Assembly: GCA_946622285.1 (NCBI GenBank)
Contig: CAMOPK010000002.1
Span: 4,313 to 68,312 of the forward strand
From: an uncultured Bacillota bacterium
Lineage (GTDB): Bacteria; Bacillota_I; Bacilli_A; RF39; UBA660
DNA length: 64,000 nt
Reading direction: 5' to 3'
Part shown: in pieces, positions 1 through 64,000 of the stretch
How the letters are laid out: each line of letters starts with the position of its first letter
Numbering within the stretch: the first letter of the stretch is position 1
Position numbers and translations under genes: made by a program
The notes under the pieces: generated by a model
The model's input: the letters and a program-made list of their open reading frames with translations, nothing else
Told to the model about the DNA's origin: nothing
Databases searched by the model: none

Positions 1-538
1 CTGGAGCATCAACACGATTTCCCCATTCAATTAATTGTTCAATTGCACCTGCTCTAAAGGTATCGCCAGCAACAAGTAAAACTTTTTTGCCTTTATTTTT
101 TAGATCATAAGCAATTTTACCAATAGTAGTTGTTTTACCTACTCCATTTACACCGACAAATAGTATTACTGTTGGTCCTGTTTCACTAAAATTTATTTTA
201 TTGACAATAATGTCATTATTAACATAAATAACAAATAATTCATCGATAACAATCTCATTTAAGTCATGTGTATTTTCGATATTTTCTTTTTTAACACGAA
301 CTTTTAACTTGTCAATAAATTTAACAACTGTATCGACACCAACATCAGCCATAATAAGTATTTCTTCAAGTTCATCAAAATACTCATCATTTACTTTTTT
401 ATATTTAGTATTTAAAAGTGATAGTTTACTTGATAAATGCTCACTTGTTTTTTCTAAACCTTTATCGTATAAATTAATTTCTTTTTTCTCTTCAGCTGAT
501 TTGTTTTTAAAATTTTTAAAAAAACCAAAAATCCCCAT
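1..538 (-). CDS. ftsY: Signal recognition particle receptor FtsY; N-terminal part only, the gene runs off the window start
   Basis: Minus-strand translation starts at ATG 538..536 ([13 protein letters not shown]...). It continues to [59 protein letters not shown]. This is the SRP-GTPase Walker A and DTFRAGA motif. Confidence 0.9.
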
Positions 539-663
539 TAATAATCACCTATCATAATAATTTTACACTAGTTAACTAAAAAATACAATAGTTATGAACT
601 GGACAACTTATTTTTTTTAGCGTATAATTGTATCGTTAAAAACGAGGAGAAAGGAGGAAAATA

Positions 664-2346
664 GTGAAATTATTCAAAGATGAATGCACTAAGATTTTTG
701 CTTTAGGCGGTCTATGTGAAATTGGTAAAAATATGTACTGCGTTATGCACGGTGATGAAATCATCATAGTCGATGCAGGAGTTATTTTTCCAGAAGATGA
801 TTTGCTTGGAGTCGACTACATTATTCCGGATTTTTCTTTTTTGAAGAAAAATGAAAAAAAGATCAAAGCTTTATTTATAACTCATGGTCATGAAGATCAC
901 ATTGGTGCTATTCCATTCTTAGTTCAATCAATTGAAATACCTGCCATTTATGCACCTAATCAAGCAGTTGGACTAATCAAGAAAAAATTTGAAGAAAGAA
1001 ATATTCAATATAAAAATTTATTTGTTTATACTCAAAAAGATAGAATCAAATTTAAAAATATTACGGTTGAGTTTTTTCAAACAACTCACTCTATTCCAGA
1101 TTCACATGGAATTTACGTAAAAACTCCTGAAGGATCAATTGTTTTTACAGGAGACTTTAAGTTTGATTTAACTCCAATTGGACCAATGGCTAATTTAGAA
1201 AAAATGGCTACTATCGGAGGAACACATCCAACTTTACTTGTAAGTGAAAGTACAAATGTTTTAAATAGTGGTTTTTCAACTAGTGAGTCAAAGGTCGATG
1301 AAGCATTGGGTGAAATATTTTTAAAACATAAAAATGGTAGAATTATTATTGCAACTTTTGCATCTAATATCTATCGTTTAAAACATATTGTTGATACGTG
1401 CAAAAAGAACAAACGTAAAATTGCTATATTTGGTCGCAGTATGGAAACAAATATTGATATTTCTATTCAAGGTGGTTATATCAAGCATAAAGATATTTTT
1501 GTAACACCAGAAGAAGCTAATAGATTACCAGATGGTAAAGTTTGTTTACTTTGTACAGGTACTCAAGGTGAGCCACTTGCTGCATTATCAAGAATTGCTG
1601 ATGGAACTCATAAGCATATCACTTTAAGGGATGACGATTTAGTAATTATGTCGTCTTCTGCAATTCCTGGAAATGCTTTAAATATTTCAAGAATCATAAA
1701 TAAATTATATATGCGTGGTGTTGAAGTATATACTAATACTTCACTTGGCGATATTCATACATCAGGTCATGGTAATGAGGAAGAATTAAAACTCATGATT
1801 AGATTAATTAATCCAAAATATCTAATGCCTTGTCATGGTGAATATCGTATGCTTAAACAACATGCTAATATTGCTCATGATTGCGACATTCCAAAGAATA
1901 ACACATTTGTATTAAAAAATGGCGATGTTCTTATTATGAAAGACGAAAAAATAACTCTTTCAGATGAAAAAGTATCTGCTAGTGATATTTATGTCGATGG
2001 AAATAGAATTGGTGATATCAGGGCTTCAATCATTAAAGAACGCCAAATAATGGCTACAGATGGTATTATAATTGTTATAATTAATTTAGATGTTACAACT
2101 AATAAGTTAATTAATAAACCAATTATTTCAACAAGAGGTTTTGTTCTTGTTAATGAAAATGAAGAACTTCTAAGTGCAATGGAAGATATTGCTGAAGGTG
2201 CATTAAAAGGAAAACTAACTAAAAATGTTAATTATGCTGATTTAAAATCCGAAATTATTTCAGCAATCACACCTTATGCATATGAAAAAACTGGTAGAAA
2301 ACCAATTGTTTTACCAGTTATCATGGAAGTTAAAAAGAAAAATTAA
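664..2346 (+). CDS. rnj: Ribonuclease J (metallo-beta-lactamase / beta-CASP family)
   Basis: 560 aa with a GTG start preceded by AGGAGAAAGGAGG. It has the HGHEDHIGA motif, the expected length, and an RNase J C-terminal domain. Confidence 0.9.
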   Translation: MKLFKDECTKIFALGGLCEIGKNMYCVMHGDEIIIVDAGVIFPEDDLLGVDYIIPDFSFLKKNEKKIKALFITHGHEDHIGAIPFLVQSIEIPAIYAPNQAVGLIKKKFEERNIQYKNLFVYTQKDRIKFKNITVEFFQTTHSIPDSHGIYVKTPEGSIVFTGDFKFDLTPIGPMANLEKMATIGGTHPTLLVSESTNVLNSGFSTSESKVDEALGEIFLKHKNGRIIIATFASNIYRLKHIVDTCKKNKRKIAIFGRSMETNIDISIQGGYIKHKDIFVTPEEANRLPDGKVCLLCTGTQGEPLAALSRIADGTHKHITLRDDDLVIMSSSAIPGNALNISRIINKLYMRGVEVYTNTSLGDIHTSGHGNEEELKLMIRLINPKYLMPCHGEYRMLKQHANIAHDCDIPKNNTFVLKNGDVLIMKDEKITLSDEKVSASDIYVDGNRIGDIRASIIKERQIMATDGIIIVIINLDVTTNKLINKPIISTRGFVLVNENEELLSAMEDIAEGALKGKLTKNVNYADLKSEIISAITPYAYEKTGRKPIVLPVIMEVKKKN

Positions 2347-2369
2347 AATCACACATTTGTGTGATTTTT
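2345..2369. terminator. Bidirectional hairpin terminator between convergent rnj and the NlpC/P60 gene
   Basis: AAAATCACACA/TGTGTGATTTTT palindrome flanked by A and T runs. Confidence 0.6.
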
Positions 2370-4308
2370 AATTGTAATAATTATCCATTTGCATTACTTT
2401 CATGAAAGTACTACTTCCACCTATTTGTCTACCTGTTCTTGAAGAATACTTTTCAACAACAAGACCCCATGCAGTTCCTTTTTCATGTGCAATTGTGACG
2501 GTTTCACCATCAACATCAATTATAAAACCCATGTGCCCTGTACGCCATACAACGTCTCCTGCTTTTATCATACCAGTGCTACCTTTAAAATCAACAACAC
2601 CTAATTTTTTTCCACCTAAACGTGTTAACCAAGTAGAACCACTAAAAGAACCAATTTCACTCTTTTTAAATCCAGCATTGAATAATATCCATGCAACAAA
2701 TCCTGTACAATCAATTCCTGCTGGTAACATATCATTTCCCATGTATGGTCTCATGTTCTTAATAACGCACCCCCACATTGGTGAAACACCTTTAAATTGT
2801 TCAGTATCATCATGACCATCCCAAGAATAATGCCAATGCCCTCCAGCCCAGAAATAAGGAATTTTAACGCCTATTTCTGTTGATAAGTATCTTCCAAGTG
2901 CTGTTGCAGTTGCACGCGTTCTAGAACCGTTAGTCCTAATAATTTCAGCTATTTGATTATTGTATTCAGTTCTATCCCCCTTGCATGCAATTACTTGAGT
3001 TGGAGTTGTTATTTGGACAATTTGTTCAACTTTACATTCTATGTTAGTTGTATTGCCTGCCAAATCTTTTAGTTCAACTTCTACTTTTTTAGAACCTTTT
3101 TTAGCTGAATATTCATCTGAAGTTAATATTTCAGATCTTTCACCATCTAAAATATATGTATAACCTGCAATTCCTTTGTTATCGCTTGCTGTTACATTTA
3201 CTTGAGTAGTAGATGCTCCTACTTTTGCACTACAACTACCAGTCGGTTTTATGTTATCAATATTATCAATTTCAACACTTTTAGTTATTTTATTTCCGTA
3301 AACATCATGAATTATAAATTGATATGTTCCATTTTGAGAAACAGGATATTCAACTATTCTATTTATGCTTTTGCTTCTATCAGGAAGAGTTATATTATCA
3401 TAGTCTTTTCCACTTACAGTAATCTTTATCTTATTTGAATTACTAATTCCGCTATTAGCTAAATCTACATTAATATTTAGGTCAGCTTGTCTTTGAACAA
3501 CTTGGACAGTACGACTTTGCATAGCTGCTTTACCTCTAGAATTTTCTATACTATAAGTAATAATATAAATACCTACTTTATTTGAATCAACTTTACCATT
3601 AACTTTAACTTGACGGCTTACTTTTCCATCTTCATAATCATATGCAACATAGCCTTCCTCAATATATTTTTCGCCCTTTGTTAAAGTTATGTCTTTATCA
3701 CCAAAAAGTGTCAAAATTGGATATTCTCTATCCACAAGTCCACTTATCGTTTGATCTTTATCATTTTGAACGCGAATAACTTTTCTAACTGCGCGTTCCT
3801 TTAGTTCTTCATCAATATAAGCATCATATAGTAAGTCATAAACACCAACTTGGTTATAAACAATACCAGAATTTATAACATCAGCATCTTGCTTTAACGT
3901 ATAAAGTGGATCATTAAATGCTTCATTCAAGTTTAAAATAACAACTTCTCCACCATTTAATTCAATTATTTTATTTTTATTGTTATTTATGTTAGATTCA
4001 TAATTGTCGCATTTTAAATATGGTGTATATTTTAAATTCCCATTTTCATTTTTAACTATTACTCCACTAGCCTTTAAACATAAAGCTGTTCCTTCAATTT
4101 CATTAAATTTATCAATACTAATATAGATTTGACTTTCGACTCTAATATTATTGTTTGAAATATACCTTTCAGCTTCAATTATCATTTCTTTTTCTATATC
4201 ATTGAAACCTCTTTTATTGCTTACAATAATTAATATGATAATAATTACTACTAAAATAGGAAGTGCATATTTTAGTATTTTTTTTACTCTTTCAAATCTA
4301 TCATCCAT
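2368..4308 (-). CDS. Membrane-anchored cell-wall hydrolase: N-terminal TM helix, Ig-like repeats, C-terminal NlpC/P60 domain
   Basis: 646 aa. N-terminal hydrophobic segment ILVVIIIILIIV. Ig-like segments (YDYEDGKVSRQVKVNGKVDSNKVGIYIITYS; IDNIKPTGSC...DLAGN). The C-terminus has GIDCTGFVAW (catalytic Cys) and GHMGFIIDVDGETVTIAHEKG (His residues). Confidence 0.75.
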   Translation of the reverse strand: MDDRFERVKKILKYALPILVVIIIILIIVSNKRGFNDIEKEMIIEAERYISNNNIRVESQIYISIDKFNEIEGTALCLKASGVIVKNENGNLKYTPYLKCDNYESNINNNKNKIIELNGGEVVILNLNEAFNDPLYTLKQDADVINSGIVYNQVGVYDLLYDAYIDEELKERAVRKVIRVQNDKDQTISGLVDREYPILTLFGDKDITLTKGEKYIEEGYVAYDYEDGKVSRQVKVNGKVDSNKVGIYIITYSIENSRGKAAMQSRTVQVVQRQADLNINVDLANSGISNSNKIKITVSGKDYDNITLPDRSKSINRIVEYPVSQNGTYQFIIHDVYGNKITKSVEIDNIDNIKPTGSCSAKVGASTTQVNVTASDNKGIAGYTYILDGERSEILTSDEYSAKKGSKKVEVELKDLAGNTTNIECKVEQIVQITTPTQVIACKGDRTEYNNQIAEIIRTNGSRTRATATALGRYLSTEIGVKIPYFWAGGHWHYSWDGHDDTEQFKGVSPMWGCVIKNMRPYMGNDMLPAGIDCTGFVAWILFNAGFKKSEIGSFSGSTWLTRLGGKKLGVVDFKGSTGMIKAGDVVWRTGHMGFIIDVDGETVTIAHEKGTAWGLVVEKYSSRTGRQIGGSSTFMKVMQMDNYYN

Positions 4309-4333
4309 ATCTTATCACCAAGATAATTATAGC

Positions 4334-4366
4334 AAAAAAAAATTCATTTTAAAATGAATTTTTATT
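4334..4366 (-). terminator. Rho-independent terminator after the ytxH-like gene
   Basis: Perfect palindrome AAATTCATTTT/AAAATGAATTT with flanking A and T runs. It overlaps the stop codon at 4362. Confidence 0.6.
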
Positions 4367-4799
4367 TTTCAACATCCTCAATTGGAGTTGCTTTTTCTGG
4401 TTCAGCTTTTTCCAATTTCTTTACAGCTTCTTTAGTTACTACTAAAGCTTTTTCTTTAATTGAAGCAGCAGTTCTTTCTAGAATTGGTGTTCCTTTTTCA
4501 ACTGCATACTCAACTAAATCGTTTGCTTTTTCTTGGATTTCTTTGGCTTTTTTTTTAGCTGATTCCAAAACTTTTTCTTTATCTAAATTTTCTAAATCTG
4601 TCTTTAACCCGTTTACTTTTTTTTCAATTGTTTTTTTTACATCCTCAGAATCCATGTTTTTTACTCTGTTTAACATTTCATCTAATTTTTCCTTTAATTC
4701 TTTTCTTGTGGCTTCACCACTTTTTGGCGCGAATAAGAATCCAAGTCCTAGGCCAATTCCTACTCCTGCCATAATTTTTCCAAGTCCTCGTTTACTCAT
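4362..4799 (-). CDS. YtxH-domain protein (general-stress type)
   Basis: MSKRGLGKIMAGVGIGLGLGFLFAPKSGEATRKELKEKL is the typical YtxH N-terminus. I prefer ATG 4799, which overlaps the upstream stop as ATGAGTAA, over the longer ORF start at 4844. Confidence 0.75.
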   Translation of the reverse strand: MSKRGLGKIMAGVGIGLGLGFLFAPKSGEATRKELKEKLDEMLNRVKNMDSEDVKKTIEKKVNGLKTDLENLDKEKVLESAKKKAKEIQEKANDLVEYAVEKGTPILERTAASIKEKALVVTKEAVKKLEKAEPEKATPIEDVEK

Positions 4800-5073
4800 G
4801 TTCAATTTCTCCTTCCTTCTTCTTTTTTGAAAACCAGTTATCAATCAAACCAGTAACTCGGTCAATGAATTTGTCACTTACAACTGAAATATAATCTGTT
4901 GTATTGTCAATTATATTGAATAATCCATTTAGTTTTTCAATTTTAGTATTAACATCATCTAATGTTTTATTTAAACGTGATAATGTGCTAAATAATCTAA
5001 TTACAAAAATAATTAATACTACTAATAATACAGCAATTAAACTATAAATAATAATTAATAATGTGTCTGTCAT
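4792..5073 (-). CDS. DUF948 (YtxG-like) membrane protein
   Basis: 93 aa with an N-terminal TM helix followed by a coiled region. It sits directly upstream of the YtxH gene, as in B. subtilis ytxG-ytxH. Confidence 0.65.
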   Translation of the reverse strand: MTDTLLIIIYSLIAVLLVVLIIFVIRLFSTLSRLNKTLDDVNTKIEKLNGLFNIIDNTTDYISVVSDKFIDRVTGLIDNWFSKKKKEGEIEHE

Positions 5074-5876
5074 TCTTCTTCCTTAGTCTCCTTATCATAC
5101 ATTGAATCAATTAAATTGAATAAATCACTTTCAATTAGATCATCTTTATCTTTATCTTTTTCTTTTTCTTCTTCAACTTCTTTTCCTTTAGTTCTACTAT
5201 CATATTGATTAATAGCATCTTCTAAAGTCATGTCATTTGTAAAAAACATATCTTCTAATTCAGCAGCTGTTGTTGCTTCTTTTTCCAGTTCTTCTTTAGT
5301 TTCTTTAGTTACTTCTTGCTCAACATCTTTGTAGTCATCAATTTCAACATGACTTAATGTGCTTTCTAGTTCATCTTCTAAAGTTCCATATGCCTTTTTA
5401 CGAACTCGATCTACTCGAAGTGCTGTGTCACCTTTGTATCCAAAGTATTCCTCAGGCTCTCTTTTTTTTTCAATAATATCTTCTTTTTTATAATTTTTAT
5501 CAAGAATTCCATAAACTGGAGATATTACTGGAGATAATTTAAATTTCTTCTTTTGTTCCTCTTTAGGTTGAGGTGCCACTGGACGTCTTTCTTCACGTGT
5601 TTGTCTTTGAGGAACAGCATATGCAGGTGAACTATATGGCTCTTTAGCAGGAGCTTTTTTGACAGGTTCTGGTTCAAATTCCTCATCATCAAAGTATACT
5701 GGAAAAACAAACTTTTCTTCTTTCTTTGGTTCTTCTTTTACTTCTACTTTTTTCTCCTCAATTTTTGGAGCTGGTATTTCTACCTGAAAGACTTCTTTTT
5801 TGATAGGTTCTTTTTCTTCTTCGTATTCTTCGTCTTCTTCAGTGAACATATTTTTTATTTTATCAAATAAACCCAT
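5070..5876 (-). CDS. Acidic, low-complexity protein with a SepF-like N-terminal amphipathic helix; function unknown
   Basis: 268 aa. MGLFDKIKNMFTEEDEEYEEE resembles the SepF N-terminus (KLKNFFSMEDEEYEYE), but no SepF core domain is recognisable. It is rich in E, K and P. It has a 4-nt ATGA overlap with the downstream DUF948 gene. Confidence 0.5.
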   Translation of the reverse strand: MGLFDKIKNMFTEEDEEYEEEKEPIKKEVFQVEIPAPKIEEKKVEVKEEPKKEEKFVFPVYFDDEEFEPEPVKKAPAKEPYSSPAYAVPQRQTREERRPVAPQPKEEQKKKFKLSPVISPVYGILDKNYKKEDIIEKKREPEEYFGYKGDTALRVDRVRKKAYGTLEDELESTLSHVEIDDYKDVEQEVTKETKEELEKEATTAAELEDMFFTNDMTLEDAINQYDSRTKGKEVEEEKEKDKDKDDLIESDLFNLIDSMYDKETKEEE

Positions 5877-5880
5877 GTCA

Positions 5881-6495
5881 TTACTCCTCTTCTTTTATTT
5901 CAGTATATTCAAGTTCAAAACTTGTTGAATTGTTTGTCGATTTAAATATATTGTATTTCTCTTCTTTATTAGTAAAATAATCTTCGTCCAAAACAAGTTT
6001 AATTACATTATCATTATATTTTACTGTTGAAAGTATATACGTTGCATTTAAAACAACTTCATTGATTTTATCCTCCGTAACTAAAGCTTCAATCTTAGCA
6101 TAGTTATACATAAATTCAATCAAATAATATTTATCATCCATTTTGGTTATTTCTAAATAACCTTTTTTGTTATTCATATCAATACTTTTTGAATAGTATA
6201 AATCTTTATTCTCTTTATAAGTAAAATCTTTCTTATAGTAGTAACTAATAATGTCTAAATATAAATAATAATAATCGCCATTACAATATAATTTTTCATT
6301 ATATTCATTACTATCTATGTATACAACGCCTCTTGGGACGTAATATTTATATCCTTTACCTATTGTGTTATAAAGCGTATTCTCTTTTGATAAAATAACT
6401 GAAACAATGTTGTCTATACTTTTGGTATTAATTCTAACAGCAGTACATCCTGTTAAAAAAATAAGTAAGAACAACATTAAAAGCAATTTTTTCAT
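5881..6495 (-). CDS. Lipoprotein, function unknown
   Basis: MKKLLLMLFLLIFLTGC carries the lipobox LTGC. The ATG at 6495 is preferred to the GTG at 6507. Confidence 0.6.
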   Translation of the reverse strand: MKKLLLMLFLLIFLTGCTAVRINTKSIDNIVSVILSKENTLYNTIGKGYKYYVPRGVVYIDSNEYNEKLYCNGDYYYLYLDIISYYYKKDFTYKENKDLYYSKSIDMNNKKGYLEITKMDDKYYLIEFMYNYAKIEALVTEDKINEVVLNATYILSTVKYNDNVIKLVLDEDYFTNKEEKYNIFKSTNNSTSFELEYTEIKEEE

Positions 6496-6574
6496 ATTCC
6501 ACCACACTAACTATAGTATACCAAATAATTCAATTATTACAAACTTTTTTAAAACTTTACAGTAAAGTAAATGT

Positions 6575-7216
6575 CTAGTTTTTATTAAATACTCCTCTAT
6601 AAATAGTTTTGCCAATTTTAACAAATTTTGTCTCATATTCAGTTGGAACATTATCTTTAACCATATCATCATATAAGTCCAAGTTCATTTCTGATATTAC
6701 ATAACCATTATTTGTTAAAGAAATTAATGAGTATTCAAATAGTTTTCTATTATCTGTTTTCATTTGAATTTCTTTTTCTTTTTTAAAAATAGTATCATAC
6801 TTTTTCAAAAATATCGGACTTGTTAATCTTCGTTTTGCATGTCTTTCTTTTGGCCATGGATCAGAAAAATTCAAATACAGTTTTTCAATTTCGTGATCAA
6901 ATATTTCATCAACGATAAATGCATCTTCACGAATGAAAAATATATTATCGAGTTCTAATTCATCAATCTTTTCAATCGCACGAACTAAGACACTATCATA
7001 TTTCTCAATTCCAATAAAATTAATGTCAGGGTATTTTGAAGCCATTCCTATTAGAAAGTCCCCTTTACCTGTACCAATTTCTAAATGTATTGGTTTTTTA
7101 TTTTTAAATAATGTCTTATATTTTCCTTTTAACGAAACAGGATCTTTGATTAAGTATTTTGATATTTCAATTCTTTCTTTTGCACCTTTAACATTTTTTA
7201 AACGCATAACTCCCAC
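6575..7216 (-). CDS. trmB: tRNA (guanine46-N7)-methyltransferase
   Basis: 213 aa with EIGTGKGDF (SAM-binding motif) and FSDPWPKERHAKRRL, the TrmB signature. Confidence 0.9.
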   Translation of the reverse strand: MGVMRLKNVKGAKERIEISKYLIKDPVSLKGKYKTLFKNKKPIHLEIGTGKGDFLIGMASKYPDINFIGIEKYDSVLVRAIEKIDELELDNIFFIREDAFIVDEIFDHEIEKLYLNFSDPWPKERHAKRRLTSPIFLKKYDTIFKKEKEIQMKTDNRKLFEYSLISLTNNGYVISEMNLDLYDDMVKDNVPTEYETKFVKIGKTIYRGVFNKN

Positions 7217-7291
7217 CTACTTAATTATACCATATAATGCATTGAAAATAAACGAATAATAGGATGTAAAAAAGATTCCATAAGGAATCTT

Positions 7292-9418
7292 TTAATTTGG
7301 AATATTCAATTCACAATAGTTTATTTCACCATTTCTATCTTTAATATAGCTAAAATATCTATACTTATTTTCTTGCTTTGGTATTGTATTATTGCTATCC
7401 CAATTAGTCATATCTTGAGAATATGGCAAATCTGCTAATTTAGACGAATCAGAATAATTAATTAAAATTGAATTTTGATTTGATGTCAATATACAAGCTA
7501 TTGCATCAGGATCATATTTAATTGAAGCAGATGCCGATTCTGGCGAAATATTTCCTGCTAAATCTTTAAAGAATGCATATATTGTATGCGTAGTTTTAGT
7601 TGAGCCAATGTTAAATGAACCAATCGCTGAATAACTAGTCCAACTATTGCTATTACAACTGCTAACGCTATTAGTTGAAGTCAAACAATAATATCCACCT
7701 TCAGTTTTAAGTTCACTATTTAATTGAAGTGTAACATTTCTTAAATGTGTAATTGTTGAATTATAGTTGATTATTATGCTGTTATTTACTGGTGGAATAT
7801 TATCCACAACAACACTCGCAACTTCTGTTATAGCATTGCCATTTCCTGCAGCATCATATATTGATCCTGATTTCAACATTACAATTGCACGTCCATTACC
7901 ACTTAAAGCCGTAACTCTTATTGTTGTGCCAGTATTATTAGATCCAACAACACTAACGGAAACATCAGAGTTTCCCTGCTTATCAATTAAAATCATCGAT
8001 GAATCAATTGTTGTTGAATTACTCATTTGATTATTATCTGTACAATTAACTGTATATTCCATATAATTTCCACTTTTTAAATGAAAATTACTTGAATTAG
8101 ATGTTGCTATACAATTTGGTTGTATTCTATCAAGATGAACTGTAACTGTCTTATTTAAAACATTTCCAGCTCTATCAGCGAGCGAAACATATATTGTTTT
8201 GGCACCTTCACCCGTATTCAATGTCCAATTATAAGTTGGGGCATAATTCACATAAGTACAATTACCTTCTGAAGAATTACTAACACACATTTTTTCAACA
8301 TCGGAACTTACATTTGAAAATTTCAACATTATTCTTTCAGTATTAGTATATCTACTATTTGAATCTCCAATTGATACATCTCCTGTTGGAGCTACATTGT
8401 CCAAGTGAATCGGGGCACTTATATATTCTGCATTTACAAGGTTTCCTGATGTATCACTTATAATACCTGATTTCAATGTAAGATTAACTTCACCATTACC
8501 TTCAGCACCATATACTGTAAACTTAAATTCTTTATTAGTTCCATTTGTTGTCACAATTGAATCACTTATTGTTGCTAAATTAGTATTGCTTAAATTTATT
8601 GCAGATGCAGGTAATTCAACATTTTTTATTCCAGCTACATCACTACAACTTAAAGTTATTTCAGTTGAAGACCCATTATGAATGTATGATTTTACTGGAT
8701 TTTTCCAAACACATGTTGGAGCTGCTGAATCAAATATGATTGTATCATCAATTGATGCAATTATGTTTTTATTGCTATTTCTAATGTATAAATGAACGAT
8801 ATTTTCGATATCGACAAGATTTAAATTCCCGGTTACACTTGTTGAACTTGTACTGAGTTTTTTCCAACTACAACTTGCTTCATTTCCTAGGGTTACACAA
8901 TATTCTGCAGTAATACTTGTACTATATTTCATATAGTATGTTACATTTCTTTGATTCGTATAGTGTGCATTACCTTCACCAACATAAAAACTGCTGACAA
9001 TTACTTTTTCAGATTCGGCAGTTACTACACACGATTGTGGTTTAGTGCAATCTTCAGAATATGTATATTCAAACTTATTGTAATTAGAGTCATAATTTAT
9101 AACAATACAACTATTTAATAAAGTATTATCTTCTAGATTCTTTAGTTCATTATTAGCAATATAACCATTCTTTTTCATTTGATCGAGAGTTATTTTTACT
9201 CCGTCAGGTGAATTCTTGGCTATTTCTAAACATGTCTTATTGTTTAATGACACATTTTTTGCTACTTCAACCAATCTTGACTTTTGCTCTTCATTTAAAT
9301 TTTTACGACTTTTATTTATTGTTGTCGTATACTGTGTTGCAATGATAGTTACAAGAAGTCCAAGGATTATTAGAACGCTGATTACTTCTATAAGTGTGAA
9401 TCCCCTTTTATCTTTCAC
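7292..9418 (-). CDS. Very large protein with a type IV prepilin-type N-terminal cleavage/methylation domain, followed by repeated Ig-like modules
   Basis: The leader MKDKRG|FTLIEVISVLIILGLLVTIIA is a class III signal (G/FTLIE). A GTG at 9418 lies 5 nt after AGGTGA, so I prefer it to the ORF start at 9427. The rest contains at least four modules bounded by D-x-x-(A/Q/P)P-x-(C/G) and ending in (A/S)GN. Confidence 0.7.
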   Translation of the reverse strand: MKDKRGFTLIEVISVLIILGLLVTIIATQYTTTINKSRKNLNEEQKSRLVEVAKNVSLNNKTCLEIAKNSPDGVKITLDQMKKNGYIANNELKNLEDNTLLNSCIVINYDSNYNKFEYTYSEDCTKPQSCVVTAESEKVIVSSFYVGEGNAHYTNQRNVTYYMKYSTSITAEYCVTLGNEASCSWKKLSTSSTSVTGNLNLVDIENIVHLYIRNSNKNIIASIDDTIIFDSAAPTCVWKNPVKSYIHNGSSTEITLSCSDVAGIKNVELPASAINLSNTNLATISDSIVTTNGTNKEFKFTVYGAEGNGEVNLTLKSGIISDTSGNLVNAEYISAPIHLDNVAPTGDVSIGDSNSRYTNTERIMLKFSNVSSDVEKMCVSNSSEGNCTYVNYAPTYNWTLNTGEGAKTIYVSLADRAGNVLNKTVTVHLDRIQPNCIATSNSSNFHLKSGNYMEYTVNCTDNNQMSNSTTIDSSMILIDKQGNSDVSVSVVGSNNTGTTIRVTALSGNGRAIVMLKSGSIYDAAGNGNAITEVASVVVDNIPPVNNSIIINYNSTITHLRNVTLQLNSELKTEGGYYCLTSTNSVSSCNSNSWTSYSAIGSFNIGSTKTTHTIYAFFKDLAGNISPESASASIKYDPDAIACILTSNQNSILINYSDSSKLADLPYSQDMTNWDSNNTIPKQENKYRYFSYIKDRNGEINYCELNIPN

Positions 9419-9473
9419 AAGTATCACCTAGTATAATTATATATTCTTTTATTAATTTTTTCAATAAAAATAT

Positions 9474-9502
9474 CAAACAAAAAAAGGTGATTAAATCACC
9501 TT
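9474..9502 (-). terminator. Rho-independent terminator after the LysM gene
   Basis: Minus strand reads AAGGTGA-TTTAA-TCACCTT followed by TTTTTTTG. It overlaps the stop codon at 9501. Confidence 0.7.
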
Positions 9503-10493
9503 ATTTTCTTTTAACACATAAGCAAAAATTATTATTAGCATAGTTGATATCCTGATTTGCTAATAAATAACCAGTTGAATCGGTTCCACAACATGAACTA
9601 CATGCTTCTGCACTACTTTGAGCGCCACATTTAGCATGTCTGACAGTATCAGGATGGCCTTCTGTATATACTACTGAATAATGCGTTCCAGGGAAATTCA
9701 TAACGCAATATTGGTTGCCATTTGAAAAAGTATATTTATCACCGTTCGCAGCATCTGTCGCATTACATGTGGCGTCAGCTCTATTATAATCTGCACAAAC
9801 AATATAGGAAAATTGTGTACCATCTTCATTAGCATAGAAATATTTAACTACACCGTCTTCAGTTCTTGCTTGAGCAATTACTATCCTTAATGATTTGGTG
9901 TACCCGTTAGATTGGCAAATTGAATCAGCATCAGTATAACCTTGAGCAGTAGGAATTGTTAGTTCTATACCTGCAGTTAATGCTTCATTATCACCTTTAC
10001 CAGCTATGCTAGGATTAGCATTTCTAATAGCACTTGCTGTAGTATTATATCTAGAAGCTATCCTAGTAAGCGTATCATCAGCTACAGTAGTATAAGTTGA
10101 TCTATTATATACCCCATGGCTACCAGCACCCGAACCGTCATAATCAAATAAAACATTCAAGCAAGATGCAACGCTTCTTTCTTTATTAGCATTTCCACTT
10201 GTTTCATCTAAGATACTAAGCATCCAAGTAATTCCCGAAAAAAGCACGAATACCAAAGCTGCTGCTATTGCTTTTTGGGTTAACAATCTTTGCGCTTTCT
10301 TAACCTCGTCTTCACTTTTAGTAGTTACTGCTTTAGCCATATCGAACATTCCAATAAATACTAAAGCTATTGGAACAATTACTTTAATGGCATTATAAAT
10401 CAAACTTGTTATCTTAGCTACCTCAGTAGGAATACAAACATTCCCACATCCCTGTACCCAAGGACCAGATCCAATACAATTTACTAAAAACAT
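9501..10493 (-). CDS. Cys-rich membrane protein with a central LysM domain; the N-terminus is a two-TM hairpin
   Basis: 330 aa with RBS AGGAGG. It starts 10 nt after the rny stop. Two hydrophobic helices (VIVPIALVFIGMF and AIAAALVFVLFSGITWMLSIL) flank a charged loop. LysM-like segment YTTVADDTLTRIASRYNTTASAIRNANP...LTIP. The protein has 14 cysteines, including CSSCC and CLC near the C-terminus. Confidence 0.55.
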   Translation of the reverse strand: MFLVNCIGSGPWVQGCGNVCIPTEVAKITSLIYNAIKVIVPIALVFIGMFDMAKAVTTKSEDEVKKAQRLLTQKAIAAALVFVLFSGITWMLSILDETSGNANKERSVASCLNVLFDYDGSGAGSHGVYNRSTYTTVADDTLTRIASRYNTTASAIRNANPSIAGKGDNEALTAGIELTIPTAQGYTDADSICQSNGYTKSLRIVIAQARTEDGVVKYFYANEDGTQFSYIVCADYNRADATCNATDAANGDKYTFSNGNQYCVMNFPGTHYSVVYTEGHPDTVRHAKCGAQSSAEACSSCCGTDSTGYLLANQDINYANNNFCLCVKRK

Positions 10494-10503
10494 ATGTTGC
10501 CTC

Positions 10504-12054
10504 CTATTTTGCTTCTTCTGTTGCGCGTGTTTCTCTTATTACTGTTACTTTAATTGTACCAGGATATTGTAGTTCACTTTCAATCTTTTCTTTGATTTCA
10601 CGTGCTACTTTAAAACTACCTAAATCATCAATTTCTTCTGGCTTTACAATTACACGAATTTCACGACCAGCTTGAACAGCATAAGTTTTATCAATACCCT
10701 TAATATCTGTAGCAATTTTTTCTAAATCTTCTAAACGTTTAACGTAATTTTCTAAAGAATCATTTCTTGCACCAGGGCGAGATGCTGAAAGTGCATCAGC
10801 AATTGCAACAATTGATGAAATTACACTTGTTGCTGGTTTATCACCATGATGTGATTCAATAGCATTAATAACTTCTTTACCTTCGCGATATTTCTTAGCA
10901 AGTTCTGCTCCAATTTCAACATGTGAGCCTTCAATTTCATGATCAACAGCTTTTCCTATATCATGGAATAAACCTGCTCTTTTAGCTATCATTACATTTT
11001 CACCTAATTCACCAGCTATTAATCCTGATAAATTGGCAACTTCAATTGAATGTTGTAATGCATTTTGGCCATAACTTGTTCTAAAGTTCAAACGTCCAAG
11101 AATTTCAACTAATTCTGGATCAACTTTAGTTATTCCAAGTTCAAATAAAGCCGTTTCTCCAATATCACGAACTTTGATTTTCATTTCTTTTACTGTCTTA
11201 TCATAAAGTTCTTCAATTCTAGTTGGATGAATACGTCCATCTTTAATTAAACTTTCAATCGTAATTCTTGCAATTTCACGACGATATGGATCAAATGATG
11301 ATAGAACTATTGCTTCTGGTGTATCATCAATGATTAAATCAACACCTGTAACTGATTCTAAAGTACGAATATTACGTCCTTCACGACCAATAATACGACC
11401 TTTCATTTCATCATTTGGTAAAGTTACAACTGTAATTGTTTGTTCATTTGCAACTTCACTAGAATACTTTTGCATAGCTTCAACTAGTAATTCTTTAGAT
11501 TTCTTATCTGCTTCTAATTGAGCTTCTGTTTCTCTTTCGCGAATATAGTTAACAATTTCAAGATTCATCATCTCTTCAACTTTTTGCATTACCATATCAC
11601 GTGCTTGATTCTTAGAAAATCCCGCGATTTTCTCTAACAAATCAACTTGTTCCTTTTTTATTTCTTCGATTTTAGCTTGTTCTGCTTGTATCTCATTTTG
11701 TTTTTCTACTAAACTATGTTCTTTTTGCTCCAACTGATTCTCACGATTTTGAATAGTTTGGTCACGACGATCAATATTATTCTCACGTGCAAGCAAACGA
11801 TCTTCAGTTTCCTTTATCTCGTTCTTTCTTTCTTTTACATATTCATCAGTTTCAATTTTCAATTTATGAGCTTCTTCTTTAGCTTCAAATAAATAATCTT
11901 TTTTAATTTTTTCTGCTTCTTTTTGAGCTTTATCTAGAACATTTTCAGCTTTATTCTCAGCATTTTTGTTCTTCATATAGTTAAAAACAAATACTGTAAT
12001 AGCGCCTATAATAAGACCAATAAGTAGTCCAAGCAATAAGGAAGACCATTCCAT
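10504..12054 (-). CDS. rny: Ribonuclease Y
   Basis: 516 aa with an N-terminal TM helix, a coiled coil, a KH domain ([12 protein letters not shown]) and an HD domain (LFHDIGK...HH). Confidence 0.95.
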
Positions 12055-12154
12055 AAATTATACCTCCTAATCACTTAAAAAATTTATGTAAATTTATCAC
12101 GTGTAGACTCCACCACACTACTATTATTGTAAATGTTATTCTAATATAAGTCAA

Positions 12155-12188
12155 GAAAAAAGCGGACATTGAAAGTCTGCTTTTTTTA
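12155..12188 (-). terminator. Putative terminator downstream of recA
   Basis: Hairpin GCAGAC...GTCCGC with one mismatch, flanked by T and A runs. Confidence 0.45.
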
Positions 12189-13217
12189 TTATTTTTTAGT
12201 TTCATTTGTAGGATTATTTACTGATATTCCATAATAATCACGAACTTTATTTTCTAGTTCACTGAATAACTCTGGATTTTTAAGAAGTAATTCTTTAACA
12301 TTTTCTTTCCCTTGACCCATTTTTTCACCTTTATATGAATACCATGCACCTGTTTTTTCAACAATGCCTGCTTCACTAGCCAAGTCAACTACTTCACCTT
12401 CTTTAGAAACCCCTTTACCATAACTAATATCAACTACACAGTTTTTGAAAGGTGGTGCCATTTTATTTTTAACAACTTTAATGTTGGTTTTATTTCCTAC
12501 AACATTTTCGCCATTTTTAATTTGTTCACCTTTTCTAATTTCTAAACGAACTGATGAATAGAACTTAAGAGCTCTACCTCCAGGTGTAGTTTCTGGATTT
12601 CCAAACATAATTCCAACTTTTTCACGTAATTGATTAATAAAAATTGCAATTGTATTTGTCTTACTGATAACTCCAGAAAGTTTACGCAACGCTTGACTCA
12701 TTAAACGAGCTTGAAGTCCAACATGAGAATCTCCCATTTCACCCTCAATTTCTGCTTGAGGTACTAATGCTGCTACTGAGTCGATTACAATTATACTAAT
12801 TGCACCACTTCTAACTAAAGCTTCGCATATTTCTAATGCTTGTTCTCCATTATCTGGTTGTGATAATAAAAGGTCATCAGTGTTAACACCTAAATTTCTT
12901 GCATAATTTGGGTCCAATGAATGTTCAGCATCAATAAATGCTGCTCTACCTCCTGCTTTTTGTGCTTCAGCTATTGCATGAAGTGCAAAAGTTGTTTTAC
13001 CACTTGATTCAGGTCCATATATTTCTATAATTCTTCCTTTTGGATAACCACCTATTCCAAGAGCAATATCTAAAGAAATTGAACCACTTGGAATAACATC
13101 TATATGTCTATCTGGATGATCCCCTAGTTTCATAACGGCACCTTTACCAAATTGTTTTTCTATATCTGCTAAAACTTGATCTAATGTTTTATCACTAGTG
13201 CCAGTTGTCTTTACCAT
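12189..13217 (-). CDS. recA: Recombinase RecA
   Basis: 342 aa with GPESSGKTT (Walker A), FIDAEH and [10 protein letters not shown] motifs. Confidence 0.97.
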
Positions 13218-13377
13218 TTATGTTCCTCCTAACGTATACTTAAATTATATTTCATTTAATTTGAGATGTCAATATAAAAACGAACATTTGTTCTTAAAAA
13301 GTGTAAATCTGTTCATTTATAACGACAAAATTCTTTATTTAAGTATTAAAAAAAGATATTTTTGTAAATATCTTTTC

Positions 13378-13977
13378 TTACTTTCCAGATTTAAATATAA
13401 ATTCTTTATTATCGTGATAATATTGAACACCAGATATAATCGAAAGAACTGATGCAACAATTAACAATAAATCAGATACATATAAATTCCATAATTCAAA
13501 TGGTAAATTGTTGAAAAGTGTTAACGAAACACCTGTCATCATACATGCTGATTTGATCTTTCCTAGTTTACTTGCTGCTACTACTTTACCTTTGTTACCA
13601 GCAATCATTTTAATTGAATCAACAATTGTATCACGGAAAATGATAACAACTGGAATAATTGCACTGATATATCCTTGTGCAGCTAAAATAATTAAAACTG
13701 AGTTTACTAATACTTTATCGGCAATTGCATCTAACATTTTTCCAAAGTCTGTAACTAAGTTTTTCTTTCTTGCTATTTTACCATCAAATAAATCTGTTAA
13801 AGATGCTATTACGAATAAGACACCAGCAATTAAGTATTTTGAATCAACTTTTAAAAGTTCATTTATAAATAATTGTGGGAATGCAACTCCGAATGCATCA
13901 AATGGTAATAAAAGTAAGACAATAATTAAAATTGTAAGTATTATTCTGGACATTGTTAATTTGTTTGGTAAATTCAT
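13378..13977 (-). CDS. pgsA: CDP-diacylglycerol--glycerol-3-phosphate 3-phosphatidyltransferase
   Basis: 199 aa, multi-TM, with the CDP-alcohol phosphatidyltransferase motif DLFDGKIARKKNLVTDFGKMLDAIADK. Confidence 0.9.
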   Translation of the reverse strand: MNLPNKLTMSRIILTILIIVLLLLPFDAFGVAFPQLFINELLKVDSKYLIAGVLFVIASLTDLFDGKIARKKNLVTDFGKMLDAIADKVLVNSVLIILAAQGYISAIIPVVIIFRDTIVDSIKMIAGNKGKVVAASKLGKIKSACMMTGVSLTLFNNLPFELWNLYVSDLLLIVASVLSIISGVQYYHDNKEFIFKSGK

Positions 13978-13988
13978 AAAAAAATCTC

Positions 13989-14405
13989 CTATCTGAATAT
14001 CAATATTAAAACTGCTATTATTATAGCAACACCTAAAATTAAGAATATCAATTTGGCATAATTTGTTTTTCGATAATAGTCAATTGTGTATGGTGATCTA
14101 ATTTTGTCTTTTTTCTCTTGTTCTTTTTTGCTTGCTTCTTCTATATCATCCAATGATATTTTTGAAGTATAATCGAACAAGTATTCATTAAATTCATCAA
14201 CTAATTCATCATAGTTTAATCCCAAATACTTTGCATAATCTCTAATAAAATACTTGAGATAAAAAATATCTTGAAAAGCTTCTAAATTACCTGCTTCTAT
14301 GTTTTCAATCTGACTTTTTGAAACTTTTAAGTCACCAGCTGCTTCTTCAACAGTAATGTCAACACTTTCGCGGGCTTCTCTTAATTTTGCTCCAATATCT
14401 TTCAA
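13989..14405 (-). CDS. rodZ: RodZ-like cytoskeleton protein (XRE-type HTH plus a C-terminal TM helix)
   Basis: IGAKLREARESVDITVEEAAGDLKVSKSQIENIEAGN is an HTH. The position upstream of pgsA matches B. subtilis ymfM (rodZ). I chose the TTG start at 14405 (AAGGAGG 9 nt upstream) because the longer ORF to 14477 overlaps the RNase P RNA. Confidence 0.65.
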   Translation of the reverse strand: MKDIGAKLREARESVDITVEEAAGDLKVSKSQIENIEAGNLEAFQDIFYLKYFIRDYAKYLGLNYDELVDEFNEYLFDYTSKISLDDIEEASKKEQEKKDKIRSPYTIDYYRKTNYAKLIFLILGVAIIIAVLILIFR

Positions 14406-14430
14406 GCAAAAGAACCTCCTTAAAAAAACA

Positions 14431-14767
14431 ATAATACTAATAAGCCATGTTCTGTAACCATAAAGGTTGGCAAACATTTATCTATCTTGCGATCCAAGTC
14501 AAAATTGAATTCTTTTAACTTAGTTCCCCTACCAAAATTTGGGTTTCTCACTCGCGGGGTTTACGTCGTCTCACTTGATTTATTTCTAAACCAAATCGTC
14601 ACTATAGCACTTTTATATCTAATATAACCATGGTTAGGTTAATTCGATGCCGTCAGTAAAAACTGCCACAGGTTATTTTTTCCCTGTGCACGAACACTAC
14701 CAACATCTCAGTTGGTGTGAGCATGGACTTTCCTCTACAAAAATTGCAGCGTTTGCCTAGTATTATT
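14431..14767 (-). ncRNA. rnpB: RNase P RNA (bacterial type B)
   Basis: The minus strand contains GAGGAAAGTCCATGCTC, GTAAACCCCGCGAGTGAGAAACCCAAATTTTGGTAGGGGAAC and ACAGAACATGGCTTA. These are near-identical to conserved B. subtilis rnpB blocks. A P1 helix forms between AATAATACTA (5') and TAGTATTATT (3'). It sits next to gpsB, as I recall for B. subtilis (from memory, not checked). Confidence 0.9.
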
Positions 14768-15092
14768 CTTTCTCATTATCATAGACAATTTTTTCAAGAT
14801 TTGATAATCTTCTCAAAACGTCTGCTGTACTAGTTGAATTATCACTATTGTTTGCAAGTGCTTCAAGTTTAGCTTTTAAGTTTCTTACTTCCTGCTTCAA
14901 GTTAATGTTTTCATCAACTAACTCTTGTCTTTCATTAGAAGCAATTTTTAACAAACGATTAAATGTTTCATAATCACGGATAATCGTATCTAAAAATTTG
15001 TCGACTTCTTGAGGTCTATAACCTCTTGTATCAATCTTAAATTCTTTACTCAAAATATCTTGACTTGATAATTCAATCTCGCTATTTAACAC
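14763..15092 (-). CDS. gpsB: Cell-cycle protein GpsB (DivIVA-domain)
   Basis: 109 aa. GTG start with GAGGTGG upstream. LSSQDILSKEFKIDTRGYRPQEVDKFLDTIIRDYE is the DivIVA/GpsB N-terminal domain, followed by a coiled coil. Confidence 0.85.
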   Translation of the reverse strand: MLNSEIELSSQDILSKEFKIDTRGYRPQEVDKFLDTIIRDYETFNRLLKIASNERQELVDENINLKQEVRNLKAKLEALANNSDNSTSTADVLRRLSNLEKIVYDNEKE

Positions 15093-15323
15093 TTTAAACC
15101 ACCTCTATTATCAAAATAATTTTCTCAAAAAAAAGAGGTTTTGTCAATAAAATTTAAAGCCCACATATTATATAATAATTATAGTTTTTTGTCAAAGGAG
15201 CTTATCTATTTAATGCATTTTAACCTTTATCTTTCAAGTTTGGTTTCTAAAAATAGATAACAACTTGCAATTTTTATATGGAAATTTCATCCTATATATA
15301 GTATAATTATTAAAGGTGAATTT

Positions 15324-15908
15324 ATGAAATACCCAGGAAAGGCCAATAGTGAATATAAACCAACCATAAGTTATGGTAATCGTGGTATGACTCTTGAAGA
15401 AGATATAAATCTTTCAAACGATTTTTATCGTGATACTGATAGAGCCGTCATTTATAAAAAGCCTACTCCAATTACTATTTCAAAAGTTGAATATAATTCA
15501 AATAAAGAACGTGTAATTAAAGAAGCTTATTTCAAAATTCCATCGACAACTGATTATAATGGAATATATCGTGGAAAATACATTGATTTTGAAGCTAAAG
15601 AAACGAAATTAAAAAAATTCCCACTGATTAATATCCATAATCATCAAATTAAACATTTAGAAAAAGTAGCTAAACATGGCGCAATTGCATTTTTAATTGT
15701 CCGTTTTACAACTTTAAATGAAACATACTATCTAGATATTAAAGACCTAACATACTACTTAGAAAATGTCAAAAAGAGTTTTATATCATATGATTATTTT
15801 AATGAGAAAGGATACTTATTAAAAGAAAGATATAATCCGAGAATTGACTATTTAAGTGTTATCGATGATATCTACTTTAAAGGAGATTTATATGAAAAAG
15901 ATAAATAA
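15324..15908 (+). CDS. recU: Holliday junction resolvase RecU
   Basis: 194 aa with NRGMTLEEDIN...YNGIYRGKYIDFEAKET, upstream of ponA as in Bacillus. Confidence 0.9.
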   Translation: MKYPGKANSEYKPTISYGNRGMTLEEDINLSNDFYRDTDRAVIYKKPTPITISKVEYNSNKERVIKEAYFKIPSTTDYNGIYRGKYIDFEAKETKLKKFPLINIHNHQIKHLEKVAKHGAIAFLIVRFTTLNETYYLDIKDLTYYLENVKKSFISYDYFNEKGYLLKERYNPRIDYLSVIDDIYFKGDLYEKDK

Positions 15909-18894
15909 CAAATTATTTACCTCAAAGAAAACAAAAGAAATAAAAGAAAACGATGAAAAAGTAAATGTAGAAGAAAAAAAGAAAGCAAAAGTTTCAAAAA
16001 AAGATATATCAACTTATGCAATATTTGCAGTCTTAGTTGTTGCAATTTTAGTAATTGGCTCTCTAGCAATCGGAATTAAAAAAACAATTTTAATTTTACT
16101 TGCAGTTGGTGTAATTGCAGCTATTGCTACTTTTGTTACTAAATATCTTATTAAAAAAGACAATGCTAAACCAGCTAAAGTTAAAAAAGCTGAAAAAGTC
16201 GAAAAGAAAGTAAAAGAGATTAAAAAAGCTACAACTATTAAACATAAAAAATTAAAAATATTTTTACTTATCGTATTCTCACTTTGTATTTTGGGTCTAA
16301 TTGCTGTTGGATTATTCTTCTTATTAGTAATTAAAACAGCTAATCCAAAATATGATGTATCTAAACTATATAATCAAGAATCAAGTATCATATATGATCG
16401 TGATAACAATGTTATTGCTGAACTTGCTTTTGAAAAACGTGAAGTTATTAGTTATGAAGAACTTCCTGAGGTTTTAGTTAATGCAATAATTGCAACTGAA
16501 GATTCAAGATTCTTCCAACATAATGGTTTTGATGTATTACGTTTTACTAAAGCTAGTTTAGGTCAAGTTATGGGTAGAGATTCCGGTGGTGCTTCTACTC
16601 TAACAATGCAAATTAGTAAAAACCGTTTCACTTCAACAGAAACATCTGGTTTTGAAGGAATACTAAGAAAATTCCAAGATATTTATTTATCAGTATTTAA
16701 ACTTGAAAGAGATTATACTAAAAAAGAAATAATTGAAATTTATGCTAACTCATTTTATTTAGGTGGTAGTTCATATGGTGTTGAACAAGCATGTCGAACA
16801 TATTTTGGTAAGAGTGCTAAAGATATCAACTTAGCAGAAGCTGCTTTAATAGCAGGTCTTTATCAATCACCTTCTGAATATGATCCACTAGTAAATCCTG
16901 ATAAAGCTGAAAATCGTAGACAAACAGTACTTTATCTAATGGAATTACATGGATATATAACTCCAGAAGAAAGAGCAATAGCATCTGAATTAACTGTACC
17001 TACTCTACTTAAGAATAATAAAAGTGTTGATAATAAACAATATTTATCATTTATCAATACTGTTATAAAAGAAGTTGAAACTCGTACAGGTAAAAATCCA
17101 TATTATACAGCTATGCATATATATTCAACTATGGATGCTGAAAAGCAAGCATTCTTAGATGAATTAATGTATACTGATAAAATTCATAAATGGGAAAACC
17201 CAGTAGTTGATGCTGGTATTGTTATATTAGAAACTGGTACTGCTGAAATAGTTGGTATTGCCGGTGGACGTAAAACTGTTGCTTTAGGTTATAATACTGC
17301 AACTGATATTAAAAACCAGATTGGTTCAACTTCAAAACCACTATTTGACTATGGTCCAGCTATTGAATATAACAATATATCAACTTATAATTTGATTGCT
17401 GATGAACCATACAAATATAGTAGTGGCTCAATATTATACAATTACGATTACAAAAATGTTGGATTAATTACTACTCGTAATTCAATCCGTGATTCTAGAA
17501 ACGTCCCTGCTTTAAAAACTTTCCAATCAGTAGGACGTGGAAATGTTAAAGAATTTGTTACTAAACTTCATTTACATCCGGAAAGTGACTTACATGAAGC
17601 TCACTCATTAGGTGGTTATAATGGTGAAAGTCCATTATCACTTGCAGGTGCTTATCAAACTTATGCTAATGGTGGTTATTATATAGAACCACATAGTGTT
17701 AGAAAAGTAATATTTGTAGATGGTAATGAAGAATTTAAAGTTGTAACTCCAAAAGAAAAAGCTGTAAAAGCTTCTACTGCTTATATGATTCAAGATATGA
17801 TGATTACAGCAGCACAAAAATCTTATGGAAGCGCCATAAACGGTGCAACTGTTGCATCTAAGACAGGTACTACAACTTATTCTCCATCATTCTTAAAACA
17901 AATGGGAATGTCATCAAATGCCGTAAAAGACTTGTGGTACGCTGGATTTAATAAAGATTATACTTTAACAGTTTGGTATGGTTACCATGAAGTAAATAAG
18001 CAATATTATTCAAAACGTGGTAATTCAACACATAGAACATTATTTATCACTGTTGGTAAGAAATTATTTAAGGGTAATAGAATGCAACCTCGTCCTAGCA
18101 ATGTAGTTGCTTCTCGAGTTGAAGTAAATAGTTATCCTGCTAAATTACCAAGTGAATTTACACCAAGTAAATATATTACAACAGAATTATTTATTAATGG
18201 TACGCAACCTACAGAAGTTTCGACAAGATTTAGTCGTTTAAATAACGTTACTAATTTAACAGGAACATATGAAGGTGGAAGAATTCATTTATCATGGATT
18301 CCAATTGCTACTCCAGATCCACTAAGTGAAAGTTTCTTAAGATCAAGCTTTCAACCATTGTTTACAAATAAAGAATACTTTGAAGAATTCATTCAAAATA
18401 GAATTAAAGATGATACGGCAATGTTTGGTAACTTAGGATATAGAATTTACTTAAAACATGACGATGGCACAATTGAAGGAATTGGATATACATATGGTAG
18501 TACATATTCATTCACTCCACCATCTAGTGGAACTCATACTTATATAGTTAAGAGTGAATATGACATATTTAATTCAAACGCAAGTTATGGTGCTGAAGTA
18601 ACAGTATCAAATGATTATTATGCCAACACTATAACAGCTCGCCTAAATGGTAACTCAAACGTTGAAGTCGACATTGGAAGTACTTTTGTAGATGAAAATC
18701 CAGCTGTTATCGTTCAAGAAGGATTATCAGTAGTTACTAGTTATGCTACTATTACAAAAGAAGTTAAGGTTTATGGAACTTCTACAATAGTATCTAACGT
18801 TGATACTTCAAAAGCAGGTAAATACACAATTGAATATCATGTTACATATAAGAATTATGAGAAAACATTAAAACGAAATGTAACTGTAAAATAA
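15892..18894 (+). CDS. ponA: Bifunctional class A penicillin-binding protein (glycosyltransferase plus transpeptidase) with an extended C-terminus
   Basis: GT51 motifs (ATEDSRFFQHNGFD; GASTLTMQ) and transpeptidase motifs (STSKP; KTGTT). ATG 15892 after AAAGGAG is preferred. The C-terminal ~265 aa look like FN3 and Ig folds. Confidence 0.9.
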   Translation: MKKINNKLFTSKKTKEIKENDEKVNVEEKKKAKVSKKDISTYAIFAVLVVAILVIGSLAIGIKKTILILLAVGVIAAIATFVTKYLIKKDNAKPAKVKKAEKVEKKVKEIKKATTIKHKKLKIFLLIVFSLCILGLIAVGLFFLLVIKTANPKYDVSKLYNQESSIIYDRDNNVIAELAFEKREVISYEELPEVLVNAIIATEDSRFFQHNGFDVLRFTKASLGQVMGRDSGGASTLTMQISKNRFTSTETSGFEGILRKFQDIYLSVFKLERDYTKKEIIEIYANSFYLGGSSYGVEQACRTYFGKSAKDINLAEAALIAGLYQSPSEYDPLVNPDKAENRRQTVLYLMELHGYITPEERAIASELTVPTLLKNNKSVDNKQYLSFINTVIKEVETRTGKNPYYTAMHIYSTMDAEKQAFLDELMYTDKIHKWENPVVDAGIVILETGTAEIVGIAGGRKTVALGYNTATDIKNQIGSTSKPLFDYGPAIEYNNISTYNLIADEPYKYSSGSILYNYDYKNVGLITTRNSIRDSRNVPALKTFQSVGRGNVKEFVTKLHLHPESDLHEAHSLGGYNGESPLSLAGAYQTYANGGYYIEPHSVRKVIFVDGNEEFKVVTPKEKAVKASTAYMIQDMMITAAQKSYGSAINGATVASKTGTTTYSPSFLKQMGMSSNAVKDLWYAGFNKDYTLTVWYGYHEVNKQYYSKRGNSTHRTLFITVGKKLFKGNRMQPRPSNVVASRVEVNSYPAKLPSEFTPSKYITTELFINGTQPTEVSTRFSRLNNVTNLTGTYEGGRIHLSWIPIATPDPLSESFLRSSFQPLFTNKEYFEEFIQNRIKDDTAMFGNLGYRIYLKHDDGTIEGIGYTYGSTYSFTPPSSGTHTYIVKSEYDIFNSNASYGAEVTVSNDYYANTITARLNGNSNVEVDIGSTFVDENPAVIVQEGLSVVTSYATITKEVKVYGTSTIVSNVDTSKAGKYTIEYHVTYKNYEKTLKRNVTVK

Positions 18895-18911
18895 AAAGAT
18901 ATATGATTAAT

Positions 18912-19529
18912 TCATATATCTTTTTTTTCATACTTACAAACATCTTTCAATTTACAGTTTCCACAATTTGGTTTTATTGCTTTGCAATGATATCTTCCAA
19001 AGAATATCAATTGATGATGAATATGAATAACATTATCTTTAGGAATCAATTTCATCAATTTCTTTTCTACCGCTCTAGCATCATCTTTTTCTTTTGCAAA
19101 TCCAAGCCTTTTAGCAACTCTAAGAATATGTGTATCAACTGCTAAATATGGTTCATTATAAAGTTCAGATAATACAACATTTGTTGTTTTTCTACCTACA
19201 CCACTTAATGATTCTAAGTAATTACGATCATTACAAACTGGTTTTTCTTTCAATTTTTTTGCAATTTCAACAACATTCTTTGCTTTCAAGTGATATGTTC
19301 CTATAGGTTTAATAATATCTTCAATATCTTTAATATCAGCATCAGCTAAAGCTTCAATTGTATTATATTCTTTAAAAAGAATATCAGTTACTTGATTTAC
19401 TCTTTTATCCGTCGTTTGAGCACTTAACATTACAGCAATTAATAATTCATAATCTTTTGAATAATTAAGTTCACATCTAGCATTTGGAAAAAGTTCATTT
19501 AAATATTCTAATACCTTATTCATCATCAT
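18912..19529 (-). CDS. nth: Endonuclease III
   Basis: 205 aa with the HhH-GPD fold (LSGVGRKTTNVVL) and a 4Fe-4S cluster C-x6-C-x2-C-x5-C (CKAIKPNCGNCKLKDVC). Confidence 0.92.
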   Translation of the reverse strand: MMMNKVLEYLNELFPNARCELNYSKDYELLIAVMLSAQTTDKRVNQVTDILFKEYNTIEALADADIKDIEDIIKPIGTYHLKAKNVVEIAKKLKEKPVCNDRNYLESLSGVGRKTTNVVLSELYNEPYLAVDTHILRVAKRLGFAKEKDDARAVEKKLMKLIPKDNVIHIHHQLIFFGRYHCKAIKPNCGNCKLKDVCKYEKKDI

Positions 19530-20160
19530 TTAAATAGTCAAAGTCAAATAACTTCTTTGTTTCCTTCTTAGCCTTCTTAAATTCGCGTTTATCTTTTTCA
19601 ACATCAGCTTTATTTTTTATTCCTTTTTGACGCCATTCAGCTAAAATATGATCAATATATCTAAAATTACGTACACCATTATAAATTGCTTCATCTAAAG
19701 CGCATGATACTAATTCTTCACCATATTCACCAACTAGCCTTTCAAGTATTGTACATTCACTTGGTGATAAAGTTCGACCAAATTCTTTTTCAAACACTGA
19801 AAAAATATCAGATTTTTTTTCTTCGTTATTAGATTCTTCTCTAATAATTGATAAAGCCAACTTTTTATAAAGTTTATCTAGGCACAAATATTCTTGATGA
19901 ATATTGTTTTCTTTTACCATTTTTATTTCGATTAAATCTTTTCCAGTTAATAAACTAATATGTTCTAGTACTTCTTCTAGAGTAAGATTTAAATCATTAC
20001 CTATTTTTTCTGGGTTAAAAACCAAATTTTTTTCATTAATTATATAGATTAAAAATAATGTGTCTTTTTCACTTAAACCAAGTTCTTTATAATTTGTTAA
20101 TAATGTTCTTGGTAAAGTCAAAGTATTATTTTGAATCAACAAAGATATTTTTTCTAGCAT
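19516..20160 (-). CDS. dnaD: DnaD-domain replication/primosome protein
   Basis: 214 aa with a DnaD C-terminal domain (FEKEFGRTLSPSECTILERL...YIDHILAEW). The dnaD-nth synteny is conserved. Confidence 0.8.
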   Translation of the reverse strand: MLEKISLLIQNNTLTLPRTLLTNYKELGLSEKDTLFLIYIINEKNLVFNPEKIGNDLNLTLEEVLEHISLLTGKDLIEIKMVKENNIHQEYLCLDKLYKKLALSIIREESNNEEKKSDIFSVFEKEFGRTLSPSECTILERLVGEYGEELVSCALDEAIYNGVRNFRYIDHILAEWRQKGIKNKADVEKDKREFKKAKKETKKLFDFDYLNDDE

Positions 20161-20168
20161 TATATCAC

Positions 20169-21260
20169 CTACTTATATTGTCTTTTAATATAAGACAATA
20201 GAATTCTTTTTTTGTTATTTAGTTTATTATACAAAATTTTTCTTTCTAAATCAAAATAAATTTCTTTTAAGAAAGGTCCTGGTTTTCTTGATAAGACATC
20301 ACATACTTCTTTTGTTGTAACATCTATTTCTTCCCTACTTTTAATTTGTAAAGAATTATAAGCTTCTGTTATTTTTTTCTTGTCAATTCCTTTTATATTT
20401 CCAACTATTTGTGAAATATATAATCCATAGTGATATAAATTATAGTTATCTAGCGCACTTTCATGCATAAGTGTCTTAATACTGCGTATTTGCTCTTTTT
20501 CAACTTTATTAAATGGATAATCATCTACAACATCTAATTGTGCCCAAATAGCAAGACCTAAAACGCTTGTATTAACCCTATTTATGTTAGAAAGTCCTAG
20601 ATACTTTCCTAGTCCTAGTTCTTCAATTAGTTTTAATCCTTTATCAATGTTTTGACTATTAAATATCTTATCTAATTCACTTTTCTTACGAAAATATGAA
20701 AGATTAGTTAAAAGTTCACCATGCTTTTTAATAGCCCTTTTTAATTCTTCATCTAAATCAAAATCAAGAATAGTTGCAAAACGAATCGCACGAAGTATTC
20801 TTAAACTATCTATTTCCATACTTTCATCTGCACTTATAACTGTTTTAATTACTCTATTTTTTATATCTTTAATGCCATCAAGTAGATCTACATATTCAAG
20901 GTTTTTATCTAAACAAACAGTATTAACAGTAAAGTCACGGCGCTTTAAATCTATTAATAAATCGTCTATATATTCAACTTCCCCTGGGATACGATTATTA
21001 ATATATTTATTTTCAGATCTAAATGTCGTTATTTCAAAGCGAACATTATTGTAAAAAAGAGTTACACTTCCATATTCTTCTTTAGGTAAAATGGCTGTAG
21101 CAAAAATATCTTTTAAGTCTTTTGGTGTAGCTGATGTACAAATGTCAACATCATCGCTTTCTTTGTTAATATATAAATCTCTTACAAAGCCACCGACAAC
21201 ATAGGCCTTAAAACCTTTTTCTGTGATAATATTTAATAATTCTTTTATTACTTCTATCAT
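20169..21260 (-). CDS. cca: CCA-adding tRNA nucleotidyltransferase
   Basis: 363 aa with GGFVRDLYINKESDDVDI and RRDFTVN motifs. Confidence 0.85.
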   Translation of the reverse strand: MIEVIKELLNIITEKGFKAYVVGGFVRDLYINKESDDVDICTSATPKDLKDIFATAILPKEEYGSVTLFYNNVRFEITTFRSENKYINNRIPGEVEYIDDLLIDLKRRDFTVNTVCLDKNLEYVDLLDGIKDIKNRVIKTVISADESMEIDSLRILRAIRFATILDFDLDEELKRAIKKHGELLTNLSYFRKKSELDKIFNSQNIDKGLKLIEELGLGKYLGLSNINRVNTSVLGLAIWAQLDVVDDYPFNKVEKEQIRSIKTLMHESALDNYNLYHYGLYISQIVGNIKGIDKKKITEAYNSLQIKSREEIDVTTKEVCDVLSRKPGPFLKEIYFDLERKILYNKLNNKKRILLSYIKRQYK

Positions 21261-21280
21261 TTTTGCCCTCCTTTAGAAGA

Positions 21281-21306
21281 AAAAAAAGGTTTTTTAAAAC
21301 CTTTTT
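21281..21306 (-). terminator. Terminator after hup
   Basis: AAAAGGTTT-TTTA-AAACCTTTT hairpin with flanking A and T runs. Confidence 0.65.
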
Positions 21307-21577
21307 AGTTTAAAGCTTCTTTAAGTTTTGAACCAGCTTTAATAGTTGCAGCAACTCTTGCAGGAATAACTACTTTAGCTCCTGTTCTTGGGTTACGTGC
21401 TTCTTTAGATGGTTTCTTCTTTGCTGTGAAAGTACAGAATCCAGTTAAAGTTACTTTTCCTTCCTTCTTTAATCCTTTAATTACTCCACCCATCATTGCT
21501 TCTAAAGCACGAGTTGAGTCAGCTTTTGTTAAGCCAGTTTCTGCAGCAATATAATTTACTAAATCTGCTTTTGACAT
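21305..21577 (-). CDS. hup: DNA-binding protein HU
   Basis: 90 aa: MSKADLVNYIAAETGLTKADS...RNPRTGAKVVIPARVA. Confidence 0.95.
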   Translation of the reverse strand: MSKADLVNYIAAETGLTKADSTRALEAMMGGVIKGLKKEGKVTLTGFCTFTAKKKPSKEARNPRTGAKVVIPARVAATIKAGSKLKEALN

Positions 21578-21760
21578 TTTTAATTACCTCCTATTGTTAA
21601 GCTATCTTGCTTACACTCTAAATATATCAAATAATCATTGTAAAAGCAAGCGTTTTTCGTTATTTTATAACATTTTTTTAGCATTGATACTGACCTTGCA
21701 AAAATCTTACTAAAGTTGATAATTGATGCCAATTTTGTCAATAGAAAAAGATAAAAAACA

Positions 21761-22555
21761 TTAACTTTTTTTATCTTTCCTTAAGTATATATAATTAATA
21801 TCACTTGCAAACAAAATATTAAATATATGAAAGAAACCTGTTCCTACTGATAGTTTAGTAATACCACCACTTATTATGACTTTAGATTTACCACTTTTAA
21901 AACTATTTCTAGCATTTTTAACATAAACCCCATGACTAGGTGCAACTATACCAAAATTGCCAGGAACTATATGATGTGTTAAGCCATTATGAGTATGTCC
22001 TACTAAAACTAAATCAAAACTATTTAATTCTTGAATTTCATCTTTTTCAAAATTAACTGGAGAATGAAAAAGTAATATATTATATTTATTAGATAGTTTT
22101 ATTTTAGATAATTCTAAAGCTAGTTCATTAACTCCATCTTTTTCATGATGATAGTATTCATCATTAATAGTTAAGCCATAAAAACAAATATTACCATCTT
22201 CATAACATGAGTTATTTAGCACAATTATATCTTTATTTAATTTTTCATACCATTTATTATCTTTCATATCTTTATAATCCCTAGTATCATGATTACCTAA
22301 GCACATGATCACTTTTGATATTTTAGATAATTCTTCTAGATAATTAATTAGTTCTTTCATTGCTTTAGTTTTAGTAACACCTAAATTGTCTATTGTATCA
22401 CCAGTAATGCAAATATAATTTGGTTTTACTTTACTTAATTCATCAATTACTTTTCTTAATCTTTTCCCATAATGGTTTGAATAATGAATATCAGATATAT
22501 GTGCAATTAATAAATCACTATTACTCTCTACTTCATAATTAATTATTTTTAACAT
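21761..22555 (-). CDS. Calcineurin-like metallophosphoesterase
   Basis: 264 aa with HISDIHYS, GDTID, GNHD and VGHTH motifs. It overlaps the proS stop by 7 nt. Confidence 0.75.
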   Translation of the reverse strand: MLKIINYEVESNSDLLIAHISDIHYSNHYGKRLRKVIDELSKVKPNYICITGDTIDNLGVTKTKAMKELINYLEELSKISKVIMCLGNHDTRDYKDMKDNKWYEKLNKDIIVLNNSCYEDGNICFYGLTINDEYYHHEKDGVNELALELSKIKLSNKYNILLFHSPVNFEKDEIQELNSFDLVLVGHTHNGLTHHIVPGNFGIVAPSHGVYVKNARNSFKSGKSKVIISGGITKLSVGTGFFHIFNILFASDINYIYLRKDKKS

Positions 22556-23829
22556 ATACTATTTTTAATTTCCTTAAATTTACTAATAGCATCATCAACA
22601 CTTATTACTTCTTTTGAATCATCTTTAGTATATTCAAGTTCTACTTCATTTTCATTTGTACTATTACCTAGTATTGCAATATATGGAATACCAAGTACTT
22701 TAGCATTTCTAATTTTTTTACCAATTGAATCATTAGTGTCATCTAAGATAACAGGAACTTTAGCAGCTAAAAATTGTTCATAAAGTTTTAATGCTTCTGC
22801 TTCTCTTTCCTTATTACTAATAATATAAAGATAATATGGAGCAACTGATAATGGGAGTGAGAATCCAACAATTTCATCGTTTGCTTTAATTACGTTATTT
22901 TCATATAAAACACCAAGTACACGACTTACTCCAATTCCATAGCATCCCATATAGAATGGTTTAATACTATTATCTTCGGCAACATATTTAATGTTCATAC
23001 TTTCAGAGTATTTAGTACCTAAAGCAAATATATGACCAAGTTCAATTGCTTTTAATTTTGATAAGTTACTAATATCCGTAATATTATATTCTTTCTTTAA
23101 ATATTCTTGATAATTTTCTTTTTCTAAAACTTCAGTATTTAAACCAACTTTACCATCATAAAGAATTGTATCTTCACCGGATTCAGATAAAACCATCATT
23201 TCTTCAGAACGAGTTCCACCAATTGAACCATTGTCAGCAGCAACTGATACAAGGCTTAAATTCATTTCTTTAAAAGCATCAAAATATGCTTGTTTTACTA
23301 AATCATATGTTTTATTTAAATCTTCTTCATTTTTATCAAAAGAATATAAATCGAACATTAAGAATTCTTTTCCACGATATAAGTATCCACGATTACGAAT
23401 TTCATTTCTAAATTTCTTGCCTATTTGATAGAAAGAAACTGGTAATTGTTTATAAGATGTAATTCTATTTTCAGCAAATTTAGTAACTGCTTCTTCTGCT
23501 GTTGGAGCTAAACAAAATTCATTTTTATCTGTTTTAACAGTTAACATTACTCCATCATTTATGTATTTATCATATCTATTTGATGATTTCCATAGTTCAC
23601 TTGGTTGTAATAGTGGCATTTCAACTTCAATTCCACCTATTTTATCCATATGTTTTTTTATGATTTCTTCAACGCGATCTTCTACTCTTAAAACAACATT
23701 ATCATACGCGTAAAGTCCACTACCATATTGTTTGATTTGACCAGTTTGTAGAAGAATGTCTTGTCCTGGATACATCTTATCTAATTCTGTTAATTTAACA
23801 CTTTTTAAACCCATTTTTGATACTTTCAT
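22549..23829 (-). CDS. proS: Prolyl-tRNA synthetase, short form lacking the INS editing domain
   Basis: 426 aa. Class II motif 2 (FRNEIRNRGYLYRGKEFLMFDLYSF), motif 3 (GCYGIGVSRVLGVL) and a class IIa anticodon-binding domain. Only about 130 aa separate motifs 2 and 3. It is preceded by a CCG-specifier T-box and tRNA-Pro. Confidence 0.8.
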   Translation of the reverse strand: MKVSKMGLKSVKLTELDKMYPGQDILLQTGQIKQYGSGLYAYDNVVLRVEDRVEEIIKKHMDKIGGIEVEMPLLQPSELWKSSNRYDKYINDGVMLTVKTDKNEFCLAPTAEEAVTKFAENRITSYKQLPVSFYQIGKKFRNEIRNRGYLYRGKEFLMFDLYSFDKNEEDLNKTYDLVKQAYFDAFKEMNLSLVSVAADNGSIGGTRSEEMMVLSESGEDTILYDGKVGLNTEVLEKENYQEYLKKEYNITDISNLSKLKAIELGHIFALGTKYSESMNIKYVAEDNSIKPFYMGCYGIGVSRVLGVLYENNVIKANDEIVGFSLPLSVAPYYLYIISNKEREAEALKLYEQFLAAKVPVILDDTNDSIGKKIRNAKVLGIPYIAILGNSTNENEVELEYTKDDSKEVISVDDAISKFKEIKNSIC

Positions 23830-23850
23830 AATATACCTCTTTTCTAAAAA

Positions 23851-23927
23851 TGGTCGGAAAGATGGGATTTGAACCCACGACCTCTTGGTCCCGAACCAAG
23901 TGCTCTACCAAATTAAGCTACTTTCCG
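23851..23927 (-). tRNA. tRNA-Pro (anticodon CGG)
   Basis: 77-nt cloverleaf CGGAAAG...CTTGG-TTCGGGA-CCAAG...GGTTCAAATCC...CTTTCCG-A-CCA with encoded CCA. Confidence 0.92.
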
Positions 23928-24120
23928 ATAAAAAAAGGACGATACAAGGAGTGCAATTGCACGGTACCATCCTACATTTACTTAATTTGAATAACGGCTT
24001 TTAAACCGGAAGTGATTAACTTCTCTCTGAAGGCCGGATTTATAATTTTTTATAACTTGTTCACACTATACCAAGCTCACTTTTATAAAAGATATTTATA
24101 AAATTCCTTCGTCATCAATT
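23928..24120 (-). promoter_or_regulatory. T-box riboswitch leader, proline specifier (CCG)
   Basis: Read on the minus strand. K-turn GATGA. Stem I base GAAGG...CCTTC with specifier CCG (24037..24035) followed by a purine G. AG-bulge AGTGAG. T-box sequence AGGATGGTACCGTGC (23973..23959). Terminator arms AGGATGGTAC/GTATCGTCCT followed by T7. Confidence 0.85.
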
Positions 24121-24129
24121 TATGCGTCA

Positions 24130-24158
24130 ATTATAACAAATAAGGTTTTAATTGTCAA
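24130..24158 (-). promoter_or_regulatory. SigA-type promoter for the T-box/tRNA-Pro/proS unit
   Basis: TTGACA (24158..24153), a 17-nt spacer, then TATAAT (24135..24130) with an upstream TG (extended -10). Confidence 0.7.
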
Positions 24159-25014
24159 TCTTATATTCAGTATAATTACCAGCTACATCATATACTTTGA
24201 CACTATATTTGTGTTTACCTGCCATATATATTTCTTTAGTATATGTTATACTCTTATCTGTCATAAATACTCTTGCTCCATCACGATACCATTCATATCT
24301 ATCTATACCACTAGAATCTTCTCCACATATTATGTCGATAGTAGCATCATCTTCATAAAGCTTACCTATTCTTGTAATGTCACATTTAGGTGCTTTCAAG
24401 TCAACTTTGAAGATTTCACGATGAGTTACTGCCTTATTGTTTTTATCAGTGTAATTTATATATAAGAACCATATTCCATTTGGAAGTTTAATCTTATCTT
24501 TATAATATAAATTAGGATTACATTCTCCTTCAATACTTATACAATATTTTATTTCTTCAATATTGATAGTATCAAGAGTAATTGTTAATTCTTTGTTATA
24601 CCAATTTTTAATTGGTTCTATATCAGTGTTAACGATTAAACGAACAGGATAACTTTTAACTCGAAGTTTAATTGAAGAACTTGAACCATTACTAAGTTCA
24701 ACAGTAATAGTTACATCACCAAAAGATATTCCTTTTACTCTACCTGTTGAATCAACTGTTGCAACTTTACTATTAGAAGTTGTCCATAATAAACTTTCAT
24801 CTTGCTTTGCATTTGAAATTGTATATCCGAATCTTACTTGATCACCTATAAAAATCTCAGCTGTTTTATCATGAAAATATATTTCATGTTCTGGATCTTT
24901 TAGAATAGTTCTATTAATGACAAGTAATACTAAACCAATTGTAACTACAAGTGAAGTAATAAATATGCATTTTTCTTTACTTAAAGTTATTTTCCTTTTC
25001 TTTCGTCTAGCCAT
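24148..25014 (-). CDS. Membrane-anchored surface protein with Big_2-like and Ig-like domains
   Basis: Start at MARRKKRK (ATG 25014), then a TM helix. Big_2-like LLWTTSNSKVATVDSTGRVKGISFGDVTITVEL. C-terminal module VDLKAPKCDI...VYDVAGN. Confidence 0.6.
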   Translation of the reverse strand: MARRKKRKITLSKEKCIFITSLVVTIGLVLLVINRTILKDPEHEIYFHDKTAEIFIGDQVRFGYTISNAKQDESLLWTTSNSKVATVDSTGRVKGISFGDVTITVELSNGSSSSIKLRVKSYPVRLIVNTDIEPIKNWYNKELTITLDTINIEEIKYCISIEGECNPNLYYKDKIKLPNGIWFLYINYTDKNNKAVTHREIFKVDLKAPKCDITRIGKLYEDDATIDIICGEDSSGIDRYEWYRDGARVFMTDKSITYTKEIYMAGKHKYSVKVYDVAGNYTEYKIDN

Positions 25015-25093
25015 ATATAACACCCTATATTCTTTTACACTACTATTATAATATTTATTTGTAGAAAAATAAATAAAAAAAATAACCAAAAGG

Positions 25094-26335
25094 TTATTTT
25101 TTTAATACATCCATAGTCTTACGCATTTCCATGTCATATCTGATCATATCAATACCACCAAAGTTCTTTAATAGATCTTCTTTTGTCATATGATATTTAT
25201 CAGCTAATTTTTGTGCTTCTTCATCTGCTTCTTTTTCAGTTACATTTATCTTTTCTTTTTTAGCAATTTCTTCTAACATTAAACGATAAGTAACACGTTT
25301 TGTAGCTTCTTCAGTCATTTGAGCTTTTAAGGCACTCTCATCAGAATTTGTAAATTTATAGAATTGTTCAAGTGAAATTCCTTGCATTTTTAAATGCTCT
25401 TCATATTCTCTTAACATACGTTTAACTTCATCATCAATCATAACGTCTGGAATATCAACTTTAACATTTTTAGCTGCTGCTTCAAGTAATGCCTCAATAT
25501 ATTTATTTTCAGCATCATGTTCTTTACTTGCTTTGATACTTTCTTTAACTTCAGCTTCTAATGTTTCTTTACTATTAACGCCTTCCATACCTAAATCTTC
25601 AAAGAATTCTTCACCTAATTCAGGAATTTTTACTTCCTTAACTTCATGAACTTTTACTTTAAATACTACAGCTTTGCCTTTTAGTTCTTCACTATGGTAT
25701 TCTTCTGGGAAAGTTACATTAACATCTCTTTCTTCGCCAGCTTTAGCTCCTATTAATTGTTCTTCAAATCCAGGAATAAATGTGCCACTACCAATTTCAA
25801 GTGAATAATTTTCACCTTTTCCACCTTCAAAAGCAACGCCATCTTTAAATCCTTCAAAATCAATTATAGCAATATCGCCTTTTTTAATAGGTCCATCTTT
25901 AAGAACATTTTCAGCATAGTGACTACGCATATGTTCAATTTGTTCATCAATTTCTTTTTTAGTTACTTTTACTTCTTCTTTTTTAACTCCAAGGCCAGTA
26001 TATTTACCTAATTTAACTTCTGGTCTTAAAACAAAACCAAATGTAAATTCACAACCTTTTTCATTAACATCTTTAATAGCAACTTCTGGTTCAGCAACTA
26101 TTTCTAAATCTTTATTTTCATCTATTACTTTATGATAAGCTTCATGTAAGCATTCTTCAGCTGCATCCATATACAAAGATTCTTTACCATATTTCTTTAA
26201 AAATACATCTTTTGGTGCATGTCCTGGACGAAAGCCATCAATTTTAACTTTCTTATTAGCTTTCTCAAAAGCTTTATCTAAAGCAGTTTCCCATTCTTTA
26301 CCTTCAACTTTAATGTTTACTTCTTTTTTATTCAC
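25094..26335 (-). CDS. tig: Trigger factor
   Basis: 413 aa with KIDGFRPGHAPKDVFLKKYG and a central FKBP-type PPIase (IDFEGFKDGVAFEGGKGENYSLEIGSGTFIPGFEEQL). Confidence 0.95.
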   Translation of the reverse strand: MNKKEVNIKVEGKEWETALDKAFEKANKKVKIDGFRPGHAPKDVFLKKYGKESLYMDAAEECLHEAYHKVIDENKDLEIVAEPEVAIKDVNEKGCEFTFGFVLRPEVKLGKYTGLGVKKEEVKVTKKEIDEQIEHMRSHYAENVLKDGPIKKGDIAIIDFEGFKDGVAFEGGKGENYSLEIGSGTFIPGFEEQLIGAKAGEERDVNVTFPEEYHSEELKGKAVVFKVKVHEVKEVKIPELGEEFFEDLGMEGVNSKETLEAEVKESIKASKEHDAENKYIEALLEAAAKNVKVDIPDVMIDDEVKRMLREYEEHLKMQGISLEQFYKFTNSDESALKAQMTEEATKRVTYRLMLEEIAKKEKINVTEKEADEEAQKLADKYHMTKEDLLKNFGGIDMIRYDMEMRKTMDVLKK

Positions 26336-26390
26336 TTTGTTTCCTCCTCGATACCTCTATAGTATATAATATATAAGCTTTATTTGCAAG

Positions 26391-26412
26391 TAAAAAAGCA
26401 CGAAAAGTGCTT
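26391..26412 (-). terminator. Terminator after greA
   Basis: AAGCAC-TTTTC-GTGCTT followed by TTTTTT on the minus strand. Confidence 0.65.
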
Positions 26413-26881
26413 AAGAAATTTCTAATATTTCAACATCGTATTGACCATTTGGGCTCACTACTGAAACAATGTCACCAACACGATGATGCATAATAGCTTG
26501 GGCAATTGGTGATTCATTTGAAATCTTATTATTGAATGGATCAACTTCCTTGCTTCCACAAATTGTATATATATCAGTTTCATTATCATCTACATATTTT
26601 AATTTAACACTTGCTCCGATATCTACAAATTCAGTGTTCTTTTCTTTTATAACTTCTACATTTTCAAGCATAGCTTCGATTTCAGCAATCTTGCCTTCTA
26701 CTAATGCTTGTTCTGTACGAGCAGCATCATATTCAGCATTTTCTGATAAATCTCCTAAAGCTCTTGCTTCTTTAAGTGCGATGATAACTTCTGGACGTTT
26801 TACATTTTTTAGTTCATCAAGTTGTCTTTGTAATTCGTCTACCCCTTCTTGAGTCAAATAAACTTTTTTTTCTTCGTTCAT
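26411..26881 (-). CDS. greA: Transcription elongation factor GreA
   Basis: 156 aa with LKEARALGDLSENAEYDAA, the GreA signature. Confidence 0.95.
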   Translation of the reverse strand: MNEEKKVYLTQEGVDELQRQLDELKNVKRPEVIIALKEARALGDLSENAEYDAARTEQALVEGKIAEIEAMLENVEVIKEKNTEFVDIGASVKLKYVDDNETDIYTICGSKEVDPFNNKISNESPIAQAIMHHRVGDIVSVVSPNGQYDVEILEIS

Positions 26882-26939
26882 ATCATCTCAACCTTTCTTT
26901 CACAAACGTACTAAATATTAGCACATTTTTTTTCAGTTG

Positions 26940-28133
26940 TCAAACCCTTTTTAATCGTATTATATCATTTTTAAAAACTTTCTTTGGAACCTTAATTTTC
27001 AATATTTCTTCAGGATGTCTAGCAGCATCTTTTAGATTTCCATCTTCATCAAATATTTTTTCTATTTTAAATGATAAAGGTTCTGTTTTCGGCCCAAATA
27101 TTTCAACTACAGTTCCAGGTTCAAAGTAATTTCTTTCACTTATAATAGCATAACCATCTTGATAGTCTAAAACTATTCCAAGAAAATCTTGATTAGAAGC
27201 GTCTACACCGCTATTATAGTACTGGCAATGATAATCACTATTACCATCAAAAAACTGCACTGTAGAGGCACGATTAGCACAATTATCGAGTATCTTTTTA
27301 TAAGTCTCATTGTATTTGTAATTTTTTTTGTCTCCTAAGTATTCATCAATTACTTTTCTATAAACACTTACAACTGTTGCAATATAATAAATTGATCTCA
27401 TTCTTCCTTCTATTTTAAATGAAGTAATACCCATATCAATCATTTCAGGAATACATTCAATCATTGATAAATCTTTAGTACAAAATGAAAAATCTTTTTC
27501 ACCTTTAATTTGATTTAAATTCTCGTCTAATAAGTCAAAATTCCAACGGCATATTTGACTACATCCACCACGATTTGCATCCCTTTTAGTTAGAAAATTT
27601 GATAGTACACATCTTCCACTATAACCTGCACACATGGCTCCATGAATAAAACATTCAATTTCAATATCATTTGAATCAATTATTTCTTTTATTTCTTCTT
27701 TAGAAGTTTCACGACCAAGCACAATACGAGTTACTCCCTCATTTTTAAAGAACTCAACAGCCTTTTTATTTAAAGTCGATTGTTGTGTTGAAAGATGTAT
27801 TTCTAGTGATGTTTTTTCATGAGCCAACTTAATAACTGCTGGATCACTAACAATAATAGCATCAACACCTAAACTTTCAAGTTTCTTTAAATATTCTTCT
27901 AACTCTTTCGCTTCTTTATCATGTAAAACAATATTAACTGTTACATAAACTCTTTTTTTACGATCATGAGCATATTTAACTGCTTCAGATATATCATCAA
28001 AAGTAAAATTGATGGCATTTGCTCTAAGACCAAATCCTGGTCCACCAAAATAAACAGCATCTGCACCATAATCGATCGCCCATTTTAATCTTTCTAAGTC
28101 TCCTGCTGGAGCAAGTAATTCTGGTTTAATCAT
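26940..28133 (-). CDS. Peptidase U32 family protein (YrrO/TrhP-like)
   Basis: 397 aa with U32 motifs (ELLAPAG...GADAVYFG; E.FIHGAMC). It pairs with a second U32 gene downstream of trmR, as in B. subtilis yrrM-yrrN-yrrO. Confidence 0.8.
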   Translation of the reverse strand: MIKPELLAPAGDLERLKWAIDYGADAVYFGGPGFGLRANAINFTFDDISEAVKYAHDRKKRVYVTVNIVLHDKEAKELEEYLKKLESLGVDAIIVSDPAVIKLAHEKTSLEIHLSTQQSTLNKKAVEFFKNEGVTRIVLGRETSKEEIKEIIDSNDIEIECFIHGAMCAGYSGRCVLSNFLTKRDANRGGCSQICRWNFDLLDENLNQIKGEKDFSFCTKDLSMIECIPEMIDMGITSFKIEGRMRSIYYIATVVSVYRKVIDEYLGDKKNYKYNETYKKILDNCANRASTVQFFDGNSDYHCQYYNSGVDASNQDFLGIVLDYQDGYAIISERNYFEPGTVVEIFGPKTEPLSFKIEKIFDEDGNLKDAARHPEEILKIKVPKKVFKNDIIRLKRV

Positions 28134-28953
28134 TTTTCTTCACCCTATAGTAAGTTTCTTTATATAAGAATCCAGTATCTACATTTGAAAACAATTCTTC
28201 AACATTCCTTTTACTTTCGCCATTATATATTTTTAAGACTTCTTTAAAATCACTTTCATTTATATTAAATGAGTTAAATGTAACATAATCAATATTATTT
28301 TTTTCTAGTTCTTTATAAGCTTCTATACTACTTAATATATTAGCTGAATAAACACTTGTAAGTTCATCATCTAAAATTGGATACTTATTTCCTTCTTTTT
28401 CCAAATAATGCATCTTAGAATCATCTTTTAAATTAAAACAATTTAAATAATTTTTAACTAAATGTCTTTTAGAAACAAACATTGGTAAATAACCAAATAT
28501 AGGTACTATTAATTTCATGTCTGTTTGCTTTCTAATATTTAATATTTCTTCTAGAGTAATATCACATGATAAATATGTATAACTAGCACCTTTAGATTTC
28601 CAGTAATTACATGTTACTGAAGAAGTTGTCATATGCTCTTGTGACCAAACCAAGTCATAGTCTGGTTTTATCTCATTGTAAAGAGCAACAACTGCTGCAT
28701 CATAATATAAAATACCTTTGATATTCTTCAAAGATTTCATTGTTTTTTCTAGAATCTCTAGATCTTTATTATGCATATTCTTATTTAAGGCAACAAAGAT
28801 TTCTTTATCAATGTTCAACTTATTTACATCGTCTACTGTCAAATAAAGGTTAACATTGACACTTAAACCATCAATACCAATAATAATGCCATCATAATAA
28901 GATTTTAAAGATTCTATTTCTTCTAAACTCTTAGGTATTATTAATTTTTCCAT
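28126..28953 (-). CDS. Peptidase U32 family protein (YrrN-like)
   Basis: About 275 aa. ATG 28953 lies 7 nt after GGAGGG. It overlaps the downstream U32 gene by 8 nt. Confidence 0.7.
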   Translation of the reverse strand: MEKLIIPKSLEEIESLKSYYDGIIIGIDGLSVNVNLYLTVDDVNKLNIDKEIFVALNKNMHNKDLEILEKTMKSLKNIKGILYYDAAVVALYNEIKPDYDLVWSQEHMTTSSVTCNYWKSKGASYTYLSCDITLEEILNIRKQTDMKLIVPIFGYLPMFVSKRHLVKNYLNCFNLKDDSKMHYLEKEGNKYPILDDELTSVYSANILSSIEAYKELEKNNIDYVTFNSFNINESDFKEVLKIYNGESKRNVEELFSNVDTGFLYKETYYRVKKND

Positions 28954-29032
28954 GGATAATCCCTCCAAAATTCAATAGTAATTATACAACAAACAATCTT
29001 ATTAATCAATTATTTTATTGATTGCTTTTAAT

Positions 29033-29066
29033 TAAAAAAATCTTGTTTTTTAAACAAGATTTTTTA
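29033..29066 (-). terminator. Terminator after the 885-aa surface protein gene
   Basis: AAATCTTGTT-loop-AACAAGATTT with flanking A7 and T6 runs. It overlaps the stop codon. Confidence 0.7.
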
Positions 29067-31721
29067 ATTTCCTACAAAGTATACACTATCAGCAAGTGAT
29101 CTTCCATAAGAACCTTCATTATAACGAATTAAATTTAATGATGACGTGCTTGGAAGCTTATACCCAAGAGTCACACTTCCTCCACCATCAATGTTAAGAG
29201 CATTAGTGCATCCTATTGATTTAAATACATTTTGCATCTCACTATAATTCATACTCTGTCCGCTTTGTGTTGTCAAAATTACATAATTATATTTATCTAT
29301 TTGACATAATCCTGTTCGTTGGGCAGATGATGTAGAATCTACGTTTTGCAAACTACTATTTTTAATTAAAACTGGTCCAAAAAAGCCATTATTCTTAACA
29401 CCATCATTTATCATATTGTTAGCTACTCCCTCACAGCAGCTACCATAAAAAGATAATACGCTATTTTTATTAATACTCCAATTGGTGTAAAAGCCATTAG
29501 GAATCCAACTCTTTTCACCTTTTCTTATAACTGTACCATCAACTATTAATATCGGTGATATTGTTGTATTCTTCCATGTTGGATTTGCTTGTACACATTC
29601 TGGATGAAATCTTTCTGTACAAATATCACTTCCATTAACTGCAATAATCGCTTTGGAAGAAAAATTGTTTTTCCTTATTTCATTTGTAATAATATCTTTT
29701 ACAGGTGCTAAAGTTCCAAGTTCTGGATGACCAATCTTAAATTGCTTATAGGCATCAGAAACCCAAATATATGAAAGAATATATTTACTACTAATACCAT
29801 TATCTACTGAATATTTTATTGTTGATCCATCATATCTAATTGATAAGTTAGAAGTTGTTGCAACAACAAAGGCTGTTGCCTTCTTTCTGCCATCACTACT
29901 TTTTGCCGTAATCGTTGCTGTTCCAGTTTTTAATGCTTTAACAGTTCCATTATCAACAGAAACAACACTTGGATTACTACTTTCCCAGATAACACTTTTG
30001 TTAGTTGCATTAGTCGGCGTTACACTTGCTACCAATTGAACAGTTGTATCAATTTTTAAATGAACTACCGATTTGTCCAAATTTATTCCACTTACTGCGA
30101 CATTTGAACCAGTATTTGATATCCAGTTAGCATAAAGTTTAACTTTACCGCCAGCAACTGATGTTAAATTACTTACTGAAGCTTTATCTGCTAAAGATGG
30201 AACAATAGATAATTTTAAATTTTTAACATGTGGAACGTTACCTGTACTATAATTTCCAAAAAATGAAAGATATGTTACATTCTGTGAACTATTCTTATTT
30301 AACCCAACTTTAAAGTCAAATGAAAAATGTTTATAACTTGTAGTAACATTATATTTTTTTGCTCCACCTACCATATAATACTTTGCTATTGATGGTTGAT
30401 AACTATAAACTTCAATCACATTATTTTTACTAGTATTAGCAGATTTCATATCAAATTCTAGATGATATGTAGTATCTGTCCCATACTTATTAAAATATGG
30501 TGCCATATCAAAATTTTGAAGATATTCATTAGTACCACTTTTTTCAAGTTCATAACTGTATAGAATTCCATTCCAACCATTAAATTTATAACCAGATTTT
30601 GTAAATGTATTGGCATTCAATGAATATTTGTTTCCATATGTCATTACTTGCGATGCCATATTTCCTGTTCCACCATTGGCATCATAAATAACAGTATATT
30701 GATTTGCTGTCCAAACAGCTGTTAATGTTAAATCACTTGTTACAGTCTTATTAAAATCATATGGTCTACCAGACAATTGCCATTCTTTAAATGTATATCC
30801 TGTTTTAGTTGGATTGTTAGGTTTATTAACATAATTTCCAGGATCTAAAACCTGACTTACAACGGCTGTTCCACCATTACTATCAAATGTTATGTTATAT
30901 CTTTTTAAATTTGTAACAATTACTTTTGTACTAACTTTTTTCCCACCAGCAGAAGCTGTTATCTTAGCTTCGCCTTCTTTGATTCCTTTTACTAAACAAC
31001 TGTTATTATCAGCTTCGACTTTTACAATAGTACTATCACTTGATTTACATGTATGCTTTCCATTTAACCCCTTTAGCATAATTCTTTCCTCAGAGCCTGT
31101 TTTAATTGTAGATGATGTTGATAAGAACGAAAAAGTGGCTGACTTTACTTTAATTTTGTAATTATATGTTTCTTCTCCTCTTGAAATTACTAATGATGTA
31201 GTCCCCACTTTTTTAGCAATAATGCTTCCATCTACATATGATGCTACATTTTCATTTTCAATTTTAAATGAATACTTTTCTAAACATATATTAGGAACCC
31301 CAAAATCCAAGTTTGATGAAATCCCAGCTTCAACTAAAATTGTTTTATTTAATGTTTTAAGTTTGTCACAGATTACTACTGTGATTTTCTTATTTATATC
31401 ATTTGTCTTTATTTCAACTTCTTCAGTTCCTGCAGCTTGAGCTATAAAAGGAACATCAAAATCATTTCCAATATACTCATTCTTTTCACTTGAAAGTAAT
31501 GAGTTTTTATAAATAATTGTTGTTTTAGAATTATTATCGCCAATAACGCTTACTTTAATTGTATTATTTTCACCAACAAAAACAGCATCTGGAGCTTTTA
31601 CATCTAATGAAATATCATTAGGTTTTTGGCCAAAGAAAATTAAATATGCTGCTATTCCTATCACTATAAAAACAATGCCAATTAAAATAAATAATAATGG
31701 TTTCTTGCCTGTTTCATTCAT
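29064..31721 (-). CDS. Large membrane-anchored surface protein: Big_2 domains, Flg_new (Listeria-Bacteroides) repeats, C-terminal phosphodiester-glycosidase-like domain
   Basis: 885 aa with an N-terminal TM helix (LLFILIGIVFIVIGIAAYLIFF). Flg_new repeats (YNITFDSNGGT...GYTFKEWQL; YTVIYDANGGTG...GYKFNGWN). Big_2 (VIWESSNPSVVSVDNGTVKALKTGTATITA). The C-terminal ALNIDGGGSVTLGY resembles the NAGPA/DUF2233 motif. Confidence 0.65.
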   Translation of the reverse strand: MNETGKKPLLFILIGIVFIVIGIAAYLIFFGQKPNDISLDVKAPDAVFVGENNTIKVSVIGDNNSKTTIIYKNSLLSSEKNEYIGNDFDVPFIAQAAGTEEVEIKTNDINKKITVVICDKLKTLNKTILVEAGISSNLDFGVPNICLEKYSFKIENENVASYVDGSIIAKKVGTTSLVISRGEETYNYKIKVKSATFSFLSTSSTIKTGSEERIMLKGLNGKHTCKSSDSTIVKVEADNNSCLVKGIKEGEAKITASAGGKKVSTKVIVTNLKRYNITFDSNGGTAVVSQVLDPGNYVNKPNNPTKTGYTFKEWQLSGRPYDFNKTVTSDLTLTAVWTANQYTVIYDANGGTGNMASQVMTYGNKYSLNANTFTKSGYKFNGWNGILYSYELEKSGTNEYLQNFDMAPYFNKYGTDTTYHLEFDMKSANTSKNNVIEVYSYQPSIAKYYMVGGAKKYNVTTSYKHFSFDFKVGLNKNSSQNVTYLSFFGNYSTGNVPHVKNLKLSIVPSLADKASVSNLTSVAGGKVKLYANWISNTGSNVAVSGINLDKSVVHLKIDTTVQLVASVTPTNATNKSVIWESSNPSVVSVDNGTVKALKTGTATITAKSSDGRKKATAFVVATTSNLSIRYDGSTIKYSVDNGISSKYILSYIWVSDAYKQFKIGHPELGTLAPVKDIITNEIRKNNFSSKAIIAVNGSDICTERFHPECVQANPTWKNTTISPILIVDGTVIRKGEKSWIPNGFYTNWSINKNSVLSFYGSCCEGVANNMINDGVKNNGFFGPVLIKNSSLQNVDSTSSAQRTGLCQIDKYNYVILTTQSGQSMNYSEMQNVFKSIGCTNALNIDGGGSVTLGYKLPSTSSLNLIRYNEGSYGRSLADSVYFVGN

Positions 31722-31780
31722 ATTTTTGCCTCATTCTTTTCTAAAATAATTCTATCACAAATGATTTGAAATTAAAAGAA

Positions 31781-32374
31781 TTAAGATACACTCTTAATTC
31801 TTTTTGATATTGAAATTCCATCCCCGTCTTCAACAAAGTAAGTTGTAAATTCTTGATTGTTTTCTAAAAATTCAACATACTCCTTGATTTTTCTAACTAA
31901 TTGACGAGTATTTCTATTCTTTATTACTTTTTCTTTAGTCAAACCGTGAAAATTGATGTTATCAGTTACAATTGTCCCATTATTATTTAAATTAAACTTA
32001 AACTTTTCAAAAAATTTAATTGATTGACTCTTTGCTGCATCTATAAAAATTAAGTCATATTTATCACTTAATTCAACATTAAATGCATCTTCAAATATAA
32101 CATCAATTTGATTTTCTAAATTGAATAATTTGATATTTTTTAAAGCTTCTTTATATCTTCCTTCATCTCTTTCAATAGTAGTTATATGAATATCTTTATC
32201 AATAAGTGCCATTCTTATTGAAGAATATCCTATAGCTGTACCTATTTCAAGAATACTTTTTATATTATTTTCTTTTATATAATTAGTTAAAAATAATATT
32301 CCATCTGGTAACATTATTGGAATATTATTTTCTTTTGCATATTGTTCAATTTTTTCTATCAATTTTCGCACCAC
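31781..32374 (-). CDS. trmR: SAM-dependent O-methyltransferase (YrrM/TrmR-like, tRNA mo5U34)
   Basis: 197 aa, class I O-MTase (ILEIGTAIGYSS; FIDAAK). Synteny mltG-yrrM-U32. Confidence 0.7.
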   Translation of the reverse strand: MVRKLIEKIEQYAKENNIPIMLPDGILFLTNYIKENNIKSILEIGTAIGYSSIRMALIDKDIHITTIERDEGRYKEALKNIKLFNLENQIDVIFEDAFNVELSDKYDLIFIDAAKSQSIKFFEKFKFNLNNNGTIVTDNINFHGLTKEKVIKNRNTRQLVRKIKEYVEFLENNQEFTTYFVEDGDGISISKRIKSVS

Positions 32375-33420
32375 ATATTAGAAGCTTTTAATTGATTTAT
32401 TGTTTTGCTATGTTCAGAAGCATCTTTGCTAAGATAAGTTTTACCATTACAATCAGCAACAAAATAATAATTGTTGTGTTCTAATGGTTCAAATACTGAT
32501 GCAAGCGACTCCATTCCTGGATTGCAAATTGGTCCAACTGGCAAACCTTTTACACAAGTACCTCTCGTATTGTATGCATTGCAAGCATCTAATTGAGCAC
32601 GAGTTAATCCCTTTGACCAATTATCCATTTTTTCAGCATAGAAAGTTGTTACATCGCTTCCTAGTGACCAACCGCTCTTAAGTCGATTATAAAATACACC
32701 TGCAACAGCAGCACGATCATTGCTTGAAGCTCCTTCAAGTTCTACAATTGATGCGAGTGTAATCAATTTATGAATTGAATAACTAGAATTTTCTATTTCT
32801 AACTTATAATTTTCTAACTTTAAACTCATTTGATCAAGCATTTTTTTGAATATCGTTTCAACTGAGTCTTCCTTTAAAAATTCATAGGTATCAGGAAATA
32901 AATAGCCTTCTAATGGATAATAGATATCTTTATTTTTAATATCATCCGTTAAAAACCAATATTCACTTATCAAACTATTAAGATATTCAACGTTCTTCTG
33001 CGCATTCATAACATCATCAACAGTATTATCTGTTTTATCAGCTATTAATGCCGCAATTTGACGCATGTTTTTTCCTTCTTTAAAAGTTATCTTGACTGTT
33101 TCAGCAGTAGACTTTGCCTCCTTTGTTAAAACATCAATTAATTCAGCTACAGTCATACTTTCACTTACATAATATTTTCCTGTCAAAAGATAATTTTTAG
33201 GTGGATTTAATTTTAAATATACTTTATAAGCAAGTTCTGATCTAATTAAATTATTAGATTTTAACTTTGTTGCTATTGATGAATATGTGTCATTTTCATT
33301 AACAACAAACTCAATTTTTTTATCATTCTTACTTACAGCCTGTAATTCTCCATTATAAATAACCCACACATTTGCTGTCATTAAAAGAAGTATTAAAATT
33401 ACTAATACAAGTTTTCTCAT
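32359..33420 (-). CDS. mltG: Endolytic murein transglycosylase MltG (YceG-like)
   Basis: 353 aa with an N-terminal TM helix and LASIVELEG...VFYNRL...LGSDVT motifs. Confidence 0.88.
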   Translation of the reverse strand: MRKLVLVILILLLMTANVWVIYNGELQAVSKNDKKIEFVVNENDTYSSIATKLKSNNLIRSELAYKVYLKLNPPKNYLLTGKYYVSESMTVAELIDVLTKEAKSTAETVKITFKEGKNMRQIAALIADKTDNTVDDVMNAQKNVEYLNSLISEYWFLTDDIKNKDIYYPLEGYLFPDTYEFLKEDSVETIFKKMLDQMSLKLENYKLEIENSSYSIHKLITLASIVELEGASSNDRAAVAGVFYNRLKSGWSLGSDVTTFYAEKMDNWSKGLTRAQLDACNAYNTRGTCVKGLPVGPICNPGMESLASVFEPLEHNNYYFVADCNGKTYLSKDASEHSKTINQLKASNMWCEN

Positions 33421-33422
33421 AA

Positions 33423-33710
33423 TTACTCTTCTGTACCATTTTTAGGTTTTAAGTTAGCTTGTAATTCATTTAAAATTGTTTCAATTACTTTCCACTCTTT
33501 TTCTGTTTCAATTGGTGATAAATTGTATTTTTCACCATTTTCTACATATGTAGATGCATATACTTTAACATTACCAGAATCATCAGTAGTGTCATCAGTA
33601 TAAACTATATACTTTTTCTTTGTTTCATCTGATTCAAAAGTAAATAGTACTTCGTATTGTACTTCTACACCCTTTTCATTAATTGCTTTAAAAGTCATTC
33701 TTTCATTCAT
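33423..33710 (-). CDS. DUF1292 protein (YrzB-like)
   Basis: 95 aa, acidic, located between ruvX and mltG as B. subtilis yrzB is. Confidence 0.7.
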   Translation of the reverse strand: MNERMTFKAINEKGVEVQYEVLFTFESDETKKKYIVYTDDTTDDSGNVKVYASTYVENGEKYNLSPIETEKEWKVIETILNELQANLKPKNGTEE

Positions 33711-34132
33711 TTTTCATTCCTCTTTCTATCTAAATATGTCTGCAAAATAATATTCGCGGCCAAACTATCAATTTTTTGTTTTCTTTTTTTTCTCGAAACG
33801 TTTGCTTCTAACATATAATTAGTAGCCTCAATAGTAGTACGTCTTTCATCTTGCATTATTACTTCTATTCCTAAGAATTCGCTTATTTTTTTACCAAATT
33901 CGGTTGCAATGGAAGCTTTTTCACCAAAGTCATTATTCATATGCTTTGGTAAACCAAGAACAATTTTATCAACTTGTTCAGCTTCAACTATTTCTTTTAG
34001 TCTTGGTAAAGCACTATCATAATCGTTTTCAGCAAATCTAATTACTTCATAAACACTTGCAATTAAACCTGTCCGATCACTTATAGATACTCCAAGTGTT
34101 TTAGTACCAAGGTCTAAACCTAAATAACGCAT
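33707..34132 (-). CDS. ruvX: Holliday junction resolvase-like / pre-16S rRNA nuclease RuvX (YqgF)
   Basis: 141 aa with MRYLGLDLGTKTLGVSISD and DERRTT motifs. Confidence 0.9.
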   Translation of the reverse strand: MRYLGLDLGTKTLGVSISDRTGLIASVYEVIRFAENDYDSALPRLKEIVEAEQVDKIVLGLPKHMNNDFGEKASIATEFGKKISEFLGIEVIMQDERRTTIEATNYMLEANVSRKKRKQKIDSLAANIILQTYLDRKRNEK

Positions 34133-34371
34133 TATTTAATATAATTTTCCACTAAAACTTCTAATATTTTAGTTCTTTCCAAACCGGTTATTTTCTTTCT
34201 TGCATCTTTATAACTTGAGATATATCCAGGATCTCCGCTCATTAAATAACCAACTATTTGATCAATTGGATCATAACCTCTAGTCTTTAAAGCTTCAACT
34301 ACTTCAGAAATAGTTTTGCCAACCATCTCATTATCAAGTTCGTTTCTTTTGTATGTTTTCGTTTCTTCCAT
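34132..34371 (-). CDS. IreB-family regulatory phosphoprotein (UPF0297, YrzL)
   Basis: 79 aa with GYDPIDQIVGYLMSGDPGYISS. Confidence 0.85.
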   Translation of the reverse strand: MEETKTYKRNELDNEMVGKTISEVVEALKTRGYDPIDQIVGYLMSGDPGYISSYKDARKKITGLERTKILEVLVENYIK

Positions 34372-34444
34372 AGTTCACCAACCTTCAAGCTATATTATAC
34401 CATTTATGAATTTATTTAACAAGCAAATGTGATATAATTTAAAT

Positions 34445-35041
34445 GTGATGTTTATGTTAATGATTGAAAAAAACAAAAAAAATGAAATTGTTATAAATAA
34501 ATCAAGATTTATCAACTTTCTTTTTATAATTGAAGAATTAAGTGATGTTGAAAAATATTTGAATGAGGTAAAAAACGAATATAGGGATGCTACCCATTAT
34601 TGTTATGCATTTATACTTGATAATACTAAAAGATTTAATGATGATAATGAACCTGGCGGTACAGCAGGAATGCCTATTTTAAATGTTCTTGAAAGCAACA
34701 GTTTAAATCATGTTTTAGCAGTTACTGTTAGATACTTTGGAGGAATTAAACTTGGTGCTGGCGGACTTGTTCGTGCTTATACTAAATCAGTAACTGAGAA
34801 TTTAAAAGATTTAAATATATTTGAATATACAGATGGTTATACTTTTGACATTTCAATTCCATATGAATTAAAAGATATAATGGAATCAAAATTAAAAGAA
34901 TATATAATAACTAAAAATTATAGTGATACAATTAATTATAGTTTATCAACAAAAAAAGAATACTTTGATAATCTAAAAGAATTATTTAATAAATATAATA
35001 TTGAAATAAAAAATTTAAAAAATACCAAAATTAAAGAGTGA
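34445..35041 (+). CDS. YigZ / IMPACT-family protein (UPF0029)
   Basis: DDNEPGGTAGMPILNVLE and VRYFGGIKLGAGGLVRAY motifs. The exact start is uncertain because there are several in-frame Met or GTG codons. Confidence 0.8.
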   Translation: MMFMLMIEKNKKNEIVINKSRFINFLFIIEELSDVEKYLNEVKNEYRDATHYCYAFILDNTKRFNDDNEPGGTAGMPILNVLESNSLNHVLAVTVRYFGGIKLGAGGLVRAYTKSVTENLKDLNIFEYTDGYTFDISIPYELKDIMESKLKEYIITKNYSDTINYSLSTKKEYFDNLKELFNKYNIEIKNLKNTKIKE

Positions 35042-35056
35042 TTTAATCACTCTTTT

Positions 35057-37270
35057 TTATTCTTCTTCAGAATCATTTTTGCTCTCAAGTTTTACTAATA
35101 CTTCACGAGGTTTAGAACCATTCTGAGGTCCTACAATTCCTCTTTCTTCAAGTAAATCAATTGCTCTAGCAGCACGATTATAACCAAGTCTAAACTTACG
35201 TTGTAAAAGTGATGCACTTGCTTTACCTTGAGTTACAACAAATTCAACAATTTCATTATATAAAGGTTCTTCAGTAGCATCTCTACTGCTTCCCCCTACC
35301 ATAGATGTTGCATGTTCCTCTTCATCTGACATTGTAATAGTATTATCATAATGAGCTTTTTGTTGTGAAATTGTGTATTTAACTACACTATTGATTTCAT
35401 CTTCAGAAATATATGTGCCTTGAATACGAAGTGGTGTATTCTCACCCATTGGCAAGAATAGCATATCACCTTTACCCAATAATTTTTCAGCTCCAACCAT
35501 ATCTAAAATAGTTCTTGAATCGATACTATTAGATACTGCAAATGAAATTCTTGATGGAATATTTGCTTTGATTAAACCTGTGATAACATCAGTACTTGGT
35601 CTTTGTGTTGCAACAATTAAGTGAATTCCTGCAGCACGAGCTAATTGTGTAATTCTTGTAATTGAATCTTCAACTTCTTTAGCTGCAACAAGCATTAAAT
35701 CTGCAAGTTCATCGATGATTACTACAATATAAGGTAACTTCTTCAACTTTTGATCTTCAAGTAAAGTTTCATTTTTCTTTTCAATCATCATGTTGTAACC
35801 AGCTATGTTTTTAACACGTGCCTCACTGAAAATATCATATCTTCTTTCCATTTCAGCAACAATTTTCTTTAAAGCAATACTTGCTTTTCTAGGTTCTGTT
35901 ACAACTGGGCATAACAAATGTGGTGCTCCATTATAAACATTAAGTTCTACTTTTTTTGGATCGACAAGAACCAATTTTACTTCGTCCGGACGTGTACGCA
36001 TCATAAGTGAAATGATGATACTATTGATACAAATAGATTTACCAGAACCAGTAGTACCAGCAACCAATATATGTGGTGCTTTATTAATTTCAAACCAAAT
36101 TGGAGTTCCCATGATATCTCGACCAAGAACTGCAAGAAGCTTACTATCTTCTTTACTTTTTGGTACTGACTCTAAAATTTCACGAACCGTAACTGTTGAA
36201 GTTTTCTTATTTGGAAGTTCAACACCTACTGTTCTCTTACCTGGAATAGGTGCTTGGATACGAACATCACGAGCTCCTAAAGCTAATGCAATTTCACGAT
36301 TTAAAGATAAAATTTTACTTACTTTTGTTCCTGCTTTAATTTCCATTTCGTATTGAGTAACAGCAGGTCCTATATTAATGGCAACTACTTTTCCTTCAAC
36401 ACCGAAGTCAGCAAATACTTGTTCTAAAATAATAACATTTTCTTTTACTTCAGCTTGATTTTCATGATTATTTTTATTCTGAGGTTTTCTTAATAAACTA
36501 ATTGGAGGATACATATATCCTGCTCCAACAATTTCAACATCAGATAAATCTTCTTCATGTTTAGCTGGAACTGATTTTTCAACTGCGCTTTGATTGTTGA
36601 TAATTTCATCAACAGAAGATACAACAATTTTGTTGTCTTCTTCATATTCATCATCAGCAGCTTCTATTTCAGCTTGATCATCTTCACGAACAGATTTTCT
36701 TGACTTTCTAATACGTGCTATTAAGACTCTAAAAACATCAATAACTGAATGTGCGGATAATTTTATAAATCCATATATTATAAGAAGCACTGCCACTGCA
36801 TAGGCACCTTCTTTAGCAATCAATTTAACAAATATACTTGCAAAAAATGCTCCGACTATACCGCCACCACTTACTTCAGTTACGCCATCTACCGTTGCAA
36901 TATAATTATTAACTGTGGTACTGATAGTATCACCTACAGTTTCACCAAGTACTACATAATTAGCATGTGCAAACATAAGAACGCCTATAAAAGCAATGTA
37001 AAGCCCAAATATACGAATTCCCAACTTTTCTGGTTTGTTTCTATGTATTAACATGTAAAGTCCAACAAATGAAACAAGTACTAAAAAAACTACAGTCCAT
37101 GCACCTGCTACATAACTTCCATATTTATATATAAATTCGCCTATTGCACCCTTTTTCCATATGCCAACTACAACGGCAACAATTAAAAGAATGCCAATAA
37201 ACTCAATTGTATAATTATTTCTAGGTTCTGATCTTTGTACTTTTCTTTTTTTTCTTTTTTTCTTTGCCAT
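35057..37270 (-). CDS. ftsK: DNA translocase FtsK/SpoIIIE
   Basis: 737 aa with N-terminal TM helices, Walker A GTTGSGKS, Walker B VVIIDELADL, and a C-terminal gamma winged helix (ASASLLQRKFRLGYNRAARAIDLLE). Confidence 0.95.
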   Translation of the reverse strand: MAKKKRKKRKVQRSEPRNNYTIEFIGILLIVAVVVGIWKKGAIGEFIYKYGSYVAGAWTVVFLVLVSFVGLYMLIHRNKPEKLGIRIFGLYIAFIGVLMFAHANYVVLGETVGDTISTTVNNYIATVDGVTEVSGGGIVGAFFASIFVKLIAKEGAYAVAVLLIIYGFIKLSAHSVIDVFRVLIARIRKSRKSVREDDQAEIEAADDEYEEDNKIVVSSVDEIINNQSAVEKSVPAKHEEDLSDVEIVGAGYMYPPISLLRKPQNKNNHENQAEVKENVIILEQVFADFGVEGKVVAINIGPAVTQYEMEIKAGTKVSKILSLNREIALALGARDVRIQAPIPGKRTVGVELPNKKTSTVTVREILESVPKSKEDSKLLAVLGRDIMGTPIWFEINKAPHILVAGTTGSGKSICINSIIISLMMRTRPDEVKLVLVDPKKVELNVYNGAPHLLCPVVTEPRKASIALKKIVAEMERRYDIFSEARVKNIAGYNMMIEKKNETLLEDQKLKKLPYIVVIIDELADLMLVAAKEVEDSITRITQLARAAGIHLIVATQRPSTDVITGLIKANIPSRISFAVSNSIDSRTILDMVGAEKLLGKGDMLFLPMGENTPLRIQGTYISEDEINSVVKYTISQQKAHYDNTITMSDEEEHATSMVGGSSRDATEEPLYNEIVEFVVTQGKASASLLQRKFRLGYNRAARAIDLLEERGIVGPQNGSKPREVLVKLESKNDSEEE

Positions 37271-37382
37271 ATCGAACCCTCCCCATTTTTAATTATAACA
37301 AATATCCAAAAAAAAACAAATAACTATCTTTAAATTTGCTTGAAATTAACTTTATATGCTATACTTTATTTCGGTGAAAAAA

Positions 37383-38069
37383 ATGTATTTAATTGAAAAA
37401 ACAATAAACAAACTTTATAGTAATGGTTATACATTTTTTCTTAACCCAAAAGATTTAAAAGATGTAACTAATCATTTAAAGAAAAATAGTTACAATATAT
37501 ATAAGCCATATGAATACTCTGAAAAAAATATTATTTATCAAAAGGAACCTAAAATAATACTATTTGAAATAAAAACTAAAACTTCTTTAAAGCATCAAGA
37601 TATTCTTGGAAGTCTTTTTAGTTTGAAAATAGATGATGGTTTATTTGGTGATATTATCATTATTAATAATAGATATTATTTCTATACATTTGATGATATG
37701 AAACCATTTTTTAAGCAAGAATTTACTAAAGTTGGTAGAAATAATATTGAATTAGAAGAAAAAGATATTGATTATTTAGATAGTTATATCCCAAATTACG
37801 AGGAACTAAAAATTATAACTTCTAGTCTAAGAATTGATAGTGTTATTGCTAAAATAATTCATACTAACCGTGATGAAATTAAATCTTTAATAAAAGATAA
37901 AAAAATCATCTATAATTATGAATTGTTAAAAGATGGATCAAAATTATTAAAACCTGGAGATACTTTTTCTATACGAAGATATGGCAAATATAAATTTGAT
38001 AGTATTATTGCTAATACTAAAAAAGATAATTTAATAATTAGCATTTTAAAATATACTGATAAAAATTAA
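37383..38069 (+). CDS. YlmH-like S4-domain RNA-binding protein
   Basis: C-terminal S4 domain (LRIDSVIAKIIHTNRDEIKSLIKDKKIIYNYELLKDGSKLLKPGD). ATG 37383 after GGTGA is preferred, because a TGCTATACT -10 element lies inside the longer ORF. Confidence 0.6.
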   Translation: MYLIEKTINKLYSNGYTFFLNPKDLKDVTNHLKKNSYNIYKPYEYSEKNIIYQKEPKIILFEIKTKTSLKHQDILGSLFSLKIDDGLFGDIIIINNRYYFYTFDDMKPFFKQEFTKVGRNNIELEEKDIDYLDSYIPNYEELKIITSSLRIDSVIAKIIHTNRDEIKSLIKDKKIIYNYELLKDGSKLLKPGDTFSIRRYGKYKFDSIIANTKKDNLIISILKYTDKN

Positions 38070-38096
38070 TATGCTATAATAGAGATGGTGAATAAA

Positions 38097-40037
38097 ATGA
38101 AGAATAACAAGGAAAGCCTAACAAAAAAAATAAAAGCTTTTTGTAGTAAATATCGAGATATTATTTATCTCGTTTTGCCTTTTGTATGTTTAGATTTCAC
38201 ATTACAGTTAATTGGAAGTGAAATTTTTTACTTTCCCCTATTCTTCTTAATGCCTGCTTTATTCACAGCAATTTGGTTATTTTTAGTATTAACTATTTGT
38301 TTAAATTTAAAAAGAAATTGGTGTATTACCATTTATTCAATTGCACTCTTTATGGCATTTGTAATATTTTTAACAAACGGAGTTTATTATTCAACAACTA
38401 ATAACTTCTTTGATTTTTCACTTCTAGGATTAGCAAGTGAAGGAAGTGCTTACTTCCTGGATGCAATTTTAAATACTAAAGTATTAATATATGTTGCAGC
38501 AATTGTATTTGGCTTCTTAGTTTATAATGCATTTAAATATTTACCAAACAATAAAAAAACTGATTTTCAAAAAATCGGAATTGGATTTATTTATTTCTTT
38601 ATAATTCATGCATGTTTACCTATATTATATGGTCCATCTAATAAAACTTTAACATGGAACACTTGGCAAAATGCTCAAAATGTTTATTTAAGATTTAACG
38701 ATAGTAACAAAAGTTTTACAATAACAGGTTTATATGAATATACATTTAGAAATTTCTACATCAATTTTGTTAAAGCACAAGAACCAGAAAATGATACTGA
38801 ATTAGATTTTTTAAATGAAGCTTATTCAAATATCGAAGCAGCACCAATTAATGCTTACACTGGTTTATTTAAAGATAACAATGTTATTTTCTTACAACTT
38901 GAAGGAATTGACAATTGGCTTTTAACTGAAGAAACAATGCCAAACTTATATGCAATGCAAGAAAACTCAATTAACTTTACTAACCACTTCTCTTTTTATA
39001 ATGGTGGTGGTTCAACATTTAATTCTGAGTTCGCTGTAAATACTGGTTTCATGACACCAATTACATATAATCGTAATGCATATACATTTAATCGTAATGA
39101 TTTTTCATATTCATTAGCAAAACTATTTAAAAATGAAAAATATGATGTTAATGCTTTCCATATGAATTCAAGAGAATACTATTCAAGAGGAATCAATTAT
39201 GAAAACTGGGGTTATGATAATTATTATGGTTTAAAAGATTTAGAATTATACCTAAGTGATAAATATCAGTTAGATACAGAATTAATTCTTAATGAAAATT
39301 TTTATAACTTAATGTTTAATCGTGATGAAGAAAGCAATAAATTTGTTCACTATTTGATCACTTATTCAAATCATATGCCATTTACTACTAAATATGGTGT
39401 ATGTAGGCAGTTATTGAATAAGGACTTAGATGAAAATAAAATTACTAAACAAGAAATGAACGATATAACTGAAGAAGGTTGTATTAGAAGACAAGCTAAA
39501 GAAACTGATGATATGATTGGATTATTATTGAAAGCGTTAGAAGACAACCATTTAGATGAAAATACAGTTTTAGTTATATTTACTGATCATTACTTATATA
39601 CAGTAAGTGATGAAGAAATACTTGCACAATATAAAGAAACATCAAATAATTTAATTAATCATACACCATTCTTGATTTATAAGAAAAATCTAAAGCGTGT
39701 TAATGTAACAGATGTTACATCACAACTTGATATTTTACCAACTATCCTTAATTTGTTTGGTATTAATTATGTTAAAGATTATTACATGGGAAATGATGCT
39801 TTAGATGGTAAATATACTGGCCTCGTGTTCTTCAATGATTATTCTTGGTATGATGGAACTTGCTATGTAGATAATGGTGAAGTTAAGAATAAATGCGATT
39901 TAGATAAAGAAACATTAGAAACTAAAAATAATTTAGTTGATAATTTGATTAAGAAAAATGATTTTACTTTAAAATATGATTATTTTAAAAAAATGAAAGA
40001 GCAACTCAATATTGTAGAAGAAAAGGACAATTATTAA
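38097..40037 (+). CDS. LtaS-family (sulfatase-fold) polyglycerolphosphate/lipoteichoic acid synthase-like membrane protein
   Basis: N-terminal multi-TM region plus an extracellular sulfatase domain (IFLQLEGIDNW; FTDHY). The start is after the TGCTATAAT -10 and GGTGA. Confidence 0.75.
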   Translation: MKNNKESLTKKIKAFCSKYRDIIYLVLPFVCLDFTLQLIGSEIFYFPLFFLMPALFTAIWLFLVLTICLNLKRNWCITIYSIALFMAFVIFLTNGVYYSTTNNFFDFSLLGLASEGSAYFLDAILNTKVLIYVAAIVFGFLVYNAFKYLPNNKKTDFQKIGIGFIYFFIIHACLPILYGPSNKTLTWNTWQNAQNVYLRFNDSNKSFTITGLYEYTFRNFYINFVKAQEPENDTELDFLNEAYSNIEAAPINAYTGLFKDNNVIFLQLEGIDNWLLTEETMPNLYAMQENSINFTNHFSFYNGGGSTFNSEFAVNTGFMTPITYNRNAYTFNRNDFSYSLAKLFKNEKYDVNAFHMNSREYYSRGINYENWGYDNYYGLKDLELYLSDKYQLDTELILNENFYNLMFNRDEESNKFVHYLITYSNHMPFTTKYGVCRQLLNKDLDENKITKQEMNDITEEGCIRRQAKETDDMIGLLLKALEDNHLDENTVLVIFTDHYLYTVSDEEILAQYKETSNNLINHTPFLIYKKNLKRVNVTDVTSQLDILPTILNLFGINYVKDYYMGNDALDGKYTGLVFFNDYSWYDGTCYVDNGEVKNKCDLDKETLETKNNLVDNLIKKNDFTLKYDYFKKMKEQLNIVEEKDNY

Positions 40038-40046
40038 ATTGTCCTT

Positions 40047-40931
40047 TTATAATTCCTCTGGATATAATCCTTCATCAGTCATTTTCTTTAATGCATTTAC
40101 AACTAATTCTTTATCTTCTTTGTAAGTGATACCATACCAAACTGATGTTGTATCTAGTACTTCCATTTCAACCATACCCTTTTTAATTTGTTCACATACA
40201 ACTTCTGGAATTAGGTATTCACATTTATCAAGTTGGTCTTTATTTTCAACAACAAAAGATTTAAGTCTTTCTTCTAAATAATCAAATATTTTTGGTGTAA
40301 ACCCCATCATATTCATTGACACTAATTGATCTGGGTTTATTTCAAAAGGTTCGGCTCCTGAAAGTGGTGATGCAATATACTTACCTGTTGCATTGTCAAC
40401 ACTACATTCAACAAGGTAATCAATCTTACCATCTTTTGTTTCACATACTCCTCTTTTTACAGCTCCAGATGCTGTTATTGTATTACAAATATGATAGCCT
40501 ACTAATCCATAGTTTTTATCGTTTTTCTTTAAAAATTCGGCAATTTTCATGAATGCATCGCGTCCATAAAAATCATCTGCGTTTATGATTGCAAAATTTT
40601 CATGAACTGCATTTTTAGCACACAATATAGCATGTGCGGTTCCAAAAGGTTTAACACGGTCGATTGTTACACCTGTTAATTCACGTATATTATCATTTTT
40701 TTGGAATACGTATTCAACTTCAATTTTACTTGATATTTTATCCCCTATCACTTGTTTAAATAATTCATAGTTTTCTTCCTTAATTATAAATACAACCTTA
40801 GTAAAACCTGCTAAAATTGCATCATAAATTGAATAATCAATTATAATTTCACCATGTGGTCCAACTGGTTCAATTTGCTTTAATCCACCAAATCTACTAC
40901 CCATACCTGCTGCCATTATAACTAATGTCAT
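40047..40931 (-). CDS. Sugar-phosphate nucleotidyltransferase family protein
   Basis: 294 aa with the MAAGMGSRFGGLKQ N-terminal NTP-transferase signature. Confidence 0.7.
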   Translation of the reverse strand: MTLVIMAAGMGSRFGGLKQIEPVGPHGEIIIDYSIYDAILAGFTKVVFIIKEENYELFKQVIGDKISSKIEVEYVFQKNDNIRELTGVTIDRVKPFGTAHAILCAKNAVHENFAIINADDFYGRDAFMKIAEFLKKNDKNYGLVGYHICNTITASGAVKRGVCETKDGKIDYLVECSVDNATGKYIASPLSGAEPFEINPDQLVSMNMMGFTPKIFDYLEERLKSFVVENKDQLDKCEYLIPEVVCEQIKKGMVEMEVLDTTSVWYGITYKEDKELVVNALKKMTDEGLYPEEL

Positions 40932-41033
40932 ATTATCACCTCAATACAATTATACTAAATTATTCTTTTTTTTAAAACTCTTTAAAAATTACTATAATTG
41001 TGTTATACTTATTAAGAATAAGGAGGTTTATAT

Positions 41034-41705
41034 ATGAACGAGAATGAAGAAAAAAACTTAAATGAAAATGTTCAAACTGATGAACCTATAAATAATAGTC
41101 CAGAAGAAACCGAAGTTAAAAATGAGAATCCTAATCAGGAAGAAGCTGAAGTTACAAACGAAAACATTAATATAGAAACACCTATTAATAATGAAAATAC
41201 TAATAAAGAAGAACAAAAAAAAGAAGAACAAAGTAATTGGTATTGGATTATTTATATTGCTGTTGTAATAATTATATTTATCATCATTTTACTTCTATTA
41301 AGAGGATGCAATAGTCTAAGAAATAGAAATAAAAGTAAAATATCAGAAGCTAATGAATGGGTTACTAACATGTGGAACAAATGTGTTGATCCCGTTTATT
41401 GGTACACTGTTGATGGAACTGGTGTAGAAGGTGCTGCAATTGATATTGATAATGTCTTAGCAGATTGTGATAAATACTATGATGAATATAAGACAAAGAA
41501 AAGTGAAATTACTAATCTAGGCGATGAATATTCAGATTTCAAAGAAACATATAGTAAAATAAGTGAACAAATTGAAATTATTTATCCAAAAATAAAGGCC
41601 AACAAGCCAGTTGCTGAAGAAAATGTTGATTATGAAGAAAATATGGAAACATTTTATGAGTATCAAGTAAAATTATATAACATAATCAAAGAAAAATATT
41701 CTTAA
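41034..41705 (+). CDS. Hypothetical single-pass membrane protein with an acidic N/E-rich N-terminus
   Basis: 223 aa with RBS AAGGAGG, the TM helix WYWIIYIAVVIIIFIIILLLL, and no recognisable domain. Confidence 0.5.
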   Translation: MNENEEKNLNENVQTDEPINNSPEETEVKNENPNQEEAEVTNENINIETPINNENTNKEEQKKEEQSNWYWIIYIAVVIIIFIIILLLLRGCNSLRNRNKSKISEANEWVTNMWNKCVDPVYWYTVDGTGVEGAAIDIDNVLADCDKYYDEYKTKKSEITNLGDEYSDFKETYSKISEQIEIIYPKIKANKPVAEENVDYEENMETFYEYQVKLYNIIKEKYS

Positions 41706-41748
41706 GGCTTTAAGCCTTTTTTTTGTTTGATTTTTTGTTTTTTTATGC

Positions 41749-41754
41749 TATAAT
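41749..41754 (+). promoter_or_regulatory. Extended -10 element (TGCTATAAT) upstream of the SPFH gene
   Basis: TGCTATAAT at 41746..41754, with TTGATT 16 nt upstream. The same TGCTATAAT or TGCTATACT element also precedes the genes at 37383, 38097 and 49303 (minus strand). Confidence 0.5.
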
Positions 41755-41782
41755 AATTTTGTAAATAGAAAAGAGGTAATAT

Positions 41783-43015
41783 ATGGGTTTAATTAAGGCC
41801 TTAACTAGTTCTGCTACTAGTGCATTAGGCGATCAATTTAAAGAGTTCGTCACTTGTCCTACAATTGACAAAGATGTATTAATTCAAAGAGGAGAAGTAC
41901 ATCACGGAAGTGGCAACCCAGGATTCTCAGAAGGCGTTATTTCTAATGGTAGTGGCATTGCTGTACCACAAGGAATGGCTATGATGATTATCGATAATGG
42001 TGAAATTAAAGAATTTACTGCTGAACCAGGAACATTTACTTATGATAGCGGATCAGAACCAAGTATTTTCTCAGGTGGACTTGGAAAAGGTATCCTTGAT
42101 ACATTCAAGACTATCGGAAAACGTTTCACTTATGGTGGACAAACAGCAAAAGACCAAAGAGTTTACTATGTTAACTTACTTACTGTTACTGGTAACAAAT
42201 TTGGTTCACCACAACCAAAAAAAATTACAGATGAAAAATATGGAATGTTAGAAGTTACTTTCTTTGGAGAATATGCTTTCAAAGTAACTGACCCAATTAT
42301 TTTAGTAAATCAAGTAATTGGTGCAAATCCAAAAGATACTGTAACTTATGAAGAAATCGTAGGAAGTCAATTAAAGAATAAGTTCGTTGAAAAATTGACT
42401 CAAGCTATTTCAGTAGTTATGCGTAAACACAAAGTTTCATTTGGTGACATGGGAATGTATGGTAGTGATCTATCAGACGAAATGAATGTTTGCTTAGATG
42501 AAACTTGGAAGCAAATGTATGGTCTAGAAATCGTAGATGTTGCATTAGCTGATATCAACTTAACAGATGATTCAATGGCTCGTGTTAACAAAATCGATGA
42601 TGCAACTATTTTCTCAAATGCAAGTTTACAATCTGGCTTAATGGCTTCTGCTACTGCTGACGCTATGAAAACAGCTGCAGGAAATGAAAATGGTGCAATG
42701 ATGGGATTCATGGGCATGGGAATGGCTCAAAACCAAGGAGCTAATGTTATTGGTGCAGTTAACCAAAACTTAGCAAATAATAACACTGGTGCTTATGCTC
42801 CTCAAACAAATACTCCTGAACCAGGAACATTGTTTGAACGTGGTGGTGCTCCAGAAGCTCCAGTTGAACCTAAAGCTCCAGTTGAGGAAGCTCCAGCAGC
42901 AGTTGAAGAAACTCCTGCAGAAGAAGCTCCAACTAATATTCCAAAGTTCTGTCCAAATTGTGGAACTCCAGTAGTTGGTAAATTCTGTGGAAACTGCGGA
43001 AATAAATTATATTAG
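41783..43015 (+). CDS. SPFH-domain protein with a C-terminal zinc ribbon (YdjI / COG4260-like)
   Basis: 410 aa with the N-terminus MGLIKALTSSATSALGDQFKEF, a Pro/Ala/Glu linker, and the terminal CPNCGTPVVGKFCGNCGNKL. Confidence 0.65.
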   Translation: MGLIKALTSSATSALGDQFKEFVTCPTIDKDVLIQRGEVHHGSGNPGFSEGVISNGSGIAVPQGMAMMIIDNGEIKEFTAEPGTFTYDSGSEPSIFSGGLGKGILDTFKTIGKRFTYGGQTAKDQRVYYVNLLTVTGNKFGSPQPKKITDEKYGMLEVTFFGEYAFKVTDPIILVNQVIGANPKDTVTYEEIVGSQLKNKFVEKLTQAISVVMRKHKVSFGDMGMYGSDLSDEMNVCLDETWKQMYGLEIVDVALADINLTDDSMARVNKIDDATIFSNASLQSGLMASATADAMKTAAGNENGAMMGFMGMGMAQNQGANVIGAVNQNLANNNTGAYAPQTNTPEPGTLFERGGAPEAPVEPKAPVEEAPAAVEETPAEEAPTNIPKFCPNCGTPVVGKFCGNCGNKLY

Positions 43016-43022
43016 CACAAAT

Positions 43023-43052
43023 AAAAAAGTTGATTTAATATCAACTTTTTTT
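43023..43052. terminator. Bidirectional terminator between convergent genes
   Basis: AAAAAGTTGAT-TTAAT-ATCAACTTTTT. Confidence 0.7.
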
Positions 43053-43764
43053 AATACTCTTTTATATTATTAATAATCCAATTTTTCTTAACTATATCAA
43101 TTACACCAGTATTACAATACTCACAATGTTTATGCCCTAATGTTTTTATTGGAGCACCACAGTTTGGGCAATTAAGACCTAATGCTTTTACATTACCTAC
43201 TTTTAATGAATCGATAATATATATGTATTCACATTTAAATCTTGTCTGAACTTTCTTACCTACTTCATTATTCTTTTTATAGAAGTATTCAACTGAACTA
43301 GCAAAACGAATTGTTGCAACACTTGGAGTTCTATCATAATTTGTAACAACAGTTTTATGAATCTTAATATGATCATAAATAGCACTACCGTCTTTTAAAT
43401 CATCAATTTTACTTTTAATGTAGCTATTTACTTTTTCTGATGAAATCATGCATTCTTTATCTTTATTTTCAATTGCATTTAAAGTATCAAGAATAACTTT
43501 TTCAGCATTACTTTTAAGTTCGTTGATATTTAAATTTGGAAAATCATGTTCAATTCTATCTAAATATATAGTATCCATTGAAGATACTGATTTAGGTGTT
43601 TCTTCAGCTTCTTTTTCGGTTGTTTCAAATGCTTCCTTATATGAAGTTGTATTAAAGAATTCTTTTAAGAATTTTCTTGCTCTTATATGAATAATAAAAA
43701 TTATAATTGCAATTGTAAATATAAAAATAAATACTACTAAAAATGGAATAAGAATATATCTCAT
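43051..43764 (-). CDS. Membrane-anchored protein with a C-terminal CxxC...CxxC zinc ribbon; function unknown
   Basis: An N-terminal TM helix, then a soluble domain ending in LNCPNCGAPIKTLGHKHCEYCNTGV. ATG 43764 after GGTGAT is preferred. Confidence 0.45.
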   Translation of the reverse strand: MRYILIPFLVVFIFIFTIAIIIFIIHIRARKFLKEFFNTTSYKEAFETTEKEAEETPKSVSSMDTIYLDRIEHDFPNLNINELKSNAEKVILDTLNAIENKDKECMISSEKVNSYIKSKIDDLKDGSAIYDHIKIHKTVVTNYDRTPSVATIRFASSVEYFYKKNNEVGKKVQTRFKCEYIYIIDSLKVGNVKALGLNCPNCGAPIKTLGHKHCEYCNTGVIDIVKKNWIINNIKEY

Positions 43765-43790
43765 ATATATCACCATAACCATTTTAACAT

Positions 43791-43816
43791 AAAAAAAGGA
43801 AACTTTATAGTTCCCT
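43791..43816 (-). terminator. Terminator after the desulfoferrodoxin gene
   Basis: The minus strand reads GGGAACT-ATAA-AGTTTCC followed by a T run. There is a G-U pair on the minus-strand transcript but an A-C mismatch on the plus strand. Confidence 0.6.
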
Positions 43817-43818
43817 TT

Positions 43819-44193
43819 TTAATTTATTTCTTTTACCCATAAGCCATGCTTGTTACAATATGAATAAATTTTGCCAGAAGCTTTGTTAAATTTGACTTTA
43901 GCTTCCATATTTGGTTTCAAATAAACAAATTCCTCTTTCTCATCATTTAGAAAAGCTACCCATTCAATATAATGTTCTTCTTCCATAACGTGATTTACTG
44001 TAACAATTATGTTTTCACCATCAATCTCATAACTAGGAACATGTTTTTCAAATGCAGCATCTACACTATTTGGTCTTACTACTGTCATTTTTTCACCACA
44101 GCATGTAATTCCACAGTTTTCACAATTGCAATCTTCTATTACTTTTACTAATGCTCCACATTTCAAACATTTTTTTAAAACTAAATCTCTCAT
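43819..44193 (-). CDS. dfx: Desulfoferrodoxin (superoxide reductase)
   Basis: 124 aa. N-terminal CxxC...CC centre I (CLKCG...CCGEKM). Centre II motifs EKHVP, EEEHYIEW and CNKHGLW. Confidence 0.88.
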   Translation of the reverse strand: MRDLVLKKCLKCGALVKVIEDCNCENCGITCCGEKMTVVRPNSVDAAFEKHVPSYEIDGENIIVTVNHVMEEEHYIEWVAFLNDEKEEFVYLKPNMEAKVKFNKASGKIYSYCNKHGLWVKEIN

Positions 44194-44209
44194 TTTTTCC
44201 CTCCATTAC

Positions 44210-46306
44210 TTATTGTTCCAAATAAGATGTTTTATATGAATCTGAACCAATCGTTTCAGTTCCATGGACTATTGAATATGAAGAATCAGTTTGAACAACA
44301 TTTATTTCATTGTCAATAGCATCAGTTATTCCTTTGACAACACCATCATAGAAATCAAACGCTACAGTACTTCTAATACCATATGTTTTACCTTGAATTT
44401 CTGGAGAAACAGTACTTAAATTTCCGTCTGTATTATCTCCAATTGTTAAATTACCTTCGTTGGAAATAGCTTGTTGATAAACTCCGACTATCGTACCACC
44501 TGTTATTTTAACTGTACCATTAAGCAAATTTTGAACGGTAGCTCTTTCTAAAGTGGTAGTAGTATTTGGCACTCCTGTTGCAGTTGCGCTTAGATAAGCA
44601 TTTCCACTTATTTCTACATATCCACCTGCTATATTATATACAGCAGATCTTGTCCCTGTAGAAATTACATTTCCACCACTTATATGTAAAGAACCAGTCG
44701 CATTATTATTTATAGTCGCTTTTGTTGCTGCATTACCTGTTATAGTTCCATTATAAACTTCAAGAGTTCCGTTATTTTCAATCGTTGATGCATCCCCACT
44801 ATTACTTAAAGTATGACCTTGCAAATCAAGAGTAATAGTTTTATTGTTCGGAACTTTTACACTTTCTATGCAATCATCTGTAAGTAATACAGTTGAACCA
44901 CTAGTCGCTTGATTTATTGCTGTTTGTAATGATGTATATACTATTCCGTTTACAGATGCAACACTAGTTTGAGTCCAATGTGCAAAGATTGTTGTATCAT
45001 TTTCAAAAGTAGTACTTGGTGTTACTTCACTTCCACCTTCAGGAAGTGTATACCAACCATCAAATCTATAACCTGTTCGCGTAGCTAAAGGTAACGATCC
45101 AATAGCACTTCCGCTTTCGATTGCCCTTGTAGCTTCAGGTGAAGTCCCAGACATAGCATCAAATGTAATAGTTACACCTACCCCTAGATAAGAAATATTG
45201 TATGTTTGATTATCTATTACTTCAGTTGCACTAACAAGCATAAAATCTTCTTCCTGACTTGTAATTTTTGCAACATTATTAAATGAAGAATTCTTCCCTT
45301 TGGCAGTACCATCATAAAATGCAAAATTAGTTGTACTACTAACTCCTATTGTACTTCCTTGAATTACAGGTGATAATTTATTAGAAGCATTATCTTCTAC
45401 TCCAATAGTCATATTACCTCTATTGTCTACACCAATATAACTTTCTGAAACAATTGTACCACCGGTTATTAAAAGTGTACTACTGGCTTGATTTTGAACA
45501 GCAGCTCTTAAATTTCTTCCGGGTCCACTGGCTGATCTTAAATAAGAATTTCCAGTTATTTCAACAGTTCCTTTATCATTATATAAAGCCTGCTTACCAC
45601 CAGTAGAAGTCATCAATATTCTAACGCCGTCTACAATTAAATTTGCATTTTGATTATTGTTTATTGTGGCAGCAGCGGTTGAATTTGATGTTACTATGCC
45701 ATTTGAAATCTTTAATGTACCATTGTTAGTAATTGCTGCGTCAGCACCTAAAGCAGTTAAAGTATGATTTTGTAAATTAATTACTATATTTTTATTTTTA
45801 CTTACAATTGTATCTTCTGTTGTATTAGTCAATAATTTAATAGTTGTTAATGTATTATCGGTTGGAACTGCATTAATAGCTTCTTGAAGTGTGTCATAAA
45901 ATACTCCATCTATTTCTGCCACACCAGTTACCCAATTTGCATATAAATTAACTATTGAACCATCTATTTCTGACAAATTATTAACTAATTGATTATCTGT
46001 ATATAAAGTACCAGATCCGTTTGTTGATTTAGTCCAACCAGAAAAAGAATAATTTTCAATTTCAAAATTATTCAAATTTAAATTTTGAGCTGTACCATAA
46101 ACAAAATCTTGATTTGACATACTACCAGTTACAGTTGCACCTGCTGGAGCATTAGCATTAAAAACTACTGTATAACGTGGTTCTCGCGAATTGAGAGTTA
46201 TATATTTTGTTTTAGATTCAGTATATTTACTATATGTTATTGGCACAATTATGGCAGTCAAAAATAAAATCGATAACATTGTGCGAAGCTTAATTTTCTT
46301 TGCCAT
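44210..46306 (-). CDS. Secreted 698-aa protein with a SipW-cognate-like signal and two tandem [Flg_new repeat + parallel beta-helix] modules
   Basis: N-terminus MAKKIKLRTMLSILFLTAIIVPITYSKYTES. Flg_new segments (YTVVFNANAPAG...YSFSGWT; ITFDAMSGT...GYRFDGWY). Gly/Asn/Thr-rich beta-helix-type repeats (ITNNGTLKISNGIVT / IENNGTLEVYNGTIT). Confidence 0.6.
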   Translation of the reverse strand: MAKKIKLRTMLSILFLTAIIVPITYSKYTESKTKYITLNSREPRYTVVFNANAPAGATVTGSMSNQDFVYGTAQNLNLNNFEIENYSFSGWTKSTNGSGTLYTDNQLVNNLSEIDGSIVNLYANWVTGVAEIDGVFYDTLQEAINAVPTDNTLTTIKLLTNTTEDTIVSKNKNIVINLQNHTLTALGADAAITNNGTLKISNGIVTSNSTAAATINNNQNANLIVDGVRILMTSTGGKQALYNDKGTVEITGNSYLRSASGPGRNLRAAVQNQASSTLLITGGTIVSESYIGVDNRGNMTIGVEDNASNKLSPVIQGSTIGVSSTTNFAFYDGTAKGKNSSFNNVAKITSQEEDFMLVSATEVIDNQTYNISYLGVGVTITFDAMSGTSPEATRAIESGSAIGSLPLATRTGYRFDGWYTLPEGGSEVTPSTTFENDTTIFAHWTQTSVASVNGIVYTSLQTAINQATSGSTVLLTDDCIESVKVPNNKTITLDLQGHTLSNSGDASTIENNGTLEVYNGTITGNAATKATINNNATGSLHISGGNVISTGTRSAVYNIAGGYVEISGNAYLSATATGVPNTTTTLERATVQNLLNGTVKITGGTIVGVYQQAISNEGNLTIGDNTDGNLSTVSPEIQGKTYGIRSTVAFDFYDGVVKGITDAIDNEINVVQTDSSYSIVHGTETIGSDSYKTSYLEQ

Positions 46307-46332
46307 AAATTCACCTCTTCTCTAGGATTTAT

Positions 46333-46839
46333 TTAATCACTCAAATCAATTTGAGTAAAAATAACATCAATTTTTACAGAACTACTATCAATATCTCCAG
46401 ACCCTAAAGCTGTAGAAAATGTCAAAGTATGTTCATTAATTGCATTATTACTTCCAGCGTTAAATGATCCTGCATTTTCAAAAACAACTTTATTACTTGA
46501 AATTGTTCCAGAATTATTGCCATCAAGTAAAACTGTTACTCCTGCTGGTAAACTTGATACTTCAATTGCATAATCAACAGCAACATCAGAATTGCTAGTT
46601 ACTTTTACTATATAATTTTGATTGGTATTACCACCTGAAACCAAATCCAAGACATCAACTGCATTATCACTAGTATCAGCATATACTTCCCATTTAGCAA
46701 CATTTACATTAGCTGTCGTTTCTGGAAGTACAACAAAATATTTTGATAAGGTATTAGTAGTAAAATATGAGAGAAAAATAATAAAATAAACATAAAGAAA
46801 AATAACGTATTTCTTTTTCAATCTTCTTTTTTTCTTCAT
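46333..46839 (-). CDS. Small secreted protein with a SipW-cognate-like signal (TasA/camelysin-like candidate)
   Basis: MKKKRRLKKKYVIFLYVYFIIFLSYFTTNTLSKYFVV...VNVAKWEVY. The ORF extends to 46860 and overlaps the upstream peptidase gene. Confidence 0.5.
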   Translation of the reverse strand: MKKKRRLKKKYVIFLYVYFIIFLSYFTTNTLSKYFVVLPETTANVNVAKWEVYADTSDNAVDVLDLVSGGNTNQNYIVKVTSNSDVAVDYAIEVSSLPAGVTVLLDGNNSGTISSNKVVFENAGSFNAGSNNAINEHTLTFSTALGSGDIDSSSVKIDVIFTQIDLSD

Positions 46840-47302
46840 ATTTCTTACGCTTCCTCTCATTCTTATCTGGAATTATAGTTGTTAATACCAACCCAACTAT
46901 AAATAGTAATATCAATGTTGCTTTTCTAGAAAACAAATAACTAATAAAACCTAAAGTTTTAAATTTGTAAATCATTTTGCCAACAATTAAATCTTTTGTA
47001 ATAGGAATATCAGAAGTATTATTAGCATCTCCTTTAGTTATAACTTCATTATCATCTATTGATACTATTCTGTGAGTTATGTATTCACCATTTTTTTTAT
47101 AAGTAACTACATCATTTACTTCATACCTGCTACTTTTTTTTATTATTATTAAATCTCTAACATTTAAGTATGGTTCCATACTACCAGAACCAACTCTAAA
47201 TAGTCTAATACCAAAAAATGGAATATTTAAAACTGAAAAAAGGTTAATCAGAATAATGACTAATACACAAATTTTAAAAATCGTATATATTGTCTTTTTC
47301 AT
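46754..47302 (-). CDS. Signal peptidase I, ER/archaeal type (SipW-like), copy 2
   Basis: 182 aa with GSGSMEP, THRI and TKGDANN motifs plus a C-terminal TM anchor. Confidence 0.85.
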   Translation of the reverse strand: MKKTIYTIFKICVLVIILINLFSVLNIPFFGIRLFRVGSGSMEPYLNVRDLIIIKKSSRYEVNDVVTYKKNGEYITHRIVSIDDNEVITKGDANNTSDIPITKDLIVGKMIYKFKTLGFISYLFSRKATLILLFIVGLVLTTIIPDKNERKRKKYEEKKKIEKEIRYFSLCLFYYFSLIFYY

Positions 47303-47964
47303 TAATCATTAACCTGTTCAAAATAGAAACTTGCATCAAGTTTATATAAACTATCCATGTTCTTTCCAGCAATTGTATCAGCCTCATTATCATCAAACCA
47401 TTTCCAATCTAATGAATAGCTATCTGAATTACCTTTAGCTATATTAATGAATTCAGTTTTTAACTCATCTGCTGAAACCCAAGTTTCACTATTTCCAATT
47501 ATATACTTGTTATTTCTTCTTAAACGATATTTTAAATTAATCTTATACTCACTTTCTTCTTGTATTTTTATGTAATACTTTAAATTAAGATTAGTACTAT
47601 TATGTACAACGAAATTATATGTATTACCTACTCCTGGAGCAATTATATTGGTATACTCAAATGCTGCATTAGTAAATATTCGTAAGTTTTTGTGATATGC
47701 ATAATCTCCATCCATATCATCAACATAAACTCTTCCTGCAACATTTTCACAGCTATCACCATTGCATTTACATTTTAAGTCAATGTCAAATACATCAACA
47801 TTTCCTGTAGGTATTAGATATTTTTCATTAATATTAGCCGTAGTTGGAACTGTGTTATTTTCAATAGTTCCAAATCTTCTAAAAAATAATAGGATTAAAA
47901 TTATAATTATTAACAAAATTATAATTATCCAAAATTTCAAATTATTTTTATTTTCGTCTGTCAT
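47302..47964 (-). CDS. Membrane-anchored/secreted beta-sandwich protein (TasA-like candidate)
   Basis: 220 aa with the hydrophobic segment FWIIIILLIIIILILLFF. IAPGVGNTYNFVVHNSTNLNLKYYI and LDWKWFDD are paralogous to motifs in the 203-aa protein. Confidence 0.45.
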   Translation of the reverse strand: MTDENKNNLKFWIIIILLIIIILILLFFRRFGTIENNTVPTTANINEKYLIPTGNVDVFDIDLKCKCNGDSCENVAGRVYVDDMDGDYAYHKNLRIFTNAAFEYTNIIAPGVGNTYNFVVHNSTNLNLKYYIKIQEESEYKINLKYRLRRNNKYIIGNSETWVSADELKTEFINIAKGNSDSYSLDWKWFDDNEADTIAGKNMDSLYKLDASFYFEQVND

Positions 47965-48047
47965 AATTTTAATCCTTTCTATTTATAGCTTCCATAAAAG
48001 AAACAAATTTCTTCATTTCCTTTATGGAAGTTAAAAAACTTCCTTTT

Positions 48048-48647
48048 TTATGCTGCTCCTAATGTATATGAAGCAGTTATAGCTGCACCAGCTGGATTTA
48101 CTTGAGTACCCTTGATGCTTGCAGTAATGCTCATCTCTTCTGCTGCTTTTCCATCAGCTAAATCTTCTCCATCCTCAGTTGCAAGAGTTCCAGATGTTTC
48201 ATATGGCCACTCCCATGCTAATGGAATTGATAAAGTTCCTTTAGCTGGAATATAACCTGTAATCTTTGAACCTGAAATAGCTAATGTTGTAGAATCTTGT
48301 TTAAATACCAAGTTAGATGGTACATTTGCTAAATCTGTGAAAGTAATTTCAAATTCTACTCCTACATCACTACCACTATTATCTAAATCTAAGTTGAATG
48401 AGCCTCCTGTTCCTGGAGCAATCATGTTAGCAGTTAATCTTGAAGCATCAATTGTTGCTGGTAAAGATATCACTAAATTACCATTATTAGTGCCTTTTTT
48501 GAAATCCCACTTAGCAACTTGAGCTGTTGCAGTAGCATCAGCTAATGTTTCAGTATACTTTGCGTAAGTTGAAGCAACGTATCCACTAGTTAAAGCAACT
48601 AATAATAGTAATACAACTATAGTTAAAGATTTCTTGTTATTTTTCAC
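48048..48647 (-). CDS. Small secreted protein with a SipW-cognate-like signal; candidate major TasA/camelysin-like subunit
   Basis: MKNNKKSLTIVVLLLLVALTSGYVASTYAKYTET...AQVAKWDF. IAPGTGGSFNLDLDNSGSDVGVEFEITF and LAWEWPYE motifs. GTG 48647 after AGGTGGTGA is preferred to 48659. Confidence 0.55.
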   Translation of the reverse strand: MKNNKKSLTIVVLLLLVALTSGYVASTYAKYTETLADATATAQVAKWDFKKGTNNGNLVISLPATIDASRLTANMIAPGTGGSFNLDLDNSGSDVGVEFEITFTDLANVPSNLVFKQDSTTLAISGSKITGYIPAKGTLSIPLAWEWPYETSGTLATEDGEDLADGKAAEEMSITASIKGTQVNPAGAAITASYTLGAA

Positions 48648-48709
48648 TTTACTCACCACCTTTCATTTAAATATATGTAAAACTTCTCTAGAGAAATGTT
48701 ACATCAAAA

Positions 48710-49303
48710 TTAATCATTCTTTTTTTTCTTCATTTTCTTAAATTCTTCAAATTCTTTTAATTCCTCTTCAGTCAATGTTTTCTTTTTGTTAGTAAAAAAG
48801 TAAACTAACATACATACTATTAAAATTGACATAATCATAACTACAAAACCAAGTGGTTTTTGTATGAATAAAATTGCCGAGCCAATTTTTGCTATTTTAA
48901 ATTGATATTTACCTTCAATTTTATTTGAACACACTATACCATCATCAGCTGTATTGTTATTATCACCTTTTGTTACAAAACATTTATCGCCTTTTTCTGC
49001 AACTTCAATAATTCTATGAGTTGTAACAAAATTATCTTCTTCACGAAATGCAATAATATCATCAACTTTTAGTTCATTAGCATCAACTTCTTTTACAATA
49101 ACTAAGTCACCAATGTTGATTTTTGTTTCCATTGATCCAGATAAAACTATGAATGGTTTATATCCAAAAATACTTGGAACAGAATTTGGATTGACTTTAG
49201 TCTGAATAATAATATAAATATTGACAAGTAAAACCATGCTCAAAATAGTGATTAATACTATTTTTAAAGTTTTTAAAATTTTATTTTCATGTTTTTTAGT
49301 CAT
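48710..49303 (-). CDS. Signal peptidase I, ER/archaeal type (SipW-like), copy 1
   Basis: 197 aa with LSGSMET, THRI and TKGDNNN motifs plus a C-terminal TM anchor. Confidence 0.85.
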   Translation of the reverse strand: MTKKHENKILKTLKIVLITILSMVLLVNIYIIIQTKVNPNSVPSIFGYKPFIVLSGSMETKINIGDLVIVKEVDANELKVDDIIAFREEDNFVTTHRIIEVAEKGDKCFVTKGDNNNTADDGIVCSNKIEGKYQFKIAKIGSAILFIQKPLGFVVMIMSILIVCMLVYFFTNKKKTLTEEELKEFEEFKKMKKKKND

Positions 49304-49360
49304 ATACTAAACTCCAATCTATTCGGTCACCTAGCATATTGCGACATTTTATTCTATATA

Positions 49361-49369
49361 ATTATAGCA
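49361..49369 (-). promoter_or_regulatory. Candidate extended -10 promoter element for the SipW locus
   Basis: The minus strand reads TGCTATAAT about 55 nt upstream of the peptidase ATG. Confidence 0.4.
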
Positions 49370-49510
49370 TAATTTTAGAGATTTTAAAATAAAATATGTG
49401 AATAAAAGTCAATTTTTGTCAAACATTATATTTCTATATTATTTTGTTCAAAAAAACATATAAATACTTACAAAATATGGTATAATTCAATCGATATGGA
49501 GATAAGATTT

Positions 49511-50533
49511 ATGAAAAAATATGATGTCATTATAATTGGTGCCGGTCCAGCCGGGATTGCTGCTGCAAAAACATTTGATAAAAGTGGTATTAGCTTTTGC
49601 ATAATTGATAAAAACAAATTTCCACGTCAAAAGCTATGTGGTGGTGGTCTTACAAACAAAAGTATAAATATGTTAAAGAAGTTAAATTTAGATATTAACC
49701 GCATTCAAAACAAGCCTTGTAAAAACGTAATAATTGAAAATAAAAGCACAAAAAAAGAACTTGAGTTAGATAATAGTATTGTTATGATTGATAGAATTGA
49801 TTTCGATAATGCAATATTAAAGCAAATTACAGGTGATATCTTTTTAGAAGAAAATATTATTAATATAAATGATAACACTTTATCTACAAATAAAGATACA
49901 TATGAATTCAAATATATTATTTTTGCAGATGGTATAAATGGCTATAGCAGGAAATTTATTCAGAATAGAAAATTTGGTTTCTGTGTTGAATATGAATCTG
50001 ATAAGTTAACTGATAAAGTCATTTTAAGCTTTAATGCCATTAATGGTGGCTATGGATGGATTTTTCCAAAAGAAAATCACACTACGATTGGTCTCGGAAA
50101 TTTCGACACAAACAAGTGTGATTATATAAATTTAATATGTGAATTTGCTAAAAAAAATAATTTTGAAATTGATAAAACTCAAATAAAAGGATATCATATA
50201 CCTCTATATTCTAGAGATATATATGAAAAATCAGTTATCAATAACAAATTACTAGTTGGAGATGCTGCTAGTTTAGTAGACCCAATAAGCGGCGAAGGAA
50301 TTTATTATGCCATGGCTTCTGGAATGTATGCTGCCCAAAGTATTATTCAAGTTTTGAAAGACAATTCAAGTTTGAAAGATATTTACTTTGAAAAAACACA
50401 AGGATTGAGTAATAGTTTGGATAAAAGATTAAAAGCTTCTAAGCTTCTCTATTCAAAAATGGGTAATGCACTTATAAAAATAGGATTAAACAATGATAAA
50501 ATTTTAAGTCAATTAAAACGTGTATTTGGATAA
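49511..50533 (+). CDS. FAD-dependent oxidoreductase, geranylgeranyl reductase family
   Basis: KYDVIIIGAGPAGIAAA (the dinucleotide-binding fold) and GDAASLVDPISGEGIYYAMASG. Confidence 0.7.
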   Translation: MKKYDVIIIGAGPAGIAAAKTFDKSGISFCIIDKNKFPRQKLCGGGLTNKSINMLKKLNLDINRIQNKPCKNVIIENKSTKKELELDNSIVMIDRIDFDNAILKQITGDIFLEENIININDNTLSTNKDTYEFKYIIFADGINGYSRKFIQNRKFGFCVEYESDKLTDKVILSFNAINGGYGWIFPKENHTTIGLGNFDTNKCDYINLICEFAKKNNFEIDKTQIKGYHIPLYSRDIYEKSVINNKLLVGDAASLVDPISGEGIYYAMASGMYAAQSIIQVLKDNSSLKDIYFEKTQGLSNSLDKRLKASKLLYSKMGNALIKIGLNNDKILSQLKRVFG

Positions 50534-50534
50534 C

Positions 50535-50569
50535 AAAAAACTCAGAATAAAAATTCTGAGTTATTTTTT
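50535..50569. terminator. Bidirectional terminator
   Basis: CTCAGAAT-AAAA-ATTCTGAG flanked by A6 and a T run. Confidence 0.7.
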
Positions 50570-50572
50570 AGA

Positions 50573-50649
50573 TGGTGTCCCGGAAGGGATTCGAACCCCC
50601 GACCGCTGCCTTAGAAGGGCATTGCTCTATCCAACTGAGCTACCGAGAC
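50573..50649 (-). tRNA. tRNA-Arg (anticodon UCU)
   Basis: 77 nt: GTCTCGG...CTTCTAA loop...GGTTCGAATCC...CCGGGAC-A-CCA. Confidence 0.9.
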
Positions 50650-50724
50650 ATCTCCGCGGATATCTAGATTATACATCAGTTGAAATGAGTTTTCAAGGTT
50701 TTTTTGCTTATTTTAGCAATGTTT

Positions 50725-52590
50725 TTATTTCCTATCGATTGAAAATGTTCGACAAAGTTTATTATATTCAGATGTAAAACGATTGTTGCGTTCCTGTAAA
50801 GCCGTAAACTGTCTTGCATATGCATCAACACCACTATATTTTCTTGAATATTCTTCAAAAGAAATTTTGTTGACAAATAAGTCAATTATCATTCTTTGAA
50901 TCATAAGTGATGGATATAATCTGGCAGGACTCGTTGCCTTAGTATATGCATCTAATCCTAGCCCTTTATGACCAGTATTAACACTTGAAAATGACGATGT
51001 TTTATGTAAAGCTTGCAGTGATCTAAGCATATCACAAATAGCTTTATCACGCTTATATTTTAATAATTGACTTTGAATATTATTGGCGCTTTCAATATCA
51101 CTTACACAGTATATGAAAGGAAGTCCTGCTCTATCAAATGTCGTAGCTAAGTAATTATTCAAAAATATCGAAAATGTTGCAATAATTCTAGTACTAGGTG
51201 TATCTTGGTATTTTTCTGGAATATCTTCCTCACTAGCACCTAATTCACGTACTATTTCTTTAATGCGATGATAACGATCAATGGTACCTAAAGAGTCCCC
51301 AATGGCTTCTGATAATTCTAATGCATTCTTTAAAATTTCATATAATTCATTAGGATTTTCAAGTATTTCTATTGATTCTGAATATGTCAAGTTTTCTCTT
51401 ACTCTTATCATTGCAGGTGCTATCTCGCAATCAATCAATGTAAGATCAGGAGCAAATCTAAACGTATACGCAATTACTCTTCTTAATCCTTTGTTCAATG
51501 AAAAATTACGAACAAATGGGTCTGGAATCATTGGAATCCAATTATCTTTTGTATAAATTGATGCAAAATGTTGAAATGCATATATATCAAGTGGACTCCC
51601 TTGTAAAATTGAGGAAACATCCGTTATATAAAGACCTAATTCGAAAGTCCCATCAGGCTTTCTTTCAATTGAAAAAGCATCATCTCTAATAAGCGTATCA
51701 TGGCAGTCGATTGTAAGTGCAATTCGATCTGTCATATTAACTGGAAAATGTTCATGTGAAAGTCTTACATTATCAAATATAACATCTTGGAGCCCATAAC
51801 GCACTTTCAAAAGATTAAGTTTTTCTTTAGCATCAAACTCTTCCTTTATTCCAAGTGTTGTTAATATTTCTTTTATAAAAATTAAATCTCTTACACCCAA
51901 TAATGAAGAATATTTTTCGCACAAAGCACCTATCTTTTGCCTTTCTTCATCACTTATTTCATAATTGATATTTGATATAAAAAGAATAATAATTTTTGAT
52001 AAAAATTCACGATCATCTATTTTGACAAAATACTCTTTCAATACTTTTATAACTATTGTCTCACCATTAGCTTTTATATTACACGCATTAGGATAAAGTG
52101 AAATTAGCAACTTCAGATGGCCATAATCTTTATATCTAAAAATATAATCACATATAATTGTCCTAAGTTTCTTAGGGTCAACATTAAAAGGAAGTTTATT
52201 TGCTGTTTCTGTCATTTCAAAACGTGTTTCAATCAAAAAAGAACCAAGTTTTTCATCAAAGAAATTAAGTAAGCCTAAAAGGTCTTTATCATTTGCTGCA
52301 ATTTCTTTTTTCTGATTAACAACCTCTCTCATTTTTTTAACAAATTCTTCAACTATTTTAAAATCTTCTTCTGTTTTTGGTTTGATATAGCTTAAGACAC
52401 GAAAAATATCAACATATTCATCTTGATCTATGCTGTAATCTATTTCTTCAAATAATGTTAATAAATACTGCATTAAAAGACGAATTAATGAAGAATTTTT
52501 TTCTATCTTTAATTCGCTTTTTAACGCACTAATAGACATTATTTTATTTCTAAAAATAGTGTGATCTAAAAGTCCTCTAGTTCGTTTCAT
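50725..52590 (-). CDS. RNB-domain (RNase II/R family) protein lacking recognisable cold-shock and S1 domains
   Basis: 621 aa. RNB motifs TIDCHDTLIRDDAFS, LYITDVSSIL, IPMIPDPF and HKGLGLDAYTKATSPARLYPSLMIQR. The N-terminal ~270 aa are helical and unassigned. The protein ends about 55 aa after the last RNB motif. Confidence 0.7.
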   Translation of the reverse strand: MKRTRGLLDHTIFRNKIMSISALKSELKIEKNSSLIRLLMQYLLTLFEEIDYSIDQDEYVDIFRVLSYIKPKTEEDFKIVEEFVKKMREVVNQKKEIAANDKDLLGLLNFFDEKLGSFLIETRFEMTETANKLPFNVDPKKLRTIICDYIFRYKDYGHLKLLISLYPNACNIKANGETIVIKVLKEYFVKIDDREFLSKIIILFISNINYEISDEERQKIGALCEKYSSLLGVRDLIFIKEILTTLGIKEEFDAKEKLNLLKVRYGLQDVIFDNVRLSHEHFPVNMTDRIALTIDCHDTLIRDDAFSIERKPDGTFELGLYITDVSSILQGSPLDIYAFQHFASIYTKDNWIPMIPDPFVRNFSLNKGLRRVIAYTFRFAPDLTLIDCEIAPAMIRVRENLTYSESIEILENPNELYEILKNALELSEAIGDSLGTIDRYHRIKEIVRELGASEEDIPEKYQDTPSTRIIATFSIFLNNYLATTFDRAGLPFIYCVSDIESANNIQSQLLKYKRDKAICDMLRSLQALHKTSSFSSVNTGHKGLGLDAYTKATSPARLYPSLMIQRMIIDLFVNKISFEEYSRKYSGVDAYARQFTALQERNNRFTSEYNKLCRTFSIDRK

Positions 52591-52595
52591 AAACC

Positions 52596-53501
52596 CTACT
52601 TTCTTAAATTCTTACTTATCATTTCGGAATCAGTTGTTAGTTGTTTAATCCTCTCTATTATTCTTTTGGCCTTTACAATATCAGCACCATCTTTAGTAAC
52701 GGAAAGATGAATTTCTAATTCTTCTAAGTTTAAATTAGAAGTAAAAAATGTTTTCAATCCTTCATCCATACGATATTGTAAAATTGGGCATAAAATCTCA
52801 TCTCTGCCCCACGCAGTTGTATTCTCAGCACCAATGTCATCAATAAGTAAAATTGGAGCCTTCATAACTTTGTTCATAACTTCTTCAAAGCTATCAGTAT
52901 TAAATAAAGTCTTTAAATACTTTAAAAATTCTGGCCAAAAGACTATAGCACTTTTAACATCTTTTTTAGCAAGTTCATTTAACGCTGCTGTTATTAAATA
53001 TGTTTTTCCACATCCAAAATTACCATGTAAGTAAAGCCCTTTACCTTTTAATGGATTATCAATAAACGTTTTTAAGTATTTTATTACATCATATCTTGCT
53101 TTATCATCAGTATAAATATCCTTCATACGAGCATTTCTGATTGCTTCTGGAATATCAATTGCATAAATGTTTTTTAAAAAACTTGTTTCCTTTTCAAACT
53201 TCTTTTGATAACGACAAGGACGATATTTAAAATCGATAAACCCATCCTCAACAACAGGTAAGCATGCATAGCCTTCTACTTGATTTACACACGAAAGTAA
53301 GCCCTTACATTTCATACAATTATCGTATTCTTGTGCACTATCTTCTAAACGAGATGTATATTGCATAAGCAATTCATCAGGTGCATTTAACTTTTCAATA
53401 AGATTTAAAAAAGCTTGGTTTTTTTTAGCAGCTGCATAAGATTTCTTTAATTCATGATCTAATTTTTCATTTTTATTAACATATTCACTCATTTTTAACA
53501 T
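52596..53501 (-). CDS. dnaI: Primosomal helicase loader DnaI
   Basis: 301 aa with an N-terminal Cys cluster (CMKCKGLLSC), Walker A GNFGCGKTYL and Walker B LLIDDIG. Confidence 0.88.
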   Translation of the reverse strand: MLKMSEYVNKNEKLDHELKKSYAAAKKNQAFLNLIEKLNAPDELLMQYTSRLEDSAQEYDNCMKCKGLLSCVNQVEGYACLPVVEDGFIDFKYRPCRYQKKFEKETSFLKNIYAIDIPEAIRNARMKDIYTDDKARYDVIKYLKTFIDNPLKGKGLYLHGNFGCGKTYLITAALNELAKKDVKSAIVFWPEFLKYLKTLFNTDSFEEVMNKVMKAPILLIDDIGAENTTAWGRDEILCPILQYRMDEGLKTFFTSNLNLEELEIHLSVTKDGADIVKAKRIIERIKQLTTDSEMISKNLRK

Positions 53502-53509
53502 CTTATCAC

Positions 53510-54787
53510 CTACTCAAATTCACTCAATAAATCTTTCATTTTTTGTTCTTCATCTGGATCTGCCGCTTCACTTTCTATAGTTTTATTCATCCATTTTGGT
53601 GTTACTTTTGAAGCTGATGAAGTTTTATTTTCGTTCCTACTTTTATATTCCTTTTTAGCTATACTCATAGCATCTTCAACTGTCTCAATATTACTTCTCT
53701 TCCATTGTAAAGCAATGGCTTCTACAAATTTTGGAGTCAATTTGTTATTATTAATTTTTAAAACAAAATCAACTAAGACATTAACTACTCCAGCTTTCAA
53801 ATCTAAGTCAATCATCAAGTGCTCAAGTAATTTTGCATCACTTTTACTTAATGATGAAACACCTGTCTTAGCAACAAGAAAATCATGTGGCGAAGTTGTT
53901 TCAAACATATAAATAATCTTAGCCTTATTACTTGTTGATTTTACACTTGATCTTAAATTTTCTGGTTGTGTTCGATAAATGATTGTTGGATTAGATCCAT
54001 AATTTTCAAAACTATAGTATCTTAAACAATTATCTCTTAATTTATCTCTATCAATAGTTTTTCTCAAAGTTACACTATCAGAAAGTAGTTCTTTAACATC
54101 TTCATTTTTTAAATTGTATATAAAAGATAATTTATAAATAAAGTCCTTCATTTCTTTAGTAATTCCCTTTTTGTTTAAAACTTCATCAGGAATCATACTT
54201 AAAATTAAATCTAAATCAATATCAGGTATTATTTCCACATTATTAATACTTTTCTTTCTTATAGTATCATATAATCCTTCTGTTTGATTAAATGCGACAC
54301 TTTCAAAAACATCACTAAAAGAAACACTTATGTCTTTATAATCACTTAAATCTATTTTCGGAAGTTCATAACATTTAACTAATTTTTTATATTCACTTTT
54401 ACCAACATTAGTATAAAGTGCTGTATTTAAAAGTGGATTATTAAAAAATTCATATGGATTTAGTGGCGAATAAAGTTCATAAACATAGTTATTAACAGTA
54501 TCTTTCTTTACATATGTTTTAAGAAGACCAACTGCCTCTAATTTTTCTCTAGATTCCATAAAAGTACTTATATTAATACCTAAATTTCTAATAAGTTGTT
54601 CATGTAAATATTCGCCAGATATTACACGTGTTTTATCTAGATTAGACCACAATGTAAAATAAAGATTAATTGGCATTGATCCAATTACAGGTTGATATAG
54701 CGTGACCAAAATATCGCGATCTGATTCATTCAAAATCGTTTTGTTCAAAACTACATAAATGTCTTTTGAAACAATGGCATCATGCAT
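53510..54787 (-). CDS. dnaB: Replication initiation and membrane attachment protein DnaB (DnaD-like domains)
   Basis: About 425 aa, upstream of dnaI as in Bacillus. It has DnaB_2-type C-terminal repeats. ATG 54787 lies after GAGGGTGA. Confidence 0.75.
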   Translation of the reverse strand: MHDAIVSKDIYVVLNKTILNESDRDILVTLYQPVIGSMPINLYFTLWSNLDKTRVISGEYLHEQLIRNLGINISTFMESREKLEAVGLLKTYVKKDTVNNYVYELYSPLNPYEFFNNPLLNTALYTNVGKSEYKKLVKCYELPKIDLSDYKDISVSFSDVFESVAFNQTEGLYDTIRKKSINNVEIIPDIDLDLILSMIPDEVLNKKGITKEMKDFIYKLSFIYNLKNEDVKELLSDSVTLRKTIDRDKLRDNCLRYYSFENYGSNPTIIYRTQPENLRSSVKSTSNKAKIIYMFETTSPHDFLVAKTGVSSLSKSDAKLLEHLMIDLDLKAGVVNVLVDFVLKINNNKLTPKFVEAIALQWKRSNIETVEDAMSIAKKEYKSRNENKTSSASKVTPKWMNKTIESEAADPDEEQKMKDLLSEFE

Positions 54788-54844
54788 AATTATCACCCTC
54801 AATATCTAGTTTATAATAAAAAAAAAGTTCTTTCAAGAACTTTT

Positions 54845-55549
54845 CTAAATATTTGAAACATTATGATAAACATTTTGAACATCATCAATCTCATCAAGTA
54901 ATTTTAAGAGTTTTCTAACTGTCTCTTTATCTTCTTCACTGATATCGATTAGTTCTTTTGGTACCCATGCAATTTCTGAGGCAACAACGTTTAATGATGA
55001 TAATGCTTCTTTGACATCATAAAGAGCTGTTGTATCAGCATAAACAACTATTGTTTCACCTTCTGATTCAATATCTTCTACATCAAGTCCTGCTTCAACT
55101 AAGCGTTCCAAGATTTCATCTTCAGTTGAACCTTGAACACCAATTACAGCATTATGGTCATAATTAAATACAACGCTTCCTTGACCACCCATTTTAACGC
55201 TTGTTTTATTTAAAGCAGCACGAATACTACTTACTGAGCGATTTACATTGTCAGTTAAACATTCAACAATAAATGTTGAACCAGCTGGACCAAATAATTC
55301 ATAACGAACTGTTTGATAATCTTCATCTACTCCACTATTAACTTTATCAATTGCTCTTTTGATAATATCATTAGGTACTTGATCCTCACGAGCTTTTTCA
55401 ATTAAGCGCTTTAAACTTGGATTACCTTCAGGTGTTGTACCACCTTTTTTAGCAGTTTGATATATTTCTTTTGCATACATTCCGTACAATTTTCCTTTTG
55501 CTGCCCCTGTTGCAGCTTTAGCAGCAGCTATATTTGGAAATCTTCCCAT
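54845..55549 (-). CDS. YebC/PmpR-family DNA-binding regulator
   Basis: 234 aa with N-terminal MGRFPNIAAAKAATGAAKGKLYG and the typical three-domain length. Confidence 0.88.
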   Translation of the reverse strand: MGRFPNIAAAKAATGAAKGKLYGMYAKEIYQTAKKGGTTPEGNPSLKRLIEKAREDQVPNDIIKRAIDKVNSGVDEDYQTVRYELFGPAGSTFIVECLTDNVNRSVSSIRAALNKTSVKMGGQGSVVFNYDHNAVIGVQGSTEDEILERLVEAGLDVEDIESEGETIVVYADTTALYDVKEALSSLNVVASEIAWVPKELIDISEEDKETVRKLLKLLDEIDDVQNVYHNVSNI

Positions 55550-55560
55550 TTATTTACCTC

Positions 55561-56232
55561 CTATTTAACACATTTAGCTAAAGCATCAGCAGCTGCTGCT
55601 TGCTCAGCTTCTTTTTTACTATGAGCAGTACCTGTTCCATATATTCTTCCGTCAATTTTAACAACACTTGTGAAAGTTTTATTATGTGCAGGTCCTTTTT
55701 CATCAACAATTTCATATTCAAGTGAACGTTTATCTGTTTGAACAAATTCTTGTAAAGTTGACTTATAATCGTGTAAAAATGACAACTTACCTTCTTCAAT
55801 TATTGGAACAACATTTTTGTAAATGAATTTTTTAACTTCTTCTAATCCTTTATCTAAAAACATGGCGCCTATAAAAGCTTCAAAGATATCAGCAACAATT
55901 GCCTTGCGCATTCTGCCGCCACTTTCTTCTTCACCTACTCCTAAAAGTAAGAATTCATTTAAACCAAGCTTTAACGAGTAATTATATAAAGCTTCTTCAC
56001 ACACATAATTTGCTCGCATCTTAGTCATTTCACCTTCAGGGTAATCTGTTTTATTATAAAGATATTCACTCATTATTAATTCTAAAACAGCATCACCAAG
56101 ATATTCTAAACGTTCATAACTAACAGTTCCAGTTTCATTTGCATAAGAAGTATGAGTTAATGCGCGTTCATAAAGTTTCTCGTTGTCTGTTTTAATTTTA
56201 TATTTCTCGAATAAAGTCATTTTTTTCACCAC
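55561..56232 (-). CDS. rnc: Ribonuclease III
   Basis: 223 aa with the ERLEYLGDAVLEL catalytic signature and a C-terminal dsRBD (GPAHNKTF...HSKKEAEQAAAADAL). Confidence 0.93.
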   Translation of the reverse strand: MVKKMTLFEKYKIKTDNEKLYERALTHTSYANETGTVSYERLEYLGDAVLELIMSEYLYNKTDYPEGEMTKMRANYVCEEALYNYSLKLGLNEFLLLGVGEEESGGRMRKAIVADIFEAFIGAMFLDKGLEEVKKFIYKNVVPIIEEGKLSFLHDYKSTLQEFVQTDKRSLEYEIVDEKGPAHNKTFTSVVKIDGRIYGTGTAHSKKEAEQAAAADALAKCVK

Positions 56233-56314
56233 GATTTCCGTAAATATTATACCACATTAGTCAATAGTATTTTATTTTTTTAAGTTTTTTGGTATAATTA
56301 ATTCTGGTGAAAGT

Positions 56315-56536
56315 ATGAAATATATATTACTTAGTACAATTCATATATATAAGCAAATACCTGGTGATTTTCATAATCACTGTAATTTTCAACCAACGTG
56401 TTCAACTTATGCAATGGATGCATTGATTAAATTCAAAACAGGTAAAGCTTTAATACTTATTATAAAAAGATTGCTTAAATGCAATCCTTTTCACCGATTA
56501 TCATATGATCCAATACCAGGAGGAGATGTAAAATGA
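56315..56536 (+). CDS. yidD: Membrane protein insertion efficiency factor YidD
   Basis: 73 aa with CNFQPTCSTYAMDAL...LKCNPFH. Confidence 0.85.
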   Translation: MKYILLSTIHIYKQIPGDFHNHCNFQPTCSTYAMDALIKFKTGKALILIIKRLLKCNPFHRLSYDPIPGGDVK

Positions 56537-57390
56537 AAAAGATACTTATCGCTTTGATTGTTTGTTTATTTTTAACAACAGGTTGTTTAAAAAAAGACTC
56601 TTTTGATAATATAACTATATATACTACAGCATATCCCTTTAGATATGTTGCTCAAGAATTATATGGCGAACATAGTGAAGTTTTTAGTATATATCCAGCC
56701 AATACTGATATTGAAACATATACTTTAACTGATAAGCAAATTGAAATATATGGAAAAAAAGCAAACTTATATATATTTAATGGCTTAAATAAAGAAAAGG
56801 ATTATGTAATTCCAATGGTTAAACATAATAAGGGATTAAAAATAATCAATGCAACTTTAACAATGGATTATGATAATTCTCAGAATGATCTATGGTTAAG
56901 CCCTGCTAATTTACTTATGATTAGCCAAAATATAAAAAATGGTTTAAACGAATATATTTCTAACTATTACATTAAAGAAGAAGTTAATGCTAATTACGAA
57001 GCATTAAAAATTAATTTATCAAACTTAGATGCCAAATTAAGACTTATTTCAACTAATGCTGATAACAATAAATTAGTTGTTTCATCTAACATATTTAAAT
57101 TTCTAGAAAAATACAATTTTGAATTACTTGTTGTTAACAAAGATAGCGATAAAAAAGTAATAGAAGATGCTAAAGAATTAGTTAAAAATAAGGAAATTAG
57201 TTATGTATTCCTACTTAAAGGAGAGACAATATCAACTGAAATGGCAAGTTTAATAAGTAATTCAGACGTTAAAGTTGTTTACTTGCATCCACTTGCTAAT
57301 TTAACCGAAGAAGAAGAAAAAAATAAAAATGATTATCTTACAATCATGAATGAAAATATTGAATTAATAAAAGAAGAAGTTTACAATTAA
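56533..57390 (+). CDS. Lipoprotein of the ZnuA/TroA (cluster A-I) solute-binding fold, possibly non-metal-binding
   Basis: Lipobox LTTGC. ITIYTTAYPFRYVAQELYG resembles the ZnuA N-terminus. The usual DPH metal ligand position reads IET. No ABC partner genes are adjacent. Confidence 0.5.
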   Translation: MKKILIALIVCLFLTTGCLKKDSFDNITIYTTAYPFRYVAQELYGEHSEVFSIYPANTDIETYTLTDKQIEIYGKKANLYIFNGLNKEKDYVIPMVKHNKGLKIINATLTMDYDNSQNDLWLSPANLLMISQNIKNGLNEYISNYYIKEEVNANYEALKINLSNLDAKLRLISTNADNNKLVVSSNIFKFLEKYNFELLVVNKDSDKKVIEDAKELVKNKEISYVFLLKGETISTEMASLISNSDVKVVYLHPLANLTEEEEKNKNDYLTIMNENIELIKEEVYN

Positions 57391-57439
57391 ACTTCTTTTT
57401 TGAATAAAAAAATCAACATAAGTTGATTCAAAAATAAGA

Positions 57440-57530
57440 TGGCGGAGTGAGAGGGATTTGAACCCTCGCAGCAGTCTCCCGCTCTACGCCCTTAGCAGGG
57501 GCGCCTCTTCGGCCTCTTGAGTATCACTCC
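57440..57530 (-). tRNA. tRNA-Ser (anticodon GCU)
   Basis: 91 nt with a long variable arm: GGAGTGA...CTGCTAA loop...TCACTCC-G-CCA. Confidence 0.9.
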
Positions 57531-57540
57531 GACTAAATAT

Positions 57541-57569
57541 AATAATACATTATTTGTACTTTAAAGTCA
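57541..57569 (-). promoter_or_regulatory. Candidate promoter for tRNA-Ser
   Basis: Minus strand: TTGACT (57569..57564), a 17-nt spacer, then TATTAT (57546..57541), about 10 nt before the tRNA 5' end. Confidence 0.5.
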
Positions 57570-57570
57570 A

Positions 57571-57598
57571 CAAAAAAAGATACGCAAGGTATCTTTTT
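57571..57598 (-). terminator. Hairpin terminator between tRNA-Glu and tRNA-Ser
   Basis: A7-GATAC-GCAAG-GTATC-T6. Confidence 0.55.
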
Positions 57599-57609
57599 TA
57601 ATTTCAAAA

Positions 57610-57686
57610 TGGTGACCCGTACGGGATTTGAACCCATGAATGCATGCGTGAAAGGCATGTGTGTTCAACCACTTCACCAACGGGCC
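57610..57686 (-). tRNA. tRNA-Glu (anticodon UUC)
   Basis: 77 nt: GGCCCGT...CTTTCAC loop...GGTTCAAATCC...ACGGGTC-A-CCA. Confidence 0.88.
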
Positions 57687-57689
57687 AGA

Positions 57690-57766
57690 TGGCGCCTCAA
57701 GTAGGACTCGAACCTACGACCCCTTGATTAACAGTCAAGTGCTCTAACCGACTGAGCTATTGAGGC
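57690..57766 (-). tRNA. tRNA-Asn (anticodon GUU)
   Basis: 77 nt: GCCTCAA...CTGTTAA loop...GGTTCGAGTCC...TTGAGGC-G-CCA. Confidence 0.9.
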
Positions 57767-57772
57767 ATTAAA

Positions 57773-57849
<77 letters not shown>

Positions 57850-57932
57850 ATTTAAATCTGCGACTACTAAAGTATATCGTATTTAGTCACTTTTGGCAAG
57901 TATTTTTCCAAAAGTTCTCAAAATTCATATGT

Positions 57933-57962
57933 ATTATACATAAAGTATGACGTTTTTGTCAA
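57933..57962 (-). promoter_or_regulatory. Candidate promoter for the tRNA-Ile/Asn/Glu cluster
   Basis: Minus strand: TTGACA (57962..57957), an 18-nt spacer, then TATAAT (57938..57933). A second TTGCCA-17-TATACT lies downstream. Confidence 0.5.
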
Positions 57963-57984
57963 CAAAAAAAGTACATTTCTGTAC

Positions 57985-58371
57985 TTAAAGTTGTCTTAAA
58001 TCAAATGATTTTACATTCTTTATTTTTGTATATTCGCCTTCTATATTTGTCCATACACCTTTTTCTTCGGATTCAAGGCTTACTTTTATTTTAAGACCAT
58101 CTTTTACTACTTTAACTGGTTCTCCATTTATAGTAGTTAATTCTTTTTCTGTAACTTTTAAATAGTTTTCATATTCAACTGGATAAAATTGAAAATTTTC
58201 ACCTTTTTGCATAACAGCAATTGAAGCAGTATTATTATCTCCTGTAAATATTAAGATTGAATAATCTGTGCCATTCGTATAAACACCATTCCATGTTTCA
58301 TCAGGTTTACCACATCCTGTCATTAAAAGTGAAAAAACAAAAACAATTAATAAACTTAATACTTTTTTCAT
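57985..58371 (-). CDS. Small lipoprotein, function unknown
   Basis: 128 aa: MKKVLSLLIVFVFSLLMTGC with the lipobox MTGC. Confidence 0.6.
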   Translation of the reverse strand: MKKVLSLLIVFVFSLLMTGCGKPDETWNGVYTNGTDYSILIFTGDNNTASIAVMQKGENFQFYPVEYENYLKVTEKELTTINGEPVKVVKDGLKIKVSLESEEKGVWTNIEGEYTKIKNVKSFDLRQL

Positions 58372-58445
58372 ATGTGCCTCCTCTATTCTAAAATAATGAT
58401 ATCATAAAATTGTTTCTTTGAAAATATAAAAATATAACTACTATG

Positions 58446-59420
58446 TTATATTTTTATTGTTCTTTCCTTACTTCCTTCACGCTTAAGAACTATTGCACTA
58501 TCACTTTCATAGCAATTAGGGAATTTAATTAATTCCTCTTCTCTTAAGTGTTCTGGAATTATATTAATGCGATTAAATGGGTATACTTGACCATCTCTTG
58601 CTGGAGTTTCAAATACATAATAAAGGAATAATACTCCATCTTTATTTAATAATTGTTCAAGTTCTTTTTCATAGCCAAATATTACTTGATATGTCCACGA
58701 AGTTTTGGAATATCTAAAAAAGTAATCTAATATATTTGATAACATTATTGCATCATATTTTTTTCCTTTAAACGTCTTTGCTAAATCAAGGGCATCAATT
58801 TTACTAAATGTTATAGTAGTAGATGCAAGATTTGCTCTTAATGTATTGTAATTTTCTTCACTTATAAAGTAATTACTACCGAATGGTTGATATTCCCAAC
58901 GTCTACTATCATATCCAAGTATTAATAAATCTATTATGTTTTTGACTGGTAATTTCTTATTATATATATAATCAATTAATTCTTGGAAAAATATTTGATG
59001 TTTTTTCTCCATATATGGAAATAGACTCTTAACAAGTTCAATAACGCCCTCTGGTGGAATAAAACCATATGTAATACCAAACATTTTTCTTTTGAATTGG
59101 TTGTAATTATATTTTAAAATCATAGCTCTTTTGAAACCTAATGCATAATATTCAGTCAAATAATTGCTATCAAAAGTATCAACATGTTTAGCACCTAATG
59201 TAACTAAATTAAATGGATGATCCCCACTAGATAATACCGAAAGTCCTGAAGCAGGTTTTATATTAGCAGCAGTTAAATATCCGTTTATGTCTTCATTAGT
59301 CCATGCATAAACGAAATCATAATCACCACATACTTCTGAATCACTTTCTTTTATTTGAAGCTCTTCCATAAAATCAACATTGTGTTTAACACCTGAAATT
59401 GATCTTTCTAAATCAGTCAT
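58446..59420 (-). CDS. Hypothetical protein, possibly DUF3419/BtaA-like SAM-dependent transferase
   Basis: 324 aa. YAWTNED...LSVLSSGDHPFNLVTLGAKHVDTFDSNYLTEYY resembles the N-terminal signature of DUF3419. This is recalled from memory and not verified. Confidence 0.3.
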   Translation of the reverse strand: MTDLERSISGVKHNVDFMEELQIKESDSEVCGDYDFVYAWTNEDINGYLTAANIKPASGLSVLSSGDHPFNLVTLGAKHVDTFDSNYLTEYYALGFKRAMILKYNYNQFKRKMFGITYGFIPPEGVIELVKSLFPYMEKKHQIFFQELIDYIYNKKLPVKNIIDLLILGYDSRRWEYQPFGSNYFISEENYNTLRANLASTTITFSKIDALDLAKTFKGKKYDAIMLSNILDYFFRYSKTSWTYQVIFGYEKELEQLLNKDGVLFLYYVFETPARDGQVYPFNRINIIPEHLREEELIKFPNCYESDSAIVLKREGSKERTIKI

Positions 59421-59474
59421 AGTATTCCTCTTTTCGAGTACTGTATGTTATCATATTATCATTATTTGTGCAAT

Positions 59475-59500
59475 AAAAAACTAGTCAAAACTAGTTTTTA
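59475..59500 (-). terminator. Terminator downstream of tRNA-Thr
   Basis: AAAAACTAGT-CAAA-ACTAGTTTTT. Confidence 0.65.
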
Positions 59501-59506
59501 ATAAAA

Positions 59507-59580
59507 TGGTGCCGCGACGGTGAATTGAACACCGAGTTAAGCCTTACCATGGCTTTGTATTGCCATTATACTATCGCGGC
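59507..59580 (-). tRNA. tRNA-Thr (anticodon GGU)
   Basis: 74 nt: GCCGCGA...ATGGTAA loop...TCGCGGC-A-CCA. Confidence 0.85.
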
Positions 59581-59588
59581 AAGAAGAA

Positions 59589-60866
59589 TTACTCTCCTAT
59601 TAAATATGGATATTGTAATTCTTTTATTTTGCATGTCTTTGGTTCTTTTAAATCAGATTTACTTCCAAGCATTTTAATACTTAAATAGTTACCAGTATGA
59701 CCATATATATAACCATCTTTATATGTTTCAGGAATAAATTCAACTTCACTATCAATAAACTTATTCATGTAATTTATTTCCAACTCTTTTGAAACATTAA
59801 CTAAAATTCTAGATCTTTCTTTCTTAACGCTCTCATCTACTTGACCATCCATAAGATCTGCCTTAGTCCCTTTTCTTCTAGAATATGGAAATACATGTAT
59901 CTTAGAAAATTCAATTCTCTTCACAGTTTCTATTGTTTCATTGAATAATTCTTCTGTTTCATTAGGGAAACCAACAATTACATCAGTTGAAATAGATATA
60001 TTTGGTCGGATTTTTCTTATTTCTTCTATTTTATTTTCAAAATAATTTAAATCATATCTACGATTCATTAATTTAAGTATTTCATTACTTCCAGCTTGTA
60101 GTGGAATATGTAAATGATCAACTAAAACTTTACTATTTCTTAAAACATCCATGAATTTATCATTTAATTCAACAATTTCAATAGAAGATATTCTAAGTCT
60201 TAATAATCCTTTAATTTTTAAAATATCATTTAATAAGTCAGCAAAATCATAGTCTTTAAATTCAGAACCATAATGTCCTGTATGAATACCAGTTAAAACA
60301 ATTTCTTGATGACCATTTTTAATTAATTCCTTGATTTCAGCAAAAATAGTTTCTTTATTTTTACTTCTAACATTTCCCCTACTATAAGGAATTATGCAGT
60401 AGCTACAATAATTATTACAACCATCTTGAATTTTAACAAATGCTCTTGTTTTATCAAAATTATTTAATTTCATGTCTTCAAATCCAGAATGCATTACATC
60501 AATTACATTTTCAAGTCTTTGTTTTTTTAACAAATATTCATTTATCAAATCAACTATTTTACTTTTACCAACATTACCAATTGCAATATCTACATTTGCT
60601 TTTTCTTTTAAAATATCTTTATTTACTTGAACTAAACATCCTACAGCAACAAGAATTATGTTTTCTTTTTCTCTTTTAATTTGACGTAATGTTTTTAAAG
60701 ATTTATTATCTGCTGTATTAGTTACAGTACAAGTATTTACAATTGCAATATCTGCATCTTTTAAATTATCAGTAAGTATAAAACCTGCTGCTTCCAATTT
60801 TTCAGTCATAACATTTGATTCATAAGCATTTACCTTACAACCAAGATTATAAATTATGAATTTCAT
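59589..60866 (-). CDS. mtaB: Radical-SAM methylthiotransferase MtaB (MiaB-like, YqeV)
   Basis: 425 aa with an N-terminal UPF0004 Cys triad, the radical SAM CNNYCSYC motif, and synteny with rsmE. Confidence 0.85.
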   Translation of the reverse strand: MKFIIYNLGCKVNAYESNVMTEKLEAAGFILTDNLKDADIAIVNTCTVTNTADNKSLKTLRQIKREKENIILVAVGCLVQVNKDILKEKANVDIAIGNVGKSKIVDLINEYLLKKQRLENVIDVMHSGFEDMKLNNFDKTRAFVKIQDGCNNYCSYCIIPYSRGNVRSKNKETIFAEIKELIKNGHQEIVLTGIHTGHYGSEFKDYDFADLLNDILKIKGLLRLRISSIEIVELNDKFMDVLRNSKVLVDHLHIPLQAGSNEILKLMNRRYDLNYFENKIEEIRKIRPNISISTDVIVGFPNETEELFNETIETVKRIEFSKIHVFPYSRRKGTKADLMDGQVDESVKKERSRILVNVSKELEINYMNKFIDSEVEFIPETYKDGYIYGHTGNYLSIKMLGSKSDLKEPKTCKIKELQYPYLIGE

Positions 60867-60906
60867 AAATTCACTTCTTTCAAAAAATAAGCTTCGAGAG
60901 CTTATT

Positions 60907-61737
60907 TTAATTCAATTTGTTTCTGAAATCAACTAGTTCATCCAAAAACTTATCAGTTTCGTTGATTTCTTTTACTTCTTTTTTTGGTTCTTCAAACTCA
61001 ATTACCTCTGCAGCATCGTCTTCTAAATTTTTAAGCATACGATCTGATTCCCACTCATGAGTTTTTTCTTTTTTTGGTGGTCTTTTTATTTCACGATATG
61101 TTACATTAGTTTCTTCATTATAGCCAAATATTGGTGATATAAATTCACTTCTTTTAAACTTCTTTACCTCTTCTTTTGGAGGTTCCGGCTCTTTTATTGC
61201 CTCTTTTATTTCTTCTTTACTCTTATCTTCTAAAACCATATCTTTTTCACTATTATTTTTATATTTCATTAGTTCTTTATAACTTATAATAGCATTAGCT
61301 TCTTCATCATCTTCATAACGATTAGCTGATTCAACAAAATCTTCTTTATTATTAGCTTTATCTAAATCTTGTTGCATTTGATTTAGTAAAGTTTGAATAT
61401 TATTATCTGTTTTTTCTTCTTCCAAGACTTTTTGTTCATCAGTAGTTGTATCTTCTAAAACAACTTCAGTTTCTTCTGGTTCCTCAGAAACTTCTTCTAA
61501 CTCTGATGATGGTTTTTCAACTGGCTCATCTACTGAAACCGGTTGTATTGGTTCAATAGCTGGTTGCTCTACTGGCTTAGTTTCAAAATTTGGTGAAATT
61601 TCAATTTCTTCATCATCTTTTTTCTTTCTACCTGTAACAATATAATACACAACTAAAGTAATTGCTATTACAAAAACCGCAATTATTGCAATTGTTAGAT
61701 ACTCACTAAATTGACTTGCTAGAATCATTAATATCAC
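60907..61737 (-). CDS. Single-pass membrane protein with an acidic disordered region; shares an ISP(I/V)(F/Y)G motif with the protein at 5070..5876
   Basis: 276 aa with the TM helix LTIAIIAVFVIAITLVVYYIV, an E/K/P-rich region, and the motif KKFKRSEFISPIFGY. It has a 4-nt overlap with the rsmE stop. Confidence 0.5.
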   Translation of the reverse strand: MILMILASQFSEYLTIAIIAVFVIAITLVVYYIVTGRKKKDDEEIEISPNFETKPVEQPAIEPIQPVSVDEPVEKPSSELEEVSEEPEETEVVLEDTTTDEQKVLEEEKTDNNIQTLLNQMQQDLDKANNKEDFVESANRYEDDEEANAIISYKELMKYKNNSEKDMVLEDKSKEEIKEAIKEPEPPKEEVKKFKRSEFISPIFGYNEETNVTYREIKRPPKKEKTHEWESDRMLKNLEDDAAEVIEFEEPKKEVKEINETDKFLDELVDFRNKLN

Positions 61738-62435
61738 TCCATATATTCATAATTTAAAACACTCAAAAGAAATATTGGAACAGTTTCAACCCTCATTATT
61801 GTATTACCTAGTGTCACGGGAATAAAACCAAGATCAATTATTGATCTTTCTTCATTAGGTTCAAATCCCCCTTCTGGTCCAACTATCATATTAATTTTAA
61901 CACATTTTTTACTAGATTGTAAAACCTTTTTTAAGTTGTTGGTGTCTTCAACTGTACTACATATTAGTTTAAGTCCATCTAGGTTTGCAAATTCTTTAAT
62001 ATTCTTTTCAAAACTAATTTTTGGAATTGTACATCTCTTAGATTGCTCTGCTGCTTCTTTACATATACGAGCCCAACGCTCTAGCTTTTTATTTTCCTTA
62101 TTTTCATCAAATCTAATAATTGATCTTTTAGCATTGAATAGAATTATTTCAGATAATCCAAGTTCAGTTGCTTTCTGCAAAATCAGATCCATTTTTTGTT
62201 CTTTTAGTAAAGGTAATATCAAAGTTGTTGATATGTTTAATTCTCTAGATTCAATCTTTTCAATTTCTTCAATATTGTAATCATCTATTATTTTACATAA
62301 ATATGCTTCATTATTATATACAACTTCAACTTTTTCACCTATTTTTAAGCGCATTACCACTTTAATATGATAATAATCATCTTCTCTTAAAGTAAATATG
62401 CTATTTTCTTTATTCAAAGCAAAATATCTTTGCAT
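61734..62435 (-). CDS. rsmE: 16S rRNA (uracil1498-N3)-methyltransferase RsmE
   Basis: 233 aa with N-terminal MQRYF, a PUA-like domain, and a SPOUT C-terminus (IVGPEGGFEPNE...LGNTIMRVETV). Confidence 0.88.
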   Translation of the reverse strand: MQRYFALNKENSIFTLREDDYYHIKVVMRLKIGEKVEVVYNNEAYLCKIIDDYNIEEIEKIESRELNISTTLILPLLKEQKMDLILQKATELGLSEIILFNAKRSIIRFDENKENKKLERWARICKEAAEQSKRCTIPKISFEKNIKEFANLDGLKLICSTVEDTNNLKKVLQSSKKCVKINMIVGPEGGFEPNEERSIIDLGFIPVTLGNTIMRVETVPIFLLSVLNYEYME

Positions 62436-62446
62436 TTGATCACTCC

Positions 62447-62839
62447 TTAATATCTTAAACCAATTTCATATAAAACATCTTCAGAAGTTTTATATATACC
62501 TGCTATTGCAAATATTATTGATACAATTGATTCTCTCAACATTGATTTCCAATAAATACTATTAAATACATTACCTAAATTTCCTGTTATAAGTGGAAAG
62601 ACAATTAAGAATATTAACATCAAAATAAATATACTTATTCCAATTATAAATTTCGGCAATTGTTTATTAACTCTACCTTTTAATTTTCTATATCCCTTGT
62701 TTACTCCAGGTGCAATTAAAAAGGCTAAAAAAGGAAGTCTTATTGGTGATGCTATAAATGCAGCAATCCATGGTAAAGCAAATAGCAATCCTCCTATAAT
62801 TCCACCAATTGTTGCTTTAATGTATCTTTGGGTTTCCAT
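62447..62839 (-). CDS. Hypothetical multi-pass membrane protein
   Basis: 130 aa with 3-4 hydrophobic helices and no recognisable family. Confidence 0.45.
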   Translation of the reverse strand: METQRYIKATIGGIIGGLLFALPWIAAFIASPIRLPFLAFLIAPGVNKGYRKLKGRVNKQLPKFIIGISIFILMLIFLIVFPLITGNLGNVFNSIYWKSMLRESIVSIIFAIAGIYKTSEDVLYEIGLRY

Positions 62840-62847
62840 ATAATCTC

Positions 62848-63426
62848 CTATCTAAAGAATAATTTTCGATCTTCATCACTTATTTCAGACATTAATCGTC
62901 TCATATTATCGAGATAACAATCATTTCTAACTCTTGTATCATCAACAAAATCAAATTTTTTATTTTTATATACCATTTTGTCAATCTTGAAAATGTTAAA
63001 TCCCATTAAAATGTAATTGTGAAATATCTCAAAATCATTCGCTGCTGTTCTAATTTCACGATTTAGTCTTGTAACTAAATGACATCTAAAATAACCAACT
63101 AATAAATCGCTCAATCCAAGATTATATTTTTTTATAAATTTATCTAACGCAACAAGTTCATCATAAGTAGCATGCCTAAAATAATTTATTAATATTTGTC
63201 CTATTCTATCGTTAGTTTTAAGATCTAGAATAATATCTTTATTTTCAAACTTATCAATTAAATTTGTAAGTGTCATAAAAAAGAAAGAGGTCATTGATTC
63301 AATATTGTGGTTTTTTGCACGATAAATAGTACCATCATCTAATATGTAGCCGATGAAATTAGTCTTGCCAAAAAAATTTTCTGGTTGATTTGTATTAACT
63401 ACTTCTTCATGATAAGTATAAGCCAC
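62848..63426 (-). CDS. Hypothetical cytoplasmic protein
   Basis: 192 aa. GTG start after AGAGGT. No recognisable motif. Confidence 0.45.
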   Translation of the reverse strand: MAYTYHEEVVNTNQPENFFGKTNFIGYILDDGTIYRAKNHNIESMTSFFFMTLTNLIDKFENKDIILDLKTNDRIGQILINYFRHATYDELVALDKFIKKYNLGLSDLLVGYFRCHLVTRLNREIRTAANDFEIFHNYILMGFNIFKIDKMVYKNKKFDFVDDTRVRNDCYLDNMRRLMSEISDEDRKLFFR

Positions 63427-63457
63427 AAATATTACCTCTTCTTATTAAATACATAAA

Positions 63458-63534
63458 TGGTGTCCCCGATAGGACTCGAACCTACTACCTAAGGTTTAGG
63501 AAACCTTTGCTCTATCCTGGTGAGCTACGAGGAC
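63458..63534 (-). tRNA. tRNA-Arg (anticodon CCU)
   Basis: 77 nt: GTCCTCG...TTCCTAA loop...GGTTCGAGTCC...CGGGGAC-A-CCA. Confidence 0.88.
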
Positions 63535-63568
63535 ATCCATTTATATTTTAGCATAAATCAAGTTTTTA

Positions 63569-64000
63569 TTAAATAAATTTATGTGGTAAGATTAGTTTTT
63601 TCTCTTTGCGTTTTTCGATACTTCCTTCAATTATGCTATCAACTGCTGCTAATGCTGCTGCAGTCTTATCTTCTGGTTTTTCGGTTGCTTCAATTCTATG
63701 ATAGTTTGGGTGTCCTTCCCAAGCTTTTGATACAAAGTAGTCGACTATTGCAGCTTCGTCACCGTTTGCCTCTAATCTAAAAGTTCCATCATTTGCTAAT
63801 CTCTCATTAAAATTAATTATTCCTGCGCTTGTCTGGAGGCTTATTACTCCATCATATTTGGAATATAACCTTCTAATTGTATATCCCCTTCTGGCAATCA
63901 TTCTTTGGAATGTTTTATCATCGCCCAAATGCATCAATAGATATCCCCAGTTATCTATGGTTGCACGGTCATATATAATTACTGATTCCCTTGGCTGAGC
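63569..64000 (-). CDS. Partial CDS (C-terminal part; the N-terminus lies beyond the window end), possibly a P-loop kinase/ATPase-like protein
   Basis: The reading frame stays open to position 64000 (AQPRESVIIYDRATIDNWGYLLMHLGDD...). The IIYDR..D..GY segment resembles a nucleotide-kinase/AAA_28-type motif. This assignment is weak. Confidence 0.3.
   Translation of the reverse strand, partial: AQPRESVIIYDRATIDNWGYLLMHLGDDKTFQRMIARRGYTIRRLYSKYDGVISLQTSAGIINFNERLANDGTFRLEANGDEAAIVDYFVSKAWEGHPNYHRIEATEKPEDKTAAALAAVDSIIEGSIEKRKEKKLILPHKFI

What the first reader, a model, noticed from the sequence alone, without database searches (positions are those of the whole stretch)
7292..9418. Orphan ~700-aa protein with a type IV prepilin leader fused to an array of Ig-like modules
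The predicted N-terminus MKDKRG|FTLIEVISVLIILGLLVTIIA is a canonical prepilin peptidase substrate. Normal pilins and pseudopilins are 100-200 aa, whereas this protein continues for about 680 aa. It has a ComGC-like head followed by at least four modules delimited by D-x-x-(A/Q/P)P-x-(C/G).

No pilus machinery genes (PilB/ComGA ATPase, PilC/ComGB, PilD/ComC) occur anywhere in the 64 kb. The gene sits between trmB and a terminator.

It may be a pilus-tip adhesin supplied in trans to a distant com or pil system. Alternatively, the pilin helix may be used simply as a membrane anchor.
Basis: partly seen in the sequence, partly recalled or inferred. Interest (0 to 1): 0.6.

Follow-up and report, generated by a model that had tools for sequence, protein, structure and literature searches.

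The report
Giant modular type IV pilin gene
This gene from an uncultured gut bacterium encodes a real type IV pilin subunit carrying a rod of six immunoglobulin-like modules, a new family within the known class of "modular pilins"; whether a pilus machine exists to use it could not be checked.

Summary
Window 7292-9418 (- strand, GTG start) encodes a 708-aa protein. Its N-terminus passes both curated prepilin models (Pfam N_methyl 27.2 bits against a cutoff of 21.2; TIGR02532 25.7 against 16.3).

It is not an ORFan. Twenty full-length orthologs (43-100% identity, 696-736 aa) exist in uncultured low-GC gut Bacilli. They always lie between rny and trmB, behind an invariant TTGAAA-17-TATAAT promoter and flanked by terminators.

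AlphaFold (pLDDT 87) predicts a 51-residue alpha-1 helix, a small alpha-beta head (residues 1-130) and six beta-sandwich modules. The modules alternate between two types. They are homologous to Big_13/Big_7 repeats of giant adhesins.

The head is not ComGC. It belongs to a family of about 120-aa stand-alone pilins found in related MAGs. There the same head is also fused to Flg_new, DUF5011 or dockerin modules.

No PilB, PilC or PilD homolog lies in the window or within 10 kb of any related pilin locus. The whole-genome check for a prepilin peptidase or assembly ATPase could not be made.

Best reading: a modular minor pilin (adhesin or stalk) served in trans. Main rival: a pilin module used only as a surface anchor. 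It is a new member of a known kind and of moderate interest.

The parts
9436..9464 (-). Sigma-A-type promoter: -35 TTGAAA (9464-9459), 17-nt spacer, -10 TATAAT (9441-9436)
   Evidence: It is the best promoter-like site in 6400-10700, matching 11 of 12 positions. The -35, the -10 and the A/T-rich surroundings are invariant in five orthologous loci whose proteins have diverged to 43-52% identity.
9424..9428 (-). Ribosome-binding site GGTGA, 5 nt upstream of the GTG start
   Evidence: Read directly from the sequence. Invariant in the five-locus alignment A4.
7292..9418 (-). Coding sequence of the 708-aa modular prepilin (stop codon 7294-7292)
   Evidence: ORF list and sequence. Twenty full-length orthologs. 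One 203-nt contig from a bovine-gut metatranscriptome is 99.5% identical to 8819-9021; this is only weak evidence of transcription.
9401..9418 (-). Leader peptide MKDKRG (aa 1-6), with the predicted prepilin-peptidase cleavage site after Gly6
   Evidence: N_methyl and TIGR02532 hits above their cutoffs. Gly-1 is present in 19 of 20 orthologs and is Ala in one. F+1, T+2, L+3 and E+5 are invariant.
9029..9400 (-). Pilin module (aa 7-130): hydrophobic alpha-1N, a long alpha-1 helix (aa 9-59), a small alpha-beta head, and conserved Cys63, Cys104, Cys124 and Cys130
   Evidence: AF2 models with pLDDT 87-89. A head HMM matches 118-137-aa stand-alone pilins over positions 4-124. Foldseek's top hit is a monoderm type IV pilus pilin but is not significant.
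8714..9028 (-). Module A (aa 131-235), type-1 beta-sandwich, ends in DSAAPT
   Evidence: hhalign gives A-C 94% and A-E 90.5% probability. Beta strands in the AF2 model. Invariant Cys174 and Cys183.
8387..8713 (-). Module B (aa 236-344), type-2 beta-sandwich, ends in DNVAP
   Evidence: hhalign gives B-D 98.6% probability. Invariant Cys236 and Cys258.
8114..8386 (-). Module C (aa 345-435), type-1, Big_13-like
   Evidence: Pfam Big_13 at aa 352-430 scores 21.3 bits, below the cutoff of 27. PF19077 is precomputed for 12 of the 20 family members listed. This is the module most often repeated in giant adhesins.
7787..8113 (-). Module D (aa 436-544), type-2, ends in DNIPPV
   Evidence: hhalign gives B-D 98.6% probability. 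Invariant Cys436 and Cys459.
7496..7786 (-). Module E (aa 545-641), type-1
   Evidence: hhalign gives C-E 97% probability. Invariant Cys578 and Cys588 and the motif YAFFKDxAGN.
7295..7495 (-). Module F (aa 642-708), the distal C-terminal module, found only in this family
   Evidence: Only weakly related to E (62.9%). It was not the best-matched stretch in any of the giant proteins found by the exhaustive profile search. Invariant Cys642, Pro665, Trp673 and Asp694; Cys702 is conserved in at least 90% of the orthologs.
7268..7293 (-). Intrinsic terminator hairpin with a U-tract directly after the stop codon
   Evidence: RNA fold -11.4 kcal/mol, z = -5.1, none of 200 shuffles folds as well.
9484..9502 (-). 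Terminator of the upstream gene, which isolates the pilin gene as its own transcription unit
   Evidence: Terminator scan. RNA fold -8.2 kcal/mol, z = -4.0.

Best explanation
The gene encodes a modular type IV pilin.

Shown:
- A canonical class III signal peptide.
- A predicted long alpha-1 helix and a small alpha-beta head that is homologous to about 120-aa stand-alone pilins of related uncultured Bacilli.
- A rod of six disulfide-containing Ig-like modules in the order type 1-2-1-2-1 followed by a unique distal module. The modules are homologous to Big_13/Big_7 repeats of giant adhesins.
- A conserved, monocistronic unit with a sigma-A-type promoter, at a fixed core-genome position between rny and trmB.

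Inferred:
- A prepilin peptidase encoded elsewhere in the genome cleaves after Gly6 and methylates Phe1.
- The alpha-1N helix holds the protein in the membrane.
- A type 4 filament machine (Com-like or type IV pilus, also encoded elsewhere) loads it as a low-abundance minor pilin, most likely at the filament tip because the roughly 580-aa extension cannot pack in the filament body.
- The Ig rod holds the distal module F away from the cell, where it acts as an adhesin or ligand-binding device in the gut.
For: - The prepilin models are passed above their curated cutoffs, and the motif is unique in the window.
- F1, T2, L3 and E5 are invariant and G-1 is present in 19 of 20 orthologs down to 43% identity. 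E5 matters for filament assembly rather than for membrane anchoring (established pilin biology).
- The head and module A are the most conserved parts (68% mean identity to the window protein, against 47-58% for the other modules).
- The head HMM matches small pilins over its whole length in L009, L054 and L056, and the head of the 635-aa L010 fusion. Pilins of other phyla match only over HMM positions 1-50.
- The AF2 model has pLDDT 87, with helix 9-59, a head, and six beta-sandwich modules.
- Module homologies are A/C/E 90-97% and B/D 98.6%.
- An exhaustive profile search finds 20,228 proteins with these modules. Most of the 150 listed are 1,000-6,000-aa repeat proteins, and the five that were scanned carry Big_7, Big_13 or DUF7743. 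Foldseek matches multi-Ig rods, including the bacterial grappling-hook protein GhpA and S-layer proteins.
- The promoter and RBS are invariant and terminators lie on both sides. Synteny is conserved in all contexts examined.
- Modular pilins are an established class: more than 1,200 proteins in 264 architectures, with tip display proposed (PMC8179133).
Against: - No PilB/ComGA, PilC/ComGB, PilD/ComC, PilT or PilM homolog lies in the 64-kb window or within 10 kb of any of the low-GC Bacilli pilin loci examined. Pilins of other phyla fetched by the same scan sit beside PilB/PilC.
- Whether the genome encodes the machinery at all was not testable here.
- No small pilin could be tied to the same genomes.
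- Foldseek does not significantly match the isolated head to solved pilins (best hit 8pfb_C, E = 0.32, TM 0.33).
- No ligand or binding function can be read from module F.
Confidence: 0.55

Rival explanations
1. The pilin module is used only as a surface-display anchor. The protein may be processed by a prepilin peptidase but is never polymerised. It stays rooted in the membrane by alpha-1N, and the six Ig modules (roughly 20-25 nm by inference) span the wall to expose module F. In this lineage the class III signal peptide plus head would be a general-purpose anchor for many surface proteins, replacing sortase anchoring.
For: - Pilin genes of this head type are single genes scattered among housekeeping genes in every related locus, never beside machinery.
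- The same head is fused to very different cargo: Flg_new repeats with a Gly-rich tail (635 aa), an unknown extension (1,427 aa), DUF5011 Ig, dockerin, and 586-aa and 1,252-aa proteins.
- A published survey reports that the related orders RFN20 and ML615J-28 lack srtA/B sortases (PMC10868615).
- The protein has no LPXTG motif and no other C-terminal anchor.
Against: - An anchor alone would not need invariant E5, or a conserved globular head with conserved cysteines that is as constrained as any module.
- Stand-alone 115-132-aa pilins with the same head are abundant, which makes sense for filament subunits and not for anchors.
- The order of the window's organism is not established, so the sortase argument is indirect.
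Confidence: 0.3
2. A sporulation-linked pilin: the protein is part of a spore or forespore surface structure.
For: - In relatives, the small pilins with the same head lie directly after spoIIAA-sigF, and before spoVAC/AD/AEB (L056/L057) or before rny (L009).
- An SSPI spore-protein gene lies next to the ortholog in L050.
Against: - The giant pilin has a near-consensus sigma-A promoter that is invariant across orthologs, and it is bounded by terminators, so it is not read from a sporulation operon.
- Its neighbours recA, rny and trmB are vegetative housekeeping genes.
- The linkage to sigF concerns paralogous small pilins in other genera.
Confidence: 0.05
3. Not a pilin at all: an ordinary signal-anchored Ig-repeat surface protein whose N-terminus resembles a prepilin by chance.
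For: Only the N-terminal 26 residues hit curated pilin models. The curated ComGC, ComGD and GspG models fail their cutoffs, and Foldseek on the head is not significant.
Against: - Both domain models exceed their curated cutoffs.
- The diagnostic residues are invariant over 20 orthologs.
- The whole 130-aa head, not just the helix, is homologous to small proteins that are themselves N_methyl-positive and have pilin size and layout.
Confidence: 0.03

Closest known systems
Modular type IV pilins, e.g. Streptococcus sanguinis PilB (pilin module plus vWA) and PilC (pilin plus lectin) (Raynaud et al. 2021, PMC8179133)
   Same: A class III signal peptide and a small pilin module in a monoderm bacterium, with non-pilin functional modules grafted onto its C-terminus. 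These proteins are proposed to be tip-displayed adhesins.
   Different: The cargo here is six tandem Ig-like modules rather than one globular domain. The gene is monocistronic in a housekeeping neighbourhood, not inside a pil operon. No machinery or partner pilins have been identified. There is no detectable sequence similarity to PilB or PilC beyond the N-terminal motif.
Large minor pilins of type IVb pili: ETEC CofB and Vibrio cholerae TcpB
   Same: A pilin module followed by beta-repeat and beta-sandwich domains. CofB forms a tip-located complex (as summarised in PMC8179133). TcpB appears among the weak Foldseek hits of the head (7w63_B, E = 4.5).
   Different: Those are diderm type IVb systems, encoded inside the pilus operon, with two extra domains rather than six. 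There is no sequence homology.
About 120-aa stand-alone pilins of uncultured low-GC Bacilli (P0027-P0140; L009, L054, L056, L058)
   Same: The same head family (28-38% identity over more than 90% of the head), the same N-terminus and the same C-terminal Cys pair. They too are orphan single genes among housekeeping genes.
   Different: They stop after the head. They are the likely evolutionary source of the pilin module and possibly the major subunits of the filament.
Giant Big_13/Big_7/DUF7743 repeat surface proteins (1,000-6,000 aa)
   Same: Modules C, D and E align contiguously to their repeat units, with up to 43 matched stretches per protein. They form rod-like Ig arrays.
   Different: They were found through their repeat modules. 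Whether any of them carries a pilin N-terminus was not checked.
ComGC / Com pilus major pilin and GspG pseudopilin
   Same: [quoted passage not shown]
   Different: The curated models are failed by wide margins (ComGC 14.6 against 75; GspG 31.9 against 88.85). The real comG operons fetched (L108, L168) have a different pilin type (AFTLIEML...IIPN) and sit next to ComGA and ComGB.
Archaeal class III signal-peptide surface proteins (the Sulfolobus 'bindosome' sugar-binding proteins); from my own knowledge, not tested here
   Same: A prepilin-type N-terminus placed on large non-filament cargo proteins. This is the model for the rival 'anchor' reading.
   Different: This is an archaeal system with dedicated Bas assembly genes. 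Nothing equivalent has been identified here.

Membership tests
Type IV pilin / type 4 filament subunit | Class III signal peptide: a short charged leader ending in Gly, then F/M at +1, Glu at +5 and about 20 hydrophobic residues | tested here: met
   PF07963 scores 27.2 bits (cutoff 21.2) and TIGR02532 scores 25.7 bits (cutoff 16.3). The leader is MKDKRG. F1, T2, L3 and E5 are invariant in 20 orthologs and G-1 is present in 19 of 20.
Type IV pilin / type 4 filament subunit | 'Lollipop' fold: a long N-terminal alpha-1 helix packed on a small antiparallel beta-sheet head | tested here: inconclusive
   AF2 predicts helix 9-59, short helices and a beta-sheet up to residue 121, at pLDDT 87-89. Foldseek against the PDB puts a monoderm type IV pilus pilin first (8pfb_C), but at E = 0.32 and TM 0.33.
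Type IV pilin / type 4 filament subunit | C-terminal disulfide-bonded loop in the head | tested here: met
   Cys104 and Cys124 are invariant in the family. The equivalent pair is present in most small homologs (GC...x19...C). The bond itself is inferred, not shown.
Type IV pilin / type 4 filament subunit | A prepilin peptidase (Peptidase_A24) in the same genome | not testable with these tools
   None in the 64-kb window or in the 10-kb flanks of related loci.
Type IV pilin / type 4 filament subunit | An assembly ATPase (T2SSE) and platform protein (T2SSF) that polymerise it | not testable with these tools
   Absent from the window and from every low-GC Bacilli pilin locus. An AT-codon Walker-A scan of metagenome contigs found 120 GspE-family loci, none with this head type. 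Presence elsewhere in the genome is unknown.
Modular pilins (Raynaud et al. 2021) | An N-terminal pilin module joined by a short linker to one or more modules that are not specific to type IV pilus biology | tested here: met
   The head (aa 1-130) is followed by six beta-sandwich modules that recur in non-pilin giant adhesins. The definition is taken from PMC8179133.
ComGC (NF040999) / ComGD / GspG (TIGR01710) | Whole-protein score above the curated equivalog cutoff | tested here: not met
   ComGC 14.6 against 75; ComGD 24 against 70; ComGE 25.2 against 49; GspG 31.9 against 88.85, covering residues 5-60 only.
Big_13 bacterial Ig-like domain (PF19077) | Pfam gathering score | tested here: inconclusive
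   The window protein scores 21.3 bits, below 27, at aa 352-430. PF19077 is recorded for 12 of the 20 family members listed. The family profile hits giant proteins carrying Big_13 and Big_7.
Sortase-anchored (LPXTG) surface proteins | A C-terminal LPXTG motif, a hydrophobic stretch and a charged tail | tested here: not met
   The C-terminus is ...EINYCELNIPN, with no LPXTG and no hydrophobic tail.

The most novel reading that the evidence does not exclude
In this uncultured, reduced-genome branch of gut Bacilli (relatives include RF39), the type IV pilin module may have become a general device for displaying surface proteins. Dozens of different cargoes (Ig rods, Flg_new repeats, dockerin, proteins over 1,200 aa) would be fused to one head family. 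Their genes are scattered singly through core housekeeping operons and are uncoupled from any pilus gene cluster. The 708-aa protein would then be a core-genome, wall-spanning stalk, either loaded onto a minimal filament or anchored without polymerisation. That would be a bacterial counterpart of the archaeal use of class III signal peptides.
Probability: 0.2. Interest if true: 0.7.

Novelty: new member of a known kind. Interest (0 to 1): 0.42.

Why it matters
Modular pilins are thought to explain how simple type 4 filaments gain new functions, but few have been studied, and almost none in uncultured gut bacteria. This family is conserved, sits in the core genome and appears to be independently transcribed. 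It offers a clean case: one pilin head carrying a defined Ig rod and a unique distal module.

In these ruminant and human gut Bacilli, pilin genes of one head type are scattered among housekeeping genes and fused to many different cargoes. That raises a testable question: do they run a trans-acting minimal pilus system, or do they use pilin modules as a sortase-independent way to display surface proteins? Either answer would add to what is known of the cell surface of a lineage known only from metagenomes.

Tried and rejected
**Machinery in the same genome**
1. The look-up of the exact 711-aa ORF (alternative upstream GTG) found nothing. The 708-aa form is the one on record.
2. The single genome-contig scan was swamped by generic pilin N-termini and gave only one full-length ortholog, L004.
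3. I tried matching 'longest_contig' values (875341, 177998, 121832, 119114...) in a head-profile search and in an alpha-1N-profile search. Neither gave a match. The second search returned only proteins of 102 aa or fewer.
5. An AT-biased Walker-A DNA pattern scanned over metagenome contigs gave 120 GspE-family loci. Their pilins are GspG-, ComGC- or type IV pilus-like, not this head type.

**Hidden components in the window**
7. A motif scan for the second catalytic Asp box of PilD found nothing in any locus.
8. A scan for transmembrane segments found no unannotated polytopic protein in the window.

**Structure**
10. Foldseek on the head alone was not significant. A sequence search of the PDB hit only alpha-1N helices and one SiiE-like Ig domain.

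**Other checks**
11. ComGC-like identity was rejected on curated scores.
12. The short 'pilins' P0024-P0026 and P0071 are frameshifted or truncated fragments of the giant family, not stand-alone genes.
13. Literature searches for pili or competence in RF39 and RFN20 found nothing relevant.
14. RNA evidence is a single 203-nt metatranscriptome contig. The two metatranscriptomes from the source sample gave no clean match inside the gene.
Full report
**What is there**

On the - strand, an ORF runs from a GTG at 9418 to a stop codon at 7294-7292. The ORF listing starts it at an upstream in-frame GTG (9427), but that codon lies inside the GGTGA ribosome-binding site at 9428-9424. The GTG 5 nt after that site gives MKDKRGFTLIE.... 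In five orthologous loci the RBS and the spacing to the start codon are conserved. The leaders read MKDKRG, MINKKG, MNKKG and MKDNKA. The product is 708 aa.

**Is the N-terminus a prepilin signal?**

Yes. Pfam N_methyl scores 27.2 bits (gathering cutoff 21.2). NCBIfam TIGR02532 scores 25.7 bits (cutoff 16.3). A six-frame scan for the G-[FMLIVYAW]-[ST]-[LMF]-x-E motif finds exactly one site in the 64 kb, and it is this one.

The equivalog models for ComGC, ComGD, ComGE, ComGF, GspG and GspH touch the protein at weak E-values, and every one with a stated cutoff scores far below it (ComGC 14.6 against 75; GspG 31.9 against 88.85). The ComGD and ComGC alignments reach into the head (residues 4-152 and 5-96); the rest cover only the first 33-61 residues. 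So 'ComGC-like' is not a supported label.

**The family**

A search of 5.8 billion protein clusters returned 20 full-length relatives. They are 696-736 aa long and 43-100% identical, and all are N_methyl-positive. Only three distant Ig-repeat proteins turned up besides them.

In the alignment (A1), F7, T8, L9 and E11 are invariant. These are F1, T2, L3 and E5 of the mature protein. G6 is present in 19 of 20 sequences and is Ala in one. Fifteen cysteines are invariant and a sixteenth (Cys702) is conserved in at least 90% of the sequences, at two or four per module. Every module boundary carries a D-x-x-x-P motif.

An exhaustive HMMER search of 1.84 billion cluster representatives listed only two full-length architectures of this kind among its best 150 (P0007, P0145). 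So the fusion family is small.

**Genomic setting**

In every context retrieved, the order of genes is recA - rny - (variable small gene, or none) - pilin - trmB - lipoprotein - ... - RNase J. This holds for the window's own 121.8-kb contig and for contigs carrying orthologs at 52%, 48% and 43% identity.

The gene is bounded upstream by the terminator of the preceding gene (9502-9484). Downstream it has its own hairpin (7293-7270, -11.4 kcal/mol, z = -5.1).

The best promoter-like site in the region is TTGAAA-17-TATAAT at 9464-9436, matching 11 of 12 positions. Its two hexamers, the surrounding A/T tract and the RBS are invariant in all five orthologous loci, although the proteins have diverged to about 45% identity. 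This marks a conserved, independently transcribed, sigma-A-type unit.

A bovine-gut metatranscriptome holds one 203-nt contig that is 99.5% identical to 8819-9021. This is weak evidence, since DNA carry-over cannot be excluded.

GC content (0.27-0.31) matches the rest of the window. RNase P is class B, and the ortholog in L004 is from a MAG titled 'uncultured Bacilli bacterium'. DNA runs holding the sequence come from bovine, sheep and goat gut and from gut samples of unstated host; orthologs also lie on human (Hadza) gut contigs.

**Anatomy of the protein**

AlphaFold2 on the 20-sequence alignment gave mean pLDDT 87.2. It predicts a helix at 9-59, short helices and a small sheet up to residue 121, and then beta strands throughout.

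Profile-profile comparison of sub-alignments divides the extension into six modules:

| Module | Residues | Type | hhalign support |
|---|---|---|---|
| A | 131-235 | 1 | A-C 94%, A-E 90.5% |
| B | 236-344 | 2 | B-D 98.6% |
| C | 345-435 | 1 | C-E 97% |
| D | 436-544 | 2 | B-D 98.6% |
| E | 545-641 | 1 | C-E 97% |
| F | 642-708 | distal, unique | only weakly like E (62.9%) |

The array therefore reads 1-2-1-2-1-F. The head and module A are the most conserved parts (68% mean identity to the window protein). The other modules range from 47% to 58%.

The family profile hits 20,228 proteins at E <= 1e-3. Most of the best 150 are 1,000-6,000-aa proteins with up to 43 matched stretches, and the matches often cover C-D-E contiguously. 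The five I scanned carry Big_7, Big_13 or DUF7743.

Foldseek on the full model matches multi-Ig rods. These include the bacterial grappling-hook protein GhpA, the S-layer proteins SbsB, SbsC and Sap, and eukaryotic Ig receptors. Module F was not the best-matched stretch in any of these proteins, so it appears to be family-specific.

**The head is a pilin head of its own family**

A profile of the first 130 residues retrieved a large set of 115-132-aa N_methyl proteins. They are 28-38% identical over more than 90% of the head and share the GC...C C-terminal pair.

An HMM built only from the giant family matches these small proteins over positions 4-124 (L054 71.9 bits, L009 60.9 and 53.2, L056 48.6). 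It also matches the head of a 635-aa fusion in L010. Pilins of other phyla match only over positions 1-50.

AF2 on the head alone gives pLDDT 88.7 with the same topology. Foldseek ranks a Streptococcus sanguinis type IV pilus pilin first, but not significantly (E = 0.32, TM 0.33). I therefore score the fold criterion as inconclusive rather than met.

**A lineage-wide pattern**

The same head is fused to other cargo in related low-GC MAGs:
- Flg_new repeats plus a Gly-rich tail (L010, 635 aa).
- An unknown 1,427-aa extension (L032).
- Bact_surface_Ig-like / DUF5011 (L022; P0108, named by NCBI as from Candidatus Faecisoma).
- Dockerin (P0079).
- 586-aa and 1,252-aa N_methyl proteins in L054.

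Candidatus Faecisoma is GTDB genus CAG-878, order RF39 (PMC8035907).

All these genes are single genes among housekeeping genes:
- beside truA and ABC-transporter genes (L010);
- among ybeY, cdd, era and recO (L045);
- among leuS, dinB, murG, murB and ftsQAZ (L054);
- next to rpoBC (L058);
- directly after spoIIAA-sigF (L009, L056).

**Machinery**

The Pfam labels of all called genes across the window show no T2SSE, T2SSF or Peptidase_A24. I ran phmmer with a verified PilD, PilB, PilT, PilC and PilM set from L043. It found homologs beside pilins in loci of other phyla, but none in the window or in any low-GC Bacilli locus. No unannotated polytopic membrane protein exists in the window.

I could not scan whole genomes. 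The genome scan, the context look-ups and the protein searches were exhausted without linking any machinery gene to the clade.

**Interpretation**

The protein fits the published class of modular pilins. That class is defined by an N-terminal pilin module with grafted non-pilin modules. It comprises more than 1,200 proteins in 264 architectures, is proposed to be tip-displayed, and is exemplified by S. sanguinis PilB (PMC8179133).

I consider the following most likely. A prepilin peptidase processes the protein, and it is incorporated as a minor, probably tip-located, subunit of a filament built from small pilins by machinery encoded elsewhere. Invariant E5 and the strong constraint on the whole head argue for this. 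An anchor alone would need neither.

The main rival (about 0.3) is that the pilin module serves only as a membrane anchor for a wall-spanning stalk, in a lineage that uses this device widely. The scattered orphan genes, the variety of cargo and the reported lack of sortases in the neighbouring orders RFN20 and ML615J-28 (PMC10868615) are compatible with it.

A sporulation link is suggested only by the position of paralogous small pilins in other genera. The vegetative-type promoter argues against it.

**Verdict**

This is a new family within a known kind, and it is of moderate interest. The interest lies less in the single gene than in the lineage-wide pattern of orphan pilin fusions and the unanswered question of who assembles them.

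Noticed in passing
window 44210-49303 (- strand): There are two SipW/archaeal-type signal peptidase I genes (48710-49303 and 46754-47302; TIGR02228 101.7 and 80 bits, cutoff 51.85). They are interleaved with three small exported proteins of no known family and followed by a 698-aa Flg_new-repeat protein. Several of these start with a transmembrane segment followed by an (S/A)KYTE-like motif, as SipW substrates of the TasA/camelysin type do. This looks like a second, unrelated surface-fibre system.
   Followed up: partly
window 9501-10493 (- strand): The gene directly upstream of the pilin encodes a conserved 115-aa N-terminal module (two transmembrane helices; Cys6, Cys16, Cys20; 'VCIP'). It is followed by a LysM domain (30.1 bits) and a Cys-rich tail. 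Its orthologs are 120 aa (L001) and 231 aa (L050), and the gene is missing in L052 and L004. Only faint similarity to T4SS_pilin (PF18895, E = 0.066) and to a Spiroplasma/Mycoplasma membrane-protein family was found.
   Followed up: partly
L056 10001-10375, L057 2247-2621, L009 1083-1815: In related Bacilli MAGs the about 120-aa pilins with the same head lie immediately after spoIIAA-sigF. They come before spoVAC-spoVAD-spoVAEB (L056/L057) or before rny (L009). A prepilin gene sitting in sporulation operons is unexplained.
   Followed up: no
L054 / L055 10001-20399: Three N_methyl proteins (132 aa, 586 aa and 1,252 aa) are scattered in 10 kb among leuS, dinB, murG, murB, ftsQ, ftsA and ftsZ. 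The largest lies directly after ftsZ.
   Followed up: partly
L025 1113-8189 and L041 264-8062: In Erysipelotrichaceae/Bacillales-labelled MAGs, N_methyl proteins of 407 aa and 295 aa occur; in L025 they lie a few kb from a 682-aa ATPase with a GSTGSGKS Walker A motif. I read that ATPase as VirD4/TraG-like from the motif alone and did not test it. If correct, it hints at pilin-like proteins on a conjugative element.
   Followed up: no
window 14436-14764 (-) and 57443-57849 (-): Bacterial RNase P RNA class B (272 bits), which is typical of Bacillota. Four tRNA genes cluster at 57443-57849, and four more tRNAs lie elsewhere in the window.
   Followed up: no
window 2368-4308, 24148-25089, 29064-31721 (- strand): Other large surface proteins have an N-terminal transmembrane anchor rather than a prepilin signal. 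They are a 646-aa Bact_surface_Ig-like protein with a faint CHAP hit, a 288-313-aa Big_2 protein, and an 885-aa protein with Flg_new, Big_2 and NAGPA. The organism therefore uses several anchoring styles. No LPXTG protein or sortase was seen in the window.
   Followed up: partly
L003 20417-22127; L001 18583-21113; L052 18741-21271 (just outside the window start): A conserved pair of a 584-aa DUF87 (HerA-like) ATPase and a 259-aa protein of no family lies about 8 kb downstream of the pilin in all orthologous contexts. I read this pair as more likely DNA-related than pilus-related. That was not tested.
   Followed up: no

Follow-up and report, generated by a model that had tools for sequence, protein, structure and literature searches.

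A conserved gene cluster with two SipW-class signal peptidases and unannotated beta-sandwich subunits, a candidate system for sortase-independent surface fibres

Gene layout and flanking elements

The window (the whole stretch of DNA analysed, 64 kb) contains a cluster of six genes at 44210-49303, all co-directional on the minus strand (Table 1). The open reading frames agree, in order and coordinates, with a preliminary description of the same DNA. The distances from pepA to the gene for the 203-aa protein and from there to the gene for the 220-aa protein are 50 nt and 83 nt, while the stop of the latter overlaps the start of pepB by 1 nt. The 5' end of the next gene overlaps pepB by 86-107 nt depending on the start (public collections hold the form beginning at M8 of the 175-aa ORF, with 168 aa and start 46839), and a spacing of 26 nt leads to the gene for the 698-aa protein. 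Public gene calls for this contig do not include pepB.

Table 1. Coordinates of the cluster genes and flanking elements in the window.
Feature	Position	Strand	Remarks
pepA	48710-49303	minus	197 aa, ORF translation
Gene for 203-aa protein	48048-48659	minus	GTG start codon
Gene for 220-aa protein	47302-47964	minus	
pepB	46754-47302	minus	182 aa, ORF translation
175-aa ORF (168 aa from M8)	46333-46860	minus	168/175-aa minor subunit
Gene for 698-aa protein	44210-46306	minus	Last of six
Two overlapping sigma-70-like promoter matches	49361..49422	minus	Upstream of pepA, consensus match
7-bp GC-containing hairpin	48026..48043		In 83-nt spacer, directly 3' of 203-aa stop codon
Desulfoferrodoxin-like gene	43819..44193	minus	124 aa; PF01880, E 3.7e-12
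Terminator-like hairpin	43793..43820	minus	12-bp stem, 4-nt loop, T-rich tail

The pair of matches upstream of pepA (49422-49393, TTGACA-18-CATATT; 49388-49361, TG-extended TTTAAA-16-TATAAT) is a candidate operon promoter, in a region where the number of such matches is not above the shuffled expectation. The hairpin behind the 203-aa gene lacks a U-run on the coding (minus) strand; a role in stabilising the mRNA or in attenuation is conceivable. Starting 16 nt downstream of the 698-aa gene, the desulfoferrodoxin-like gene is probably co-transcribed with the cluster. None of the related loci inspected has it, and it does not belong to the system functionally. The transcription unit likely ends at the adjoining terminator-like hairpin, the only one on the minus strand within 43000-50000.

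Signal peptidases and their candidate substrates

Both pepA and pepB are signal peptidases of the archaeal/ER-type S26B (SipW-like) class. Their translations contain the motifs listed in the preliminary description (SGSMET, THRI and TKGDNNN in pepA; SGSMEP, THRI and TKGDANN in pepB) and the C-terminal hydrophobic segment noted there, in addition to an N-terminal one, and the class assignment is borne out by TIGR02228, whose cutoff of 51.85 bits is exceeded by both (101.7 and 80.0 bits, respectively). Neither passes the equivalog model for Bacillus SipW (NF046067), for which pepA scores 115 bits against a cutoff of 190. The catalytic Ser/His/Asp motifs are retained in 80 of 93 cluster peptidases, at upstream and downstream positions alike. 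All upstream peptidases (39/39), the orthologue group of pepA, fall in one clade free of downstream ones, and pepB lies within a 28-member clade made up exclusively of downstream peptidases. Judged by their sequences, pepA and pepB are ancient paralogues, both with intact catalytic motifs.

In the 203-aa protein, a signal peptide whose site reads S-T-Y-A↓K-Y (the arrow marks cleavage) is followed by some 50 residues of N-terminal extension, in which the A-K-W motif is invariant, and by a beta-sandwich core. Its 147 homologues carry neither a Pfam domain nor an informative name. In 66 aligned homologues K34, Y35, A49 and W51 are invariant, as are A81, G83, T84, G86, F88, P114, N116, W151, Y153, D163, D166 and Q186. 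The AlphaFold model (pLDDT 74.6) places the sandwich at 85-202, and the conserved K34, Y35, A49, W51 and F53 lie inside a segment that is disordered in the monomer (residues 30-62, pLDDT <50). Searched at E<=1e-3, the family profile matches 5,654 representative clusters, some of them long fusions of 350-957 aa, and gut and rumen bacteria commonly carry members; the subunits belong to a large, previously unannotated beta-sandwich family. Profile comparison relates the 203-aa family to both the 220-aa family (hhalign 96.9%, E 1.3e-10) and the 168-aa family (99.0%, E 4.7e-18, 105 columns), making the three proteins paralogous subunits at the sequence level. The IAPG...N-S and W-[EK]-W motifs, previously described as common to the 203- and 220-aa proteins, were found in both. 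From gene position and analogy, the 203-aa protein is presumed to be the major or shaft subunit.

The 220-aa protein (221 homologues) has an N-terminal TM helix, a strand T-G-N-V-D-V-F-D-I-D, a highly variable linker and a beta-sandwich. The family invariants include G54, F59, I61, P110, G111 and N114, and in the AlphaFold model residues 6-31 form a helix, 57-62 and 78-82 are strands of low confidence, and 113-217 make up the core (pLDDT 86-96). No [AS]↓[KR]-Y site was found in the protein, in its family alignment or in the locus survey. It was therefore rejected as a cleaved cargo and looks like an uncleaved, membrane-anchored paralogue, since it lacks the K-Y site and has a TM helix; we propose that it is a base, anchor or terminator. 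Its own conserved N-terminal strand is poorly explained by the fibre model described below.

The 168/175-aa protein has the site N-T-L-S↓K-Y followed by V-A-K-W. A word search retrieved only six close homologues, and most loci have some gene at this position; the protein is proposed to be an adapter. In the 698-aa protein, the site I-T-Y-S↓K-Y is followed by a short alternating-hydrophobic strand and two copies of a module, each comprising Flg_new and about 250 aa. The Flg_new content claimed earlier was recovered at E 7.9e-18 in two stretches, with only two repeats detected, and the internal duplication is evident from the halves (37% identical, E 1e-49). Its PDB matches are to the InlB B-repeat only, and it has no LPXTG motif. 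Homologues encoded at the corresponding position vary in length from 342 to >3,001 aa and share the cleavage site, and these adhesins carry an x-I-x-L-x-I strand immediately N-terminal of the first Flg_new domain rather than the A-K-W extension. We propose the 698-aa protein as the tip adhesin.

The three signals (STYAKYTET, NTLSKYFVV and ITYSKYTES in the 203-, 168- and 698-aa proteins) and the continuations AQVAKWDF and VNVAKWEVY can be read directly in the translations, as can the layout of a SipW-cognate site, with small residues at -3/-1 and an aromatic at +2. All of this had been described before. Their common motif, T-[YFL]-[AS]↓[KR]-Y, is near-invariant among homologues, orthologues having kept the T-x-(A/S)-K-Y pattern, and among the 104 ORFs of >=60 aa in the window it occurs only in these three genes and one spurious 60-aa ORF. 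In the 203-/168-type extension (alternating A-x-W-x-F), A-K-W stands at a fixed 14-15 residues from the cleavage site. Firmicute major subunits have [TS]-[YF]-A↓[KR]-Y in 50/50 cases, with A at -1 in all 50 and T at -3 in 49, whereas -1 is S in 25 of 32 minor subunits (A in the other 7) and in 5 of 6 adhesins. Minor subunits of the Ruminococcus type all have A at -1, and the A/S split between shaft and tip subunits, as read from these alignments, is a trend and not a rule.

Conservation across genomes

Across the 37 Firmicute loci with adequate flanks, which span Bacilli and Clostridia, 33 have the arrangement peptidase, major subunit, anchor, zero to two genes, peptidase, which shows that the neighbourhood is conserved. 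The recurrent full order is peptidase, 203-family, 220-family, peptidase, minor subunit, adhesin. One locus has a third peptidase, and two (L001 and L005) have an extra adjoining TafD/TafG-like pair (a polytopic S26 peptidase and a DUF5305 protein).

The same module is found in rumen Saccharibacteria without peptidases (none within 10 kb). There, -1 is A in all three classes and the adhesins have A/T-x-A, so by sequence the sites are shifted toward the canonical A-x-A, while [KR]-[YM] at +1/+2 remains invariant. Cleavage-site residues thus co-vary with the presence or absence of the peptidases. The retention of K-Y in peptidase-less loci argues that it serves assembly and not only peptidase recognition. 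These loci, together with one further locus without peptidases (L025), show that the cluster-encoded enzymes are dispensable for the module.

Proposed assembly and relation to known fibres

Taking sequences, structure models and analogy together, we consider it somewhat probable that the operon encodes a sortase-independent surface fibre built from unannotated beta-sandwich subunits and served by its own pair of SipW-class peptidases. After Sec export, the precursors would remain membrane-tethered via the signal peptide until cleavage created a new N-terminus starting with K-Y, and this extension would act as a donor strand, entering the sandwich of the following subunit while that one is still tethered. 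Since the adhesin has a donor strand only, it would be incorporated first and end at the tip, where the 168-aa protein would link it to the 203-aa shaft. The 220-aa protein would accept a strand but never be cleaved, so that growth would end there and the fibre be anchored in the membrane. The predicted order is therefore 698-aa tip, 168-aa adapter, 203-aa shaft and 220-aa membrane base. From the site residues we infer that pepA processes the 203-aa shaft subunit (A at -1, Y/F at -2), and pepB the tip subunits, namely the 168-aa minor subunit and the 698-aa adhesin (mostly S at -1, L/F at -2).

The same genes could instead form a secretion and processing module for surface proteins that do not polymerise, with a small complex anchored by the 220-aa protein and no fibre, which we hold to be rather unlikely. 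It would agree with the lack of a fold match to any pilin and with the long fusions, which resemble surface proteins more than pilins, and the 220-aa anchor could merely hold such a complex at the membrane. However, the three paralogues share a long conserved N-terminal extension, disordered in the monomer and at a fixed distance from the site, the adhesins have a different N-terminal strand, and K-Y is conserved even without peptidases. Such a combination is difficult to account for unless strands interact between molecules, and the parts list fits known donor-strand fibres.

The preliminary description had considered the small proteins to be of TasA/camelysin type. That they are highly diverged true members of the TasA/BsaA/camelysin superfamily, forming a TasA-homologous biofilm-matrix fibre with SipW orthologues, appears improbable. 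Peptidase_M73, TIGR04088 and TapA gave no match above noise in the window proteins and 66 + 54 family members, PF12389 gave none among 120 family members at E<=1, and hhalign of the subunit profile against a validated TasA sequence returned a probability of 1.6%. A PDB search with the family profile (E<=10) turned up neither TasA nor AbpA, nor any further fibre protein. Foldseek with the two AlphaFold models returned only generic sandwich or jelly-roll domains (TM-scores 0.2-0.46 for the best hits); TasA is absent from the top 50 of both, with no pilin or TasA-type match, the weak matches to a PapG pilin domain, FimA and CupB6 not being significant (E 0.02-0.3). Both peptidases also lie below the SipW equivalog cutoff. 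The preliminary description itself had named the lack of a TasA-type fold or HMM match as evidence against its assignment, and this lack therefore counts against calling the cluster TasA-type.

That both enzymes are simply the housekeeping SPases of a small-genome Firmicute, placed here without meaning, is highly improbable: although the 64-kb window has no other SPase, LepB-type or otherwise, the arrangement is kept across Bacilli and Clostridia, upstream and downstream peptidases each match one of two ancient clades, site residues co-vary with the peptidases, and some loci have a third peptidase or an extra TafD/TafG-like pair.

Of the three known systems that come nearest (tapA-sipW-tasA, sipW-bsaABC and archaeal tafi), B. 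subtilis tapA-sipW-tasA likewise has a dedicated ER/archaeal-type signal peptidase beside its substrates, a site in which T occupies -3, A occupies -1 and an aromatic residue stands at +2, and an N-terminal extension on the subunit. In TasA this extension is the donor strand, TapA giving the first one (PMC9674648, PMC10151520, PMC9245690). The present cluster differs in having two peptidases, neither of them passing as SipW, a membrane-anchored paralogue, an Flg_new adhesin, K-Y instead of A-F at +1/+2, and subunits dissimilar to TasA by sequence, profile or fold search.

The C. perfringens sipW-bsaA-bsaB-bsaC operon also combines a peptidase, two small paralogous subunits and a large secreted protein, BsaC, a 70 kDa VWA protein (PMC11580942). 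In the proposed 'exchange and lock' of BsaA, the tethered precursor accepts a strand from the growing oligomer and is cleaved by SipW only afterwards (PMC11580942). Unlike here, BsaA and BsaB are remote TasA homologues, the large protein has VWA instead of Flg_new, its export relies on type IV pilus proteins, and there is one peptidase. BsaA locks by an N-E-K isopeptide, whereas no equivalent triad has been established in this cluster. Of the novelty claimed earlier, the two-peptidase layout stands as real and ancient, and no description of it was found in the searchable literature, but a large cargo beside SipW was already known from BsaC.

In haloarchaeal tafi and taf-like clusters (Thermococcales, Archaeoglobus), two or three small paralogous subunits adjoin a tip protein of larger size. 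For tafi, a layout running from tip through adapter and core to anchor, served by its own signal peptidase, has been published: the S26 peptidase TafD is needed for processing and the predicted donor-strand-joined order is TafC tip, TafE adapter, TafA core and TafF, a TM-containing anchor (PMC11821415). The concept itself is not new, TasA fibres and archaeal tafi being earlier examples. However, tafi is archaeal, Tat-exported in haloarchaea, and has one peptidase rather than two paralogues. TafD is a four-TM, two-domain enzyme paired with DUF5305, a pair not present in the window. Tafi subunits belong to the TafA or DUF1102 families, neither of which was detected in window proteins or family members.

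In the archaeal bundling pili of Pyrobaculum, AbpA forms a donor-strand fibre of a jelly-roll subunit, with the large AbpB proposed as assembly primer and adhesin; TapA and AbpB serve as strand-donating initiators (PMC9245690). Precedents for the fibre model thus exist in BsaA/SipW, the TapA/AbpB initiators and tafi. AbpA/AbpB use a generic signal peptidase instead of a dedicated one, a parallel to the Saccharibacteria loci without peptidases, but AbpA is tied to TasA by HHpred (97%), a link not seen here, and the operon content differs.

In the sortase-pilus islands of Streptococcus pyogenes, the signal-peptidase homologue SipA/LepA lies in the pilus operon and is needed for polymerisation; it is LepB-type (P-type), has lost its catalytic residues and works with sortases on LPXTG pilins. 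The present cluster resembles these islands in having a signal-peptidase-family gene inside a Gram-positive pilus-like operon, but both its enzymes belong to S26B and keep their catalytic motifs, and it has neither sortase nor LPXTG. With the chaperone-usher pili of Gram-negative bacteria it shares the plan of tip adhesin, adapter, rod and terminator and paralogous subunits (Ig-like in those pili) with N-terminal extensions, but it has neither chaperone nor usher, and there is no outer membrane. Strand donation would also run the opposite way to that in those pili, as the adhesin here would donate a strand and not accept one.

The six-gene operon and its two signal peptidases

Translation of the window recovered six minus-strand ORFs where the preliminary description had placed them, together with every peptide motif quoted there. 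Their spacings are, in order, 50 nt, 83 nt, a 1-nt overlap, an 86–107-nt overlap and 26 nt, and promoter-like sites were found upstream of pepA, the first of two genes for S26B-class (SipW-like) signal peptidases. The second, pepB, follows the genes for a 203-aa protein, presumed to be the major or shaft subunit, and a membrane-anchored 220-aa paralogue, and precedes those for a 168-aa minor subunit and a 698-aa Flg_new adhesin. Since the only terminator-like hairpin comes after the desulfoferrodoxin-like gene, this gene may share a transcript with the fibre operon. By analogy with other pilus operons, the hairpin that follows the 203-aa gene could tune how much of the shaft subunit is made relative to the others. 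The window contains eight tRNA genes in all. Its G+C content of about 29% and its class-B RNase P RNA both fit a low-GC Firmicute, and the latter fits a Firmicute or Bacilli-type origin.

Features of the operon and of the surrounding window
Feature	Position in the window	Strand	Remarks
pepA	48710-49303	minus	ORF
203-aa protein	48048-48659	minus	ORF
220-aa protein	47302-47964	minus	ORF
pepB	46754-47302	minus	ORF
175-aa ORF	46333-46860	minus	168-aa form, from M8, is the version in public collections
698-aa protein	44210-46306	minus	ORF
Desulfoferrodoxin-like gene	43819-44193		Follows the adhesin gene after 16 nt; no terminator found between them
Terminator-like hairpin	43820-43793	minus	After the desulfoferrodoxin-like gene; sole minus-strand one in the region
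Hairpin	48026-48043		In the operon's longest intergenic spacer, directly after the stop of the 203-aa gene; coding strand lacks a U-tract
Class-B RNase P RNA	14436-14764		272 bits
Cluster of four tRNA genes	57443-57849

Both peptidases pass the cutoff of TIGR02228, the model for archaeal/ER-type signal peptidase I (101.7 bits for pepA and 80.0 bits for pepB, cutoff 51.85), which agrees with the S26B assignment made earlier from motifs, but fail that of NF046067, the equivalog model of Bacillus SipW (115.3 and 61.6 bits, respectively, cutoff 190). This places them in the SipW class without making them orthologues of SipW. Each contains SGSM, THRI and KGD[NA]N, which, following the published mutagenesis of SipW, we take to be the boxes of the catalytic Ser, the His (versus the Ser-Lys dyad of LepB-type enzymes) and the Asp. 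SGSM, [TI]HR[IV] and KGD[AN]N occur together in 80 of the 93 peptidases from the clusters compared, and are kept at both positions. No S26 gene besides these two was found in the 64-kb window. In a neighbour-joining tree, the 39 upstream peptidases form one clade containing none of the downstream enzymes, which indicates that the peptidase duplication is, on phylogenetic grounds, ancient and has been maintained.

For comparison, related loci were collected (61 from named genomes, and others from metagenomes) and their ORFs classed by profiles. The order peptidase, 203-family, 220-family, zero to two further genes and peptidase was present in 33 of the 37 Firmicute loci with enough flanking sequence, and the neighbourhood first seen in the window is thus conserved. 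In the clade to which the window belongs, the complete arrangement ends with a 168-family gene and a large Flg_new protein, the length of which ranges from 342 to >3,001 aa. No plasmid-borne copies were found among cultured organisms. A variant arrangement is seen in loci L026-L054, from the ‘Lapin’ rabbit-gut Bacilli and Clostridia, where a peptidase is followed by a major subunit (GTYARY), an anchor, a minor subunit (YT[LF]SRY), a gap of about 500 nt and a second peptidase; the latter falls into a separate 15-member clade of its own. One Bacilli MAG, RUG11890, carries two clusters, L008 and L025. The first has pepB and is cut by the contig at its upstream end; the second is peptidase-less, yet keeps its T-x-[AS]↓K-Y sites (the arrow marks cleavage), which implies that its products are processed in trans.

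The overlap between pepB and the start of the 168/175-aa gene (46754-46860) has a counterpart of similar size in L008. The publicly available annotation of the same contig (ENA ERZ28612940, scaffold_238; L064) does not call pepB, and its exact sequence is on record solely from Logan assemblies. Because of the overlap with the next gene, genes of this kind can escape gene callers, and second peptidases of the pepB type may be under-annotated.

Subunit families, cleavage site and known pilus classes

Comparison of family profiles with hhalign shows that the 203-aa family is homologous to both the 220-aa (96.9% probability, E 1.3e-10) and the 168-aa family (99.0% probability, E 4.7e-18), and on this sequence evidence the three proteins are paralogues within a large unnamed family. 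Close homologues number 147 for the 203-aa family, all of them lacking both a Pfam domain and an informative name, and 221 for the 220-aa family. An exhaustive profile search with the 203-aa family retrieved 5,654 representative clusters (50% identity) at E<=1e-3 and 2,378 at E<=1e-10; most of the larger set belongs to uncultured Firmicutes of gut and rumen. The AlphaFold models of the 203- and 220-aa proteins (mean pLDDT 74.6 and 73.0, cores 85-96) consist of a beta-sandwich with one helix. The monomer model leaves residues 30-62 of the 203-aa protein disordered, yet this stretch holds the invariant K34, Y35, A49, W51 and F53. The 220-aa protein has no cleavage site; its TM helix is joined by a hypervariable linker to the sandwich that was modelled best, while the 698-aa adhesin has the site and a strand but not the sandwich of the subunit family. 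A group of 203-aa family members of 351-957 aa (among them P0312, P0325, P0342, P0348, P0351, P0357, P0365, P0366, P0371 and P0380) carry the family domain at the N-terminus followed by a long C-terminal extension, an arrangement according to which they may be subunit-adhesin fusions.

The conserved cleavage site is placed after the hydrophobic core and, in the Firmicute proteins, conforms to the -3/-1 rule. The major subunits (n=50) have T at -3 (49 sequences), Y or F at -2 (50), A at -1 (50), K or R at +1 (50) and Y at +2 (50). At the same positions, the minor subunits (n=32) have T (28), L or F (29), S (25) or A (7), K or R (32), and Y (29) or F (3), and the adhesins (n=6) have T (4) or A (2), then Y, F or L, S (5) or G (1), K (6) and Y (6). 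The shared signal that the preliminary description had read in three proteins thus holds, near-uniformly, across all three classes. Further on, 14–15 residues past the site, the pilin-like proteins carry an A-K-W motif, in place of which the adhesins have an x-I-x-L-x-I strand running straight into the first Flg_new domain.

The same description had compared the cargo with TasA and camelysin, and by inspection the TasA site (GTWA↓AFND) does have the same layout at -3, -1 and +2. Homology to TasA nevertheless found no support in the sequence, profile and fold searches. None of the window proteins matched Peptidase_M73 (PF12389) at E<=0.1, nor did any of 66 members of the 203-aa and 54 of the 220-aa family, scanned individually at E<=1. 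TIGR04088 (the SipW-cognate signal) and TIGR04087 (TapA) had no significant match among the window proteins; of the 66 aligned 203-aa family sequences, just 2 and 7 gave matches, at noise level (E 0.019-0.03). The 203-, 220- and 168-aa proteins had no sequence match in the PDB, and a search of PDB sequences with the 203-aa family profile found no fibre protein. Aligned with hhalign to TasA, the query sequence of which was validated against 8AUR and 5OF1, this profile gave a probability of 1.6%. Foldseek returned only generic sandwich or jelly-roll domains. With the 203-aa model these were MSP, cohesin and weak CU-pilin matches, none of which reached E<=1e-3; with the 220-aa model they were jelly-roll-like C-CPE, collagen-binding and CBM domains (TM-scores 0.2-0.46) as well as GOLD. 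TasA was absent from the top 50 matches of both, although these are searches with monomers, a kind of model with which fold searches are known to fail for donor-strand subunits (PMC9245690). As the Pfam/NCBIfam, PDB, hhalign and Foldseek results were all negative, membership of the TasA/camelysin family was rejected, and only the functional analogy is kept.

A relationship of the subunits to DUF1102 or to TafA, the subunit of the archaeal tafi, had no support from the HMM searches: DUF1102 matched none of the 120 family members (66 and 54), and the n-regions are lysine-rich without the twin-arginine motif, tafi subunits in haloarchaea having Tat signals. Sortase-dependent pili lack support as well, their defining signals and enzymes being missing: no cluster protein has a C-terminal LPXTG with a TM segment, the three internal LP[SK]TG strings of minor subunits are not sorting signals, and no sortase gene was seen in the cluster. 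Type IV pili and class III signal peptides are excluded by a cleavage site located after the hydrophobic core and not before it, and no PilD- or PilB-like genes occur in the cluster.

The module in Saccharibacteria

A four-gene module composed of 203-like, 220-like and 168-like genes and an adhesin gene was found in 12 loci of rumen and gut Candidatus Saccharibacteria (L012-L020, L022-L024). A profile built from the 93 cluster peptidases detected no peptidase within 10 kb of them, apart from one weak hit (E 0.003) in L022; this being a single weak match, the loci were counted as devoid of cluster peptidases. Their cleavage sites, V-Y-A↓K-Y, [CV]-V-A↓K-M and [AT]-x-A↓K-Y, are shifted at -3 and -2 towards the generic A-x-A, with A at -1 in all three classes, while +1 (K) and +2 (Y or M) do not vary. 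The shift in loci without peptidases suggests that the T-aromatic-[AS] signature, which is specific to the Firmicutes, goes together with the dedicated peptidases. Conversely, the retention of K-Y where these enzymes are missing argues for a role of these residues beyond peptidase recognition, for which assembly would be the simplest candidate.

In the tree of 220-aa proteins, the Saccharibacteria sequences form a monophyletic clade nested within that of the rumen Bacilli. The loci have a G+C content of their own (43-46% vs 27-28%), and in 11 of the 12 the module occupies one fixed site adjoining rplU, between that gene and a pair encoding an M50 and an Rce1-like protease. The nested clade, the distinct composition and the fixed site argue for an old horizontal acquisition and against a binning error, and suggest a cross-phylum transfer to Saccharibacteria after which the sites were re-adapted to A-x-A. 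The M50 and Rce1-like proteases were considered as processing enzymes and set aside, since their conservation in 11 of the 12 loci looks like that of fixed housekeeping neighbours around one insertion site.

Relation to known fibres and proposed assembly

The coupling of a SipW peptidase to donor-strand subunits is known from TapA-SipW-TasA and in sipW-bsaA-bsaB-bsaC, where BsaC is a large cargo of 70 kDa (PMC11580942). In the archaeal tafi, TafD, a dedicated S26 peptidase, has been shown genetically to process TafA and is accompanied by a DUF5305 partner; the predicted architecture comprises a tip, an adapter, a core and a TM anchor (PMC11821415). The dedicated peptidase within the cluster is a trait shared here, with two peptidases, whereas neither DUF5305 (TafG) nor a two-domain, four-TM peptidase of the TafD type was found in the window. 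A TafD/TafG-like pair, made up of a polytopic S26 peptidase of 379-393 aa and then a DUF5305 protein, does adjoin the cluster in two of 63 related loci (L001, 4736-6998, and L005, 3827-6088), which hints at an evolutionary connection to tafi. The principle of a dedicated peptidase combined with donor-strand subunits is consequently not new, having clear precedents, and since large cargo is known from BsaC, the novelty initially attributed to the locus was overstated. In the searchable literature, which is part of what is published, no earlier description was found of either the subunit family or a pilus cluster with two peptidases. New are the subunit family, the conserved paralogous peptidase pair (catalytically intact as judged by its motifs), the proposed Flg_new tip protein, and the distribution across gut and rumen Firmicutes and Saccharibacteria.

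The subunits of the operon are inferred to polymerise. The alternating A-x-W-x-F pattern in the segment of the 203-aa protein that is disordered in the monomer model has the appearance of a donor strand, and the segment presumably acts as one. The simplest model using all parts would be ‘exchange and lock’, as proposed for BsaA (PMC11580942), in which the growing fibre would insert its freed N-terminal strand into a membrane-tethered precursor, itself cleaved only after this insertion. The adhesin would be assembled first and form the tip; next would come the 168-aa adapter, then the 203-aa shaft, and last the uncleavable 220-aa protein as the anchor. Gene order and the differences at -1 and -2 suggest that the shaft subunit may be a substrate of pepA, and the tip subunits substrates of pepB.

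In its widest form, which we put forward tentatively and consider rather unlikely to be correct in full, the proposal is that these are unrecognised, widespread pili of monoderm gut and rumen bacteria and of CPR Saccharibacteria, in which cleavage of the signal peptide is the polymerisation step. Two ancient SipW-class paralogues would act as subunit-specific gatekeepers fixing the order of assembly (pepB for the tip complex, pepA for the shaft), and the invariant Lys-Tyr of the new N-terminus would dock, or lock covalently, into the next subunit. The module would have passed from rumen Bacilli to the episymbiotic Saccharibacteria and been rewired to the general signal peptidase there, where it may mediate attachment to the host cell.

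If the assembly model set out first holds, it would account for thousands of unannotated proteins, as subunits of a sortase-independent adhesive fibre, and the principle of a dedicated signal peptidase with donor-strand subunits would reach a third, sequence-unrelated family beyond TasA/BsaA and tafi. It would also provide a natural experiment on peptidase-substrate specificity, with two paralogues of distinguishable -2/-1 preferences and a peptidase-less A-x-A derivative, and would point to an adhesive non-type-IV appendage in Saccharibacteria, to whose biology host attachment is central. The two-peptidase arrangement and this natural control make both specificity and cleavage-coupled assembly directly testable, and the subunit family merits a Pfam or NCBIfam model.

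Assembly of other archaeal donor-strand fibres has been reported to be calcium-dependent. An acidic loop, D-x-x-D-T-x-[DA]-G, is common to the 203-aa (160-172) and 220-aa (193-203) proteins, with D163 and D166 invariant in the first family and D196 and G200 in the second, and looks like a putative metal site, possibly for calcium.
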